From NCBI GenBank assembly GCA_944389475.1, contig CALXMM010000003.1, positions 64,847 to 128,846 on the forward strand: a stretch of DNA of 64,000 nucleotides. Reading direction: 5' to 3'. This document shows, piece by piece, positions 1 to 64,000 of the stretch (position 1 is its first letter; every line of letters starts with the position of its first letter). The translations under genes and the position numbers were made by a program. The notes below the pieces were generated by a model. The model worked only from the letters and a program-made list of their open reading frames with translations. It was not told where the DNA came from and did no database searches. The stretch comes from an uncultured Clostridia bacterium. GTDB lineage: Bacteria; Bacillota; Clostridia; TANB77; CAG-508.

Positions 1-525
1 AACTGCCTTTGTGCTATTTTTTCCAACCATAGAATTTAATTGAACTATTTTATTCAGCTTTTGAATTCCGGAAACCCCTTTTATATCTTTTAGAATACTA
101 ATTCCATCATTCGAATATAATCTAACATTTATTTCCACAGTTGCTTTTAAATTTACTTTTCTGCCATTTAACACATCACATTCCATATTTTTTAATATAA
201 CATTTGCATCTATATCTGCATCAGAAACATCACTGTCAATCTCTATGAACTCGGAAAAATCCAGATTACTATTTACCCCCCTTATTATTTCATCACCACT
301 ATCTACTAAATAGATAATATTACTATCTATTGTCCCATCAATTTTTACCTTTCCATTTATCAATTCTTTTTTATATATGCATACATTTCCGCTTAAATCT
401 ATGGCTTTCACTATGTCAGGTTTAACATCTGGTACAATAATAGAATTTTCTAAAGTAACTTCTTTTTTCTTCCTTTCTATTAATCTATTTACACATAAGT
501 TGTCTTGTATAACTTCTAAACTCAT
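1..525 (-). CDS. DUF3794/SPOCS-like domain protein, N-terminal part (gene continues beyond the window start)
   Basis: Minus-strand ATG at 523-525 preceded by GAAGGAGG. Open frame to position 1 translates MSLEVIQDNLCVNRLIERKKKEVTLENSIIVPDVKPDIVKAIDL..., which resembles clostridial SPOCS/DUF3794 repeat proteins. It is truncated by the window edge, so it is absent from the ORF track. Confidence 0.5.
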   Translation of the reverse strand, partial: MSLEVIQDNLCVNRLIERKKKEVTLENSIIVPDVKPDIVKAIDLSGNVCIYKKELINGKVKIDGTIDSNIIYLVDSGDEIIRGVNSNLDFSEFIEIDSDVSDADIDANVILKNMECDVLNGRKVNLKATVEINVRLYSNDGISILKDIKGVSGIQKLNKIVQLNSMVGKNSTKAV

Positions 526-601
526 TTTTTACCTCCTTCTTCTTTTTTATATTTATATGAATGAGGCAAAAAAAAATTCCTATTTCTAGGAATTTTAGTA
601 T

Positions 602-901
602 TTATACATTTATTCTTTTACGTGTCTTTTTTTCTTCTGCGGGTGGTATTAATGGACTATATTCTTGCCCATCAAACACTTGAACCTCAACAGTTCTAGT
701 TAAAACATCTGTATAACTATATGTTACATTTCTGTTATTATCATCATATTTTACTATAAAAATATTTGGATAGGCTTTTTCTATTGTGGCTTCCTTTTCA
801 AAAGTCCTGCTTCTGCCCAAAGATCCTTTTACAATAATCTTTTGACCAACTTTTCCATCAATATCTGTTTTTAGATTTGCTATATCTTCTTTACAAATCA
901 T
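602..901 (-). CDS. veg: Veg (biofilm formation stimulator, DUF1021 family)
   Basis: 99 aa. The IANLKTDIDGKVGQKIIVKGSLGRSR...YPNIFIVKYD...VTYSYTDVLTRTVEV pattern matches the Veg family. RBS AGGTGA; next to yabG as in Bacillus. Confidence 0.85.
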   Translation of the reverse strand: MICKEDIANLKTDIDGKVGQKIIVKGSLGRSRTFEKEATIEKAYPNIFIVKYDDNNRNVTYSYTDVLTRTVEVQVFDGQEYSPLIPPAEEKKTRKRINV

Positions 902-930
902 TTTATCACCTACTTTTCAAAACTGAGTTC

Positions 931-959
931 ATTATATCAGTTTTGTCGAATAGTGTCAA
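931..959 (-). promoter_or_regulatory. Consensus sigma-A promoter of veg
   Basis: The minus strand reads TTGACA (954-959), a 17-nt spacer, then TATAAT (931-936), about 30 nt upstream of the veg ATG. Both hexamers are perfect consensus, consistent with the strong veg promoter known in Bacillus. Confidence 0.7.
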
Positions 960-1041
960 AATAGCAAATTGCATGTCTATCAACGGTTTTGCCTAATATA
1001 TTAAGGATTTTTCAATATGTTTTTCTTATATTACGTTTGTA

Positions 1042-1854
1042 TTACATTTTGGTTACAAGTGTGTTACTTTTTTCCTTTTTGCCTCTTGCACCAATCCCCC
1101 CCACTCCATCTTTTCCATCTCTTAATTCATCCGCAATATCATTTATTGTTACATAATAATCACTATCTGTAGTTGCTATTTTCTCTGCAACTATTAATGG
1201 GTCTGCAAAATCTATTAATACTCTAGCAGGTGAAGATGCAAAATTTGCTCCTGCAGCCATTAATGCTTCAAAATAACTTTGGCACGCTCCTGCAAATATT
1301 ACCAGATTTTTTCCCAACTCATGTTCTCTAGCCTTTCTCACAGCATTTGCAAAAGATTTTGAATTTATATAATTATATATATCATTATAATTTCTACCTT
1401 TTTTTATCATACCATCATGACCTGTTATTACTAAAATATCTGGTTTATATCTTGTAATTACATCTTTTATTATATATTCCTGCTTTTCTTCTGGAACAAA
1501 TTTTACTATCGCATTCAAACCTAATTTTTTATAATATTTATACGATTTTTCCATATATCTCCTATCACCATCTAAATGTAGGATTTTTCCTGTTTTTATA
1601 TTTGCATAGGAATTTTTTCTACTATACATTCTTTTTTCAAGATTTTTATTTGTTTCCTCTATATACTCATTTACATATTTTCTATCTACAACTCTTAACT
1701 CAGTTAAAGGAATTTTTTCTATAATTCTAATATATAATCCTTTTAAAATAGCTAATTTTTGTTTACGTTCTGAAATTATTTTATCAACTATAAATACAAT
1801 TTTCCTGTTATCCGACTTTTTAATAACAGTACTACCTCTTCTTATTTTGTTCAT
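1042..1854 (-). CDS. yabG: Sporulation-specific protease YabG
   Basis: Motifs ILHLDGD, YKPDILVITGHDG, LVIFAGACQSYFEALMAAGANFASSPARV and GGIGARG match YabG peptidase U57. Start moved to the ATG at 1854, which has a TAGGTGAT RBS. Confidence 0.85.
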   Translation of the reverse strand: MNKIRRGSTVIKKSDNRKIVFIVDKIISERKQKLAILKGLYIRIIEKIPLTELRVVDRKYVNEYIEETNKNLEKRMYSRKNSYANIKTGKILHLDGDRRYMEKSYKYYKKLGLNAIVKFVPEEKQEYIIKDVITRYKPDILVITGHDGMIKKGRNYNDIYNYINSKSFANAVRKAREHELGKNLVIFAGACQSYFEALMAAGANFASSPARVLIDFADPLIVAEKIATTDSDYYVTINDIADELRDGKDGVGGIGARGKKEKSNTLVTKM

Positions 1855-1983
1855 TACTATCACCTAGTATATTTTATGTAAATAAAATAGGGCTTGTGAT
1901 AGCTTATCAATTTTGATATATTTTTCTTATATTATGTTATAATTTTTATAATCAAATTAGTAAAGAAATTATATTGGGTAAAT

Positions 1984-2031
1984 AACAAAAATAGAATCAT
2001 AAAGCATTTTATTTATGATTCTATTTTTGTT
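1984..2031 (-). terminator. Long perfect hairpin just downstream of the spoIIID stop
   Basis: 20-bp perfect inverted repeat AACAAAAATAGAATCATAAA / TTTATGATTCTATTTTTGTT with an 8-nt loop. The U-tail on the minus strand is weak. Confidence 0.45.
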
Positions 2032-2033
2032 AT

Positions 2034-2303
2034 CTAACCAGCTTTGTCTTTTCTCATATGACTATATTTAAGTTTTGTTGCCATACCTCCTCTTATGTGT
2101 CTTTCTGCTTTATTCTTATCCAATATTTTTCTTACCTCTTTTGCTAAAACAGGGTTTATCTTTAGTAATCTTTCACTTATATCTTTATGTACTGTGCTTT
2201 TACTTACACCAAACTTTGATGCTGCACCCCTTACTGTATCTTTTGAATTTATAATATAATGTGCAAGTTCTACTGCACGTTTTTCTATTGATAGATCTTT
2301 CAT
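2034..2303 (-). CDS. spoIIID: Sporulation transcriptional regulator SpoIIID
   Basis: FGVSKSTVHKDISERL...INP.LAKEV..IL..NKAERHIRGGMATKLKY is near-identical in pattern to SpoIIID. Start set at the MKDLSIEK ATG (2303), which has a GGGGG RBS. Confidence 0.9.
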   Translation of the reverse strand: MKDLSIEKRAVELAHYIINSKDTVRGAASKFGVSKSTVHKDISERLLKINPVLAKEVRKILDKNKAERHIRGGMATKLKYSHMRKDKAG

Positions 2304-2375
2304 AAAGAAAACCCCCATGTGAATACTTTTGTTTAAATGTATTCATGTAAGGGTTGTATTAGACCTTATTTTATT

Positions 2376-2408
2376 AAAAAAAGTCTGGGTTATGAAACCC
2401 AGACTTTT
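2376..2408. terminator. Bidirectional-looking rho-independent terminator hairpin
   Basis: GTCTGGGTT-atga-AACCCAGAC, flanked by an A-run on the left and a T-run on the right. It lies between the ORF at 2488-2817 and spoIIID. Confidence 0.55.
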
Positions 2409-2487
2409 GTAGCATCACTTTAATAAGAGTAATGCTACGTGCTTTACAATATAGGGTAATTAAAGATTTTAGGCTTAGATAAAGATG

Positions 2488-2817
2488 CTATTTCTCCTTT
2501 TTAAGTTTAATACCTTCTAGGAGTGTATCATCCATCTGTCCCACAATCTCTCTTACCCAAGGTGCATTATCTTCGTAGGATAGGAGAGCAATTGTTACAT
2601 CAACGAAGTAAAGAACTTCTTTAATTGTAGCCTTGCCTACTTCTCCATTTAGTAAAATAGAATTTACTGATTGTGCATAATCCAAAAGGTTTTCCAATCC
2701 TTCTGGCTTATCATAAATTCCATCACGAAGATGTCCTATGATTTCAGATGCTTTTTGATGAAAGTTATTGACTTTATCATTAATTTCTGAATTCAAAGCA
2801 TTTCCTTTGTTGCACAT
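2488..2817 (-). CDS. Hypothetical small, probably helical protein; last gene of the REC-GGDEF operon
   Basis: Open frame. Start chosen at the MCNKGNAL ATG (2817), with AAGGGA upstream. No recognisable motif. Confidence 0.4.
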   Translation of the reverse strand: MCNKGNALNSEINDKVNNFHQKASEIIGHLRDGIYDKPEGLENLLDYAQSVNSILLNGEVGKATIKEVLYFVDVTIALLSYEDNAPWVREIVGQMDDTLLEGIKLKKEK

Positions 2818-2941
2818 AATTAAAATTTCCCTTTCATTGTTAAGCAACAAAAAAAGAATGATATAACATTCATTAAAAATTATATCATCCTCCAATTATT
2901 ATGTCAATTTGGACACTTTCACCCAAATTTGTAATTACACT

Positions 2942-3868
2942 CTACTCTCTTCTTCTGTCAATTGCATAACTACTTCCAAGAGTTGTTTTTGCTACATGCT
3001 TAACTTGTGCACCAACTTCTCCTATTTCTAGTATATTATTAAACCTATCAGGTTCCACATCTACCACACCAATAGAAATTGATGTAAGTGGAAAATCCTC
3101 TAGAATACCTCTTCTGTTTGCTACTTCTATATAGCCTCTTTTTCTATCTTCTTCAGTAAAATAAGCTAATATTTCTTCATCAAATTCATTTATTATATTT
3201 CTACAAACTTCATCATAATCTGTTTTAGAAACAATTGCAACAAAATCATCTCCACCAATATGTCCAACAAAGCTATCATTATTCTCAATGCTATGTACAT
3301 TTCTTACAATTGTTCTAGCAGTAAATTTTATTATCTCATCCCCTTTTACAAATCCATAAACATCATTATATGCTTTAAAATTGTCTAAATCCACATAAAG
3401 CACTCCGAATTCTTCCTTATTAAATAACCTCTTCTTTAATTCAGCATGAATTTGTACATTTCCTGGCAATCCGGTTAAAGGGCTAACACGTCTATTTGTA
3501 TATAATAATCTCATTATATTTTTTATAGTATAATACAAATAATCCTGATCTACTGGTTTCCTTATATAGTATTCTACCGCTGTTTTTAATACATTTAATC
3601 TATGTTCTTTATTTGCATTGGAAGAAAGAACAATAATTGGCGTTATACTATTATCCTCATTTTTTCTAATAGTAGCACATAATTCTTCTATATCTCTATC
3701 AACATTATCTTCATCTATTATAATTAATGAAGGGATATTCATTAAAGCCTTATTTATCTCCTCTGTAGATACATTTATAAATCTATATTCATAATTATTT
3801 GCAAATAATTCTTTTAAATCTTGTAGTGAATATTTATCATCATCAATTATATATATATCTTGTACCAT
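2942..3868 (-). CDS. Response regulator receiver domain fused to a GGDEF-type domain (GGDDF variant)
   Basis: The N-terminal REC has acidic IIDDD, IIIDED, a conserved S, and the KP pair (YYIRKP). The C-terminal part has PLTGLPGN...YVDLDNFKAYND..G...GD...HIGGDDFVAIV, typical of the GGDEF fold. Confidence 0.8.
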   Translation of the reverse strand: MVQDIYIIDDDKYSLQDLKELFANNYEYRFINVSTEEINKALMNIPSLIIIDEDNVDRDIEELCATIRKNEDNSITPIIVLSSNANKEHRLNVLKTAVEYYIRKPVDQDYLYYTIKNIMRLLYTNRRVSPLTGLPGNVQIHAELKKRLFNKEEFGVLYVDLDNFKAYNDVYGFVKGDEIIKFTARTIVRNVHSIENNDSFVGHIGGDDFVAIVSKTDYDEVCRNIINEFDEEILAYFTEEDRKRGYIEVANRRGILEDFPLTSISIGVVDVEPDRFNNILEIGEVGAQVKHVAKTTLGSSYAIDRRRE

Positions 3869-3871
3869 AAT

Positions 3872-4645
3872 TTACTCCCTTGTTTTATTTTTTAATTCCT
3901 GAACTTTTAATTTCAAATATTCCTTTATATGTTCAGATTGAATAGAAGGAAATGCTCTTCTTAATTTTGCAATCTGTCTATCCACTTTCACTCTCATAAT
4001 CTTTTGTCTTAATTTTAAATCATCAATTTTATTTTGTAAAGCCAATTTTTGCATTTCTGAAGAAGTCTTTTTCAATTCTTCTAATTTTACCTTTAAAGTT
4101 TCTCCTAATTTAATTAATTTCTTTATTCTCTTAGGCAAGTTTGTAGCCTTTATTGAACTAAATACGATATCTATAACAAAATATGCCAATAAAATAATAT
4201 CAAGATATAAAATAATCGAATCCGGCACTTTTGCAACCTGCATTTCTATTATTGGATTCCATATTTCTATAAAAAATATGCTTAGAAATCCCCAATATAT
4301 AGAATTTAACAAACACACTCTTCCATTTATATTAAATCTATTATTCGAATAATCCCAATATTTAGTCTTAAATAGTTTTTCTAATAAAAATCCTACAAAA
4401 TATTCCCAAATTGATAAAACAGCAAATCCAGCCAAAAATATTATTAATGGTTTTCCTTGTAATTTTATTAACAACACATATAAAACAACAGCACCAAAAC
4501 CATATATTGGACAAAAAGGTCCATACAAAAAACCTGTATTTACCCATTTTCTTTGTCCAAAAGAAAGGTATATAGATTCCATTGCCCACCCTAAAAATGA
4601 ATATAAGAAAAAGTAGAATATTATTTTAATTATTTCACTTTCCAT
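3872..4645 (-). CDS. Polytopic membrane protein, PF06541-like (putative ABC-transporter type IV / DUF1113) with a C-terminal coiled-coil tail
   Basis: FFLYSFLGWAMESIYLSF...GFLYGPFCPIYGFGAV signature and several TM helices. Its stop lies 3 nt from the GGDEF gene start, suggesting translational coupling. Confidence 0.6.
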   Translation of the reverse strand: MESEIIKIIFYFFLYSFLGWAMESIYLSFGQRKWVNTGFLYGPFCPIYGFGAVVLYVLLIKLQGKPLIIFLAGFAVLSIWEYFVGFLLEKLFKTKYWDYSNNRFNINGRVCLLNSIYWGFLSIFFIEIWNPIIEMQVAKVPDSIILYLDIILLAYFVIDIVFSSIKATNLPKRIKKLIKLGETLKVKLEELKKTSSEMQKLALQNKIDDLKLRQKIMRVKVDRQIAKLRRAFPSIQSEHIKEYLKLKVQELKNKTRE

Positions 4646-4673
4646 ATGTTCTCCTCATATACATACTTATATT

Positions 4674-4698
4674 AAAAGACAGGTTTTACCTGTCTTTT
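4674..4698. terminator. Rho-independent terminator hairpin
   Basis: AAAAGACAGGT-ttt-ACCTGTCTTTT, directly after the stop of the 4713-5666 gene. Confidence 0.6.
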
Positions 4699-4712
4699 AA
4701 TTAAGTTATATT

Positions 4713-5666
4713 TTAATAATCATATATAAAGTTTTTAGATTCTGTTTGACCATTTACATTTTCTGCAGAAACTGTTATTGAATAATGTCCTTCTTTAACT
4801 TCGAAAGTATATTGTAATTCTGTTTTATTCTCCCCTTCTGCTGGTAATTCATATCTTTGTCCATTAATTGTAAATGATAATGATTTTAATCCAATTTGGT
4901 CTGAAGCAGAGAATATTATTTTTGATTTATCTGCAGAATCTATTGCGGCATTAACGCTTGGTTTTGATTCTTCACTAATTCCATCAACTTCTTGAGTTTT
5001 AGTTGCTGTCTTATTACTATTGTTTACAGCAATAACCGTTAAATTATGTTTTCCTGATGGGGCTTCAATTTCAGTTTCTAATTGAGCTTCTGAACCTTCT
5101 TCTGGATATATTGTTTGAACATCTCCATCATCCCATTGATATGTTACATATGATAATGCAACAGTATCTTTTGCAACTATTTTTACTTTTGTACCATCTT
5201 CACTTAAACTTAATGCTAATTGTGGTAATGTTGAATCTGCTGTAAATTCTTTTGTATATGGAGTTGAACTATTTTTCATATCCACAATAGTTACATTTAA
5301 CTGATTATTTCCAACTGGTAAATCTATTTCTTCGTTTATTTGTGTTTCTCCATTTTTTGTAATAGTTTGTTCATCTTCTCCATTCCAATTATATACTATT
5401 TTTTGTACACCATTTGGAACAGTTCCAGAAATTATTACTTTACCCGTATTGGTATCGCTATCTATTGAAATATTCTGTTCTGCAACAGTCGTTGATGAAT
5501 CCGAATTGAAATTGTTCACAATTGCATATACTCCCTGACCGGCTATTGCAATACCAAATAATATACTTATAACACAAAAAACTGTAATTACTTTCTTAAT
5601 ATCTGCTGCTGCATGTTGTTTTTGTTGTTTCTTTGGTTTGTTTTCTACTGCCAATATTTGGTTCAA
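4713..5666 (-). CDS. Membrane-anchored protein with three Ig-like repeats of about 85 aa
   Basis: TTG start with a GAGGTGA RBS and an N-terminal TM (VITVFCVISILFGIAIAGQGVYAIV). Three internally similar beta-rich repeats follow (V..NW.G..., Y.W..G...). Confidence 0.55.
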   Translation of the reverse strand: MNQILAVENKPKKQQKQHAAADIKKVITVFCVISILFGIAIAGQGVYAIVNNFNSDSSTTVAEQNISIDSDTNTGKVIISGTVPNGVQKIVYNWNGEDEQTITKNGETQINEEIDLPVGNNQLNVTIVDMKNSSTPYTKEFTADSTLPQLALSLSEDGTKVKIVAKDTVALSYVTYQWDDGDVQTIYPEEGSEAQLETEIEAPSGKHNLTVIAVNNSNKTATKTQEVDGISEESKPSVNAAIDSADKSKIIFSASDQIGLKSLSFTINGQRYELPAEGENKTELQYTFEVKEGHYSITVSAENVNGQTESKNFIYDY

Positions 5667-5820
5667 TTACTTCACCTCTTTACCTCAAAAATTATATCAT
5701 ATGCATTTTTTATTGTAAACAATATTTTTAAAATTATTCTTACAAGAATTTAAAATTGACTTGCAATTCTTTTAGTAGTAAAATACAATCAACATTGTAC
5801 GGAGAAAGGAATGATTTATT

Positions 5821-6621
5821 ATGAATTCTACATATGATAAGAATAAAATTAATTTAGCTTCTATTAGAGCTCATGATATGGAACAACAATTGCCATCTTT
5901 TATGCCACAACAATCAAGAAAAAGAAAAGCAACCCCAAGAACAATAAGTGGTTCACCAAAAAAGGCAAAAACGACAAAATATACTGCATCTACAAAAAAT
6001 AATTTGCATTTATCAAAAAAATTCAAAAAAGGTCTTACTACAGTTATTGCAGCAGCTACCCTTGCACTTGGTGGAGGAGCTATAGGATACAATTTTGCTA
6101 CCGAAAACACTGGTAATGTAGAATATAGCTTAGATACCTATAACCCTTCTGATATGTTTACTGCTACAGATAATTTAATAAAAAATGTAGCTAAAAGTAC
6201 ATATTTTTCTATACATCCAGATGAAGCCAAGAGATTTGAGGGCTTTAACTTACAAAGTTATACAGAAAGAGTTGTTTCTAGTAATGGTGATGTAAGTTTA
6301 ATGTTGAATTTCACAAAACCGGATTCTTCATTACAAGGAGGAGTTGATTCTAGAAGTGTACCTGTTTCTTTGCCAAAAGATTTTGGCAAAGATGTATATT
6401 TAAATTACAAAGAACTAAGAGAAAAATCACAATCATTTACTGAAGATGAAAAAGGAACAGTTAGTTATATGATTGCCATGAATAGCTGTGTAAACAAATT
6501 AAGAGATGGACTTAATAATTACATAAATAATACTAAGAATAATAATTATAAAGAAGCTGCACAAGGAGCCTTAAATAGTTCAAAAGTAAATATGGATAGA
6601 ACTGATGATGAAGAAAGATAA
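5821..6621 (+). CDS. Hypothetical membrane-anchored protein
   Basis: GGAGAAAGG RBS, a basic N-terminus followed by a TM (LTTVIAAATLALGGGAIGY). No recognisable family. Confidence 0.5.
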   Translation: MNSTYDKNKINLASIRAHDMEQQLPSFMPQQSRKRKATPRTISGSPKKAKTTKYTASTKNNLHLSKKFKKGLTTVIAAATLALGGGAIGYNFATENTGNVEYSLDTYNPSDMFTATDNLIKNVAKSTYFSIHPDEAKRFEGFNLQSYTERVVSSNGDVSLMLNFTKPDSSLQGGVDSRSVPVSLPKDFGKDVYLNYKELREKSQSFTEDEKGTVSYMIAMNSCVNKLRDGLNNYINNTKNNNYKEAAQGALNSSKVNMDRTDDEER

Positions 6622-6638
6622 ATTTTTGCTTTATACAC

Positions 6639-6680
6639 AAAGAACTGTATACTACAATATAGTATACAGTTCTTTTATTT
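6639..6680. terminator. Bidirectional terminator between convergent genes
   Basis: 16-bp stem AAAGAACTGTATACTA / TAGTATACAGTTCTTT followed by T-rich sequence. Confidence 0.65.
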
Positions 6681-6692
6681 ATTTAATTATTA

Positions 6693-8132
6693 TTAATATT
6701 GTCTACCCCAGACAACCATTTTTGTTGCTGGTTTGCCACAACATACACATGTATCTGCTATATGTTCTTGCTCAAATGGTATACATCTTGATTTTGCTCC
6801 TGTTAATTCATGAATCTTTTCTTCACACTCGCTACTACCACACCACATAGTTTTTACATAGCCTTGGTTTTCATTTATATTTTTCTCGAATTCTTCCATA
6901 TTTTTAGCAATCGTTGTTCTTTTAATCGTATTTTCCTTTGCCATTTCGAACATATTTCTTTGAATCTCTTCTAACAATTCTGAAATTCTTTTTTGAACAT
7001 TATCCAAGCTAACATTTTCTTTTTCTAATGTATCACGTCTAACTAAAACACATTGATTATTTTCTATATCACGTGGTCCAATTTCTAATCTTATTGGAAC
7101 ACCTTTCATTTCCCAATAATTAAATTTATATCCAGGCGTATAATTATCTCTTATATCTATTTCTGTTCTAAATTCTTTCTTTAAACTATTTGTTATTTCT
7201 GTTGCTTTCTCTATAACTCCTTCTTTTTGTTGAGCTACAGGAACGACTATAACTTGTATAGGAGCAACCTGTGGTGGTAATTTTAAACCTCTATTGTCAC
7301 CATGTGCCATTATTATAGCACCAATTAATCTAGTACTTATTCCCCAAGATGTTTGATAAGCATATTCTTCTTTTCCCTCCCTATTTTGGAATTTTACTTC
7401 AAAAGGTTTAGCAAAATTTTGTCCAAAATAATGAGATGTTCCACCTTGCAAAGCTCTACCATCATGCATTAATGTTTCCACAGTATATGTAGCCTCTGCA
7501 CCAGCAAACTTTTCTGTTTCTGTTTTTTGACCTTTTAAAACAGGCAAAGATAAAAATTTCTCTAAAATTTCTTCATATATATCCAAAATTTTTAATGTAA
7601 ATTCCTTTGCTTCTTCTGCTGTTTCATGAATTGTATGACCTTCCTGCCATAAAAATTCTCTCGAACGTAAAAAAGGTCTTGTTTCCTTCTCCCATCTTAA
7701 AACATTACACCATTGATTATATAAAAATGGTAAATCCCTCCATGAACTAAGCCATTTAGAATACATATTACAGAAAATAGTTTCTGATGTAGGTCTTACA
7801 CATAATCTTTCTTCTAACTTATTTTCTCCACCTTCTGTAACCCATGCAACTTCTGGTGCAAATCCTTTAACATGATCTTTTTCTTTATTTAATAAACTCT
7901 CAGGTATTAATACTGGCATAGATAAATTTTTAACACCAATTTCTTTAAATTTTTTATCCGCATATTTTTGTATATTTTCCCAGATTGCATATCCATAAGG
8001 ACGTATAGAAATAAATCCTTTAACATCCGTATAATCTGCAAGTTCTGCTTTTAGAACAATATCAGTATACCACTGAGCAAAATCCTCTTCTATATTTGTT
8101 ATATCTTTTACAAAATTCTTATTATCTCCCAT
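6693..8132 (-). CDS. proS: Proline--tRNA ligase (archaeal/eukaryote-like short form)
   Basis: 479 aa. The [17 protein letters not shown]...RPYGYAIWE and class II motifs, plus a C-terminal Zn-like CxxC...CxxC, match type-3 ProRS. Confidence 0.9.
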
Positions 8133-8147
8133 AATTAACCTCCAATT

Positions 8148-8765
8148 TTAATTTTCATCTTGTTTTAAATCATCACCTGTACCCCCTGCGGGCATTGGAG
8201 CCTCTTCTGGTTCTTCGAACTCATCTAAAACAATTTGTTCATTTTCATCCAATTTATATTTTGGAAGTTCTGGCAATTCTGCTAAACTACTATATCCAAA
8301 TTTCTTTAAAAATTCATTTGTTGTCCTATATGTAACAGGTCTACCTGGAGCATTCAATTTACCTGCATTTTCTATCAATTCATATTCTAATAATTTATAT
8401 ATTGCACCATCAGAATTTACCCCTCTAATCTCTTCTATTTGAGCTCTAGTAATTTTAGGATTGTATGCAATAATGGCTAAAGTTTCCAATGCTGCATTAG
8501 ATAAATTAGGTTTATTTCTCTTATCTATTATTGGATATATATATTTATAGTAATCTGTCTTTGTAGCCATTTGGTAAGAATCATCCATTCTTATTATTTT
8601 TAGTCCGGATTTTTTCTCATTAAAATCAGAAGCCAAACTATTTAAAATAGTAATCGCTTCTTCTTCTCCTATTTCTAAGCTAGACATTATTTCTGTTACT
8701 TTTACTTCTCTTCCTGCTGCAAATAATATTGCTTCTATAGCAGCTTTCTTTTCTTCTATATCCAT
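8148..8765 (-). CDS. scpB: Segregation and condensation protein B
   Basis: IEAILFAAGREV..., SNAALETLAIIAYNPKITRAQIEEIRGVNSDG..., GRPVTYRTT. Start set at the MDIEEKK ATG (8765), with a GGGAG RBS. No scpA is adjacent. Confidence 0.85.
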   Translation of the reverse strand: MDIEEKKAAIEAILFAAGREVKVTEIMSSLEIGEEEAITILNSLASDFNEKKSGLKIIRMDDSYQMATKTDYYKYIYPIIDKRNKPNLSNAALETLAIIAYNPKITRAQIEEIRGVNSDGAIYKLLEYELIENAGKLNAPGRPVTYRTTNEFLKKFGYSSLAELPELPKYKLDENEQIVLDEFEEPEEAPMPAGGTGDDLKQDEN

Positions 8766-8911
8766 AATAACTCCCATTTTTTCATTTTTTTCCAATCGCA
8801 AATACATTATAGCATAATTTCCATAGTCTCTCAAGGTTCAATTATACAAAAGCATAATTTTTTTACTAATTAGTTATACTAATATAATATAAAAAGCATG
8901 GGATGATGTGA

Positions 8912-9664
8912 ATGAAAAAATTTAAATATAAAATAATATTATTTTTTTGTATACTACTCTTTAGTTATTCAATATTTAACATTTTAAATTGGTATAAAGA
9001 TTCTAATAGTATTGCAAAAGAAAGTGAAAACTTATTAAACACAGCCAATGTAATAAATAGTGAAATTGCATCAACTGAAGAAAATACAACTAATACACTT
9101 AATTCTTCTAATTCTATAAATTTTGATGGATTAGAAGAAATTAACAAAGATGTAGTTGGTTGGATACAAGTAGATGGTACAAATATAAATTATCCTATTG
9201 TGCAAACAAAAGATAATTCGTATTATCTTAACCATTCATTTTCTAAAGAAGAGAACAAATCCGGTTGGATTTTTTTAGATTACAGAAACGATATAAATAA
9301 TTTTGATAAAAATACCATAATATATGGACACTCTAGATATGATTCCTCAATGTTTGGCTCATTAAGAAATTGTTTAAAAAAATCTTGGTTTAACAGCTCT
9401 AAAAATCGAGAAGTGCACCTTACAATTAAATCGGGAAACACTACTTGGAAAATCTTTAGTGTATACCATTTGCCTATAACTAGTGATTACTTAGCTACTT
9501 CTTTTAAAAATGATGAAGAATTTAACTCTTTCATAAAACTAATAAAAAATAGAACCGTTTTTGACTTTGGTATAAAAGTTACATCAAAAGACAAAATTCT
9601 AACATTGTCAACTTGTTTTAGAACTAATGAAAGAATGGTAGTACATGCAAAATTAATCAGTTAA
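8912..9664 (+). CDS. srtB: Class B sortase
   Basis: N-terminal TM, VVGWIQVDGTNINYPIVQTKDNSYYLNHSF, YGHSR (catalytic His) and TLSTC (TLxTC Cys motif), plus a C-terminal Arg. Length and motifs are typical of SrtB. Confidence 0.85.
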   Translation: MKKFKYKIILFFCILLFSYSIFNILNWYKDSNSIAKESENLLNTANVINSEIASTEENTTNTLNSSNSINFDGLEEINKDVVGWIQVDGTNINYPIVQTKDNSYYLNHSFSKEENKSGWIFLDYRNDINNFDKNTIIYGHSRYDSSMFGSLRNCLKKSWFNSSKNREVHLTIKSGNTTWKIFSVYHLPITSDYLATSFKNDEEFNSFIKLIKNRTVFDFGIKVTSKDKILTLSTCFRTNERMVVHAKLIS

Positions 9665-9751
9665 AACTTGTTAAAATTTAGAATATAACACAAACTTGTA
9701 TAAATTAGTTAAATTTAAAAGAGGTTGTCATAAGGACTCCCTCTTTTAAAT

Positions 9752-10672
9752 TTATTTATTAATTTTACTAACTAAAATAGCTATTCCTAAAATAGATACC
9801 ATACCCATTACAAGATAAAATATTATTGAATCTCCGGTATGTGGATTTTCTACATTACTATTTCCTAAAGTATTTTCTTCTTTTGGCGTTTCTTCATCTT
9901 TAATTTCAGGATGTTTTTCTTCATAATCCTCAACATCTAATTGAGCTGAAGTTTCATTACTTGTATACAAAATATTATTATTTACATCTGTAACCACAAC
10001 CTTATTTCCACTTGCTAATATTTTATTCTCTGTATTATCAGTATTTTCTATTACAAATTTCTTTGTATTATCATTAGGGTCATTAGCTAAATGAATAACA
10101 TTATTTGCAGAATCAGATGATAATTTACCATTCATTATTAAAGTAGGTTCATTATTAGATGTTATAGATTTTGATTTTGAAATTTCTATACCGGTTTTAT
10201 TTCCTATTAATGATAAATTAATGATTTCCACAGTACCACCATTAACTAATACTCCACCATATGCATTGTTAGTAAGTGTTACTTGATTTAATATTATTTT
10301 TCCTCCATCATATGCTTGAACACCATATTTAGGACTATTTTTCAATGTTATATTTTTCAATTTGATTACACTACCAGTTGATACAGCTGACAAAATAGTT
10401 TTATTTCCAGATGTTCCCGTATAGCCTGCAGTTATACTATGGTTATTACCATTTATAGTTATTGATTTTCCAGATACCTCTATTGGAGCAGTTATAGTAA
10501 TATCTTTTGTTAAATTTATAACATCTCCATCTGTAGCACTACTAATGGCACTAATTAAAGATCTTTCATCACTTGCTGTCCTTTCTGTAGCATTACTTAT
10601 ATTAGGTATTATTAATAAAGAAATAGCTAATAATATTATTAATAAAACTTTAAAATAAAATTTATTTTTCAT
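9752..10672 (-). CDS. Secreted right-handed beta-helix (pectate-lyase-fold-like) protein with an NPHTG sorting signal
   Basis: Signal peptide, then repeated ..I.L.NITL.N....G... turns. The C-terminus has NPHTGD (nt 9831-9848), a hydrophobic stretch and a KINK tail, which is a tripartite wall-sorting signal of the NPxTG (SrtB) type. Confidence 0.7.
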   Translation of the reverse strand: MKNKFYFKVLLIILLAISLLIIPNISNATERTASDERSLISAISSATDGDVINLTKDITITAPIEVSGKSITINGNNHSITAGYTGTSGNKTILSAVSTGSVIKLKNITLKNSPKYGVQAYDGGKIILNQVTLTNNAYGGVLVNGGTVEIINLSLIGNKTGIEISKSKSITSNNEPTLIMNGKLSSDSANNVIHLANDPNDNTKKFVIENTDNTENKILASGNKVVVTDVNNNILYTSNETSAQLDVEDYEEKHPEIKDEETPKEENTLGNSNVENPHTGDSIIFYLVMGMVSILGIAILVSKINK

Positions 10673-10887
10673 TTTTTCCTCCTCATAAATAATTGCATAT
10701 TTTCAAATTTTTAATATGTTTACTATTATTATTTCTTTTTTTACTTATTTTTTATTCATGAAAAGAATTTTATTTTATGTTAATATTAGTAGATTAAGGA
10801 AATATTTATTTTAATTAAACAATTGATTTTTTATAGAAATAATATTATAATAAGATAGTGTCTTTAACACTAGTAGAAAGGAAAATT

Positions 10888-11274
10888 ATGCATCGGCATA
10901 AGTCCAAGTTCAGTGATGAAACAATCGTTTATATCCTTATCGCCATTGCGGCATTGTTCATGGGTATAAGCATTGCTCTTCCCCTTGTTGCAAACTTTCA
11001 CGAACAGGTATATATTGCAACAGTAACTGACAAAGATATAAAGACCTATAGCCACTCATCTAAGTATCTGGTTTATACCCAAACCGAAGAAGGCAAAACC
11101 AAAGTCTTCTCTGTGGAGGACTCTCCGGCGAGACTTAGGTGGAATTCTTCTGATGTTTATTCAGAAATTGGTGTAGGCAAAACATACCGATTTACTACTA
11201 TTGGATTCAGAATTGAGTTCCTTAGTATGTATGAAAACATAATTGATTTTCAAGAACTCAGCAGTGGTTATTAA
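10888..11274 (+). CDS. Small N-terminally anchored protein, compositionally atypical (possibly DUF1523-like)
   Basis: ATG with a GAAAGGAAA RBS and one TM. GC is visibly higher (about 40%) than the flanks. A strong terminator follows. Confidence 0.45.
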   Translation: MHRHKSKFSDETIVYILIAIAALFMGISIALPLVANFHEQVYIATVTDKDIKTYSHSSKYLVYTQTEEGKTKVFSVEDSPARLRWNSSDVYSEIGVGKTYRFTTIGFRIEFLSMYENIIDFQELSSGY

Positions 11275-11289
11275 CTGACTACATGCTGA

Positions 11290-11326
11290 ATCCCACAAGT
11301 TCAAATGAATCTTGTGGGATTTTTTA
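11290..11326 (+). terminator. Rho-independent terminator
   Basis: ATCCCACAAG-loop-CTTGTGGGAT followed by TTTTT. Confidence 0.65.
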
Positions 11327-11370
11327 ATATTACAAGCATTAAATTATTTTTTCATTCTAAAATAAGCAGA

Positions 11371-11407
11371 AAAAAATCTTATACGAACAATTCGTATAAG
11401 ATTTTTT
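11371..11407 (-). terminator. Terminator immediately 3' of tRNA-Arg
   Basis: ATCTTATACGAA-caa-TTCGTATAAGAT flanked by A and T runs. It abuts the CCA end of the tRNA on the minus strand. Confidence 0.55.
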
Positions 11408-11484
11408 TGGTGAGCCAGAAGGGATTCGAACCCCCGACCCTCGGCTTAGAAGGCCGATGCTCTATCCAACTGAGCTACTGACCC
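11408..11484 (-). tRNA. tRNA-Arg (anticodon UCU)
   Basis: Reverse complement GGGTCAGTAGCTCAGTTGGATAGAGCATCGGCCTTCTAAGCCGAGGGTCGGGGGTTCGAATCCCTTCTGGCTCACCA. It folds into a cloverleaf with a CU-UCU-AA anticodon loop, a GGTTCGAATCC T-arm and an encoded CCA. Confidence 0.85.
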
Positions 11485-11601
11485 ATTTCCTCGAACAAGA
11501 TACATAATACCATTTTTTCCTTATCCTGTCAATAGCTTACTTCAAAAAAAATGTTTTTTCCCGCAAAAAAGCACAAAATAAGCAACATTTTAAAATGTTG
11601 C

Positions 11602-11790
11602 TTATTTATCTTCATCATCTTTATTATCTTCCTCTTTTTCCTCTTCTTCTTGCTTTCTTTCTTTAGGAATAATAATTTCTTTCTTTTTTTCCGTATTTGG
11701 TTTTTCAATATCTAAATTCTCATAAACTTGTGATATTTCTAAATCATCACCATTACCATTTACAATTTCTATTTTTTTATCATCTGACAT
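11602..11790 (-). CDS. Small highly acidic protein (62 aa), unknown function
   Basis: GAGGTGA RBS 5 nt upstream of the ATG and its own terminator hairpin (about 11565-11605). Low-complexity E/K/D-rich C-terminus. Confidence 0.45.
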   Translation of the reverse strand: MSDDKKIEIVNGNGDDLEISQVYENLDIEKPNTEKKKEIIIPKERKQEEEEKEEDNKDDEDK

Positions 11791-11899
11791 AAAATCACCT
11801 CATTTTTTTAAATAGTAACATATATTATTTTATTTTTCAAATATTTTTAATTATTTTTTATGATATTCTCACAATTTTTGTTTTACTAGTTCAAAAAAG

Positions 11900-12066
11900 T
11901 TTTCCACAAAAATTTTTATCGTTTTTTGTAGTTTTTTGTAAGTTTTATGTCTATTGTGTGATTATCCACATAGTTATCCACATTATCCACCCTTTCATAG
12001 TAAGTGATTCATGTTATCTGCTATTTTTTTATCCACTTTTATTTTTTATATTCCACAATTTCCACA
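11900..12066 (+). promoter_or_regulatory. Cluster of same-orientation DnaA boxes
   Basis: TTATCCACA at 11962-11970 and 11974-11982 (both perfect). One-mismatch boxes at 11900-11908, 11983-11991 and 12029-12037. Two-mismatch boxes at 12049-12057 and 12058-12066. Phased 10-bp T-tracts lie at 11921-11950. Confidence 0.6.
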
Positions 12067-12269
12067 TATTTTTTTCAACAGTTAAAAGTATTCAAATACA
12101 AGCATTTCTAAAAATCTTTCAAAAAATCATGTGAATATCTTATTTTAACGTTATGTATACTTGTATGATATTAAAATGTTTTCACCATATGTAAATTGTC
12201 CTTTAAAAGTCTTTTTTTCGTTTACACTGGCACTAATTAACTTTAGTACATTTTCTTTTTCCTATACCA

Positions 12270-12304
12270 TAAAAAAAGGATTTTGAGAATCATCCCAAAA
12301 TCCT
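12270..12304 (-). terminator. Rho-independent terminator of gdpP
   Basis: AGGATTTTG...CAAAATCCT stem followed by a T7 run on the minus strand, 30 nt after the gdpP stop. Confidence 0.65.
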
Positions 12305-12334
12305 AATTAGAGAACATGTCTTGTCGCTTAATCC

Positions 12335-14338
12335 TTATTCTATTTCTGCAAAATATTCATTAATTCTATTTATTAATTCTTGTTTTACTTCTTCTATTGT
12401 CATTCCTTCTACTTGTGCCCCGGCTAATGTAATATGACCGCCGCCACCTAGTTTTTCTAATATAATTTGAACATTAACATCTCCAATAGATCTACCACTT
12501 ATACATATCTTGTCCCCTACATTTCCCAATACAAATGAGGCAGTAATATCAGAAATTGTTAATAATTCATCCGCTGCTTTAGCACAAATTAAATTTGCAT
12601 CTTTGTCCTCTTTTTCGTACACAGCAATTGCAATAGAGTTATCCAACATCTCAGCATTTTTTACTATATTTGCTATTTCATTATAGCTCTTCAAGTCACT
12701 TTGGAACCATTTTTTTACTCTAATTATATCCACTCCACATTTACGTAGATATGCTGCTGCTTCAAAAGTTCTTACACCTGTTTTAAAAGTAAAGTTTTTA
12801 GTATCAACCATAATTCCACCATACAAGCCTTCTACTTCAATAGTCTTTAATTTTACTTTAACATCTGTATATTGTAAAATTTCAGTTACTAATTCAGAAG
12901 CAGAAGATGCATATACTTCTTGGAATGTTAGTGTTGCATCCTCTATATAATCCGTACTTCTTCTATGATGGTCTATAATAACTATTTGACCAACTTTATC
13001 TAATAATTCTGGTACTTCTACATAATTTTTCTTATGCGTATCTGTAATTACTAATAATGTTTTATTTGTTGCTTTGCTTAAAGCTTCATTTTTACCAATT
13101 ATTGCAGTTTTATATTCATCATCTTTTTGAAGTTCATCTATGAACTTCTTTAATGTCATACCATTCGTGTTATTAACAATATTTACATCCTTCTCTAAAG
13201 TCTTAGCTAAACGATAAATTCCAAGACTAGAACCCATAGAATCTATATCTCCATTAGTATGTCCCATAACTAAAACATTGTCAGATTCCTTGATTAAGTT
13301 TTCTAAAGCATGTGCTACTGTTCTAGCTTTTACTTTTGTTCTCTTCTCTACTTCCTCTGTTCTTCCACCGAAGAAAACATATTTACCATTTTCCTTTACA
13401 ACAGCTTGGTCTCCACCTCTTCCAAGAACAATATCCATGCTCTCCAATGCTGTTTTATATTTTTCGTAATAAGTTTCACCATCTGTTGATATTGCAATGC
13501 TTAACGTTAATTGAATACCGCCTTCTACATTAATATCTTTAATCTTATCTAAGATGTCAAATTTGTTATTTTTAATTTCTTTAAGATATTTATATTCAAA
13601 AACATATACGAAAGTATTTCTGTCATTTTTTATTACAACCCCACCTGTCTCAGAGGTCCAATCATAAATTACCTTTTCAATCTCTGCAACTATTTGAGGT
13701 CTATTTTCTACATCTATTCTTTGAATAATTTCCTCATAATTATCAACCATTAAAATACCAACACATGTTTTTGCATCTTCATATTTCTTCTTATTCTTAA
13801 CAGCTTGAGTTATATCCAAGAAATATAAAATAGTTATATATTCAGATTTATCATTTTGCTTTGACCTAATATATTCACCTAAAATTTTATAAACTTTATT
13901 TCCAATTTGCACATTTTTACTAATAGTTTTCTGCTTTTTATCCTGCTCAGCTTCTATATCTTCTTTTATTTCCTCTAAGATATCTATTAGATAATTATTT
14001 ATATCTATATTAGCGAATTCATACACAAATTTTGAACTTTTCCAAATAATATTTCCTGTAGTTTCCATAATAATTAAAGGAAATGGTGAGTTAATCAAAG
14101 ATTTCTTAGCAGTTCCATCCATTGTCATAGTTAAATTCTGTATTTGCCTAGATAACTCTGCATTTCTCTTATTATTTGTCCAATAAGAATATATCAAAAT
14201 TAGTACAAACAATACAATACCGGGTATTATAAATACTGGTTTATTTATACATATAATAATTATTAAAAGTGCTATAATTGCTAAATATATTTTTGTCCTT
14301 GATGTTATCTTTTCAAGAAATCTATTATTATTCAGCAT
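12335..14338 (-). CDS. gdpP: Cyclic-di-AMP phosphodiesterase GdpP (DHH/DHHA1)
   Basis: Two N-terminal TMs and a PAS/degenerate-GGDEF region. DHH motifs GHTNGDIDSMGS, DHHRR and GGGGH are present. 667 aa. Confidence 0.9.
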   Translation of the reverse strand: MLNNNRFLEKITSRTKIYLAIIALLIIIICINKPVFIIPGIVLFVLILIYSYWTNNKRNAELSRQIQNLTMTMDGTAKKSLINSPFPLIIMETTGNIIWKSSKFVYEFANIDINNYLIDILEEIKEDIEAEQDKKQKTISKNVQIGNKVYKILGEYIRSKQNDKSEYITILYFLDITQAVKNKKKYEDAKTCVGILMVDNYEEIIQRIDVENRPQIVAEIEKVIYDWTSETGGVVIKNDRNTFVYVFEYKYLKEIKNNKFDILDKIKDINVEGGIQLTLSIAISTDGETYYEKYKTALESMDIVLGRGGDQAVVKENGKYVFFGGRTEEVEKRTKVKARTVAHALENLIKESDNVLVMGHTNGDIDSMGSSLGIYRLAKTLEKDVNIVNNTNGMTLKKFIDELQKDDEYKTAIIGKNEALSKATNKTLLVITDTHKKNYVEVPELLDKVGQIVIIDHHRRSTDYIEDATLTFQEVYASSASELVTEILQYTDVKVKLKTIEVEGLYGGIMVDTKNFTFKTGVRTFEAAAYLRKCGVDIIRVKKWFQSDLKSYNEIANIVKNAEMLDNSIAIAVYEKEDKDANLICAKAADELLTISDITASFVLGNVGDKICISGRSIGDVNVQIILEKLGGGGHITLAGAQVEGMTIEEVKQELINRINEYFAEIE

Positions 14339-14392
14339 ACAATTCTCCTTTTATTTTTTTCACTAATTTCCCTTTAATTGTACGCTATTTTT

Positions 14393-14524
14393 GGATTATT
14401 GTCAACTTTGGACTTTAGGTTCCATACTCCTAGAGTAGATTATATTAACTTTTTAACTTTGGATTTTATTCCTCTATATCAGATTATGTTAACTTTTTGA
14501 ACTTTAAGGTCCGTCCCTAAAGTT
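14393..14524. repeat. Three tandem copies of a 44-bp intergenic repeat
   Basis: GATTAT occurs at 14394, 14438 and 14482 (period 44). The units share GATTATnTTAAC(TTTTTn)AACTTTGGAnTTTAnnTTCC.... The array lies between the ypeB stop and the gdpP start. Confidence 0.6.
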
Positions 14525-15915
14525 CACATTGTTAATGTTCCGTTTGGGGTATTTACAATTGTTAATATGTCCTCTTCTTTTCCTGTTTCAGCATTTATAT
14601 ATACTAAGAAGTCTGTTCCATCAACAGTGCCTTTAAATTCCCAACAAAATATTTCTGTTTTGTACTCGGTTGGAATATATGCTAATCCCTCTGATTTTAT
14701 TTCCAAATTTTTATTTAATTTAGCCTTGGCTTCTTCTTTTGAAATCTTTACTTGTGGAATAGTTCTCTCTGTATGAGAATTTAAATATCCATGTGTTTCT
14801 ATTCCCAATATATCACCATTGTCCAATGCTACTTTCACCTTTATTAAATCTGGATACATTGTTACATCATTTTGAACATATGCATAATTAATTGTCATTA
14901 TTCCTTCTTCTTTTAAATAGTACGTTCGTTTCATATTTGCAAATCCCTTAGAATTTAAAAAGTCAAGTGCTATTTTATTTGCAGTCTCATCATCTATATT
15001 TTCTACTTCAACACTCCTATTAAAATTGCTAAATAAAACATGTCCACCTTTTTTAGTAATAGATATTGAAAGCTCATTATTATCATCTTGATTGTTTAAT
15101 TTCATGTTAAAATCATAAGTTGGAATATCCGCATTCTCTGCTAATCCATTAGAATGCACTTCTTTAATCTGGTCCCTACCTACAAAATCCATAGCAATAT
15201 TCTTAGCGGTCTCTTCATCTATATCATCACCAGTTAATCCAACCTTTTCCGCTTTTGTTACATGTTCAGAAAAAGCTCCATCATATATTAGTCCTGCATA
15301 CTCATGAAATTCCTGCTCTATATTTCCAAAACTATCTTTCGAAATATTACTAACTTGCTGTGCAAAAACACCACTACCTTTTTTAGTAAGTTCTCCCCAC
15401 TTTACTCTACCATCATTTATATCATTTGATAATTGGTTTAATACATTTTCCAAATTCACACTATACTCATGTAATTCCTTTAAATTATCTAAATCCTCCT
15501 GTGATAAAGCTTCATTATTAATATTTTTTCTAGATAAAGAATAGCTATAATCACTAACTTGGTTCAAAAACTTTGATGTGTTTTCTAGCTCATTACTACT
15601 TATTGGCAATTGTGATAAATATGTTTGAGCCAAATTTGCCTCTTTCCATACATTTGTTAATGTCTCTGCACCATGTTCTGGTGATGTAGAAATTAATGAC
15701 TTTCCTAAATAATTTTCAACATTTTGTACATTATCCACAAGCTCATAAAAAGCTTGATTATATGAATTTTCTGATGCTTGCCTATACTCTGTTTGTTTTT
15801 TATAACTCACCATTGCAAGCACTGCAATAACCGCAATTAAAGTAACAATAATTGTTAACATATGCCTATCCTTTAACCTATTTTTCCAATCCATAACTTT
15901 CTCTTTTATCCCCAT
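14524..15915 (-). CDS. ypeB: Germination protein YpeB
   Basis: N-terminal TM, a conserved SENSYNQAFYELVDNV...LSQLP region and C-terminal PepSY-like repeats. It lies directly downstream of sleB. Confidence 0.85.
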   Translation of the reverse strand: MGIKEKVMDWKNRLKDRHMLTIIVTLIAVIAVLAMVSYKKQTEYRQASENSYNQAFYELVDNVQNVENYLGKSLISTSPEHGAETLTNVWKEANLAQTYLSQLPISSNELENTSKFLNQVSDYSYSLSRKNINNEALSQEDLDNLKELHEYSVNLENVLNQLSNDINDGRVKWGELTKKGSGVFAQQVSNISKDSFGNIEQEFHEYAGLIYDGAFSEHVTKAEKVGLTGDDIDEETAKNIAMDFVGRDQIKEVHSNGLAENADIPTYDFNMKLNNQDDNNELSISITKKGGHVLFSNFNRSVEVENIDDETANKIALDFLNSKGFANMKRTYYLKEEGIMTINYAYVQNDVTMYPDLIKVKVALDNGDILGIETHGYLNSHTERTIPQVKISKEEAKAKLNKNLEIKSEGLAYIPTEYKTEIFCWEFKGTVDGTDFLVYINAETGKEEDILTIVNTPNGTLTM

Positions 15916-15973
15916 TGTTTTCCTCCTATCTTTTTTATAATGTTTTAAATTTACATTATCTCTAAATTAATTT

Positions 15974-16447
15974 TTATTTACAAAATCTATGTTTACCAAT
16001 TTGCTTAATAAGTGGTCTAGACCAAATCCACTTATTGGTTGCTGTATCGGGATTAAAATAATATATAGCTCCACCTGTTGGGTCCCATCCATTCATTGCA
16101 TCCTTTGCAGCCTTGTATACTGTAGAATCCTGCGCTATTGGTACATTTATTTGTCCATCAGCCACAGCAGTAAAAGCTCCCGGTTCATAAATAACTCCTG
16201 CAATAGTATTTGGGAAACTAGAACTTTTCACCCTATTTAGAATAACTGCACCAACTGCAACTTGTCCCTCGTATGGTTCACCTCTCGCCTCACCATTTAT
16301 TGCTCTAGCCATTAACTGCAAATCCGATGCAGAACTACTAGATGCAGCATACGATTTATTTCCTTCATTGTTTGATATAAAATTCACCAAAAATATTAAT
16401 AATAAAACTGCAAGCATTAGGAATACTATCTTATAAAATCTTTTCAC
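15974..16447 (-). CDS. sleB: Spore cortex-lytic enzyme SleB/CwlJ family (Hydrolase_2)
   Basis: LMARAINGEARGEPYEGQVAVGAVILNRV...FPNTIAGVIYEPGAFTAV. Start set at the GTG (16447), 8 nt after GGAGG. The gene is paired with ypeB. Confidence 0.8.
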   Translation of the reverse strand: MKRFYKIVFLMLAVLLLIFLVNFISNNEGNKSYAASSSSASDLQLMARAINGEARGEPYEGQVAVGAVILNRVKSSSFPNTIAGVIYEPGAFTAVADGQINVPIAQDSTVYKAAKDAMNGWDPTGGAIYYFNPDTATNKWIWSRPLIKQIGKHRFCK

Positions 16448-16512
16448 CCTTTTTCCTCCCATCTTAAGCATTGTATTTACTTGTGAAATTTACCATAAAT
16501 TATTCTTTTAAG

Positions 16513-16541
16513 TATTTTGTGTAAAAATTTCATATTTATTC
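16513..16541 (-). promoter_or_regulatory. Possible forespore (sigma-G/F type) promoter of sleB-ypeB
   Basis: The minus strand reads GAATA-N17-CAAAATA, compared with the GHATR-N17/18-CATnHTA consensus. This is motif similarity only. Confidence 0.3.
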
Positions 16542-16616
16542 AACTTTAACTATTAATTTTTTTAAGTTTGTGATAAAATTTCAATTGATTAAAAGTCTTG
16601 AAAATGGAGAGGGAAA

Positions 16617-17741
16617 ATGAAAAAAGTCTTAATATTTTATGCATCGTATGGTGGAGGACACTTATCAGCTGCAAATGCGATTAATGATTATATAAAAACA
16701 AATTATTCAGATGTAGAAACAGAAATAATTGACTGTATGAAATATGTAAATAAACATTTAGAGAAAATAACAACTGCTGCATACAAAGAAATGGCAAAAA
16801 AAGCACCTTGGGCATGGGGAACTATATATTATACTTCACAAAGAGGACCGGTTGCAGAAATCTCGAGTGCATCAAATAAATTATTAGCACGTAAATTAAA
16901 TATTTTATTACAAGAGTATCAACCAGATTTAATTATTTCTACACATCCTTTTGCAAGTCAAATGTGTAGTTTTTTAAAGAAACACAAGAAAATTGATTGT
17001 AAAATAGCATCTGTAATGACAGACTTTGCACCACACGACCAATGGTTAGTAGGAAAAAAATGTATTGATTACTTCTTTGTATCACATAATAAGATGAAAG
17101 AAGATTTAATTAAAAGGAAAGTACCAGCAGAAAAAATATATGTTACTGGAATTCCTCTATCAAATAAATTTTTATTACATTTTGACAGGAAAAAAATTTT
17201 AAAAGAATTTGGATTAAAAGAAAATAAAAAAACAATCCTTTTCTTTGGTGGTGGAGAATTTGGACTTGGAAAAAACAAAACTCTAAAAGTTTTAAGTTCT
17301 CTTTTAAATGATTTCGATAACATACAAATTGTTGCAATTTCGGGAAAGAATGAAAAAATGAAAAACAAATTCGAAGAACTCGCAAATAATTCTAACAAAT
17401 CGGAAGACATAAAAATAATGGAATATACGAATAGTGTACCAGAATTAATGAGTGTTTCGGATTTAGTTATAACAAAGCCTGGCGGTCTAACTACATCAGA
17501 AAGCTTAGCCTCTGGACTTCCTATTATAGTTATAAACCCAATTCCTGGTCAAGAATTTCAAAATGCTGAATTTCTTGAAAAAAAAGGTGTTGGAATTTGG
17601 ATTAAATCAAATAATAATATAAGTAGTACATTACGTTCATTACTTAATAATCCAGAAAAATTTAAACAAATGAAAATTAATGCAAAATTGCTTGCAAAAA
17701 AATATTCTACACGAGATATTTGTAAAATACTTTTAGGATAA
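16617..17741 (+). CDS. Diacylglycerol glycosyltransferase (MGDG synthase / UgtP-like, GT28)
   Basis: N-terminal IFYASYGGGHLSAANAI motif and C-terminal KPGGLTTSESLASGLP motif. Confidence 0.75.
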   Translation: MKKVLIFYASYGGGHLSAANAINDYIKTNYSDVETEIIDCMKYVNKHLEKITTAAYKEMAKKAPWAWGTIYYTSQRGPVAEISSASNKLLARKLNILLQEYQPDLIISTHPFASQMCSFLKKHKKIDCKIASVMTDFAPHDQWLVGKKCIDYFFVSHNKMKEDLIKRKVPAEKIYVTGIPLSNKFLLHFDRKKILKEFGLKENKKTILFFGGGEFGLGKNKTLKVLSSLLNDFDNIQIVAISGKNEKMKNKFEELANNSNKSEDIKIMEYTNSVPELMSVSDLVITKPGGLTTSESLASGLPIIVINPIPGQEFQNAEFLEKKGVGIWIKSNNNISSTLRSLLNNPEKFKQMKINAKLLAKKYSTRDICKILLG

Positions 17742-17778
17742 TTTATCTTGGCAAGCTAAAATTTAAGGAGGTTTTAAA

Positions 17779-20397
17779 GTGTCACAAAAGATTGAAGAAT
17801 TTGATGTAAAAAAAGAATATGGTGATTTATCACTCACAAACACAAAAGATTTTATGGCAAAGCATAATGTAAACATCAATGGATTAACAGATGCTCAAGT
17901 AGCCGAAAATCAAAAGAAATATGGAGCTAACGAAGTAAAAGGAGCAAAACCAAAACATTGGTACAATTACTTCTTCGAAAGTTTATTTAGCCCATTTAAC
18001 GCTATTTTATTAGGTATTGCATTGGTATTAATTTATACAGATATTATTTTACCAGCAAACCCAAATCCAGCAAATATAATTGTTATAATTTGTTTAGTCT
18101 TAGTTAGTACATTTCTAGAATTTTTCGAAGAATACCGTTCTAACCAAGCCGCAGAAAAATTAAAAGAACTTGTTCAAACTAAAGGAACTGTAATTAGAAA
18201 TGGTGAAAAAATAAAAATTCCATTCAAAGAATTTACTGTTGGAGATATCGTTAAATTATCCGCTGGTGACATGGTTCCAGCTGATTTAAGAGTATTAGAA
18301 GCAAAAGATTTATTTGTTGGTCAATCATCCATTACAGGTGAATCAGATTCTATAAAGAAAGTACCGGATACAGAAATGCAATCATTGGATGATTTGGAAA
18401 GCATAACAGATTTAGACAATATCTGTTTTATGGGTACAAATGTTGTAAGTGGTTCAGCTAAATGCGTTGTAGTTAAGGTAGCTGATGATACTTACTTTGG
18501 AAAAGTAGCTCATTCAATTACATCAGGAAAACCAAAAACTGAATTCCAAAAAGGAATAGAAAACATTAGTAAATTATTAACAAGATTTATGCTTATAATG
18601 ATTCCTGTTACATTTATAGTTAATGTATGGAAACATGATTTGTTAACAGCATTTACATTCTCTGTTGCAATAGCAATAGGAATTACACCTTTATTACTAC
18701 CTGTAATACTTTCTTCTTGTTTATCTAAAGGTGCTGTACGAATGTCTAAGAAAAAGACAATAGTTAAAAAACTCGATTCTGTAGAAAGTTTCGGTTCTAT
18801 GAATGTATTTTGTACCGATAAAACAGGAACTTTAACAGAAGATAAAATAGTCCTAGAAAAATATTTAGATATAGAAGGAAATGAAGATATAGGAGTTTTA
18901 AAAGATGCATTTTTAAATTCTTATCATCAAACTGGATTAGATGGAAATATAGATAAAGCTGTAATAGCTCGTGCTTTAGAAAATGGTTTGGACTATTTAA
19001 AAAATGATTATGCAGTAGTAGATGAAATTCCATTTGATTTTACAAGAAGAATGTTATCAGTAATAGTTACAGATAAGCAAAGTCATCTAAAAATGATTAC
19101 AAAAGGTGCTGTAGAAGAAATTCTAAATATTTGTACTAAAGTATCATATAAAGGAGAAATTTCTGGTATCACACAAGATATAAAGAAAAATATTTTAAAG
19201 ATTTCTACAGATTTAAACAAAGATGGCTTAAGAGTTATAGCAGTTTGTGAAAAAGATGTTACAGGAAAAGCTAATTTTGCACTAAGTGATGAATCAAATA
19301 TGATTCTAGTAGGATTTATAGGATTTTTAGATCCACCAAAAGAATCTGCTGCAGTTGCAATTAAACGTATGCGTGAAGCAGGAATTAGGGTTATAGTTCT
19401 TACAGGAGACAATGCAGAAGTTACAGGATGCATATGTAAAAAGGTTGGTATAAAAACTAATAAAATTATACTAGGAAGCGACATAGATAAATTAGCAGAT
19501 AATGGTGTAATAAGACTTCTTAAAAAGAAAAATAATGTATTTGCCAAATTATCACCTATTCAAAAAGCAAGAATTATTCGTTTGTTAAAACAAAGTGGAA
19601 ATGTAGTTGGATATATGGGTGATGGTATAAATGATACCCCATCACTTACAAATGCAGATGTTGGTGTATCTGTTGATACAGCTGTTGATATAGCAAAAGA
19701 AACAGCTGACATCATATTACTAGAAAAAGATTTAAATGTTTTATTAGATGGTGTTACAGAAGGTAGAAAAACATTCTCTAACTTATTAAAATACATTAAA
19801 TTAGCAGTAAGTTTCAACTTTGGTGAAGTTATATCAGTTTTAATTGCTAGTATTTTATTACCATTCTTCCCTATAACACCAATACAATTACTAGTACAAA
19901 GTTTATTATATGATATTGGTCAATTAACATTACCATTTGATAATGTAGACCCAGAAGCTTTAAAGAAACCAAGAAAATGGAGTATGCAAGCAATAAAACA
20001 ATTTATGGTACACATGGGACCATTAAGTTCATGTTTCGATTTAATTGTATTTGCAACACTATGGTTTGTATTTAATTTAAGAACTCCAGATGCCGCATTA
20101 TTCCAAACAATATGGTTCTCTTATGGTATAGTATCTAATCTATTTGGTCTACATGTAATAAGAACATCAAAGATGCCATTCGTACAAAGCAATGCTGCAA
20201 AACCAGTATATATGTCATCTATAATAGTTTCACTTGTAGCAGTATTAGTTCCATTCACACCAATTGGAGCAGCAATAGGATTAGTACCTATTCCACTACA
20301 ATATATGGCATTAATATTTGTAACACCAATTGTATACTGCATTATTGCACAATTTGCAAAACACAGATACATTAGAAAATATCATGAATGGTTATAG
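17779..20397 (+). CDS. mgtA: Magnesium-translocating P-type ATPase
   Basis: CTDKTGTLTEDKI, FDFTRRMLSV, MGDGINDTPSL. GTG start after AGGAGG. 872 aa, typical of MgtA/MgtB. Confidence 0.9.
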   Translation: MSQKIEEFDVKKEYGDLSLTNTKDFMAKHNVNINGLTDAQVAENQKKYGANEVKGAKPKHWYNYFFESLFSPFNAILLGIALVLIYTDIILPANPNPANIIVIICLVLVSTFLEFFEEYRSNQAAEKLKELVQTKGTVIRNGEKIKIPFKEFTVGDIVKLSAGDMVPADLRVLEAKDLFVGQSSITGESDSIKKVPDTEMQSLDDLESITDLDNICFMGTNVVSGSAKCVVVKVADDTYFGKVAHSITSGKPKTEFQKGIENISKLLTRFMLIMIPVTFIVNVWKHDLLTAFTFSVAIAIGITPLLLPVILSSCLSKGAVRMSKKKTIVKKLDSVESFGSMNVFCTDKTGTLTEDKIVLEKYLDIEGNEDIGVLKDAFLNSYHQTGLDGNIDKAVIARALENGLDYLKNDYAVVDEIPFDFTRRMLSVIVTDKQSHLKMITKGAVEEILNICTKVSYKGEISGITQDIKKNILKISTDLNKDGLRVIAVCEKDVTGKANFALSDESNMILVGFIGFLDPPKESAAVAIKRMREAGIRVIVLTGDNAEVTGCICKKVGIKTNKIILGSDIDKLADNGVIRLLKKKNNVFAKLSPIQKARIIRLLKQSGNVVGYMGDGINDTPSLTNADVGVSVDTAVDIAKETADIILLEKDLNVLLDGVTEGRKTFSNLLKYIKLAVSFNFGEVISVLIASILLPFFPITPIQLLVQSLLYDIGQLTLPFDNVDPEALKKPRKWSMQAIKQFMVHMGPLSSCFDLIVFATLWFVFNLRTPDAALFQTIWFSYGIVSNLFGLHVIRTSKMPFVQSNAAKPVYMSSIIVSLVAVLVPFTPIGAAIGLVPIPLQYMALIFVTPIVYCIIAQFAKHRYIRKYHEWL

Positions 20398-20450
20398 AGA
20401 TATGAAACTAATTTTAAATTATAAATTGTGTTAAATCATTAATCAAAATA

Positions 20451-20494
20451 AAAAGGAAACTATGTTTAATATATTTCATAGTTTCCTTTTTTTA
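20451..20494. terminator. Bidirectional terminator between mgtA and giant gene 1
   Basis: AAAAGGAAACTATG-12 nt loop-CATAGTTTCCTTTT with flanking A and T runs. Confidence 0.7.
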
Positions 20495-20561
20495 TTTCAA
20501 GTATAAATTATCTTAATGTTCTCAAGCAAAGCTCGTGCCATGAGTTAAGTTTCTTTTCTTA

Positions 20562-23500
20562 TTATTTTTTATCTTTATGTCTCTTTGTTAAAACTACTGC
20601 GTATCTTAATGTTACACTTTCTAGGACTACTAATATTGCTAATACAAATAGTAAACCTGTTGGGAACTCACCTGTTTCTACACTTATTATAGCAGTTGCT
20701 TCATCCGTATTATCCTTATCATTTTCATCTTTAAATCCTGGTACATTATCTGTTTGTATTAATGAAACTTCATTAACCTTATTACCCATATTTTCTCCAG
20801 AGCCTTTCCAGTTTAATAATACTGTGTATTCTTTGGTTTCTCCACCTTTTATTTCTGGTATTACCTTTCTTAAGGTTCCATTATTTTCTTCCCATGTTCC
20901 ATCATTATGCGCTAAACTCATTCCTTCTGGTAATTTATCTTCTATAATTGCCCTTCCTTCTACTTTGCTAGTATTAATTACTTTTATCTTATATTCTATT
21001 TGTACACTTGTATTCTCTGTACTCTTTCTGTAAATTTCAACTCTCTCTAATTTTCCATTAGTAGCAGACCTTCTATTACCATTTATTATTATTCCTGTTA
21101 TTTCTTTCTCTACTCCTAAATTAAATGGCTTTGGTTCATAATAATAGTATAATTCAATTGTATTATTTACTATATCTTTATCATCTTTATCCTTGGTAAT
21201 TTCAACTTTCATTTTACCACTACTATCTTTAGGACTTTCTACTAGAGAATAATATTCAAATTCTTTTGGATTTGTAGTATATTCATCATCTTTTTGTCCC
21301 TCAAGTATTACTTGACTATTTTGCAATTCACCTGTCTTAGAATTTGTTTCTTCTATCTCTTTTCCTGTTGTTTTATCCACAAAATGTACAATTACTTTTG
21401 CAGGTTGATAATAATAATAATTTACTACTATCTTATCTTTAGTCATTTTTCCTTTAGCATTTGCTGGTAGGATGTTGTTTCCATTTTTATCAGTCTCTGC
21501 TACTGCATAGCTTAAGAATTCTTTAGGTTTAATATCATATAAATCTCCAATATGTCCTTCTTGTAATGTAAGTGGTTCCAATTCTTCACCACTTAGAATA
21601 TCTATATGATGTACCTCAACGCCAGTAGACTTCTTCGCATAATAGTATGTTACAACAGTTCTATTATTTGTAATATTACCCTGTTCATCTGTTTCAACAG
21701 CTAATATTCCATTAGCATTTGATGATACATCTACCAAATCGTAATCTTCTATACTCCTTTGTTCTGTTGTATAACTATCACCTTCATGCTTTGTATCATC
21801 AACTATTTGCTCTGCCAAAGGTTCACCTGTTTCTCTATCTATGTAATTAACTTCTAGCACTGCCTTTTTAATGTAATAGTAATTTACCGTTACAGCTTCT
21901 TCTCCTATGGTTCCTTTGTTATTTTCCGGAAGTTTATTTTCTACTAAATCATATCCCTCAAAATTTTTGCTAGATATGTTATAGTTATCTCCAACTGGAA
22001 CATTATGTTCTTCTGTGTACAATATTTTACCCGTAATATCATCGATATGGTTCTCTAATAATTTTGTCTTAATCTTCTCATAGTAATAAATTAGGGTTTG
22101 TTCTTCTTTTGTCATTTTTATTTTTGTCTTTTCAGGACTTTCTACCAATTTATATCCTTGGAAGTTCTTTGAATTCGTAACAAATTCATCTCCAACTAGT
22201 CCTTCCTTTGTATATGGAGTTTCTAGGTCTTTGATAATTTGATGTGTTTCCGAATCTCTTTCCACATATCTTACTGTTGCTCTTGTATTTTGTAGATAAT
22301 AATAAGTTACATTTGTGTCTGCAACAGTCATGTTTCCTTGAACATTTCCACTTTTAGAAACTAATGTATATGTTTTACCATCTTTTTCTATTTTATCTTT
22401 CTTATGCTCTGTATCTGTATTATATTGGTCATCAACATGTCCATCAATTTGCTCATTATTTGCTAATACTTGGTTATTACCATCATTATCATCTAAGTCT
22501 TTTTCTATATAATGTATTATTACTTTTGCTGGTTTTAATCTATAATAATAGGTTACTTCCTGTGGTTTTTCTTCATTATATTTTTCTAAAATTCCTTCTG
22601 AATTTCCTACTGTTGCATCTTGAACCAACTCATATTTTTCATTAATATTTTCCGCTGGTTTAGCTTTATAAGGCTCTCCTTCTTTTCCTTCTATTACTTC
22701 ATCTTGAATTTCTTGACCATCAGTACCTATTACTTTATTTGTAGTTTTTGTACCATCTAAATTCATGATGTAATGATGTACAGTAACCTTTCCATATTTA
22801 TTTGTATTTGTAACTACTCTTCCTGTATTATCCACTGTAGCACTATAGTAAGACAAATCTCCATTTATCTCTGTTACAGTATACTTAATCTCTTGGTTAT
22901 TAACATCATATTTTGGTAAATTTGTAAATATATCATTCCACTTATTTGGATTTGTACTATCCTGTGTTGTTGTAGTACCCTTTGTTCCTGGTTTTGCTAA
23001 TTCCATGGTTCTTTCACTACCATCACTACCTTTTAGTTTAAAGACTACTTTTGTTGGACGTTGTCCAAGTTTATTATCTTCATCTTCCCAAACTTTGCTT
23101 ACTGGTATATTTACTATAAATCCTGTTGTAGTTGTACATTTTGCTGTTACCTCATCACCTATTCTTTCCGGTGTCTCATATTCTATATGTGCATTAACAA
23201 TATTTTCGATACTTACCGTGTTTTGAGTTATTCCTTGGTATACAACTTTAATTTGTTTATTAATTGATACTTCTTTTGTTTCTGTTAACTGCATACCTTG
23301 AACTTCCTGTTCCCAGGTAATTGTTTTGTTTAAAGCATCATATGTTCCACCATCTAATTCAGATTTAGTTTCATCCAATGCATATGGTAATTTGTCAACT
23401 AGTACAACTTTAGCTTTTCCTTCATAATCACTAATTTGTGTAAAATAGCTTATATTGTATGTTATTTCTTGGTCTAAATTTTCTATTGCAGATGTTCCTG

Positions 23501-26500
23501 TCATAGATATTTCTGGATTATCCTTTGGCTCTACATATGTATGTTGCAATTCTTCTGGAATTTTTTCATCCTGTCCATTAGTATTTATATACACTATATT
23601 TTTAAGTATTGTTCCATCCACCAAAGTATTAACTATAACTTTAAACTCTACGATAACTTCAAAATTAATTCCTACTGCAACATTTATTCCATTTTGTAAA
23701 TCCAAAGCAGTCTTACTACTATCTGCAATATCTCCAACTTTTATAGAACCATCTACAAATGTTGTTCCTGTTGGTATTACATCTTTTACAAGTGCTGTAC
23801 CATCTCTTGTTCCATCATTCTTTAACTTAATTCTATATGTAATTGTATCTGATTCTCTAACTTTACTACCATTTGCTGGGTCAGATTCTTGTTTTGCTGA
23901 TATATTAGCTTTTGTAACATTTGTTATAACTTCATTTGTTTGCTTATTATCAACACTAGCCACATTCTTTAATGCTTTAGAATATTCTCCCTCAGCTAAA
24001 TCATCTACAATTCCTGCAAATACTACATCAACTGTAGTAAATTCTGGAACATCCACCTGTATTCCACTCTTTAAGTTTTCTTCTGTATATGAAGTACCAA
24101 TATTTCCAACTTTTATTTGTGTAGAGCTATCAAAACTCATTCCTTCTGGTAAACTATCTGCTAAAGTTACTGTTTTACCTAGGTTACCAGTATTTTTAAT
24201 TCTTACTGTATATGTTACTTTATCTTTCTCAGAAGTTTCTGTTTTATCTACAAATTTTTCTGCACTAATTATTGGTTTGTAAATAGTACTTTCAAAATTA
24301 TTGCTTGCTTCCTTACTTATCCTTTCTGGAGTTAGCAATTTAATATGTCCTTTAACATTGTTTGTTATTTTTTCTTGGTTCATATCTAAACCAACATAGA
24401 ATACTTTAATATTCTTTGTTATATTAACTGTTCCTTTACCATTATAACTATTTAAGTTTGATACATTTTCTGCCCAAGTTATTGTCCTATCTGTTTCGTT
24501 ATATGTTCCACCATCTAAGTCATTTGATTTACTTGTATCTAGTGCATATGGCAATGTATCTATTATTGTTACCTCTGCATTTCCAATATAATCATTTATA
24601 TTGGCATTATATGTAATTGTATAATTCATTTCCTGATTTGCAGATGTAATTTTATCTGTTCCTGATTTTTCTATGGTATTAGTTCCTGAAGGATTCTTTA
24701 AGCGATAATAATATATTACCTCGGTATCCTCCTTCGTTATTTCTCCAGTTTTATTATTAGGTATTCTTTCTTGTACCAATTCATAATTTTGCATAATATT
24801 TCCTGCAGGGTTTGTTGTATATTCTTCACCTTGAGCTCCTTCTATAATATCATCCTGCACTTCTCCACCATCAATACTTGGTACTTTTGTTGTTGTAGTT
24901 ATACCATTATCATCCATAATGTAGTGATGTACTATAACCCTTCCATAAACACTTATATTCGTTACTGTCTTAGAAATTTGGTCAATACTTCCTTTTTTGT
25001 AGAATTTATTTCCTAAGTCCTCTTCATCAACAGTATAGATTATGTCATTACCATAGTTGTCCAATCTTGGTAAATTATTAAATGTATATGTCCAAGTATT
25101 ATTATTTGATGGGTCTGCATTTTGTGAGGTTAATTCTTGTTTATAAGAAGTATTTACACCCTCACCAGTTCCTCTAAGTACCATTATTACTGAGCTTGAA
25201 CGTTTTCCTTTAGAATTTTCATTATCATCCCATACCTTAGCTACAGGTACTGATATTCTTTCATCCGGTACTACAAATTTATTTGATATTGTATAACCAG
25301 AATTCATATCTCCAGAAATAATCTTGTTTTCTGCTGTATAGAATTTATCATTCAAGTTCTCTTCATCTGCTGAGTAATTTATTATATTACCTTTTTCATC
25401 ATATTTTGGAACACTGAATGTATATTGCCATCTGTTTTTATCTCCATTTACCGCATTCTTTTCGGTTACTACTTCTGATGCAACTATTCCACTTTCATTC
25501 TTAACTTGTAGTGTTACACTTGCGGGTCTCTTTCCTGCAATATCTCCATTATCATCCCATACCTTTGTTACAACTATATTTGCTTTATCTCCAGGTACCT
25601 GGAATTTATTTGTTACAGTTCTTGTCTCTTGATTAAGATTAGATTTTATATAGAATATACTTTCTATATCTTTTTCGTTTATTGTATAAGATATTTCATC
25701 ACCATAATCATCATATTTTGGTAAGTTTGTAAATGTATATTCCCAAGTATTCTTATCTTCGTTAATAGCATCATCTTCTGTTACCTTTTCTTCCTTAGAA
25801 ATATTTACTCCTTCTCCAATACCTGTAACAGTTAATATTGCACTATCCGGACGTTTCTCTGCAAAATTTTCATTATCATCCCATACTTTTTTAGCTGTAA
25901 CAGATACTGTTTCATCCGGTACACTAAATGTATTTGTAATTGTTCTAGTTTGTTGGTCTACACTTGTAATATAGAATTTGCTATTTACATTTTCTTCATT
26001 TACTGAATATGTAATTTCATCTCCATTTACAGAATTATATTTTGGTAATTCCATAAATGTATATGTCCATTTATTTGAATCTGTATCATCAACATTATCC
26101 TTAGTTAAGGAATTTCTATATGGACCACTTCCATCACTTGCTGTTACAACTATATCTATGCTTGATGGACGTTTATTAGCAATATTACCATTGTCATTCC
26201 AATCAATTGTTACTGGAATACTTATTTTATCATTTGGTACTTTAAATTTATTTGTAATTGTCTTTGTGTCTTGGTCTATATCACTATTTAAATTTGTATA
26301 ATAAATATTTTCCAATTTTTCACCTAACAAATATTCTATTTCATCACCATTTGCATCATATTTTGGTAAATCACTAAATGTATATGTCCAATGATTATTA
26401 TTAGATGGGTCTGCATTTTGTGAGGTTAATTCTTGCTCATAAGAAGTATTTACACCTTCACCAGTTCCTCTAAGTACCATTGTTAAAGAACTTGGACGTT

Positions 26501-29500
26501 TTTCTGCAGAATTTCCATTATCATCCCATACTTTTGTAACTGGTACAGAAATCCTTTCATCAGGTACTTGGAATGTATTTGTTACAGTCTTAGTTAATTG
26601 ACTAACACTTGATGTGTAGAATTTGCTATTTTCTTCTTTGCTCTCCTCTTCTGCAATTGTATATTCTATTTCATCACCCATGCTATCCAACTTTTGTAAG
26701 TTTGTGAATGTATATTCCCAAATATTTTGATTTTCTACTGCATAACCGCTATTTAATACCACTTCTTCTGTTTTACCATTTCCACTTATAGAAATTGTTA
26801 CAGAATTTAAACGTTTACCTGCACGGTTATTATTATCATTCCATACTTTATTCACTGTTACTTGTGTTCTTTCATCTGGAACCTCAAATTTATTTGTTAC
26901 AGTCTTTTCTTCTTGGTTTATTACTGTATTAGCTCTTGTATAGAATTTGTTTCCTAAGTCTTCCTCACTTAATGTATATATTATTTCATCTCCATTTACA
27001 GAATTATATTTTGGTAAATCTGTAAATGTGTATAGCCACTTATTTCCATCATTTAAATCAGCATTATGTCCACTTAATGTTGCTTTATGTGGATTGCTTC
27101 CATCATTTCCTGTTAATACTAAAACAACATCATCAGGTCTCTTATTAGCTATATTATTGTTATCATCCCATATTTTAACAACAGGAATTGTAATTTTATC
27201 TGTAGGAACTTTAAATGTATTAGTTATAGTTTTTGTATCTTGTTCCACTTTACTATTTTCAGGTTTATAGTAAATATTGTCTAATTTTTCACTTAATACA
27301 TAATTAATTTCATTCCCCTTTTCATCTAAGTTTGGTAAATCTGTAAATGTAAATCTCCAAATATTTTCATTTGATGAATCAACATTTTCAGTTGTTAACT
27401 CTTCTTCATAAGAGCTATCTACACCTTCACCGATTCCTTTAAGCTTCATAGTTACTGAGCTTGGACGTTTTCCTGCAAAATTATTATTGTCATCCCATAT
27501 TTTTGTAACTGGTATAGAAATTCTTTCATTAGGTACTACAAATTTATTTGTAATTGTATAACCGGATTCCATATTTCCATCAATCACAGTATTCTCTCTT
27601 GTATAGAATTTATTTTTCAAATTCTCTTCATCTGCTGTATAAGTTATAACATCACCATTTTCATCATATTTTGGAACATTAAATGTATGACTCCATTTAT
27701 TTTGGTCTCCATTTACCGCATCATCAATGGTTACTGCCTCGGAAGCAACAACCTGATTTCCATTTTTTACTTGTAATGTTGCACTTGCGGGACGTTTTTC
27801 TGCAAAGTTATTATTATCATCCCATACTTTTGTAACAACAACATCCACCTTATCACCCGGAACATGGAATGTATTCGTTATTGTTCTTGTTTCCTGATTA
27901 ACATCAGATTTTATATAGAATATACTTTCTATATTTTTTTCGTTTATTGTATAAACAACTTCATCACCATTGTTATCATATTTAGGTAATTCTGTAAATG
28001 TATATTCCCAAGTATTATCATCACCAGCAACTCTATTTGATAATGTTATTTCTTGCTCTTTAGAAATATCTACTCCTTCCCCTTTTCCTGTAAGAGTTAA
28101 TATTGCTGTTTCAGGACGCTTGCCAGCAGAATTGCCATTATCATCCCAATACTTTTTAGCTGTTACAGTTATTTTTTCATCAGGTACACTAAAAGTATTT
28201 GTTATAGTTTTACTAGTTTGGTCATAACTTTCTACATAAAATTTATTATTATCTTCTAAACTTCTTTCCTCACTTACCTGATAATCTATTTCTTTTCCAC
28301 TTTCATCATATTCTGGTAAGTCTATAAAAGTATATTCCCAATTATTTTCATTTTCAGCAACAGCATTTATACTACTAATAGGTTGCTTATATGTCTGTCC
28401 ATTTCCAGTTAATACTAATGTTACTGAATTTGGTCGTTTACCTGCAGAATTTCCATTATCATTCCATACTTTTGTAACCTTTACATCTTTTAAGAATTCT
28501 GTTGGAATATCCTTTGTATTTTCAACAGTATTTGTTTTTTCAGGTGTTTTTAAATTCAATGTGCCTGTAACTTTATTTGTTACACTTGCTTTTGTTACAT
28601 CTAAATTTTGGTATACTAAACTAATATTCTTAGTTACATTTATTTGTTTTTCTCCATTTGCAAAAGTATCTATTCCTGTAATACTTTCTGTCCAAGTAAT
28701 TGTATTAGTATTTTCATCATAATTTCCATCATTTAGGTTTGATTTTTCTTTATCTATTGCATATGGAAGTGTATCCACAATTATTACTTCTGCCTCACCA
28801 ATATATGTATCCACATTTGCTGAATATGTAATACTATATGGTACTGCTTGGTCTTTTTCTGTCACCTTTTCCAAAGTACTAGTTTTATCTATTTTACTTT
28901 GTTCAATTGTTGGCTCTTTTAATTTATAGTAATAAGTTACAACTATTTGTTCCAAAGTCATTGTTCCATTTGAATTTTTAGGCAAGTTTTCTTCTACAAC
29001 TTCATAGTTATTTGCTACATTTTCAGATTCACTTGTATTATATGTATCTGTTACTCTTCCGTTAATTAGCTCATCTTCTACAACTCCACCATTCTTTGAT
29101 GGTACATTAATATCTGTTCCATCAATGTAATGATGTACTAATACACTTGCAGATTTTAGCCTATAATAATAAGTTACCTCTATTGTATCTTTCTGTATAA
29201 TTCCACTTGTTTCACCTTCTGTTGATACAAGTTCATAGTTTTCGCTTACATTATCTGCCTCTTTTGTAGCATATATTTCTCCTACATTTCCTGTTTGTAC
29301 TACATCTTCTACAACTCCATTAGAATTATTTGGTACATTTGTATTTGTATCTTCTATATAATAATGTGTTATTACTGTTCCTTTTAATCTTGCATTTGAA
29401 ATATTTAATGTTACAATATCATTTTCTCTTGAAACACTAAATTCACTTACATTATTTTCTGGTAATTTATAACCCTCTGGAACCTCAATCTCAGTTGCAA

Positions 29501-32500
29501 TATAATCTCCTGCCTCCAAATTAAATTTTGCTTGTCCATTAGAATCTGTTATATATTCACCAATAATTGTTTGTGGTGCATCCTTTGAGGCAATTGTAAA
29601 TTTAGCTCCTTCTATTGATGAATTTGTCTCTTCATCATATTTATTTATTAAAACTTGTCTAGAAACCTTCTTATAATAATATGTTACAACAACTCCATTT
29701 CCAGAATAAACTCCAGTTGCATTAGAAGGTGTATCTACCAACTCATAATCATCACTTAATTTATTATTTTCTATTGCACTTGTTGAATATTCCTCATCCT
29801 TTTTACCACTATATGTTTCATCTTTTGCAGTATCTCCATTCTTTAAAGGTACCGGTGTTGTTGTTCCATCTATATAATGATGTACTGTTAAAGGTATTTT
29901 CTTTTCTTGATAATAATATGTAACCTCTGTTATTCCTGGTTCAAAGGTTCCTGTTGCATTAGCAGGTATTACATATTCTCCATCCTCATCTTTTTCTAAT
30001 TCATATTCATTCAAATCCAATTTTGGACTTGTAGTATATTTTTCTCCATTCTTTCCTTCTAGTAATTCATCTTCTGCTACTTTTGTAGTTGAATATTGTC
30101 CATCTTCAGTTTTTAGATAATGATGTACTAAAACTTGTGATTTGTGAGTATTCTCAATTGTAAACTCATGACTTCCATCCTCTGTAAAGCTAATTTCCAA
30201 TGGTGTTGTATTTGGCTCATATCCTTCCGGTGCTTTTGTTTCTATTATTTCGTAATTTCCATAATGTACTTGTGCTATAGCTTGTCCAGAGCTATTTGTT
30301 GTTGCTTTAGCATAATAATTACTATCTATTTCTTTAATTATAAATGAAGCTCCCGGTAATTTAGCACCTGTCTTGCTATCTATTTTATTTATTATTAATT
30401 TATTTGTTTTTAATGCAAATGTTACAACAACAAATTTATCTTCTGTAACATTTGTAAATTGTGGCATTGTATATGTTCCATCTTCATTTGCTGTAAATGG
30501 CAATTCTTCGCCATTTACTGTAATATTAATTATTTCATAACCTTCCTCCGGTGTTATTATAATTGGTTTTGTGCTATTTTCTCCATATCTAATTGTTTCA
30601 TATGTATTCATTCCTTCTCCAGAAATAGAACCACCTTTTTTATCATCCATTGTTCTTGTAGCTGTTGTTATCTTCAAATCTTTTATTTCATTTTCAACAA
30701 CTAATTCTTGAGTTTCTGGAACACCAACTTGGTTAATAATATCAAGTATCATTCCATCAGAATCCCCATTATTCTCTAATGTATGATTATCAATTTGTAT
30801 AGTACTACTTGAGAAATATCCTCCAGCAATATCTCTTCCATCATATGTTTCTATTACTGTCTCTACATAATCATTACTACTTCCACCAATATTTTTAACC
30901 CATTCTATAATACCATTGTTAGTATACTTTATTAGAAGTCCATCATTACCTAATGAACCATTGTTGGTTAATATCTCACTTCCAAGTTGGATTGTACTAC
31001 TTGCATAATATCCACCTACGATATAACCACCATCAACAGACTCAGCAACTGAACGAATCTCATCATTATCACTACCACCTATATTATTGGTCCATTCTAC
31101 TTCGCCTGCATTATTATATTTTACAATTAAGCCATCATAACTTCCACTTATACTTGAATTTGATAATGTTTTATTATCTACTTGTACTGTACTACTCTTA
31201 AAGTATCCTCCTATAAGGACTCCGCCATCACTGGTTTCTATTACAGAATTAATATAATCATCTCTAGTTCCACCAATGCTCTTTGCCCATTCTACTTCGC
31301 CTGTATTATCGTATTTTATTACTAAACCATCTGTTTCTCCCTTATTTGATAATAATTCATTATCAATTTGAAGTGTACTACTTGCAAAATATCCTCCTAC
31401 GATTATTCCGCCATCATTTGTTACAAAAACAGATTGGATATAATCATAATCATTTCCACCAATATTTCTTGCCCATTCTACTTTTCCTTCACTAGTATAT
31501 TTTATTAAAAGGCCATCATATGGGTTAATTGAAACTGTACTATTATTTGTTAATTCTAGCTCATCTACTTTAATTGTACTACTTGCGAAATATCCACCGG
31601 CAATGCAGCCTCCATCACTTGTTGCTGAAACAGATTGGATATAATCATAACCACTTCCACCAACATTTTTAGCCCATTCCACTTTACCTTCGCTGTTGTA
31701 TTTAATTACTATTCCATCATTATTTCCACTATTTGCTAACACGATATTTCCTATACTTATCATTCCTTGGAAATATCCACCGGCAATACAGCCACCATCA
31801 CTTGTTGCTGTTACAGATACAATTTCATCATTGCTACTTCCACCAATATTATTTGCCCACTCTACTTCGCCTTTACTATTATATTTTATTACTAAACCAT
31901 CATTATTACCGTTATTTATTAAAGAAACATTTCCTACATCTATATTACCCTTAAAATAACCTCCGGCTAAGTATCCACCATCAATTGTTTTAGCTAGTGA
32001 AGTAATTTGTTCTGCCTTACTTCCTCCAACAACTTTTGATTTTAAAACTATTGGATTAGGTAATTCTTTATTTTCAAATTTTATTACTAAACCATCAATA
32101 CCATAACTTCCATTATTCGTTAATGTTCTGTTACCTACTTGAATTGTAGTGCTATTAAAATATCCTCCGGCAATATAACCTCTTCCATCACTCGTTGCTG
32201 ATACAGATTCTATGTAATCATTATTATTTCCACCTACATTTTCTGCCCATTGTGCTTCTCCATTAGCATTGTATTTTATTATGATTCCATCATAAGAATA
32301 ACTACCATTATTTTGAACAGTTTCATTTTCCAATTGTATTGTACTACTTTGGAAATAACCTCCTACAACAAAACCTTCATCAGCTGTAGCATAAATTGAT
32401 TCTATATAATCATATGCTGTTCCACCAATATTTTTAGCCCATTCTACTTCGCCATTAGCATTAAATTTAATTACTAATCCATCTATGCTACCATTATTTG

Positions 32501-35500
32501 ATACCATTTTTGTGCCTATATTAATTGTATTAGTTGTAAAATATCCTCCTGTTATAAATCCTCCATCACTTGCTTTTGTAACAGAAACAACACTATCTTT
32601 TTGTTCTATATTTTTTGTCCATTCAACTTCTCCGGATGCATTATATTTCATAAGAATACTTTCATCCTTAGAAAATCCTGCTACAATATAACTTCCATCT
32701 TCTACTTCTACTATAGAATTAACTCCATCTTGAGAATCAGCATTTCCAAATGAATCAAGCCAGTCTATTTCACCTTTTGCATTAAATTTAACTATAAAAG
32801 CATCCTCATATCCACTTGCTGCCTCACTATCAGAATTTGTTAATGTCCTATCTCCTATTTTAATTGAACTACTTGCAAAATATCCTCCTACAAGTACTCC
32901 GCCATCAGTAGTTGGGGCAATACTTTTAACTCCATCATTATAATTTCCTTCTACTTTCTTTACCCATTCCAAATCTCCTGATGAATTATATTTTATTATT
33001 ACTCCTTCTTTTAATCCATTACTCGTTAATTTTTCATTTTCTATTTGGATTGTATCACTTTGGAAATCTCCTCCTGCAACGAAGCCACCATCACTTGTTT
33101 CGGCAACTGATGTCATTTCATCTAGACCAGTTCCACCAATTACCTTTGTCCACTCTACTTCACCTTCTGCATCATATTTTATTATTATACCATCATAGTT
33201 ACCCTTATTTGTAAGTGTTTCATTTCCAATTTGAATTGTACTACTTGTAAAATATCCACATGCTAAATGTCCACCATCACTTGTTGCAGCTACTGAGCTA
33301 ATATAATCAGTTGAATCTCCTCCAACATTCTCTGCCCAAGTTGAGATCATTCCTTCTGGAACTTCTACAGATGTACCTATACCAAAATAATATACCTTAT
33401 TTTTTGTATCGTATTTGTCAGGTGCCTCTACTTCTACAGCCTTGTACAAACCTTCTGTTAAATCAACAACCAATTCGCCCTTTTCATCTGTAGAAACAGT
33501 ATAATATTCTCTTCCATTAATTAATTCTCTATCTCCAAGAATTTCACCCTTACTATTTAAAGCTGGCTTATCTGTTCCATCATCTATGCTATATATTGAA
33601 AATTTAACATTTGGTATTAATTCTCCTGTTTCCTTATCCTTCTTTATTAATTTAAAAGAAGGACTATCCTCTATTGTAAGTTTTACTGTATTTCCATCAA
33701 CAGTATAATTTTCTTCTTTACCTGATGTATTAATAAATTGCAATACACCATCTACATTTTGAACTTTAAATGTTATATCTTTTATATTTACATATCCTTG
33801 TGGTGCCAATACTTCCTTTAATGTATAAGTTGCACTTTCACCTTTTCCTTCTATATATTGGTACAAATTATTTATTGTAACTGTACCTGTGCTATCTGTC
33901 TCAAATTTACCTATTTCTTCTGTTCCTTTATACAATTTAAATTTTGCTCCTGAAAGATATGTTACTTCTGGAATTTCCTTTGTTTCTCCATCATTTTCCA
34001 ACTCTTCTTGAGCCTCTTCTTTGTCTTCTGTTAATCTTGATTCTATAGTTTTCTTTACTTTAATAATTTGCAAACTATATGTTGGTATCTTTTCATCTTC
34101 TAAATCCAATGTAACAGTTGGTATATTATTTTCTTCTGTAACTGTTTGATTCTTAACTGTTCCATTAGTAATTTGAACAGCGTAACTTCCATTGCTATTT
34201 ACTATTTTAAAAGTTATCGGATTAGATAAATAATATCCCTCTGCTTTTGTCTCTTGTAAAGTATATTCATAATCAACATATAATCCATTTATAGAAGCTT
34301 CTCCACTTGGGTTTGTAGTTAATATTCTACCGTTTTCAGGTAATTTATATCCTGTTAATCTATATTTAACATTTTGTAATGCCTTTTCTGTTCCTTGTTC
34401 TGTTTTATGTATTTTTAAACTTGCTTTAACTCCATCTTCTACTTTTACAATTACTTTATAATCCTGACCTTCTTGTTTTACAACTTGAATATCTTCTCTT
34501 GTTTTTCCTTGTGTCTTATCTACACTTAAATTTCCTTCGCCATCCATATGACCAGTAAATTTAATAATATCACTACTTAATTCATAATCACTTGGAACTT
34601 TTATTTCTTGTAATGAATATGATTTTTCTGCATATAAATCATTTATCGTTAATACACCTTGAGTATCTGTAACAGCCGTTTTGCTCTCACCTGTTTCATC
34701 ATCTGTAATACTATATGTTACCCCAGGTATAACTTTATCCATTCCAGCTTGATATTTTGTTAATTCTAAATTATATTTCTCTGCTATTCTAAAACCTAAT
34801 TTATCAGGTTCAGTTTGAGTTTTATATTTTCCTTGGTCAGTATCTATACTAAAATATACTCCGTGATGACTATAAGATACTTTATTAAGTTCAATTCCTT
34901 CTGGTATTTTTACTGTATAATTAAACACATACTCTGTCTCTGTTGGCATTACATATTCGCCTAAATCTATTAAATATGTTTTTATATTATCCCAATTTGT
35001 TACTTCTTCTGCAGTTTTCCATCCATTTTGTTCATTAGTTAAATCTCTATCCGGATTTTCATTTTCAGAATAATACAATGTTGCATATTGTTGTAAGTCT
35101 TCTGGAACTGTTATACCAGTATCTTTCATCCTTGTTGTGAATTCAGAATTCAAATTTTCTCCACTTATTGCATATGTGTTTCCTTCAAAAGGTATTTTAC
35201 CTAAAATTTGTATATCACTTATTGTATTTTCAGAATTGTTACGTATTTGAACACCTATTGTTACTTCTTTTTCTTCTTCTGGAGATGTTACCCCATACAC
35301 TGGTTTTACATCCGCAACTTGTGGTGATACTATTTGACTTCCTTTATCATCATAATTACTTCCTATTTGGTTTGTTAGTAAACTATTTGATGAAACAAAA
35401 CTCATATTTATAGTATTATAATTTACTTTTTCTTCTGTGTTTAGGTTATCATTTACATCATAAATATCATTTGCAGAATAATAATAATCACTATCTACTC

Positions 35501-37673
35501 CATTTGCTGAATATAATTCTATTGTACTATCTTTAGCAGATATTCTTGAGTCCGGTGTTAAGCTTACATCAATAGTTATATTATATGATTGTGGTGTCTC
35601 ATCTGCATTTTGTGTGTTAATCTTTATTAATTTAATTCCATCACGCTCTACTAATTCATAACTTGTTATTCCAACATTTCCATTATCTATTTCCACATTA
35701 TTAATTTCTGCAGAAAGTATTTCTTCTGGTAATTTAACAATAAAACTACCATTTACCCATCCACCTTCATTATTTGCACTATCATAACTAGCACTTATTG
35801 TAATTTTTTCATTTTTAGTTGTTGATTGAATAGGAATTATGTTTTCACTTATTCCAACCTTTGCAATAGAAAATGGCTCTTCATATAATGCTGTTCCTTC
35901 TGAAGTTCCTAAATCTGTTCCATTCATGTATGCTACAAAAGATGATTCTATATTTTTAAAATTATCAAAATCTTCTCTTGTGTATGTAGTTGTAATATAC
36001 TCATCATCCAATACTTTTAAATTATATACATATATGGTACTATTTGCATTTGTATCGCTTGTTTCTACTCTTATATGTTTTACTGGGAATTCATATGTAT
36101 ATGGGTTTTCACTAGTATAATTAGACCAATTTTCCTTTGTAAATGTTGCTAATAAATCTCCGGTTTCATCATCATATACTTTAATCCAACCATCTTCTTT
36201 TAATAGATTATCTGCTCCTGAGAATGCTATTCCTATATTTGATGTAGCATTTTCCATACTCTCTTTACTTGAATCCACTTTAATAAAATTATCAGATATT
36301 TGTTCTTGTCCATCAGGTGTTTCTTTTAATACTAATCCAGTTGATTCGCCTTCTGCTCCTAAATTTACATTCCAAACAACTTGATATTTATCATCATTTT
36401 CATCTTCATTTGTTCCATTATATATTTTTAATGGCTTTTCTTTAGAAACTATAAACCTACCTTCTGGATTATATAAATATTTACCAACTATTGTTTCTAA
36501 AGTTGTTTCAACAGATACAGGCTGAATATATGTAGCAGTTAAAATTCCTGTTGCAGTATTAGAAGTATATGGGTTTGTAAACTCACTACTTGTATTGTTA
36601 TATCCTTCATAATACGTACTTACAGGTATTTTTAATACTATTTCCCCCATATTTTGATATGCCTCTAATGGATATACCACTTGTACAGTATATGAATTAT
36701 CTCTAGATATGCCACTTGTTACAGTTCCATCTTCTTCTACTTGAGCTTCTCTATATATCTCTAGGACTTTAGTTTCTGCATCATAGTAAGAATCTGCATT
36801 ACTTCCGGTATATGTAACACTTATTGGGTCAAATCCGTTTAATTGTGGTATTTCGGCTGTTACATGATTATCTTTTAAGATTAATTCTTTGTCTGTTTCC
36901 TGTGTATCTATACTAAAATCCAATGTTACTGTTTTATTATTTTCATCAATCCTATTCTCTAAAGAATAGGTACTTTGAGTTTGATTAATTATTTCTGCAT
37001 TTGCAGTTCCATACCAATCAACATTAAAATTAACAGTTTTTGTTATTGGAGTTTCTTGGTCATCTGCATTTACATATGTTCCTGTTAATGTAATACTGTC
37101 CAACTTGCTATAATTATTTACATTGTCACCTATTGCTGAATTTATACTCGCCGGATTAGAATAATCTCCACTTCTAACTAATCCTGTTATAACTTTTTGT
37201 GTTTCACTGTTCAAATCATTAAATTCAATAGTTCTAATATTATTTCCAATATAGTTATCTTTTAGTTGTTCATCTTGAGGAAGGGATGTTTGAAAATAGA
37301 AATTACCATCATTTATCGTAATTTTTGCATCTTTTAGATAACCTGCTGTATCAACACTAAGATTCATGTACAAGATATCTTCTTGTCCTATTTGTTTGCA
37401 AGTTCCTCTAATCTTTTCTTCATTTCCATCACCATCTAAATCACGCAAAAAGAAAGCATCGAATTTAACACATTCATTTGTATCATCAACTATTTCTTCA
37501 CCATCTTTTACTTGGTCATATTCTATTGATTTTGCTAGTTCTGAGTTTTTCTTTGCAATATTCACTCTTTTTACATTAACAATGGCAATTCCAATTACCA
37601 TTGCTAAAATTATTGCAACTATTCCTCCTATCAAAATTAGTTTTACTTTCATTCCATTGTGATTTTTTAACAT
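20562..37673 (-). CDS. Giant (5703 aa) multidomain cell-surface protein with a C-terminal sorting signal
   Basis: Unbroken 17.1-kb ORF in AT-rich DNA.
- N-terminal TM.
- Cna-B/SpaA-like domains (e.g. YNLELTKYQAG...TINDLY...YSLQEIKVPSDYEL).
- 14 SBBP-type blades (GG..DYI.SV..TSDGG...GGYF.S.TIQ.GN..L.N.G..DGLIIKY...GEVEW).
- 11 Cna_B repeats (VTKVWDDN.N..GKRP.SV).
- MucBP-like units (V.VHHY......YYY).
- DUF11-like modules (TYTVRIKNTGN...LPEG).
- C-terminal SVETGEF, a hydrophobic segment and a KRHKDKK tail. Confidence 0.9.
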   Translation of the reverse strand: MLKNHNGMKVKLILIGGIVAIILAMVIGIAIVNVKRVNIAKKNSELAKSIEYDQVKDGEEIVDDTNECVKFDAFFLRDLDGDGNEEKIRGTCKQIGQEDILYMNLSVDTAGYLKDAKITINDGNFYFQTSLPQDEQLKDNYIGNNIRTIEFNDLNSETQKVITGLVRSGDYSNPASINSAIGDNVNNYSKLDSITLTGTYVNADDQETPITKTVNFNVDWYGTANAEIINQTQSTYSLENRIDENNKTVTLDFSIDTQETDKELILKDNHVTAEIPQLNGFDPISVTYTGSNADSYYDAETKVLEIYREAQVEEDGTVTSGISRDNSYTVQVVYPLEAYQNMGEIVLKIPVSTYYEGYNNTSSEFTNPYTSNTATGILTATYIQPVSVETTLETIVGKYLYNPEGRFIVSKEKPLKIYNGTNEDENDDKYQVVWNVNLGAEGESTGLVLKETPDGQEQISDNFIKVDSSKESMENATSNIGIAFSGADNLLKEDGWIKVYDDETGDLLATFTKENWSNYTSENPYTYEFPVKHIRVETSDTNANSTIYVYNLKVLDDEYITTTYTREDFDNFKNIESSFVAYMNGTDLGTSEGTALYEEPFSIAKVGISENIIPIQSTTKNEKITISASYDSANNEGGWVNGSFIVKLPEEILSAEINNVEIDNGNVGITSYELVERDGIKLIKINTQNADETPQSYNITIDVSLTPDSRISAKDSTIELYSANGVDSDYYYSANDIYDVNDNLNTEEKVNYNTINMSFVSSNSLLTNQIGSNYDDKGSQIVSPQVADVKPVYGVTSPEEEKEVTIGVQIRNNSENTISDIQILGKIPFEGNTYAISGENLNSEFTTRMKDTGITVPEDLQQYATLYYSENENPDRDLTNEQNGWKTAEEVTNWDNIKTYLIDLGEYVMPTETEYVFNYTVKIPEGIELNKVSYSHHGVYFSIDTDQGKYKTQTEPDKLGFRIAEKYNLELTKYQAGMDKVIPGVTYSITDDETGESKTAVTDTQGVLTINDLYAEKSYSLQEIKVPSDYELSSDIIKFTGHMDGEGNLSVDKTQGKTREDIQVVKQEGQDYKVIVKVEDGVKASLKIHKTEQGTEKALQNVKYRLTGYKLPENGRILTTNPSGEASINGLYVDYEYTLQETKAEGYYLSNPITFKIVNSNGSYAVQITNGTVKNQTVTEENNIPTVTLDLEDEKIPTYSLQIIKVKKTIESRLTEDKEEAQEELENDGETKEIPEVTYLSGAKFKLYKGTEEIGKFETDSTGTVTINNLYQYIEGKGESATYTLKEVLAPQGYVNIKDITFKVQNVDGVLQFINTSGKEENYTVDGNTVKLTIEDSPSFKLIKKDKETGELIPNVKFSIYSIDDGTDKPALNSKGEILGDRELINGREYYTVSTDEKGELVVDLTEGLYKAVEVEAPDKYDTKNKVYYFGIGTSVEVPEGMISTWAENVGGDSTDYISSVAATSDGGHLACGYFTSSTIQIGNETLTNKGNYDGIIIKYDAEGEVEWTKVIGGTGLDEMTSVAETSDGGFVAGGDFQSDTIQIENEKLTSNGLKEGVIIKYNSSGDLEWVKKVEGNYNDGVKSIAPTTDGGVLVGGYFASSSIKIGDRTLTNSDSEAASGYEDAFIVKFNAKGEIDWLDSFGNADSQDGVNSIVEVEDGSYIVAGFSKDESILMKYNASGEVEWTKNIEQKDSVVSVTKASDGGFITGGYFTTNTINIGTKMVSNNGSIDGLVIKFNANGEVEWAKNIGGTAYDYIESIYATADEGFVVGGYFQSSTIQLENETVQNNGSYSYDGIIIKYNANGEAQWAENVGGNNNDYIESVSATSDGRGYIAGGYFNSTTIQVGNRTLTNNGSYGIDGLVIKFENKELPNPIVLKSKVVGGSKAEQITSLAKTIDGGYLAGGYFKGNIDVGNVSLINNGNNDGLVIKYNSKGEVEWANNIGGSSNDEIVSVTATSDGGCIAGGYFQGMISIGNIVLANSGNNDGIVIKYNSEGKVEWAKNVGGSGYDYIQSVSATSDGGCIAGGYFASSTIKVDELELTNNSTVSINPYDGLLIKYTSEGKVEWARNIGGNDYDYIQSVFVTNDGGIIVGGYFASSTLQIDNELLSNKGETDGLVIKYDNTGEVEWAKSIGGTRDDYINSVIETSDGGVLIGGYFKSSTVQVDNKTLSNSSISGSYDGLIVKYNNAGEVEWTNNIGGSDNDEIRSVAESVDGGYIVGGYYASSTIQLGSEILTNNGSLGNDGLLIKYTNNGIIEWVKNIGGSSNDYVETVIETYDGRDIAGGYFSSSTIQIDNHTLENNGDSDGMILDIINQVGVPETQELVVENEIKDLKITTATRTMDDKKGGSISGEGMNTYETIRYGENSTKPIIITPEEGYEIINITVNGEELPFTANEDGTYTMPQFTNVTEDKFVVVTFALKTNKLIINKIDSKTGAKLPGASFIIKEIDSNYYAKATTNSSGQAIAQVHYGNYEIIETKAPEGYEPNTTPLEISFTEDGSHEFTIENTHKSQVLVHHYLKTEDGQYSTTKVAEDELLEGKNGEKYTTSPKLDLNEYELEKDEDGEYVIPANATGTFEPGITEVTYYYQEKKIPLTVHHYIDGTTTPVPLKNGDTAKDETYSGKKDEEYSTSAIENNKLSDDYELVDTPSNATGVYSGNGVVVTYYYKKVSRQVLINKYDEETNSSIEGAKFTIASKDAPQTIIGEYITDSNGQAKFNLEAGDYIATEIEVPEGYKLPENNVSEFSVSRENDIVTLNISNARLKGTVITHYYIEDTNTNVPNNSNGVVEDVVQTGNVGEIYATKEADNVSENYELVSTEGETSGIIQKDTIEVTYYYRLKSASVLVHHYIDGTDINVPSKNGGVVEDELINGRVTDTYNTSESENVANNYEVVEENLPKNSNGTMTLEQIVVTYYYKLKEPTIEQSKIDKTSTLEKVTEKDQAVPYSITYSANVDTYIGEAEVIIVDTLPYAIDKEKSNLNDGNYDENTNTITWTESITGIDTFANGEKQINVTKNISLVYQNLDVTKASVTNKVTGTLNLKTPEKTNTVENTKDIPTEFLKDVKVTKVWNDNGNSAGKRPNSVTLVLTGNGQTYKQPISSINAVAENENNWEYTFIDLPEYDESGKEIDYQVSEERSLEDNNKFYVESYDQTSKTITNTFSVPDEKITVTAKKYWDDNGNSAGKRPETAILTLTGKGEGVDISKEQEITLSNRVAGDDNTWEYTFTELPKYDNNGDEVVYTINEKNIESIFYIKSDVNQETRTITNTFHVPGDKVDVVVTKVWDDNNNFAEKRPASATLQVKNGNQVVASEAVTIDDAVNGDQNKWSHTFNVPKYDENGDVITYTADEENLKNKFYTRENTVIDGNMESGYTITNKFVVPNERISIPVTKIWDDNNNFAGKRPSSVTMKLKGIGEGVDSSYEEELTTENVDSSNENIWRFTFTDLPNLDEKGNEINYVLSEKLDNIYYKPENSKVEQDTKTITNTFKVPTDKITIPVVKIWDDNNNIANKRPDDVVLVLTGNDGSNPHKATLSGHNADLNDGNKWLYTFTDLPKYNSVNGDEIIYTLSEEDLGNKFYTRANTVINQEEKTVTNKFEVPDERTQVTVNKVWNDNNNRAGKRLNSVTISISGNGKTEEVVLNSGYAVENQNIWEYTFTNLQKLDSMGDEIEYTIAEEESKEENSKFYTSSVSQLTKTVTNTFQVPDERISVPVTKVWDDNGNSAEKRPSSLTMVLRGTGEGVNTSYEQELTSQNADPSNNNHWTYTFSDLPKYDANGDEIEYLLGEKLENIYYTNLNSDIDQDTKTITNKFKVPNDKISIPVTIDWNDNGNIANKRPSSIDIVVTASDGSGPYRNSLTKDNVDDTDSNKWTYTFMELPKYNSVNGDEITYSVNEENVNSKFYITSVDQQTRTITNTFSVPDETVSVTAKKVWDDNENFAEKRPDSAILTVTGIGEGVNISKEEKVTEDDAINEDKNTWEYTFTNLPKYDDYGDEISYTINEKDIESIFYIKSNLNQETRTVTNKFQVPGDKANIVVTKVWDDNGDIAGKRPASVTLQVKNESGIVASEVVTEKNAVNGDKNRWQYTFSVPKYDEKGNIINYSADEENLNDKFYTAENKIISGDMNSGYTISNKFVVPDERISVPVAKVWDDNENSKGKRSSSVIMVLRGTGEGVNTSYKQELTSQNADPSNNNTWTYTFNNLPRLDNYGNDIIYTVDEEDLGNKFYKKGSIDQISKTVTNISVYGRVIVHHYIMDDNGITTTTKVPSIDGGEVQDDIIEGAQGEEYTTNPAGNIMQNYELVQERIPNNKTGEITKEDTEVIYYYRLKNPSGTNTIEKSGTDKITSANQEMNYTITYNANINDYIGNAEVTIIDTLPYALDTSKSNDLDGGTYNETDRTITWAENVSNLNSYNGKGTVNITKNIKVFYVGLDMNQEKITNNVKGHIKLLTPERISKEASNNFESTIYKPIISAEKFVDKTETSEKDKVTYTVRIKNTGNLGKTVTLADSLPEGMSFDSSTQIKVGNIGTSYTEENLKSGIQVDVPEFTTVDVVFAGIVDDLAEGEYSKALKNVASVDNKQTNEVITNVTKANISAKQESDPANGSKVRESDTITYRIKLKNDGTRDGTALVKDVIPTGTTFVDGSIKVGDIADSSKTALDLQNGINVAVGINFEVIVEFKVIVNTLVDGTILKNIVYINTNGQDEKIPEELQHTYVEPKDNPEISMTGTSAIENLDQEITYNISYFTQISDYEGKAKVVLVDKLPYALDETKSELDGGTYDALNKTITWEQEVQGMQLTETKEVSINKQIKVVYQGITQNTVSIENIVNAHIEYETPERIGDEVTAKCTTTTGFIVNIPVSKVWEDEDNKLGQRPTKVVFKLKGSDGSERTMELAKPGTKGTTTTQDSTNPNKWNDIFTNLPKYDVNNQEIKYTVTEINGDLSYYSATVDNTGRVVTNTNKYGKVTVHHYIMNLDGTKTTNKVIGTDGQEIQDEVIEGKEGEPYKAKPAENINEKYELVQDATVGNSEGILEKYNEEKPQEVTYYYRLKPAKVIIHYIEKDLDDNDGNNQVLANNEQIDGHVDDQYNTDTEHKKDKIEKDGKTYTLVSKSGNVQGNMTVADTNVTYYYLQNTRATVRYVERDSETHQIIKDLETPYTKEGLVGDEFVTNSKNFQGYKLVESPEKTKIKMTKEEQTLIYYYEKIKTKLLENHIDDITGKILYTEEHNVPVGDNYNISSKNFEGYDLVENKLPENNKGTIGEEAVTVNYYYIKKAVLEVNYIDRETGEPLAEQIVDDTKHEGDSYTTEQRSIEDYDLVDVSSNANGILAVETDEQGNITNNRTVVTYYYAKKSTGVEVHHIDILSGEELEPLTLQEGHIGDLYDIKPKEFLSYAVAETDKNGNNILPANAKGKMTKDKIVVNYYYYQPAKVIVHFVDKTTGKEIEETNSKTGELQNSQVILEGQKDDEYTTNPKEFEYYSLVESPKDSSGKMKVEITKDKDDKDIVNNTIELYYYYEPKPFNLGVEKEITGIIINGNRRSATNGKLERVEIYRKSTENTSVQIEYKIKVINTSKVEGRAIIEDKLPEGMSLAHNDGTWEENNGTLRKVIPEIKGGETKEYTVLLNWKGSGENMGNKVNEVSLIQTDNVPGFKDENDKDNTDEATAIISVETGEFPTGLLFVLAILVVLESVTLRYAVVLTKRHKDKK
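24965..28495 (-). repeat. Array of 11 tandem Cna_B-type repeats with higher-order segmental duplication
   Basis: Eleven (V/I)(T/A)K(V/I)W(D/N)DN.N...KR(P) units of about 95 aa. Unit types follow the order A-B-C-D-E / A-D-E / B-C-D. The segments at about 25.2-26.0 kb and 27.45-28.25 kb are about 80% identical at nucleotide level, as are those at 25.98-26.30 kb and 26.95-27.27 kb. Confidence 0.8.
30745..33345 (-). repeat. Two tandem seven-blade SBBP-type beta-propeller repeat sets (gene 1)
   Basis: 7 + 7 blades of about 60 aa, counted from the translation. The two sets are split by KFENKELPNPIVLKSKVVGG (about nt 32060). Confidence 0.75.
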
Positions 37674-37915
37674 CTATATTCCCCCAAGAAATAACTAATA
37701 TTTCCTTTTATATTTCATTTATTGTATCAAGTTTATTTCTTATATTAAATAGCTCTTTTTTCTAGTTTTCTTGGGCTGTTTTAGGTATATTTACGCAAGC
37801 TATTGGTGCACGCTTTAGGTTTTAATATTACATTTTTATGTTTTTTTCGATATAGTTTGTCAAATAAGAATATAAAGCTCTCTTTTATTGTATTTCCGTA
37901 AGGTTTTCGGTTTTT
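37674..37915 (-). promoter_or_regulatory. Conserved leader/promoter region of giant gene 1 with an RBS-sequestering helix
   Basis: Homologous to 55094-55355. The arms at 37767-37775 and 37683-37691 are perfectly complementary (CCCAAGAAA / TTTCTTGGG) and cover the SD. A conserved AAAAATGTAATATTAAA block may be an extended -10 element. Confidence 0.5.
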
Positions 37916-38022
37916 TACAATTTTGTACATTTATATTTTTGTGTAAAAAATAAGAGTACCTACAAAGTATTTCTACTCTATAGGTACTCAATTTTTCTTT
38001 TGTATATTTAGCATAATAAACA
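37888..38022. repeat. Direct repeat copy A (about 135 bp) flanking the ATPase/Rpn cassette
   Basis: Shares the identical 34-nt core AGTACCTACAAAGTATTTCTACTCTATAGGTACT (37955-37988) with 40970-41003, plus about 80%-similar flanks. Confidence 0.6.
37945..37988 (-). terminator. Terminator hairpin (copy A)
   Basis: AGTACCTA-18 nt loop-TAGGTACT, followed on the minus strand by CTTATTTTTT. It lies downstream of the ATPase gene and upstream of leader 1. Confidence 0.5.
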
Positions 38023-38111
38023 AAAAAAGTGGAAAACTATATTTTAACTCTATAATCATCCACTCTTTATATATAACTTATACTAATTATATCTAATTTT
38101 TTAATTTATTC

Positions 38112-39419
38112 CTATAAACTCAATTTATCTAAACAAAAAACACTGTATAAAGGAATACACTTTATATCATTTTCAAATCCAAAATTCTTAGTTGATACTC
38201 TTATTGAATATTTAATATTATATAAACTTTTAAATACATTTAAACTTTTTGACCTTGTATGCGCACTTGATTTTACTTCTATTGGAATAATATTTCCTTC
38301 TTTATCTTGCACAACAAAGTCAACTTCTGCTTTTCCGTTTGATTCCCAATAATATGGTCTTAAACCTGCTTTAACCAAACTACTACATACATAGTTTTCT
38401 GCTAATGCTCCTTTAAAATCATTCAAATTATCATTATCTACAATTATAATATTGGTAGGTATACCAAATTTATTACACAATAACCCAACATCATTCATAT
38501 AAATCTTAAAACTCTCCGGCTCTATAAATGCAGAAAGCGGTAATTTACCTTCTCTTGTTTTAGTGCATTGTATAATAATTCCTGAAGCATTCAACCAATT
38601 AATAGCAGTCTCATATTCATATGCTCTCGCCCCTGATTTTATCAATTTGTATTGAAATTTTCTATTTTCTTTTGCTAATTGTGAAGAAATGCTATTATAT
38701 ACTGCCATTATTTTAGTCGTTTCTGTTGCTGTAGCATATTTTGCCATATCCGCTATATACGAATTATTAATATCCTTTAATATTGATGATACAAAATCCA
38801 TATCCTGTTTTTCTTTATATTCTAATATTGCCCTTGGCATTCCACCAATTGCTAAGTATAAACGATAATAGTTATTTGCTAAACCATGCAAAGAAAATTC
38901 TCTATCACTTTCAAAAGCATCCCTTATTAAATTTGCTAAATCTCTCCTATCCATTGCCCACAAAAACTCTTCAAAATCTAATGGGTATAATGTTAGCATT
39001 TTTACTTTGCCTACCGGGAATGAATATTTATTTCTATTTATTGCTATTCCTAACAAAGAACCCGCTGCTATTACATGATATTTGTAATTACTCTCTGCAA
39101 AATATTTTAAAGATGTTAATGCTCTTTCGCAGGTCTGAATTTCATCAAAGAAAATTAATGTGTCTTCTTCCATTATTGTTATTCCTAATCTTACACTTAA
39201 TTCTTTAATGATTCTGTCCACCTCTAAATCTTGTTCAAAGATTTTAGCAATCTCTCTGTTATCCTCAAAATTTATATATACAACATTTTTATAATTCTCT
39301 TTTCCAAAAGATAGAATTGTATATGTTTTTCCAACTTGTCTTGCTCCATAAATAATTAGTGGCATCTTTTCTTGATTATCTTTCCATTCAAGTAATATTT
39401 TTGACATTTTTCGTTCCAT
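38112..39419 (-). CDS. AAA_14 ATPase with a DUF4143 C-terminal domain
   Basis: Walker A YGARQVGKT and Walker B LIFFDEIQ, with a C-terminal ...GKAEVDFVV.....IPIEVKS (DUF4143-like) region. Start set at the MERKMSK ATG (39419), 8 nt after AGGAGG. Confidence 0.75.
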   Translation of the reverse strand: MERKMSKILLEWKDNQEKMPLIIYGARQVGKTYTILSFGKENYKNVVYINFEDNREIAKIFEQDLEVDRIIKELSVRLGITIMEEDTLIFFDEIQTCERALTSLKYFAESNYKYHVIAAGSLLGIAINRNKYSFPVGKVKMLTLYPLDFEEFLWAMDRRDLANLIRDAFESDREFSLHGLANNYYRLYLAIGGMPRAILEYKEKQDMDFVSSILKDINNSYIADMAKYATATETTKIMAVYNSISSQLAKENRKFQYKLIKSGARAYEYETAINWLNASGIIIQCTKTREGKLPLSAFIEPESFKIYMNDVGLLCNKFGIPTNIIIVDNDNLNDFKGALAENYVCSSLVKAGLRPYYWESNGKAEVDFVVQDKEGNIIPIEVKSSAHTRSKSLNVFKSLYNIKYSIRVSTKNFGFENDIKCIPLYSVFCLDKLSL

Positions 39420-39614
39420 TTTATGTGCCTCCTTTACATTTATTGTAACATGCATTTATTGATATGTCAATTTGAAGATGTTATTACTAAATAATTTAGT
39501 CTTGCTAACATTAATTTAAATGAAAAAGAAACATCTATTATTAAGTGTTTGCTTTAATTTTAAAACTTGCACTTTAATAGATGTTTCTAATTTCATTATG
39601 CTCATATTAATTTA

Positions 39615-40475
39615 TTATATTTCCTTAGTTAATTTTTCAATTTCTTCTTCGTTTAGTTCAGTTATTTTTAATATCACATCTTTAGGCATTTTTTCTTTTA
39701 GCATTTTCTTAGCTATCTCTATTTTTTCTTGTTTTCGTCCTTCTTTTTGACCTTCTTTTTGTCCTTGTTTTCGTCCAATTTTTTCGCCATCTTCTCTTGC
39801 TCCTTCCATATTCGTTACATAATCTTTTAATGCTTTTTCCCTTAAAAAAGCTTTTCTCCTTACTGCTTCATCTCCTGTTAGATATTCTAGTTCATCTGAT
39901 GCTTCTTTTACTTTTTTATTCTCTTCCATTGCCTTTTTTACCCCCTTTTCATCTTGACCATCTATGAATTTTAACCATTGCCATAATTTCTTGTTCTCTT
40001 TTTCACTCCCTTCCTTTTTAAATTTTGGTATTTGTATAAAATGCATTTCTAAATCATTTGTTAGTAATTTATTTTTATATTCTCTTCTTATCGTTGCTAC
40101 TTCATGATATGGTCCTTCTTTAAAGATATCAAAATTTAATATATTTATTGTTACTACTCTATTATTTTTCTTATAATTTCCTCCACTTTTTAGTCCATTA
40201 TAATATAATCCTGACCAATAGAATAATGACCTTTCTGTCATATTATATTGGTCTTGCATTTGCATTTCTATATCTATTGTTATTCCATTATCTATTACTG
40301 CTTCTATATCTAATATTCCTTCTTTATTATCTATTAAATCTCTTTCTAAATCTACTTCTGCTTTTATCTCTATTTGATGAATATTTATATTTAATATTCC
40401 ACTTAATAAATCTATTAGCATTCCTTTATTCTTATTGTTTCCAAAAACTTTTTTAAAAATAAAGTCATTTGTCAT
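39615..40475 (-). CDS. Rpn-family recombination-promoting nuclease / putative transposase (PD-(D/E)XK, TIGR01784-like)
   Basis: N-terminal TNDFIFKKVFG, the GILDIEAV...IDIEMQ core (D...ExQ variant of the PD-(D/E)XK motif) and ...VVTINILNF, followed by a K/E/Q-rich C-terminal helical tail. Confidence 0.75.
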   Translation of the reverse strand: MTNDFIFKKVFGNNKNKGMLIDLLSGILNINIHQIEIKAEVDLERDLIDNKEGILDIEAVIDNGITIDIEMQMQDQYNMTERSLFYWSGLYYNGLKSGGNYKKNNRVVTINILNFDIFKEGPYHEVATIRREYKNKLLTNDLEMHFIQIPKFKKEGSEKENKKLWQWLKFIDGQDEKGVKKAMEENKKVKEASDELEYLTGDEAVRRKAFLREKALKDYVTNMEGAREDGEKIGRKQGQKEGQKEGRKQEKIEIAKKMLKEKMPKDVILKITELNEEEIEKLTKEI

Positions 40476-40892
40476 TTTTAATTTATAATCTTTTTCTTCT
40501 TCTATAATACATCTCTCCTCTCAATTATATAAAAATATTTCGTATAATTCAACTTATTAATTAAAATTTGCATAATTAATAAAGGTATTTATTTACCTCT
40601 TTCTTTTTCTTAATAATTTGGAATTTCCTTAGAAATTTAAGAATTAAAACTTTTTAATTTTTATTAATAATTATTAAAAAAATTTAAATATGAATAAAAA
40701 CATGAATAAAACTAAAACTTTAAAACTTACTAATGTTATTTATTTAAAAAGTATTTATTAAAAATTTGATTCGATAGTTTAAATTTAAATGTTTCGAATG
40801 TTATTTATTTATAACACATTTTTACATTATTTTCAATCATTTTTCATCTACATTATTCGAGCTTTTTCGAGATTTCTTAAGATGTATTGTAT

Positions 40893-41030
40893 TGGCTTTT
40901 TCAAAGATTTCATACTTTTAAGGCTTTTCTTATTACAATTTTCGTAATTTATAAATTTTATATTATAAAAAGTACCTACAAAGTATTTCTACTCTATAGG
41001 TACTTAATCTTTTCTTTCGTATATCTAACA
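40893..41030. repeat. Direct repeat copy B flanking the ATPase/Rpn cassette
   Basis: See copy A. The identical 34-nt core lies at 40970-41003, and the similarity extends about 75 bp to the left and about 28 bp to the right. Confidence 0.6.
40966..41003 (-). terminator. Terminator hairpin of giant gene 2 (copy B)
   Basis: Same hairpin as 37955-37988, about 90 nt after the gene 2 stop, followed on the minus strand by TTTTTA. Confidence 0.6.
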
Positions 41031-41095
41031 TATTTTTCCTATGTCTTTATATACTACTTCTTTTGTTCCTTAAGTCTTTATCTTCTGTCATTTTA

Positions 41096-44000
41096 TTATT
41101 TCTTGTTATTTTTCTTTTGTCTCTTTGTTAGAACTACTGCATATCTTAATGTTACACTTTCTAGTCCTACTAATGCTACTAAAGCTATTAATAATCCTAC
41201 TGGGAATTCACCAGTTTCTACACTTATTGATACTGTTGCATTATCCGTATTATCTTTATCATTGCTATCTTTGAATCCTGGTACGTTATCTGTTTCTGTT
41301 AATGCTACTTCATTAACCTTGTTACCCATATTATTTCCAGATGTCTTCCAGTTTAATAATACTGTGTATTCTTTAGTTTCTCCAGCTCCTATTTCTGGTA
41401 TTACCTTTCTAATAGTTGTTTCGCCGCTTTCTGCAGCATTTACGCTTGATACTTCCCATGTTCCATCATTATTTGCTAAAGTCATTCCTTCTGGTAATTT
41501 ATCTTCTACTATTGCCCTTCCGGAAATTTCTCCAGTGTTCATAACTTTTATCTTGTACTCTACTTGTACACTTGTGTTTTCTGTGCTCTTTCTATAGATA
41601 TCTACTTTTTCTAGTTTTCCATTTGTTGCATTTCTTCTTTCACCATTTACTATTATTGCAGAAATATCTTTTTCTACTCCAATATTAAATGGTTTTGGTT
41701 CGTAGTAATAGTAAACATCTTTTGTGTTGTTAACTATATCTTTTCCATTTTCATCCTTTGTGATTTCTACTTTCATCTTACCATTTGGTTCTTTTGGACT
41801 TTCTACTAATTTATAGTATTCAAAGTCTTTTGGTGTTGTTGTATAGTCATCATCTTTGTATCCTTCGATAATTACTTGTGATGATTGTAGTTCTCCTGTT
41901 TCTGGATTGTTTTCTTCTAGTTCTCTTCCTGTTGTTCTATCTACATAGTGTACTATTACTTTTGCTGGTTGATTATAATAGTAATTTACTACTATTTTAT
42001 CTTTTGTCATTGTTCCTTGAGCATTTGTTGGTAACATATTGTTTCCATCTTTATCTTCTGTTACTAATTCGTAACTTAAGAATTCTTTTGCACTTGTAGT
42101 ATATTCATCTCCAACATGTCCATTGTAAATTGTTGGTTCTGCCAACTCTTCTCCTGTTACTATGTCTATGTGGTGTTCTTCTACTACTGCTTTTCTTACA
42201 TAATAATATGTTACTACTGTCTTATTATTCGTTATATTACCATTTTCATCTGTTTCTACTGTTAGAGTTCCATCTTTGTTTGATGGTACTTCTACTAAGT
42301 CAAAGTCTTCGAATGTCTTTTGCTCTGTTGTGTATGGGTCACCTTCATGTTTTGTATCATCAACTATTTGGTCTGTTAAAGGTTCTCCTGTTTCTTTATC
42401 TATGTAGTTTACTTCTAATACTGCTTTCTTTATGTAATAGTAATTTACTGTTACAAGTTCTTCTCCCATTGTTCCACTTGCGTTGTTTGGAAGTTTTGTT
42501 GTTACTAAATCATATCCTACAAAGTTCTTGCTTGGTATGTTGTAACTATCTCCTACTTGAACTTCATGTTCTTCTGTATATAAGATTTTCCCTGTTTTGT
42601 CATCTATGTGGTTTTCTAGTAATCCAGTATATACTGGCTCATACCAATATATTAAGGTTTGTTCTTCTTTTGTCATGTTTATTGTTGTTGGATTTGGACT
42701 TTGTATTAATTTATATCCTGTGAATTCTTTTGAGTTTGTTACAAATTCATCTCCAACTAATCCTTCTTCTGTTCTTGGTGTCTCTAAATCTTTTACTATT
42801 TCTCCTGTCTCTGGATTTCCTTCCACATATCTAACTGTTGCTTTTGTGTTTTGTAGATAGTAATATGTTACATTTGTGTCTGCTACTGTCATTGTTCCTT
42901 GTGTGTTTCCACTATTAGAAACTAATGTGTATGTTTTACCATCTTTTGTTATTGTATCTTTCTTATGTTCTGTATCTGTGTTGTATTGGTCATCTACGTG
43001 TCCATCAATTTGCTCATTATCTGATAAAACTAGGTTATTGCCATCATTATCATCTGAGTCCTTTTCTAGGTAATGTATTATTACTTTTGCTGGTTTTAAT
43101 CTGTAATAATATATTACTTCTTGTGGTTTTTCTTCATCATATTTTTCTATTGTTCCATCTGGTTTCTCTGGTAATTTTTCTTGGACTAACTCATATTTTT
43201 CATTTACATTGTCTGCTGGCTCTGTCTCATATGGGTCTCCTTCTTTTCCTTCGATTATCTCATCTTGAACCTCGTTTCCTTCTTTGTCTGGGACTCTTGT
43301 TTCTGTTGTACTTCCATCTGGATTCATTACATAATGATGTACTGTTACTTTTCCGTATTTATTTGTGTTTGTAACAGTTTTATCTGTTACTACACTATCG
43401 TAATATTTTAAGTCTCCATCTGTCTTTTGTTCTTCTGTTAATGTATATACAATTTCTTGTTTATTAGCATCATATTTTGGTAAGTCTGTAAATATATCAT
43501 TCCATTTATTTGGATTTTCGCTATCTTGTGTTGTAGTTGTGTTTGCTGTTCCTGGTTTTGCTACATCCAATGTTCTTACACTTCCATCACTACCTGTTAA
43601 CTTAAATACTACTCTTGTTGGTCTTTGTCCTAGTTTGTTATCACTATCATCCCATATTTTGCTTACTGGTATATTTACTATAAATCCTGTTGTTGTTGGC
43701 CAGTTTGCTGTTACTTCTTCACTTGTTCTATCCGGTGTTTCATATTCTATATGAGCTTTTATATTATTTTTAATACTCAATGTGTCTTGGCTAATTCCTG
43801 TATATACAACTTTTATTTGTTTATTTATTGTTACTTCTCTACCTTCTGTCATTTGTATATTTTCTACTGGTTGTTCCCATGTTATTGTCTTGCTTGCTGC
43901 ATCATATGTTCCACCATCTAAGTCTTCTAATATATTTGTTTTTGTTGTATCTATTTCATATGGTAATTGATCTACTAATACAATCTTTGCATTTCCTTCA

Positions 44001-47000
44001 TAGTCTGTTATATGTGCTGTGTAATTTATGTTATATGTTATCTCATCATCTAGACTATCTGTTGTTGCTGTTCCTGTCTTAGATATACTTTGTTCTTCTT
44101 TTGGCTCTACATATGTGTGCTCTGGCTCTTCTGGAACTTTTTCATCTTCTGGATTTTCTCCTGGTTCATCACCTGGATTTCCTGGGTTATCAGTATCTTT
44201 ATTTATATATGCTGTATTCTTTATTGTTGTTCCATCTGCCAATTTATTTACTCTTACTTGGAACTCAACTACTTTTTCTTCATTTATTCCTAATGTTACA
44301 CTTATTCCATTTTCTAAATCTTCAGCTGTCTTTGTTAAATCTTGTAATTCTCCTATTCTTACTGAGTCTTCTACAAATGTTGTTCCTTCTGGCACTTTAT
44401 CTTTTACAAGTACTGTTCCAGCTCTTGTTCCATCATTTCTTACTCTTATTCTGTATGTTATTGTGTCTCCTTCTGTTACTTTTGTTCCACTTACTGGGTC
44501 TGATTCTTTATGTGCTGTAATATTTGGTTTCGTTACTGTTGTTGTTACTTCATTTGTTGGTTCATTATCCAATGTTGCTTTATTCTTTAATTCTTTACTA
44601 TATGTTCCTTCTGGTAATGTATTTACTATTCCCGCAAATACTACATCAACTGTACTATATTCTGGAACTTCTACTTGTATTCCATTCTTTAAATTTTGCT
44701 CTGTATATACTGTTCCTGTACTTCCAACTTTTATTTGTGTACTACTATCAAATGTTAGACCTTCTGGTAATGTATCTGCTAATGTTACTGTTTTAGCTAA
44801 GTTTCCATCATTCTTAATTCTTACTGTATATGTTACTTTCTCTCCTTCTTGTGCTTCTGTCTTATCAACTATTTTCTCTGCACTTATTATTGATTTATAT
44901 ATTGTGCTTTCAAAGTCATCATTTGTTTCTTCACTTGTTGTTTCTGGAGTAAGTAACTTAATACTTCCTCTTACATTGTTTGTTATCTTTTCTTGGTTCA
45001 TATCTAAACCAGTATAGAATACTTTAATGTTCTTAGTTATATTAACTGTTCCTTTGACATTATAACTATCTAAGTCTGATACGTTTTCTGTCCATGTAAT
45101 TGTATGCTTTGCTGGGTCATAGTTTCCGCCATCTAGGTCGTTGGCTTTGCTTGTATCTATTGCATATGGCAATGTATCTACGATTGTTACTTCTGCATTA
45201 CCTATATAGTCTGTTACATTTGCATTATATGTTATAGTGTAATTTACTTCTTGGTCAGGTGCTGTTATTCTCTCTGTACCAGTCTTTTCTATTGTGTTTG
45301 TTACTGTTGGTGTTTTTAGTTTGTAATAGTATGTTACTACTATTTGTTCCAATGTCATATTACCATTTGCATTTGCTGGATTTTCATTTACAACTTCATA
45401 GTTATTTGCTATCTCTGTTGATGGATTTGTTGTATATGGTGAATTTACTTGTCCATCTATTAATTCATCTTCTACTACTCCACCATTTTTATTTGGTACC
45501 TTGGTTTCTGTTGTTGTTCCATCTAGGTTCATAATATAGTGGTGTACTAATACATTTGTAGGTTTTAGTTTGTAATAGTAAATTACTTCTATTGTTCCAT
45601 TTTGTATCGTTCCACTTGTTTCTCCTACTGTTGAGACATACTCATAATTTTCGCTTACATTATCTGCTTGTTTTGTTGCATAGATATCTCCTACATCTCC
45701 TGTTTGTACTACATCTTCGACTACTCCACCATCTTTATTAGGTACTTTTGTTTCTGTTGTTGTTCCATCTGAATTCATAATATAGTGGTGAGTTATTACC
45801 GTTCCTTTAATTTTAGTATTTGTTATATCTAATGTTACTTGGTCTTGTCCTTTTGTTACACTAAACTCTGTCGTATTATTTTCTGGTATTTGGTAACCCT
45901 CTGGTACTTCTGTTTCTGTTGCAATATAGTCTCCTGATTCTAAATTAGTTGCTATTTGTCCGTTAGAATCTGTTGTGTAAGTTCCAATTATTGTTGTTGG
46001 AGTATCCTTATCTGCAATTGTAAATTTAACTCCTGCAAGTGGTGTTTTTCCATCTTCTGCAAATTTGTTTATTACAAGTGGTCTTACAACTTTTTTATAA
46101 TAATAGGTTACAACTACTTCTTCTCCACTATATGTTCCTTCTGCATTTGAAGGTGTTTCTACTAATTCGTAATCATCACTTAATTTGTCTTCCTCAATTG
46201 CATTTGTTATATATGGTTCATTTTCTTTTCCACTATCGATTACATCTTCTGCTACTCCACCATCTTTTAATGGTACTTTCTCTGTTGTTCCTTCTATATA
46301 ATGATGTACTGTTAGTGGTATATCCTTTGTTTCGTAATAGTAGATTACTTCTATTGTCTTACCAGATTCAAAATCTCCTGTTGCATTTTCTGGTAGTACA
46401 TAGTTTCCTTCTCCATCTTTTTCTAGTTCATATTCGCTTAAGTCTAATTTTGGATTTGTTGTATATTTTTCTCCATTCTTTCCTTCTACTAATTCATCTT
46501 CTGCTACTTTTGTTGTTGTATAGTTTCCTTCATTATCTTTTAAATAATGATGTACTATTACTTTTGCAAGTTTATTATTTTCTATTGTAAACTCATGATT
46601 TCCATCTGCTCTAAATTCTACTACAACTGGTTCACTATTTAACTCATATCCTTCTGGTGCTGTAACCTCTGTTATTTGGTATTTTCCAAATGGTATTTGT
46701 GTTATAGCTTGTCCTTCACTATTTGTAGTTACTTCTGTATGATATAGTTCTGAATCATTTAAAGTAACTTTTACACTATTTACAGTAAATTTATCATCTC
46801 CTGTTGATGTACTAGCATTTTTATAATATCCAAGATGTAAATAATACATTTGTCCACCTTGTAATACTGTTGTATAGTCTTGTGCATCTTGCTCTCCAGA
46901 TATATAGACAAATCTTCCTGTACTACTGCTATATGATGGTGCAGTTGTATTACTTGTTACTGTTGCATATCCATAATCAGAACTACTTTGACTTGATACA

Positions 47001-50000
47001 TCTGCATTTACTGTTAAGTTATATTTTCCAGTATAATTTGTTAAATCTATTGGGATATATGAATTTGCTACTGTGCTATCTTGTCCTTGGTTATTTGATT
47101 CATATCCTCCTGAACTATTATCTACAAAGTTATATGTAGAACTATTTGCTTCATAGACTTTTATACTATTGATAACTATTTGGTCTTCTCCTGAATCTAT
47201 ACTAACATCTTTATGATAACCTAAATGTAAGTAATATGTTTTACCTCCTTCTAATACCTTTGATGTATAATCTTTCGCAGTTGTTACACTACCATATGTT
47301 CCTGATATATACATAAATCTTCCTGTACTACTACTATATGTTGGTGCTGTTGTACTTTGATTTATTGTTGCATATCCCGAATCAGATCCTTCACTTGATA
47401 CACTTGCATTTACCACTACTACATACTCTCCAGATTTACCACTTAAGTTTATTGGAATATATGAGTTTGCTGTACTACTTTGAATTCCAGCACTTCCACC
47501 ATTTGCAAGTTGATATGTTTTACTATTTGTTGGAACATATGCTCCATCTTCATTTTGTACGAAATAGTATGTTCCATTATTTGTTAAATCACCTAATACT
47601 CCTGTTACTTCTCCTTTTTCTGTATCTGTTTCTACATACTCTTGTCCATTTGCTACTATATCTCCTATAATTTCATCATTATCTGGGTCTGTCCTTTCCT
47701 CTAATTGGTCTAACTTAAATGTTGCTCCTGCTAATTTCTTACTATTATCTTCACTATCTACTTTATTTATAACTATTTTATTATCTTTTAAAGCATATGT
47801 TACTACTACATGCTTATCTTCTGTCATGTTTGTAAATTGTGGCATTTTATATCTTCCATCTTCATTTTCTTCAAATGGCCATTCTTTTCCATTTACTGTT
47901 ATTCCTATTATTTCATAGCCACTATCTGGTGTCATTACTATTTCTTTAGTACTACTATCTCCATATTTAACTTTATCATATGAAGTCATATCTTCTCCAG
48001 AAATACTTCCACCTTTTACTCCATCTATTTCATTTACATCTGTTGTTATATTAAATTCTTTTCTACTATTTTCTACTGTTAGCTCTTGAACCTCTGGAAC
48101 TCCTACTTGATTTGCAACCTCAAGTATCATTCCATCAGAAGTTGTCTCAAAAATTGATGTAGAACCACTATTATTTGTTAATGTATAATCATCAACATTT
48201 ATAGTAGAACTATTAAAATATCCTCCTGCAATGACACCTCCATCACTTGTTACTACTACTGATTGGATATCATCATTACTACTTCCTCCAAAGCTTTTTG
48301 CCCATTCCACTTCGCCTTGACTACTATATTTTATTATTAAACCATCATCACTACCTTTACTTATTAATATTTCATTTCCTACTTGGATTGAGCTACTAAA
48401 ATATCCTCCTACTAGGATTCCTCCATCACTGGTTGACGCTACTGATTCTATATAATCAGAACCACTTCCTCCAAATGATTTTGCCCATTCTACTTTTCCC
48501 TCGCTATTGTATTTTATTATTAGGCAATCATAAGAATATGTAAAACCATTATTTGTTAATGTTTCATTTCCTACTTTAATTGTACTACTATAGAAATATC
48601 CTCCTACTAGGATTCCTCCATCACTGGTTGACGCTACTGATTCTATATAATCAGAACCACTTCCTCCAAATGATTTTGCCCATTCTACTTCTCCTTCGCT
48701 ACTATATTTTATTATTAGACCATCTGAACTACCATTATTTGTTAATTGATAATCTCCTACTTGGATTATATTCTCAGAATATCCTCCTACTAGGATTCCT
48801 CCATCACGCGTTGATGCTACTGAATTGATATAATCATTATAAATTCCTCCAAATGAATCTGCCCATTCTACTTCGCCTGTGCTATTATATTTTATTATTA
48901 ATCCATCATTATCGCCTTTATTTGTTAATTGATAATTTCCTACTTGAATTGTATCACTAGAGAAATATCCTCCTGCGATGGCACCCCCATCACTTGTTGC
49001 TGCTATTGATTGGATTCTATCATCATTACTTCCTCCAAATGATTTTGCCCATTCTACTTCACCTGAGCTATTGTATTTTATTACTAAGCCATCATAATAT
49101 GATGTCGAACCATTATTCTTTAATGTTATTTGACCATTTATGCCTTCTAGTTGGATTGTACTACTTCTAAAATATCCTCCTACTAGGATTCCTCCATCAC
49201 TGGTTGACGCTACTGATTCTATATAATCAGAACCACTTCCTCCAAAGCTTTTTGCCCATTCTACTTGTTTATCCTTATTATATTTTATAATCATTGCATC
49301 ATAATATGATGTCGAACCATTATTTCTTAATGTTATTTGACCATCTATGCCTTCTAGCTGGATTGTACTACTTCTAAAATATCCTCCTGCTATATAGCCT
49401 CCATCGCTTGTTGCTGCTATTGATTGGATTTCATCATCATTACTTCCACCAAATGAACTTGCATTAGTAACAACGGGATTAACAATTTCTTGTTTTTCAA
49501 ATTTAATAATTAATCCATCACTTCCATTAGGAATTAATGTTTTATCTCCAACTTGAATAGTACTATTGAAATATCCTCCTACTATAACATCACCATTCGT
49601 TAATTCAGATATACAATTATAAATTCCATAACTTGATGTTGTTGCATATTCTAATTCACCCATGCTATTTAATTTTAATAAATGTCTGCCTCTAGTAACT
49701 ATTTTGTTATTTAATTTAAATTCAGAGAAAATTCCATTTACTAATATTCCTCCATCATTTGTTGAGATTACTGTGTCGATTTGATTATTACTACTTCCAC
49801 CAAATGATTTTGCCCAATCCACTTCTCCTTCTGAATTATATTTTACTATTAGCGCAGTATCTATACCATTATTTGTTAATTGATAATCTCCAATTTGGAT
49901 AGAAGAACTATTTGTGAAATATCCTCCTATCAGTATTCCTCCATCATTTGTTAATACACTAGAATTAATAGTAATATTGTTATTATCTAGTATAGTTTTT

Positions 50001-53000
50001 GCCAAAAGTACCATACCTTGTGAATTGTATTTTATTAGATAATTACCTGCAGTTAATGTTTGGTCTCCTACTTGCATATCACTCTTAATATTTCCTGTAA
50101 CAATGATACCTCCATCACTCGTTGGTGCTACTGATAAGATATAATCATCATCACTTCCTCCAAATGAATCTGCCCATTCTACTTCGCCTGAGCTATTGTA
50201 TTTTATTATTAGGCAATCAGAATCTCCATTACTTGTTAATGTTTCATTTTCTACTTGGATTGTACTACTTCCGAAACGTCCTCCTACTAGGATTCCTCTA
50301 TCACTGGTTGGTGCTACTGATAAGATATAATCATCATCACTTCCTCCAAATGAATCTGCCCATTCTACTTTTCCCTCGCTATTGTATTTTATTATTAGGC
50401 AATCATAAGAATATGTAAAACCATTATTATTTGTTAATGTTTCATTTCCTACTTGGATTGTACTACTTTGGAAATATCCTCCTGCTATATACCCTCCATC
50501 ACTGGTTGACGCTACTGATAAGATATAATCATTATCACTTCCTCCAAATGAATCTGCCCATTCTATGTCTCCTTCACTATTGTATTTTATTATTAGGCAA
50601 TCAGCATCATTGCTACTATGATTTGTTAATGTTTCATTTCCTACTTGGATTGTAGTACTTTCGAAATATCCTCCTGCTATATAACCTCCATCACTCGTTT
50701 CTGCTACTGATTCTATATAATCATAATCACTTCCTCCAATTGAATCTGCCCATGTTGCTACCATTCCTTCTTTTGGCTCTCTAGAGGAACCTATACCAAA
50801 ATAGTATACACTATCAGATATATCGTATTTTTCTGGTGTTTCTACTTCTACAGCTTTATATAATCCTTCTGTTAAGTCTGCTGTTAATTCTCCGTTTTGG
50901 TCTGTAGAAACTGTGTAGTATTCTCTTCCATTTATTGTTTCTTTTGTTCCAACGATTTCTCCTTTACTATTTGTTGCAGGTACCTCTCCATTGTCTACAT
51001 TGTATATTGCAAATTTAACTCCTGCTAATGTTGCTCCTGTTTCTGCATCTTTCTTAATTAATTTAAATGATGGGCTATCTTCTATTGTTAATTTTACTGT
51101 ATTTCCTTCTACTGTGTATTTCTCTTCTATTCCGTCCATGTTTAATAAGCTTAAAGTATTATCTTTATTTTCTACTTTAAACCTTATATCTTTTACCTTT
51201 GCATATCCTTCTGGTGCTAATACTTCCTTTAATGTATATGTTGCTTCTTCATCTTTTCCTTCTATGTATTGGTATAAATTATCTATTGTTACTGTTCCAT
51301 TTCCGTCTGTTATATATTCTCCTATTTCTTCATCATTTTTATATAATTTAAATTTTGCTCCTGATAAATATGTTACTTCTGTATCTGCTAATGCTGTTTC
51401 TGCTTTTGCTTTTAGTTCATCATCACTTACTGTTGCTTCTGTTGTTTTCTTTACTTTTATTATTTGTAAGCTATATGTTGGTATCTTCTCATCCTCTATG
51501 TTTAATGTAATTGTTGGTATACTATCTTCTTCTGTTGTACTTTGGTCTTTTATTGTTCCACTTGTTGTTTGTATAATATAATTTCCATCATTGTTTACTA
51601 TTTTAAATGTTATAGGGTCTGCTAAATAATACCCTTCTGCTTTTGTTTCAGTTAGAGTATATTCTTGGTTAATAGAAAGCCCACTTATTGTAGCCTCTCC
51701 ATTTATATTTGTTGTTACTGTTCTTCCATTTTCAGGTAGGTTATATCCTGTTAATTTATATCTTACATTTTGTATAAGCGTATCTGTGCCTTGTTCTTTC
51801 TTAACAATTTTTATACTTGCTTTTACTTCATCTTCTACTTTTACAGTTACTCTGTAATCTTCTCCTTCTTCCTTAACTACAGCCATATCTTCTTTTGTTG
51901 TTCCACTTGTTTTCTCTATTGTAAGATTTCCTTCATCATCTACATGACCAATAAACCTAATAACATCACTATTTAATTCATAGTTATCAGGTGTTTTCAT
52001 TTCTGCCAATATATATGCTTTTTCCGCATATAGTCCATTTATAGTTAACATTCCTTGTGCATTTGTTACAGCTGTTCTAATTTCTCCTGTTTCCAAATCC
52101 ATAACTCCATATGTTGCACTAGGAATTACTTTATCTTTTCCTGTTTGGTATTTTGTTAATTCTAAATTATATTTCTCTGCAATTCTAAATCCTAATCTGT
52201 TAGGCTCTGTTTGTGTTCTATACTTTCCTTGGTCTGTATCTAAGCTAAAGTATACTCCATGATGACTGAAAGATACTTTATTAAACTCTAATCCATTTGG
52301 TATCTTTACTGTGTAATTAAATACATATTCTTTTCCTGTTGGCATTATGTAAGCACCAAGGTCTATTAAATATGTTTTAACATTATCCCAATCTGTTACT
52401 TCTTCTGCTGTTTTCCATCCATTTTGTTCATCTGTTAGGTCTCTATCTGGATTCTCATTTTCAGAATAATACACTGTTGCATATTGTTGCAATTCTTCAG
52501 GTATTTGTATTCCTGCTTCTGTCATCTTGGTTGTAAATGTTGAACCTAAGTCTCCTCCACTTATTACATATGTATTTCCTTCAAATGGTATCTTTCCTAA
52601 TATTTGTATATCACTAATTGTACTTCCATAATTATTTCTTACTTGTACTCCTATTGTTGCTTCTTTCTCTTCTCCTTCTTGGTCTACTACTCCATAAACT
52701 GGCTTTATATCTGCAACTTCTGGTGATACTACTTGACTTCCTTTATCATCATAATTACTTCCTATTTGGTTTGTTAATAATGAGTTTGGTGATACCATGC
52801 TTAAACTTACTGTATCATGGTTTACTTGTTCATCTATATTTAAGTTGTCGTTTACATCATAAACATCGCTTGCTTTGTAATAATAGTCACATGTTTCTTC
52901 ATTAGATGCATATAACTCTATATCTCTACTCATTGTTGCTACTCTTGGGTCTGGAGTTATATCCACATCTATTGTTATGCTATATGTTTGTGGTGTATCA

Positions 53001-55093
53001 TTATTATTCTTTGTGTTTATCTTTATTAGTTTTGCTCCATCTTGCTCTATAATTTCATAGCTAACTAATGAAACTGCACTGTTATTTATTTGTACATCAT
53101 TTATTTGGGCATCTATTATTTCTTCTGGTAGTTTTACTACAAAACTTCCATCCACCCATCCTACTTGGTTGCTTGAACTGTCATTTCTTGCTGTTATTGT
53201 TATCTTTTCATTTTTTTCTGTTATTTGTGTTGATATTGTATTATTGCTTATTCCTATATCTGCTATTGAATATGGTGCTTCATAATTTGCTTGGTGTGTG
53301 TCTGTATTAATATATCTTCCTCCAAGATATCCTACTAATGTAGATTTTATATATTGTAATTTGTCAAACTCCTCCCTGGTATAGTTTGTTGTTATATATT
53401 CATCATCTAATTCTTTAATGTTATATACTGTTAAATAACTATTTGCGTTTGTATCACTTGTCTCTATTCTTATATGTTTTACTGGTAGTTCATATTTATA
53501 TGAATTACTTGCTGTATACTTGCTCCAATCAGATTTTGTAAATGTTACTAATAAATCTCCTGTTTCTTCATCATATACTTTTATCCATCCATCATCTTTT
53601 AAGATGCTATCTGCCCCTGAAAATGCTATTCCAATATTTGTTGTTACATCTTCCATACTTTCTTTATTTGAATCTGTCTTTATGAAATTGTCTGTAACTT
53701 GTGATTTATCATTTTCAGTTTCTTTCATTACTAATCCTGTAGAAGTTCCATCAGTTCCTGTATATGCCTCCCATTTTACTTGGTATATATCGTCTTCTCC
53801 CATATCGCTTAATCCATTGTATATTTTTAATGGTTTTTCTTTTGAAATTATATATCTATAACTTGGATAAAATACATATTTTCCTACTGTTACATCGAAT
53901 CTTGCTACTGAGCCTTGCATTTTTCTATAGTTTGCTACTATTGTTGCACTTGCTACATTTGATTTATATGGGTTTGTAAATTCTGAACTTGTGTTGTTAT
54001 ATCCTTCGTAATATGTGCTTACTGGTATTCTTAATGTTACTGTGTCTTCTCCTAAACTTTGATATGCTTCTATTGGATATACTACTTTTACACTGTATGA
54101 ATTATCTCTAGATACTCCACTTGTTACTGTTCCATCTTCTCCTACTTGTGTTTCTCTATCTATTGTAAGCACTTTTGTCTCTTCATTATAATTTGCTGTA
54201 GCATTACTTCCTGTATATTCCACACTTATTGGGTCATATCCATTTAATTGTGGGATTGTTGCTTCTACATGGTTTTTCTTTAATATTAATTCATCTTCTG
54301 TTTCCTCTGTTATTATAGAGAAGTTCAATGTTATTGTTCCGTTTTCTTCATCTAGTCTGTCATCTAAATCATAATATGTGTTATAGCTATTGTTTGTATA
54401 TATACTTGCTCTTGCTGTTCCGTACCAATCTATATTAAAATTAACTGTTTTTGTTATAGGTGTTTCTACTCCATCTTCTCCAACATATGTTCCTGTTAAT
54501 GTTACTGTATTTAGCTTGCTATAGTTATTTATATTATTTCCTATGGCTGCATTTTCACGTGATGAATAAGAATAGTCTCCACTTCTAACTATTCCTGTTA
54601 ATAACTTTTGCGTTCCATTCTTTAAATCATTAAATTCTATTACCTTTGTGTTATTTCCTACATAACTATCTTTTAACTCATTATCTTTTGGTAATGCTGT
54701 TTGGAAATAGAAATTATTACCATCACTCATTGTTATCTTGGCATCTTTTAGATATCCTGCTGTTTGAACATTTAATTCCATGTACAAGGTATCCTCTTTT
54801 CCTATCTCTCTACTTGTTCCTCTTATGCTCTCTGCATTTCCATCTCCATCTAAGTCACGTAAAAAGAAGGCATCAAATTTAACGTGGCCATCTGTTCCAT
54901 CCACGTTTTCTTCTCCTTCCTGTACTTGGTCATATTCCATTGCTTTTGCTAGTTCTGGATTTGCCTTTGCAAAATTCTCTTTTTGCTTGTTAACTTTAAC
55001 AACAACCATAGTTATTATTAATGCTACTATTATCGCTATTACTCCGACTAGCAATCCTATCTTTCTCTTCATTCCCTTTTGCATATTTTCCAT
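41096..55093 (-). CDS. Giant (4665 aa) multidomain cell-surface protein, paralog of 20562-37673
   Basis: Unbroken 14.0-kb ORF, collinear with gene 1. By eye the head, C-terminal MucBP run and sorting signal are about 70-85% identical at aa level. It lacks the 11x Cna_B block but carries a unique duplicated insert of about 320 aa. The C-terminus has SVETGEF, a hydrophobic segment and a KRQKKNNKK tail. Confidence 0.9.
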   Translation of the reverse strand: MENMQKGMKRKIGLLVGVIAIIVALIITMVVVKVNKQKENFAKANPELAKAMEYDQVQEGEENVDGTDGHVKFDAFFLRDLDGDGNAESIRGTSREIGKEDTLYMELNVQTAGYLKDAKITMSDGNNFYFQTALPKDNELKDSYVGNNTKVIEFNDLKNGTQKLLTGIVRSGDYSYSSRENAAIGNNINNYSKLNTVTLTGTYVGEDGVETPITKTVNFNIDWYGTARASIYTNNSYNTYYDLDDRLDEENGTITLNFSIITEETEDELILKKNHVEATIPQLNGYDPISVEYTGSNATANYNEETKVLTIDRETQVGEDGTVTSGVSRDNSYSVKVVYPIEAYQSLGEDTVTLRIPVSTYYEGYNNTSSEFTNPYKSNVASATIVANYRKMQGSVARFDVTVGKYVFYPSYRYIISKEKPLKIYNGLSDMGEDDIYQVKWEAYTGTDGTSTGLVMKETENDKSQVTDNFIKTDSNKESMEDVTTNIGIAFSGADSILKDDGWIKVYDEETGDLLVTFTKSDWSKYTASNSYKYELPVKHIRIETSDTNANSYLTVYNIKELDDEYITTNYTREEFDKLQYIKSTLVGYLGGRYINTDTHQANYEAPYSIADIGISNNTISTQITEKNEKITITARNDSSSNQVGWVDGSFVVKLPEEIIDAQINDVQINNSAVSLVSYEIIEQDGAKLIKINTKNNNDTPQTYSITIDVDITPDPRVATMSRDIELYASNEETCDYYYKASDVYDVNDNLNIDEQVNHDTVSLSMVSPNSLLTNQIGSNYDDKGSQVVSPEVADIKPVYGVVDQEGEEKEATIGVQVRNNYGSTISDIQILGKIPFEGNTYVISGGDLGSTFTTKMTEAGIQIPEELQQYATVYYSENENPDRDLTDEQNGWKTAEEVTDWDNVKTYLIDLGAYIMPTGKEYVFNYTVKIPNGLEFNKVSFSHHGVYFSLDTDQGKYRTQTEPNRLGFRIAEKYNLELTKYQTGKDKVIPSATYGVMDLETGEIRTAVTNAQGMLTINGLYAEKAYILAEMKTPDNYELNSDVIRFIGHVDDEGNLTIEKTSGTTKEDMAVVKEEGEDYRVTVKVEDEVKASIKIVKKEQGTDTLIQNVRYKLTGYNLPENGRTVTTNINGEATISGLSINQEYTLTETKAEGYYLADPITFKIVNNDGNYIIQTTSGTIKDQSTTEEDSIPTITLNIEDEKIPTYSLQIIKVKKTTEATVSDDELKAKAETALADTEVTYLSGAKFKLYKNDEEIGEYITDGNGTVTIDNLYQYIEGKDEEATYTLKEVLAPEGYAKVKDIRFKVENKDNTLSLLNMDGIEEKYTVEGNTVKLTIEDSPSFKLIKKDAETGATLAGVKFAIYNVDNGEVPATNSKGEIVGTKETINGREYYTVSTDQNGELTADLTEGLYKAVEVETPEKYDISDSVYYFGIGSSREPKEGMVATWADSIGGSDYDYIESVAETSDGGYIAGGYFESTTIQVGNETLTNHSSNDADCLIIKYNSEGDIEWADSFGGSDNDYILSVASTSDGGYIAGGYFQSSTIQVGNETLTNNNGFTYSYDCLIIKYNSEGKVEWADSFGGSDDDYILSVAPTSDRGILVGGRFGSSTIQVENETLTSNGDSDCLIIKYNSSGEVEWADSFGGSDDDYILSVAPTSDGGIIVTGNIKSDMQVGDQTLTAGNYLIKYNSQGMVLLAKTILDNNNITINSSVLTNDGGILIGGYFTNSSSIQIGDYQLTNNGIDTALIVKYNSEGEVDWAKSFGGSSNNQIDTVISTNDGGILVNGIFSEFKLNNKIVTRGRHLLKLNSMGELEYATTSSYGIYNCISELTNGDVIVGGYFNSTIQVGDKTLIPNGSDGLIIKFEKQEIVNPVVTNASSFGGSNDDEIQSIAATSDGGYIAGGYFRSSTIQLEGIDGQITLRNNGSTSYYDAMIIKYNKDKQVEWAKSFGGSGSDYIESVASTSDGGILVGGYFRSSTIQLEGINGQITLKNNGSTSYYDGLVIKYNSSGEVEWAKSFGGSNDDRIQSIAATSDGGAIAGGYFSSDTIQVGNYQLTNKGDNDGLIIKYNSTGEVEWADSFGGIYNDYINSVASTRDGGILVGGYSENIIQVGDYQLTNNGSSDGLIIKYSSEGEVEWAKSFGGSGSDYIESVASTSDGGILVGGYFYSSTIKVGNETLTNNGFTYSYDCLIIKYNSEGKVEWAKSFGGSGSDYIESVASTSDGGILVGGYFSSSIQVGNEILISKGSDDGLIIKYSSQGEVEWAKSFGGSSNDDIQSVVVTSDGGVIAGGYFNSSTINVDDYTLTNNSGSTSIFETTSDGMILEVANQVGVPEVQELTVENSRKEFNITTDVNEIDGVKGGSISGEDMTSYDKVKYGDSSTKEIVMTPDSGYEIIGITVNGKEWPFEENEDGRYKMPQFTNMTEDKHVVVTYALKDNKIVINKVDSEDNSKKLAGATFKLDQLEERTDPDNDEIIGDIVANGQEYVETDTEKGEVTGVLGDLTNNGTYYFVQNEDGAYVPTNSKTYQLANGGSAGIQSSTANSYIPINLSGKSGEYVVVVNASVSSEGSDSGYATINQSTTAPTYSSSTGRFMYISGTYGSVTTAKDYTSKVLEGGKTYYLHLGYHKDVSIDSGEDQIVINSIKVYEANSSTYNFVDNSSGGYESNNQGQDSTVANSYIPIDLTNYTGKYNLTVNADVSSQSSSDYGYATVTSNTTAPSYSSSTGRFVYISGEQDAQDYTTVLQGGQMYYLHLGYYKNASTSTGDDKFTVNSVKVTLNDSELYHTEVTTNSEGQAITQIPFGKYQITEVTAPEGYELNSEPVVVEFRADGNHEFTIENNKLAKVIVHHYLKDNEGNYTTTKVAEDELVEGKNGEKYTTNPKLDLSEYELEKDGEGNYVLPENATGDFESGKTIEVIYYYETKDIPLTVHHYIEGTTEKVPLKDGGVAEDVIDSGKENEPYITNAIEEDKLSDDYELVETPSNAEGTYSGEEVVVTYYYKKVVRPLVINKFAEDGKTPLAGVKFTIADKDTPTTIIGTYTTDSNGQIATNLESGDYIATETEVPEGYQIPENNTTEFSVTKGQDQVTLDITNTKIKGTVITHHYIMNSDGTTTETKVPNKDGGVVEDVVQTGDVGDIYATKQADNVSENYEYVSTVGETSGTIQNGTIEVIYYYKLKPTNVLVHHYIMNLDGTTTETKVPNKNGGVVEDELIDGQVNSPYTTNPSTEIANNYEVVNENPANANGNMTLEQIVVTYYYKLKTPTVTNTIEKTGTERITAPDQEVNYTITYNANVTDYIGNAEVTIVDTLPYAIDTSKANDLDGGNYDPAKHTITWTENVSDLDSYNVKGTVNITKNIKVFYTGLDMNQEKITNNVRGSIKLLTPETTSEETNDDFESTIYKSIISAEKIVDKTEAQEGEKVTYTVRIKNDGNLAKTVTLADTLPEGLTFDSSTQIKVGSTGTVYTEQNLKNGIQVEVPEYSTVDVVFAGIVNTLPEGTYSKELKNKATLDNEPTNEVTTTVTKPNITAHKESDPVSGTKVTEGDTITYRIRVRNDGTRAGTVLVKDKVPEGTTFVEDSVRIGELQDLTKTAEDLENGISVTLGINEEKVVEFQVRVNKLADGTTIKNTAYINKDTDNPGNPGDEPGENPEDEKVPEEPEHTYVEPKEEQSISKTGTATTDSLDDEITYNINYTAHITDYEGNAKIVLVDQLPYEIDTTKTNILEDLDGGTYDAASKTITWEQPVENIQMTEGREVTINKQIKVVYTGISQDTLSIKNNIKAHIEYETPDRTSEEVTANWPTTTGFIVNIPVSKIWDDSDNKLGQRPTRVVFKLTGSDGSVRTLDVAKPGTANTTTTQDSENPNKWNDIFTDLPKYDANKQEIVYTLTEEQKTDGDLKYYDSVVTDKTVTNTNKYGKVTVHHYVMNPDGSTTETRVPDKEGNEVQDEIIEGKEGDPYETEPADNVNEKYELVQEKLPEKPDGTIEKYDEEKPQEVIYYYRLKPAKVIIHYLEKDSDDNDGNNLVLSDNEQIDGHVDDQYNTDTEHKKDTITKDGKTYTLVSNSGNTQGTMTVADTNVTYYYLQNTKATVRYVEGNPETGEIVKDLETPRTEEGLVGDEFVTNSKEFTGYKLIQSPNPTTINMTKEEQTLIYWYEPVYTGLLENHIDDKTGKILYTEEHEVQVGDSYNIPSKNFVGYDLVTTKLPNNASGTMGEELVTVNYYYIKKAVLEVNYIDKETGEPLTDQIVDDTKHEGDPYTTEQKTFEDFDLVEVPSNKDGTLTVETDENGNITNNKTVVTYYYVRKAVVEEHHIDIVTGEELAEPTIYNGHVGDEYTTSAKEFLSYELVTEDKDGNNMLPTNAQGTMTKDKIVVNYYYNQPAKVIVHYVDRTTGRELEENNPETGELQSSQVIIEGYKDDDYTTTPKDFEYYKLVESPKEPNGKMKVEITKDENGKDIVNNTKDVYYYYEPKPFNIGVEKDISAIIVNGERRNATNGKLEKVDIYRKSTENTSVQVEYKIKVMNTGEISGRAIVEDKLPEGMTLANNDGTWEVSSVNAAESGETTIRKVIPEIGAGETKEYTVLLNWKTSGNNMGNKVNEVALTETDNVPGFKDSNDKDNTDNATVSISVETGEFPVGLLIALVALVGLESVTLRYAVVLTKRQKKNNKK
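48125..50757 (-). repeat. Two tandem seven-blade SBBP-type propeller repeat sets (gene 2), with near-identical DNA repeats
   Basis: 7 + 7 blades, split at KFEKQEIVNPVVTNASSFGG (about 49490). Identical stretches of at least 70 bp start at 48403, 48597 and 49172. A repeat of about 90 bp occurs at about 50133 and 50320. Confidence 0.75.
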
Positions 55094-55355
55094 AATGAAA
55101 TCCCTCCAACAAAAAAGTCATTTTTCGCTATATTATCTGTTTTATTTTATCAACTTTATTTCTTATATTAAATAGCACTTTTTGCCATGTGTTGGAGGGT
55201 GTTCCGCGCCTATTTACGCAAGCTCCTAATGTGTGGTTTAAAGTTTAATATTACATTTTTGTGTATTTTTTGATACATTTTGACATAAGGGATTTGGAAA
55301 AATCCTTTTTTCTCTTTTTATATCTTCTATTTCTTCTTTCCGTAGTTTTTCTTAA
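55094..55355 (-). promoter_or_regulatory. Conserved leader/promoter region of giant gene 2 with an RBS-sequestering helix
   Basis: The arms at 55190-55199 and 55102-55111 are perfectly complementary (CCCTCCAACA / TGTTGGAGGG) and cover the SD GGAGG. Sequence blocks are shared with 37674-37915. Confidence 0.5.
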
Positions 55356-55383
55356 TGGTTTAAATTTTTATAGTTCAAAAATA

Positions 55384-55572
55384 GTGGAAAATGAAATAAC
55401 TGATTCTAAGAAAAAACAGGAATACTGGGAAACAGGTATAGGCTTAAATAAGGTTGATAATTTAGAACCTTCTAAATATTTATTAGACTTATCCCAGAAA
55501 AACATTAATGGGGAATTAAAGTATAACGAAGTAGAAAATTTATTACAGGAAAAAAGGACCTTTCCAAATTGA
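55384..55572 (+). pseudogene. Possible remnant of a VbhA-like antitoxin / Fic N-terminal module
   Basis: QEYWETGIGLNKVDNLEPSKYLLDLSQKNINGELKYNEVENLL fits the ..EGL.PS........GEI...E pattern of VbhA-type domains. There is no convincing start or RBS. The first 40 codons of the tracked ORF overlap the gene 2 leader and look non-coding. Confidence 0.3.
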
Positions 55573-55679
55573 TTGAACCAAAATTGTAAAACTTCTTATC
55601 TAACAATTTTGTTTCAGTACAATCCCGGAATAGGTCCTTTTTCTATATAAATCTTTTATCCAGTTACAATTTATTTCGA

Positions 55680-57497
55680 CTAGGCTTGTTTCTCATCATC
55701 TGCGAAAATTCTATCGAATTCATCACCATCGATTTTTTCTTTCTCTAGCAATACTTTTGCTACTGCATGCAATTTATCTACATGTTCACTTAAGATATCC
55801 GTAGCTTTTTTGTATCCTTCATCAACTAATTTCTTAACTTCTTCATCTATTATTGCTGCAGTTTCTTCAGAATATTCCTTAGCATGAGCTAAGTCTCTTC
55901 CTAAGAATACTTCATCTTGGTCACTACCAAATGTAATTGTTCCTAATCTATCGCTCATACCATATTTTGTAACCATTGCTCTTGCAATTGATGTTGCTCT
56001 TTCTATATCATTGCTTGCACCTGTAGAGATATCATTTAAAATCAATTTTTCTGCAACTCTTCCTCCTAATAGAGAAACGATATTTTCTTCCATTTCTGTT
56101 TTTGACCTAAATGATTTATCTTCTGTTGGTCTATACATTGTATAACCTCCAGCCATTCCTCTTGGTACAATTGATATTTGATGAACTTTATCCTGTGTTG
56201 GTAAATATCTACTTACAACTGCATGACCAGCTTCGTGGTAAGCAACTAATTTGTTTTCTTTTTCGCTTCTTACTCTTGTTTTCTTTTCTGGTCCCATTGT
56301 AACTTTTACCATTGCATCTTCAATTTCTTTCATTCCAATACAATCTAGATTTCTTCTAGCGGCAAGTAATGCAGCTTCGTTTAAAACATTCTCTAGGTCT
56401 GCTCCTGCAAAACCTGATGTATTTCTTGCAATTGTTTTTAAGTCTACATCTTCACCTAGTTTTTTCTTTCTAGCATGAACTTCTAGTATTTGCTCTCTAG
56501 CTTTTACATCTGGAGCAGATACAACTATTTGTCTGTCAAATCTACCAGGTCTTAATAATGCTTTATCTAGTACATCCGGTCTGTTTGTTGCAGCTAGCAC
56601 TATAACACCTTCATTTGTTCCAAATCCATCCATTTCAACTAAAAGTTGATTTAATGTTTGCTCTCTTTCATCATGTCCTCCTCCAAGGCCTGCACCTCTT
56701 TGGCGACCTACTGCATCAATTTCATCTATAAATATTATAGATGGAGAATTCTTTTTAGCTTGTTCGAACAAGTCTCTTACTCTTGATGCACCAACACCAA
56801 CAAACATTTCTACGAATTCTGAACCACTTATACTAAAGAAAGGAACTCCTGCTTCTCCAGCAACTGCTTTAGCAAGTAATGTTTTACCTGTACCAGGTTG
56901 ACCTACAAGTAGTACACCCTTTGGTATTCTTGCTCCCATATCTGTAAATTTCTTTGGAGTTTTTAAGAATTCTACAATTTCTTCTAGTTCTTCTTTTTCT
57001 TCATCAACACCAGCAACATCATTAAATGTAACTTTTGTTTTTTCAGCTCCATTTGTCATTCTTGCTCTACTCTTACCAAATGACATTGTTTTATTTCCGC
57101 CTTGGCTTCCTGGATTAATTAATAGTAAACCAAATAGTAAAACAATTACTATTATTCCAAATGGTATTATTAAGTAAAGACCTTTCATGAATACTGACTC
57201 TGGTTTTTCTGTTAATGTATAATTATTTGTTTTTAAAATTTCTTGTGCATATGTCATGAAACTATTAATGTCTGGAATATTAACTTCTTTTGGTACAGAA
57301 TCTCCTTCTAGTTCAACTAAGGCTTTTTCTCCTCCAGATTGAATTTCTATACTTGTTACTGTTCCATTTTCCATATCTGTTAATAATTCTGAATATGCAA
57401 GTTTATTGCTTGAATTATCCATTATTGACGAAATTAATACGATGAATATAATTAAAAATATTAACCATACCGCCAATGATTTTATACCATTTTTCAA
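55680..57497 (-). CDS. ftsH: ATP-dependent zinc metalloprotease FtsH
   Basis: Walker A GQPGTGKT, the SRH region and the HEAGHA zinc motif. TTG start after GGGAGG. Confidence 0.92.
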
Positions 57498-57651
57498 TTT
57501 ATTTTCCTCCCTCGTTAACTGATTTTTCCTTAAATGGCTTTTTTATATGTTACAAAATTAATTTGCTATATGCATATATACCATATATTTCAATAGTTTT
57601 CAAGTTTTTTTATGTGTCTTTTGTGTGTCAAGGTACCTCCTCTTACGGATA

Positions 57652-58638
57652 TTAATATGTATGTGATATTATAATTTTTCCTTTATTAACATAAACTTTT
57701 ATATTTTTATTTGGTGTTAGGTATTTATTACCAATATTTCTCTCACATAACTTAATAATATCTTCTATATGAATTTTTTCAATATTCTTGCTTGACCCAA
57801 ATACTTTGTTTATTGAAAGAAATAATATTCTTTTCTTAATTACGATATCTTGCTTGTTAAATTCTTTTAAGTCTAGTATAACTTTATCTTTAGCCTCTTC
57901 TATTTTAATTTGACTATATATATTATTTACAATTTTTTCTAAATAATTCTGTTCTTCCGATACTATTTCCGATAAATTATTTATTCCTCTTATTATATTT
58001 GGGTTGAATTCCTTTTTTATAAATGGAATTAATATATTTCTTACTTTATTTCTCGTGTACGTGTTATCATTATTGCTTTCATCAAATTTAGGTTCTAGCT
58101 TTTGTTCTTCACAATATTTTTCTATGTCTTTTCTTTCTGTCTCTATTAATGGTCTTATGTATTTATTGTCTCTTTTTGGCTCTATTCCTTTTAGCCCTAG
58201 TGTTCCAGACCCTCTTATAATATTCATTAAAATAGTTTCTACTTTGTCATTCATATTATGTGCTATTGCGATTTTATTAAAACCTGTTTTTTGCAAAATT
58301 TCATCAAAGAAATTGTATCTTACTTTTCTTCCCTCTTCTTCTAGTCCTATTTTATCTTTCTTTGCTAGGTCAATAACTTTTTCTCTTTTAATATATATCT
58401 TTATATTATATTTCTCACAATATCTTTTTATGTATTCAGTTTCTTCATCCGCTACCTTCCCACGTATCCCATGGTTTACATGTACAACTGCTATTTCTAT
58501 TTTTAGTTTATCTTTTAGCTTATTTAGAATGTCTAATAAGCACATAGAATCTGGTCCCCCAGATACTGCAATAAGTATCTTATCACCAGATTCTATTAAT
58601 TTATATTTTTCTATAGTTTTTAAAACTTCTTTTTCCAT
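57652..58638 (-). CDS. tilS: tRNA(Ile)-lysidine synthetase (short form)
   Basis: PP-loop SGGPDS. Sits in the tilS position upstream of ftsH. No hpt gene lies between them. Confidence 0.85.
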   Translation of the reverse strand: MEKEVLKTIEKYKLIESGDKILIAVSGGPDSMCLLDILNKLKDKLKIEIAVVHVNHGIRGKVADEETEYIKRYCEKYNIKIYIKREKVIDLAKKDKIGLEEEGRKVRYNFFDEILQKTGFNKIAIAHNMNDKVETILMNIIRGSGTLGLKGIEPKRDNKYIRPLIETERKDIEKYCEEQKLEPKFDESNNDNTYTRNKVRNILIPFIKKEFNPNIIRGINNLSEIVSEEQNYLEKIVNNIYSQIKIEEAKDKVILDLKEFNKQDIVIKKRILFLSINKVFGSSKNIEKIHIEDIIKLCERNIGNKYLTPNKNIKVYVNKGKIIISHTY

Positions 58639-58728
58639 TTTACCGTCCTTTTTTATTTTGTTATATCTATAATTTCGTTGGCTATCTTTTTGTTTATTAC
58701 TTCGATTGTATTTCTTTCTATTGTAAAA

Positions 58729-60063
58729 TTACTCCCTATATCTGTCCAAATTACCAAACTTTGTATAATTTCCTAACCATGCTAATTTAACTGTTCCTGT
58801 AGAACCAGATCTATGTTTTGCAATTATTACTTCTGCTTGTCCTTTATCTTCACTATCTTCGTGATAATATTCATCCCTATATAGGAACATTACTATATCT
58901 GCATCTTGCTCTATAGCTCCAGATTCACGCAAATCGGAAAGCATTGGTCTATGGTCCGGTCTTTGCTCCGGTGCTCTAGATAATTGTGATAGTGCTATTA
59001 CTGGAACATTTATTTCTTTTGCTAATATTTTTAAAGACCTACTTATTTCTGAAATTTCTTGCTCCCTACTTGCTGATGCTCTTTTTGATGAACCTTGAAC
59101 AAGTTGCAAGTAGTCTATTACTACCAATCCTATATTTTTTTCTAATTTAAGTTTTCTACATTTTGCTCTTATTTCATTTATAGAAATACCTGGAGTGTCA
59201 TCTATATATATTGGTGCTTCGGATAAATCTCCCATGGTATCCGCAAGTTTTATCCAATCATCATCATCAATTTTTCCTGTTCTTACTTTATTGCTATCTA
59301 CTAAAGCTTCACTACACAAAATTCTATTAACCATTTGCTCTTTTGACATTTCCAAGCTGAATAATATTACTGGAACATTTGCCCTAAGAGCTGCATTTGT
59401 TGCAATATTTAATGCAAATGCAGATTTACCCATAGCTGGTCTTGCAGCTATTAGAATAAGGTCTGAATTGTGTAGTCCAGCTGTTCTATAATCTAAATCT
59501 ATGAATCCCGTAGGCACACCTGTTACATGTTGCTTTTGATTATATAGTTGTTCTAGCTCTGTAAATGTATCTATCAAAACATCTTTTATTGGACTATAAC
59601 TTTTCTGGTCTTTGTCCTGCATAATATTAAAGATTTTCTTTTCTGCACTATTCATGATGTCATCTATGTTTTCCGTTGGGTCATAGCCTTCTTCTATTAT
59701 TTCATTTGCTGCTTTTATTAATCTTCTTAACTCTGATTTTTCTTTTACTATACTTATATATTTTTCTACATTTGCAGTTGTTGGAACCTTATCTGGTAAT
59801 CCTACTATATATTCCAAACCTCCAATTTTATCGAACATTCCCATTGATGTTAATTCTGATTTTAATGTTATTATATCTATTGGTTCTGACCTATTATATA
59901 AGTTTAGTATGGCTTCGTATATAGTTTTATTGTCTTCTCTATAGAAATCCTCTTCTTTAAGTACTTCTATTGCAGATATTACTGCATCCTTATCTGTTAG
60001 CATACTTCCAATAACCGCTTGTTCTGCCTCTATATCATTTGGTGGAATCTTACCTAGCTCCAT
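58729..60063 (-). CDS. dnaB: Replicative DNA helicase
   Basis: PPNDIEAEQAVIGSML N-terminus, Walker A ARPAMGKSAF and the LSQLSR motif. Confidence 0.92.
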   Translation of the reverse strand: MELGKIPPNDIEAEQAVIGSMLTDKDAVISAIEVLKEEDFYREDNKTIYEAILNLYNRSEPIDIITLKSELTSMGMFDKIGGLEYIVGLPDKVPTTANVEKYISIVKEKSELRRLIKAANEIIEEGYDPTENIDDIMNSAEKKIFNIMQDKDQKSYSPIKDVLIDTFTELEQLYNQKQHVTGVPTGFIDLDYRTAGLHNSDLILIAARPAMGKSAFALNIATNAALRANVPVILFSLEMSKEQMVNRILCSEALVDSNKVRTGKIDDDDWIKLADTMGDLSEAPIYIDDTPGISINEIRAKCRKLKLEKNIGLVVIDYLQLVQGSSKRASASREQEISEISRSLKILAKEINVPVIALSQLSRAPEQRPDHRPMLSDLRESGAIEQDADIVMFLYRDEYYHEDSEDKGQAEVIIAKHRSGSTGTVKLAWLGNYTKFGNLDRYRE

Positions 60064-60151
60064 TTTGTGCCTCCTAAAGTTTAATAATTTAATGTTATAT
60101 TATTTTTCTTTTGCCTATCTGCTTTATATCTGCAATAATTAGTTGCTAAGT

Positions 60152-60598
60152 TTATTCCGGAATTACATCTATTTTTATTTCTCCCATAACTCCTTCATAT
60201 AGTTTTACATTAACTTTTGCAATTCCAAGAGTTTTGATACTTTCTTTTAAATCAATTTTCTTTTTGTCTATATTAATTTTATATTCTTTGTTTAAAACAT
60301 CAGAAATATCTTTAGCTGTTACGCCTCCAAATACTTTGCCATTTTCACCTGTTTTTATTTTTAATTTTGGACAAATTCCTTTTAATTTTTCAGCGATTTG
60401 TTTAGCCTCTTCTTTTTCTACTGCTTTTTTATGACTCATAGAATCTTGCTTTCCTTTAAGTTTTGCCATGTTTTCTGCATTTGCTTCTACAGCTAATTTC
60501 TTAGGAAATAGAAAATTTCTTGCATATCCATCACTGGCATTAATAACTTCATCCTTTTTTCCTACACCTTTTATATTGTCTAATAAAATCACTTTCAT
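60152..60598 (-). CDS. rplI: 50S ribosomal protein L9
   Basis: MKVILLDNIKGVGKKDEVINASDGYARNFLFPKKLA is the canonical L9 N-terminus. Confidence 0.9.
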   Translation of the reverse strand: MKVILLDNIKGVGKKDEVINASDGYARNFLFPKKLAVEANAENMAKLKGKQDSMSHKKAVEKEEAKQIAEKLKGICPKLKIKTGENGKVFGGVTAKDISDVLNKEYKINIDKKKIDLKESIKTLGIAKVNVKLYEGVMGEIKIDVIPE

Positions 60599-60640
60599 TT
60601 TCTATTCCTCCTTACAAATTAAATATTTTTTTATTGTTTT

Positions 60641-61804
60641 CTATAAACTATTCTGTTCCTCTAATTTAAATATAACTTCATTTTCATCAGAAAAGATTTG
60701 TGGTTCTTTTTCTATTTCGACTACTGGTTGTACATCACTTTCTTTAGAACTAGTCCAATATGTAACCTTAGTAGTATTATATCTTCCTTCTATTTTAAAT
60801 TTTATTCCATCTATACTATTTTCCGTTATTGCTTGTACTGGTATCTTTAAATAAAATGTTTGTCCTACTAAATCTTCTATAGTTTTATCTGTTATATCTG
60901 TTTTATTTTCATCTAATAATGTGTATTTATTTGTTAAGTCATTTCCATTTCTATCTGTTATCTTTACATTTAATGCATATGGTAAATCAGTATCTTTATT
61001 TATCTTATATGGTCCAATAATATAATTATCCTCTACTATTTCTTCTGTTGGTTGTGTTTTATCTAGAGATAAAGGTACCTCAATATTATTTATTTCTTCT
61101 GTTGCTAATTTTGCATTATTTATAAAGTATTTAAATAATGTTTCCATTTGATTAAATCTGTTTTGACTTTTATCTTTTATATTTTTGTAATCTTCTATTA
61201 TTCCACTACTCTCTTTTTTTGCCTCTAACACTTCTGGCAAAGATGACTCTCCGTTAATGTCCAAATGATATGTTGCATTATCTTTATTTGTAAAATACCA
61301 TATTGCCAATTGTTGAACTACATCTATATCATCATCAGTTAACACAACATTATCTGTTATTTGAGCATTTTTTAGTAATGTTTCTTTTTCATTCTCTGTT
61401 ATTTCATTAGATTGTATGTAAGTATGATTTAATATCCAAATGATTGAATTATAATCTTCTTCTGCTATTGGTAATGTTGGTATGGATGTTTTATCTTTAA
61501 GATTATATGATACATCATATTCTTGTCTATAAGCTCCTTGGCTAGATTTATTAAAAGTTTGTTCAGCTTTTAAAGAATATATAGCTTTATCATAATCCAA
61601 TGTTTGACCATTATATGTAATAAGTTTCCATATATTTTTGTTTGATATTTTATAGGCGTATTGATTTCCATCTTCTCCTGTTTTTCTGTATTCTTGCAAT
61701 CCAAATTCCATTGTAGTTGCTTTAACATTTGTTGCAAAAATACTAATAGCCATAGCACATATAAAACATAAAACAGCTAATATAGTTAATTTACTTTTTT
61801 TCAT
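60641..61804 (-). CDS. Secreted TQXA/thioester-domain-like protein with no cysteine in the mature region
   Basis: Start set at the MKKSKLTIL ATG (61804), with an AAAGGA RBS and a signal peptide. It has a DVVQQLAIWYFTN motif, compared with the TQxA(I/V)W..T signature of Cys-Gln thioester adhesin domains. There is no sorting signal. Confidence 0.5.
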   Translation of the reverse strand: MKKSKLTILAVLCFICAMAISIFATNVKATTMEFGLQEYRKTGEDGNQYAYKISNKNIWKLITYNGQTLDYDKAIYSLKAEQTFNKSSQGAYRQEYDVSYNLKDKTSIPTLPIAEEDYNSIIWILNHTYIQSNEITENEKETLLKNAQITDNVVLTDDDIDVVQQLAIWYFTNKDNATYHLDINGESSLPEVLEAKKESSGIIEDYKNIKDKSQNRFNQMETLFKYFINNAKLATEEINNIEVPLSLDKTQPTEEIVEDNYIIGPYKINKDTDLPYALNVKITDRNGNDLTNKYTLLDENKTDITDKTIEDLVGQTFYLKIPVQAITENSIDGIKFKIEGRYNTTKVTYWTSSKESDVQPVVEIEKEPQIFSDENEVIFKLEEQNSL

Positions 61805-61876
61805 ACTTAAAATCCTTTCAATCATTAGTTTCCCTAACTTTTATTATACTAACTATTTGTTTTTAAGTCAACATAA

Positions 61877-62335
61877 TTATTTTGTCTTTTTAGTTTTTGA
61901 TGCTGTTTTTGTACTCTTTGTTTTTGTTGCTCCCGTTGTCGTTTTTGTAGTCTTTGCTTTTCTTGCTCCCGCTGTTGTTTTTGTAGTCTTTGCTTTTCTT
62001 GCTCCCGCTGTTGTTTTTGTAGTCTTTGCTTTTCTTGCTCCCGCTGTTGTTTTTGTTTTAGGCATTTCCTCTTCTTTTGGTTTAGAAGATTCCTGTGTTT
62101 TTTCTCTCTTCTTTCTTAATTCTTCCATCCTATCTTTTAGCTCTTGTTGTTTAGCTAATGCTTCTCTTAATTCACGCCTTTCTTTAGCAGCTTTAAGTAA
62201 AACTTGTTTTCTAAAATTTTCATATTCTATACCTTTATCAATCTCTTTTTTATATATATTTAATTGGACAAGTATAGCCACAAACTCAGCGGCTATAATA
62301 CCTCCAAGTATTCCCATTATTAATCTTATGTTCAT
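61877..62335 (-). CDS. N-terminally anchored coiled-coil protein with a Lys/Thr-rich repeat tail
   Basis: TM (GILGGIIAAEFVAILV), a charged helix, then KTTAGARKAKTT repeated 3-4 times and a TKTKSTKTASKTKKTK tail. Confidence 0.5.
   Translation of the reverse strand: MNIRLIMGILGGIIAAEFVAILVQLNIYKKEIDKGIEYENFRKQVLLKAAKERRELREALAKQQELKDRMEELRKKREKTQESSKPKEEEMPKTKTTAGARKAKTTKTTAGARKAKTTKTTAGARKAKTTKTTTGATKTKSTKTASKTKKTK
61929..62058. repeat. 36-bp tandem repeat (about 3.6 copies) inside the CDS
   Basis: GCTCCCG(C/T)TGT... recurs at 61929, 61965, 62001 and 62037 (period 36 nt, 12 aa). Confidence 0.8.
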
Positions 62336-62516
62336 GCAATACCTCTCTTAAAAATATTTATTTTTTTACACATTTTTCCGTATTATAGATAATACCATTA
62401 TAATTATTTTTTGTAAATGTATCAATATATTTATTTACATTTCTATAACATTTTTTTATTATCAGTTGTATTATTTTACTTTTTATAATAAAATACCTTT
62501 ACGGAGGGATTTTTTT

Positions 62517-63062
62517 ATGAAACTAAAAAAAGTATTTATAATTATAGCTATATTAATAGTCATAGGGCTTTTAGGATTTGGAATTTATTCATTATATAAA
62601 TATCTAACTCCTGTAACAGTTACATCAAATAACAATGAATTTTCTTTACAGATTCCTGGTAAAATAAAGTTTAAAGAAGCTGCATCTGGTTCTTCAGATT
62701 ATGTTTTAGACATATATTCTTTAAAAGACCAAATGATGTTATATAGTACAATTATTGATGTTGATTTAAACATGAATTTAAAAGATGCAATTACTGCAGA
62801 AAAAGATAATGTTGCAAATGCTAGAGATAATGCAAGAGATATTTCTGATATTACACAAATGAATATTCCTAATTGCGAAGCATATAAATACACATTTACA
62901 TACCATGATTCAAGTTTAGATTCTGACCTTTATTCTAACGTAGTATGGATAAAAACAGATAAACATATTTATATTTTAGATTTTGAAGTTATATCAAGTA
63001 ACAAGGATAAATATGTTACCGTTTTTGATGATATAGCAAATTCATTTAAAGAAAATAATTAA
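62517..63062 (+). CDS. Hypothetical N-terminally anchored protein
   Basis: ATG at 62517, 8 nt after GGAGGG. MKLKKVFIIIAILIVIGLLGFGIY signal anchor. No recognisable family. Confidence 0.5.
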   Translation: MKLKKVFIIIAILIVIGLLGFGIYSLYKYLTPVTVTSNNNEFSLQIPGKIKFKEAASGSSDYVLDIYSLKDQMMLYSTIIDVDLNMNLKDAITAEKDNVANARDNARDISDITQMNIPNCEAYKYTFTYHDSSLDSDLYSNVVWIKTDKHIYILDFEVISSNKDKYVTVFDDIANSFKENN

Positions 63063-63080
63063 TTTTTAAAGCACAAATTA

Positions 63081-63108
63081 AGACACCTTTAAGGTGTCTT
63101 TTGTTTTT
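63081..63108 (+). terminator. Rho-independent terminator
   Basis: AGACACC-tttaa-GGTGTCT followed by TTTGTTTTT. Confidence 0.7.
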
Positions 63109-63117
63109 ATCTAAAGA

Positions 63118-63200
63118 CCTTGGAATTTTTCTTTCATCACTCACGATTTTTTTGGACTGTTGGAAATTTTATTCCATCACTTATAATTTTCATAAATTAT
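63118..63200. repeat. Two tandem copies of a 40-bp repeat related to the 14.4-kb repeats
   Basis: TTGGAA(A)TTTT.(C/T)T(T/C)CATCACT.A..ATTTT occurs at 63120 and 63160. It shares TTTGGACT and TTGGA..TTTTATTCC with the units at 14393-14524. Confidence 0.45.
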
Positions 63201-63239
63201 TTTTATAAATGAAACACTAGCTATATTTTCTTATGTATG

Positions 63240-63971
63240 CTATAAATTTATTGCTATAATTCCTAATATAAAACCCAAAATATTTCCAAGGGCATTCATT
63301 CTTCCTTTATACATATTATTTGCCTCCGGAGTTAATTCTCCTGCGACAATGTATAACATTGCTCCAGCAGCAAAACTTAAAGAAACTGCAATTATAGATT
63401 TAGATATTCCTCCAACTAAATGACCAACTAAAGCACCTATTCCTGTACTTAATCCTGACATGATAACTAGAAATATTACTTTCCCTTTACTCATCCCACC
63501 ATTTTTCATTGGTACTGCCATACTTATTCCCTCTGGGATATCATGAATTGCTATAACTATTGCCAAGGATAATCCTAAATTTATAGAAGCTTGAAATCCA
63601 GTTCCTATTGCTAAGCCCTCCGGAATATTATGAAGTGCTAACCCAATACTAATAATTATACCCGTTTTTAGAAGATTATTTATATTCTTTCTTCCACTAA
63701 ATTTTTCTTTAACAATCGTATCACAAATAATCATTGTAAATATCCCTAAAATAACGCCAATTATAATAACTGATAATTTTGATATTTCCATTGCTTCCGG
63801 TAGCAAATCAAAACAAATTATTGACATCATTAATCCTGCAGCAAATGATAAAATAAATCCTAAAAATTTATTTGATGTACTTTTTAGATTGACCCCTATT
63901 ATTCCACCAATCGTTGTTCCAAAAGTTCCAAAGAAGATTCCAACTAAAAAGGTTTTTAAAATATCAACCAA
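63240..63971 (-). CDS. ZIP-family zinc/metal transporter (ZupT-like)
   Basis: HNIPEGLAIG and HDIPEGISMAVP motifs, with about 8 TM segments. TTG start 7 nt after GGAGG. Confidence 0.85.
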   Translation of the reverse strand: MVDILKTFLVGIFFGTFGTTIGGIIGVNLKSTSNKFLGFILSFAAGLMMSIICFDLLPEAMEISKLSVIIIGVILGIFTMIICDTIVKEKFSGRKNINNLLKTGIIISIGLALHNIPEGLAIGTGFQASINLGLSLAIVIAIHDIPEGISMAVPMKNGGMSKGKVIFLVIMSGLSTGIGALVGHLVGGISKSIIAVSLSFAAGAMLYIVAGELTPEANNMYKGRMNALGNILGFILGIIAINL

Positions 63972-64000
63972 ATTTAATACCTCCGTTCATTAATAAATTA

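Follow-up and report, generated by a model that had tools for sequence, protein, structure and literature searches.

Promoter anatomy and SD complementarity in the control region of a giant adhesin gene from an uncultured gut Clostridia bacterium

The locus and its paralogous control regions

The window analysed here is a stretch of 64,000 nt from an uncultured Clostridia bacterium, in a 1.6 Mb assembly consisting of 32 contigs, with a G+C content of 27%. It carries two giant genes on the minus strand (Table 1), and the product of the second has a membrane segment at its N-terminus. We studied the 262 nt lying directly 5' of giant gene 2 (55094-55355, minus strand). Further upstream, about 325 nt of non-coding DNA are followed by ftsH, tilS and dnaB, on the same strand. 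The interval between the two giant genes (38112-40475) is occupied by an AAA_14/DUF4143 ATPase gene and a PDDEXK_2 (Rpn-type) nuclease gene. With lengths of 4600-5700 aa, the giant adhesins are among the costliest proteins of these small-genome (1.6 Mb) uncultured gut Clostridia, and attachment of these bacteria in the gut of chickens and humans probably depends on them. The DNA sequencing runs carrying the sequence of the region were mostly chicken-gut metagenomes. A search for RNA runs carrying it found none: the one run listed as 'rna', X8, has the behaviour of a DNA metagenome. In both X6 and X8, a 65-nt stretch of the spacer between ftsH and the adhesin control region (55555-55621) is swapped for 12 letters, AGGACCATTCCA, and this replacement is a strain-level indel in the spacer.

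Table 1. Positions, in the window, of the giant genes and of the features of their control regions
Feature	Position	Strand	Remarks
Giant gene 1	20562-37673	-	ORF, 5703 aa
Leader 1	37674-37915	-	Paralogous control region of giant gene 1; same blocks; own anti-SD pair CCCAAGAAA / TTTCTTGGG
Giant adhesin gene 2	41096-55093	-	ORF, 4665 aa; SpaA x6, MucBP x5, Cna_B, DUF11
ATG of giant adhesin gene 2	55091-55093	-	
Predicted P2 5' UTR	55094-55137	-	About 44 nt; start near 55137 predicted from the -10
3' arm TGTTGGAGGG	55102-55111	-	Contains the SD GGAGGG (55107->55102), 8 nt before the ATG
3' arm extension CUUUUU	55112-55117	-	Pairs with A-tract AAAAAG at 55178-55183
P2 extended -10	55144-55152	-	TG 55152-55151, one base, TAAAAT 55149->55144
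P2 -35 TTTAAT	55167-55172	-	Spaced 17 nt from the -10; relatives have TTTACA or TTGACA
A-tract CAAAAAGTG	55176-55184	-	Directly 5' of the -35; doubles as second segment of the 5' arm
5' arm (anti-SD) CCCTCCAACA	55190-55199	-	C-rich; precedes the P2 -35 by 18-27 nt and is not in the predicted P2 transcript
Block 3, GCTTGCGTAAA	55213-55223	-	Genus variant of the family-wide box CTTCCGTAA
Block 2, GTATCAAAAAATACACAAAAATGTAATATT	55247-55276	-	In a conserved ~11-bp tandem-repeat block, AAAATGTAAT; holds the 'extended -10' of the earlier note
Extra hairpin GGATTT-GGAA-AAATCC + T6	55290-55311	+	Hairpin 55290-55305, T6 55306-55311
Block 1, CTACGGAAA	55337-55345	-	The TTCCGTAA box in inverted form; block 3 follows ~106 nt downstream in many loci

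An earlier note, made from the letters of the window, described this region as a second copy of the leader of giant gene 1, alignable with it over 240-260 nt. A BLAST search of the organism's own genome supports the existence of a second, paralogous copy (74% identity, E=1.3e-25), with a continuous alignable part shorter than that proposed, at about 186 nt (query positions 16-201 of 207). Beyond this part, block 1 forms a further conserved island on the upstream side. The three shared blocks named in the note were all found in both leaders, and comparison of the leaders also confirmed that, within the stretch enclosed by the two complementary arms, the 5' two-thirds are conserved and the 30 nt adjoining the 3' arm have diverged. 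Two more copies of the module are present in the same genome, on contigs C18 (32297-32431, plus strand) and C13 (34949-35068, minus strand), both upstream of other giant ORFs (2301 aa in the case of C13). Weak BLAST matches on contigs C2, C8 and C11 were considered as extra copies and rejected, as they were low-complexity or ordinary promoter matches, such as one downstream of acpP.

A sequence-only covariance model of the module was used to search the family, and identified the module in 55 of 121 genomes and in 32 of the 50 genera sampled. Short matches in other genera from an initial DNA search had been due to chance, and the covariance model search was needed to reveal the family-wide module. 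All 28 of the module loci read outside the organism's own genome precede a large ORF with an N-terminal hydrophobic segment, most of these ORFs running off the locus at 390-500 aa. This promoter module, for which there is no previous description, is widespread across the family.

Predicted promoter P2 and the conserved blocks upstream

The conserved part of the enclosed stretch had been considered in the earlier note to be a recognition element in an RNA loop, rather than a spacer. The comparisons below bear out the first half of this proposal, that it is a recognition element, and speak against the RNA loop. A simple sigma-70 promoter scan picked out the same site, P2, together with its TG, in both leaders. 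We compiled a genus set from 14 of 26 genomes, with the sequences preceding 25 paralogous giant-protein genes, and added four further distinct leaders from metagenome contigs. When anchored on the conserved ATTTA(C/A), all of these sequences read xxA-TTTA(C/A)x-N17-TA(A/C)AAT. With one representative per unrelated spacer sequence (15 types in the genus), a -10-like hexamer was found exactly 17 nt after the -35 in 12 of the 15 spacer types (background rate 5.4%, P=2.6e-13), and at no more than three of the 15 for any other offset from 8 to 29, with no second peak. In the other genera of the family, 25 of 28 loci displayed TTGACA or TTGACT followed, after a spacer of 17 nt, by TAAAAT. P2 therefore combines hexamers close to TTGACA and TATAAT, separated by a distance in the 16-18 nt range, with a spacer of conserved length and free sequence, as expected for a sigma-A promoter. 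The retention of the hexamers and their spacing while the spacer sequence changes completely argues that the block is recognised as DNA, by RNA polymerase, and on this comparative evidence the 'conserved loop block' is identified as the predicted sigma-A-type promoter P2 of giant gene 2.

The neighbouring sequences conform to this picture. The A-tract directly 5' of the -35, for which leader 1 has AAAAAAGAG in the same place, resembles the consensus of a proximal UP element. Loci differ in the number of nucleotides between the -35 and the ATG, from 61 to 337, which fits a promoter followed by a freely evolving 5' UTR, and free evolution of the 5' UTR downstream from the promoter also accounts for the divergence of the 30 nt adjoining the 3' arm. 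A mini-ORF (M-x-K-x-A-I-stop) extending across the -35 was rejected, as it has no SD and its start codon is absent from leader 1 and several relatives. More generally, promoter signatures should be checked before a conserved sequence between complementary arms is called an RNA element. One chicken-gut strain (run X6) carries a 14-nt tandem duplication, TTTATTTTATCAAC (plus strand), immediately after 55140 (55141-55154 of the window). This duplication doubles the extended -10, GTTGATAAAATAAA; the 17-nt distance to the -35 is preserved for one -10, and the leader would gain 14 nt.

Three further conserved blocks are located upstream of P2. In other genera, the family-wide box to which block 3 belongs caps a hairpin with covarying flanks (GCTT/AAGC, AGTT/AACT, AGCC/GGCT and longer ones). 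At loci L088-L116, all from other genera, the box is found at the hairpin apex and is followed, in several genera, by T7-8; the resulting structure has the look of an intrinsic terminator whose loop is conserved, situated between the promoter-like repeat block and the adhesin promoter, and could correspond to a small RNA of about 55-65 nt. Block 2 belongs to a block that, across the family, consists of two or three direct repeats of about 11 bp, AAAATGT(A/C)AT. Many genera have xT(G/T)ACA as the first copy and TG-TAATAT as the last, with 17 nt between them, and it is plausible, from these hexamers, that the repeat block constitutes a second promoter, P1. The block 2 of the window is degenerate, with GTATCA-17-TAATAT in leader 2, a weak sigma-A match (7/12), and ATATCG in leader 1 (6/12). 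The 'extended -10' proposed in the earlier note, AAAAATGTAATATT, was not retained: the simple sigma-70 scan did not flag it in the sense direction in either leader, and it corresponds to one tandem-repeat unit. At many loci of the genus (L045, L058, L065, L066, L053 and the C13 copy), a TGTCGAA sequence, identical to the core of the Spo0A box, precedes the block 2 TAATAT by 17 nt; it is absent from the two leaders of the window, which have TGTATCA and TATATCG instead.

Within the genus, the distances to the -35 are fixed, at -85 to -90 for block 2 and -49 to -52 for block 3, with two loci having one helical turn less. The spacing varies across the family, and an argument for helical phasing based on fixed spacing of blocks 2, 3 and 4 was therefore dropped. 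An RNA helix between blocks 1 and 3 was likewise rejected, because block 3 has become TTGCGTAA in the genus with no compensating change in block 1. The blocks may possibly be protein binding sites or part of a short P1 RNA. The extra hairpin of the earlier note does exist, one base away from the coordinates originally given, and has no counterpart in leader 1 or, indeed, in any relative. Its stability is not above that expected by chance (-8.1 kcal/mol on the plus strand, with 23 of 200 shuffles as good).

Complementarity between the SD and an upstream arm

The perfect 10-bp anti-SD/SD pairing proposed in the earlier note is exact: CCCTCCAACA (55199->55190) pairs with TGTTGGAGGG (55111->55102), covering GGAGGG. 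Pairing resumes past a 6-nt bulge, for 6 bp more, between AAAAAG (55183->55178) and CUUUUU (55117->55112). The energy of the duplex, -19.9 kcal/mol, was not attained by any of 500 dinucleotide shuffles of the 75 nt upstream (-10.3 +/- 2.0 kcal/mol). When the 450 nt upstream were scanned in 30-nt windows, the site of the 5' arm emerged as the best partner of the SD, and the best upstream partner of the SD was also found at the homologous place in L055, L040, L067 and L065. In fold predictions, a long form of the RNA (55205->55094, 112 nt) reached -23.9 kcal/mol (z = -3.8, 0 of 200 shuffles as good) with the SD paired, whereas the SD was unpaired in a short form (55137->55085), which contained a weak A/U hairpin only (-5.7 kcal/mol); this difference is that expected of the masking of read-through transcripts. 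The overall fold of the 181-nt leader was ordinary, with z values of -1.3 for leader 2 and +0.4 for leader 1. No riboswitch-type fold with covarying helices was found inside the leader, in which the anti-SD/SD helix was the only robust one. Searches against Rfam 15 at gathering thresholds returned a single tRNA for the whole window, and, for positions 54900-55700 with E<=10, sub-threshold matches only (no more than 17 bits, except for one miRNA model with 26.8 bits versus a gathering threshold of 72).

The sequences of the arms differ between paralogues, and each fits the flank of its own SD. This was observed for four arm pairs at the homologous place, two from the leaders of the window (CCCTCCAACA/TGTTGGAGGG and CCCAAGAAA/TTTCTTGGG) and two from genome G013 (CCTTCAAAAA/TTTTTGGAGG, with one G.U pair, and TCCCGAAT/ATTCGGGG). 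The register of the helix shifts by 1-2 nt between paralogues, such that real pairs would count as broken in a column-wise scoring of covariation, which was therefore replaced by tests of duplex energy with the locus's own SD versus the SDs of other loci. In 46 non-redundant loci from the genus and the family, own-locus duplexes had an energy of -9.85 kcal/mol, versus -8.43 kcal/mol for cross-locus duplexes, a difference obtained in none of 20,000 permutations, and the giant gene 2 locus ranked first of the 46 on both axes of this cognate/non-cognate test. A strain variant at position 55198 changes a C-G pair to U.G, and pairing is kept. About half of the related loci have no complementarity specific to their own SD, and some of the weaker 'anti-SD' cases are merely a conserved A-tract or C-box beside the -35 meeting a U-run and a G-rich SD. 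By these sequence-based measures, the complementarity of the SD to the upstream site appears to be locus-specific rather than accidental; as had been claimed, it covers the SD, and it is genuine, stands out statistically and is found again in paralogues, where the sequences involved are different.

Given that the 5' arm lies upstream of the P2 -35, it would be absent from the predicted P2 mRNA and could be active only in RNAs starting further upstream. We examined the sources of, and barriers to, such RNAs. A scan of 54800-55900 detected no terminator-like site in the interval separating the region from ftsH; clear terminators are present in L060 and L061, at the syntenic ftsH-adhesin junctions. 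A terminator hairpin of conserved sequence, GTGGAAAACTAT..ATAGTTTTCCAC followed by a T-run, precedes the module at many loci of the genus (L040, L042, L054, L055, L043, L061, L065, L066 and leader 1, at 102875 on the organism's own contig C3). Upstream of gene 2, only the 3' half of this terminator survives, TTTTCCAC (55381-55392, minus strand), which would leave ftsH with no recognisable terminator.

At other loci, different structures occupy the interval of about 50 nt in which the arm is found. On C18 and C13 and at L053, a 14-bp hairpin abuts the -35; it is perfect in the two copies from the organism's own genome (AGAGCATTGTTTCA/TGAAACAATGCTCT) and shows two compensatory pair changes with respect to L053. 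At L088, L089, L098 and L113, in other genera, the interval contains a hairpin followed by T7-8. The common denominator would be a device acting at the RNA level just upstream of P2, which would stop or silence RNA arriving from upstream. At many loci, including leader 1, there is a good terminator further upstream, yet the anti-SD is kept; read-through from the neighbouring gene cannot, therefore, be the whole story at these loci.

Explanations of the complementary arms

These features provide a testable map of the adhesin control region, with a canonical promoter, a putative masking arm outside the predicted main transcript and three conserved upstream boxes. The reading that we favour, with confidence and doubt in about equal measure, is that 55094-55355 is a promoter/operator with a short 5' UTR, in which the mRNA from P2 is open and the 5' arm masks the SD of RNAs initiated upstream, thereby serving as an insulator. 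Transcription from P2 would start near 55137, yielding a leader of about 44 nt, devoid of the 5' arm and with its strong SD exposed. Longer RNAs may begin upstream, by read-through from ftsH or at the weak promoter-like block 2 (55247-55276), and in these RNAs the arm would pair with the SD over 10 + 6 bp, blocking ribosome binding. The expected net effect is that only mRNA initiated at P2 would be translated into the costly 4665-aa protein, and the arm probably silences only stray transcripts from upstream. This read-through model leaves the conserved blocks 1-3 unexplained.

A similar arrangement, 'fold-back inhibition' of read-through transcripts, has reportedly been described for IS10 and IS50 (by Davis, Simons & Kleckner in 1985 and by Schulz & Reznikoff in 1991). 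In both cases, a sequence complementary to the RBS lies upstream of the element's own promoter, such that transcripts from outside are masked and promoter-initiated mRNA is open, as predicted here; the 5' arm, 18-27 nt upstream of the predicted -35, would have the same placement if transcription starts where predicted. Unlike these systems, the region studied here serves a chromosomal giant adhesin gene rather than a transposase, the arm is positioned between conserved upstream boxes and the promoter, and only some members of the gene family possess the device. At the left end of IS200, a terminator against impinging transcription is combined with an SD-sequestering stem-loop (PMC4513863). The likeness here resides in the use of a hairpin terminator upstream of the promoter, together with SD sequestration, to keep expression low, given that relatives of our locus have terminator-like hairpins at the place of the anti-SD; however, the SD-sequestering stem of IS200 is located inside its own 5' UTR (PMC4513863), whereas the 5' arm here is predicted to lie outside the main transcript. 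By analogy, the region would present a variant of the read-through-masking principle of IS10, IS50 and IS200 inside a promoter module. If true, this would extend to ordinary chromosomal genes a trick so far known from insertion sequences.

A second, tentative reading, which we consider unlikely, is that of a two-promoter switch. According to this reading, an upstream promoter in the TGTAAT repeat block, between two TTCCGTAA boxes about 106 bp apart, would be fired deliberately. Its RNA would be ended at the CCGUAA-capped hairpin, as a small RNA, in other genera, or would become an SD-masked mRNA in the organism's own genus; P2 would give the translatable form, and a dedicated factor binding the boxes would choose between the two and set ON and OFF states across all the adhesin paralogues of the family. 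If this reading were true, there would be a family-wide adhesin regulon.

The earlier note had proposed a long structured leader, with an mRNA starting at about 55240, the anti-SD/SD helix acting as a regulated switch and the enclosed block serving as an RNA element for a protein, small RNA or ligand that opens the helix. The helix is indeed strong and specific to its own SD. Initiation upstream may be real, since block 2 in other genera often has the plausible promoter sequence xT(G/T)ACA-17-TAATAT, and the covarying flanks of the hairpins found between block 2 and P2 in relatives show selection at the RNA level there. However, the enclosed block is conserved like a promoter, in its hexamers and spacer length, and not like an RNA motif; no covarying helices lie within the 'loop', the 181-nt fold is not unusual, there is no Rfam match, and the block 2 of the window is a poor sigma-A match that was not flagged in the sense direction. 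Translational riboswitches and RNA thermometers likewise sequester the SD by pairing it with an anti-SD located beyond an intervening stretch. Riboswitches differ in that the region here has no aptamer-like conserved structure and its intervening stretch is a predicted promoter, and the helix here (-20 kcal/mol, 10+6 bp) has a stability and a range too great for an RNA thermometer. On our reading, the region is not a long riboswitch-like leader, and we regard the proposal of a long, switch-operated leader as improbable.

The complementarity may also be functionless, a C-rich patch upstream of the promoter fitting a G-rich SD by chance, with inheritance or re-acquisition by the paralogues. Single relatives are marginal, with 9-34 of 500 shuffles reaching the observed value (L040, L067, L060 and L055), and the loci lacking complementarity, about half of the total, are consistent with this explanation, as are the modest enrichment of the spacer in CCC (4/15, P=0.03) and the presence of a conserved C-box beside the -35 (CTACCA, CTCCCA) even where the SD does not fit. 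It is nevertheless difficult to reconcile with the shuffling result for giant gene 2 (0/500) and the first rank of this locus among the 46, with the permutation test of own-locus against cross-locus duplexes (0/20,000), with the homologous position in four loci, with the fit of flanking non-SD bases in each paralogue despite the differences in sequence, and with the retention of pairing in the 55198 variant (C-G to U.G). We therefore see little likelihood of a functionless match.

An inverton, in which a site-specific recombinase would use the arms as inverted repeats to flip the ~78-bp P2 segment, resulting in ON/OFF phase variation of the adhesin, is very unlikely indeed: perfect 10-bp inverted repeats (55190-55199 and 55102-55111) do flank the promoter of a surface-protein gene, as in the invertons of gut-bacterial surface genes, the paralogues have distinct repeat sequences of their own, and phase-variation signatures, in the form of (CA)n tracts, occur in other members of the gene family, but the right repeat always lies over the SD, a feature for which an inverton has no need, many loci have repeats of only 5-8 bp, and 78 bp is very short for synapsis. 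No inverted allele was present in the assemblies examined. P2 faces the gene at every inspected locus with a recognisable P2, about 60 in all from the genus, the family and metagenome contigs, including covariance-model matches truncated at the 3' end, which were checked for flipped alleles; there was no strand-changing joint in the contigs of three metagenome runs, and a scan of eight flanking ORFs, among them those for FtsH, TilS, DnaB, a protein of the PDDEXK_2 nuclease family and an AAA/DUF4143 protein, yielded no match to a family of site-specific recombinases.

Two minor observations concern other giant surface-protein genes. Tracts of (CA)n, with 8-14 units, were found within the initial ~30 codons (..AVHTHTHTHT..), or else in the leader, of paralogous genes on contigs C18 (~32470-32560, plus strand) and C13 (~34800-34900, minus strand) of the organism's own genome and at L048, L049, L057 and L098, the C13 copy being interrupted (CACCCCCACACACACCCACA). 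These tracts look like slipped-strand phase variation of the giant-protein gene family. L066 (contig C28 of genome G015) has an intact module, and its giant gene carries an in-frame stop in codon 5 (ATGTTTAAAAATTGA). The near-identical paralogue L065 is open, and differs from L066 by one A in an A-run, such that L066 is either a pseudogene or a homopolymer phase switch.
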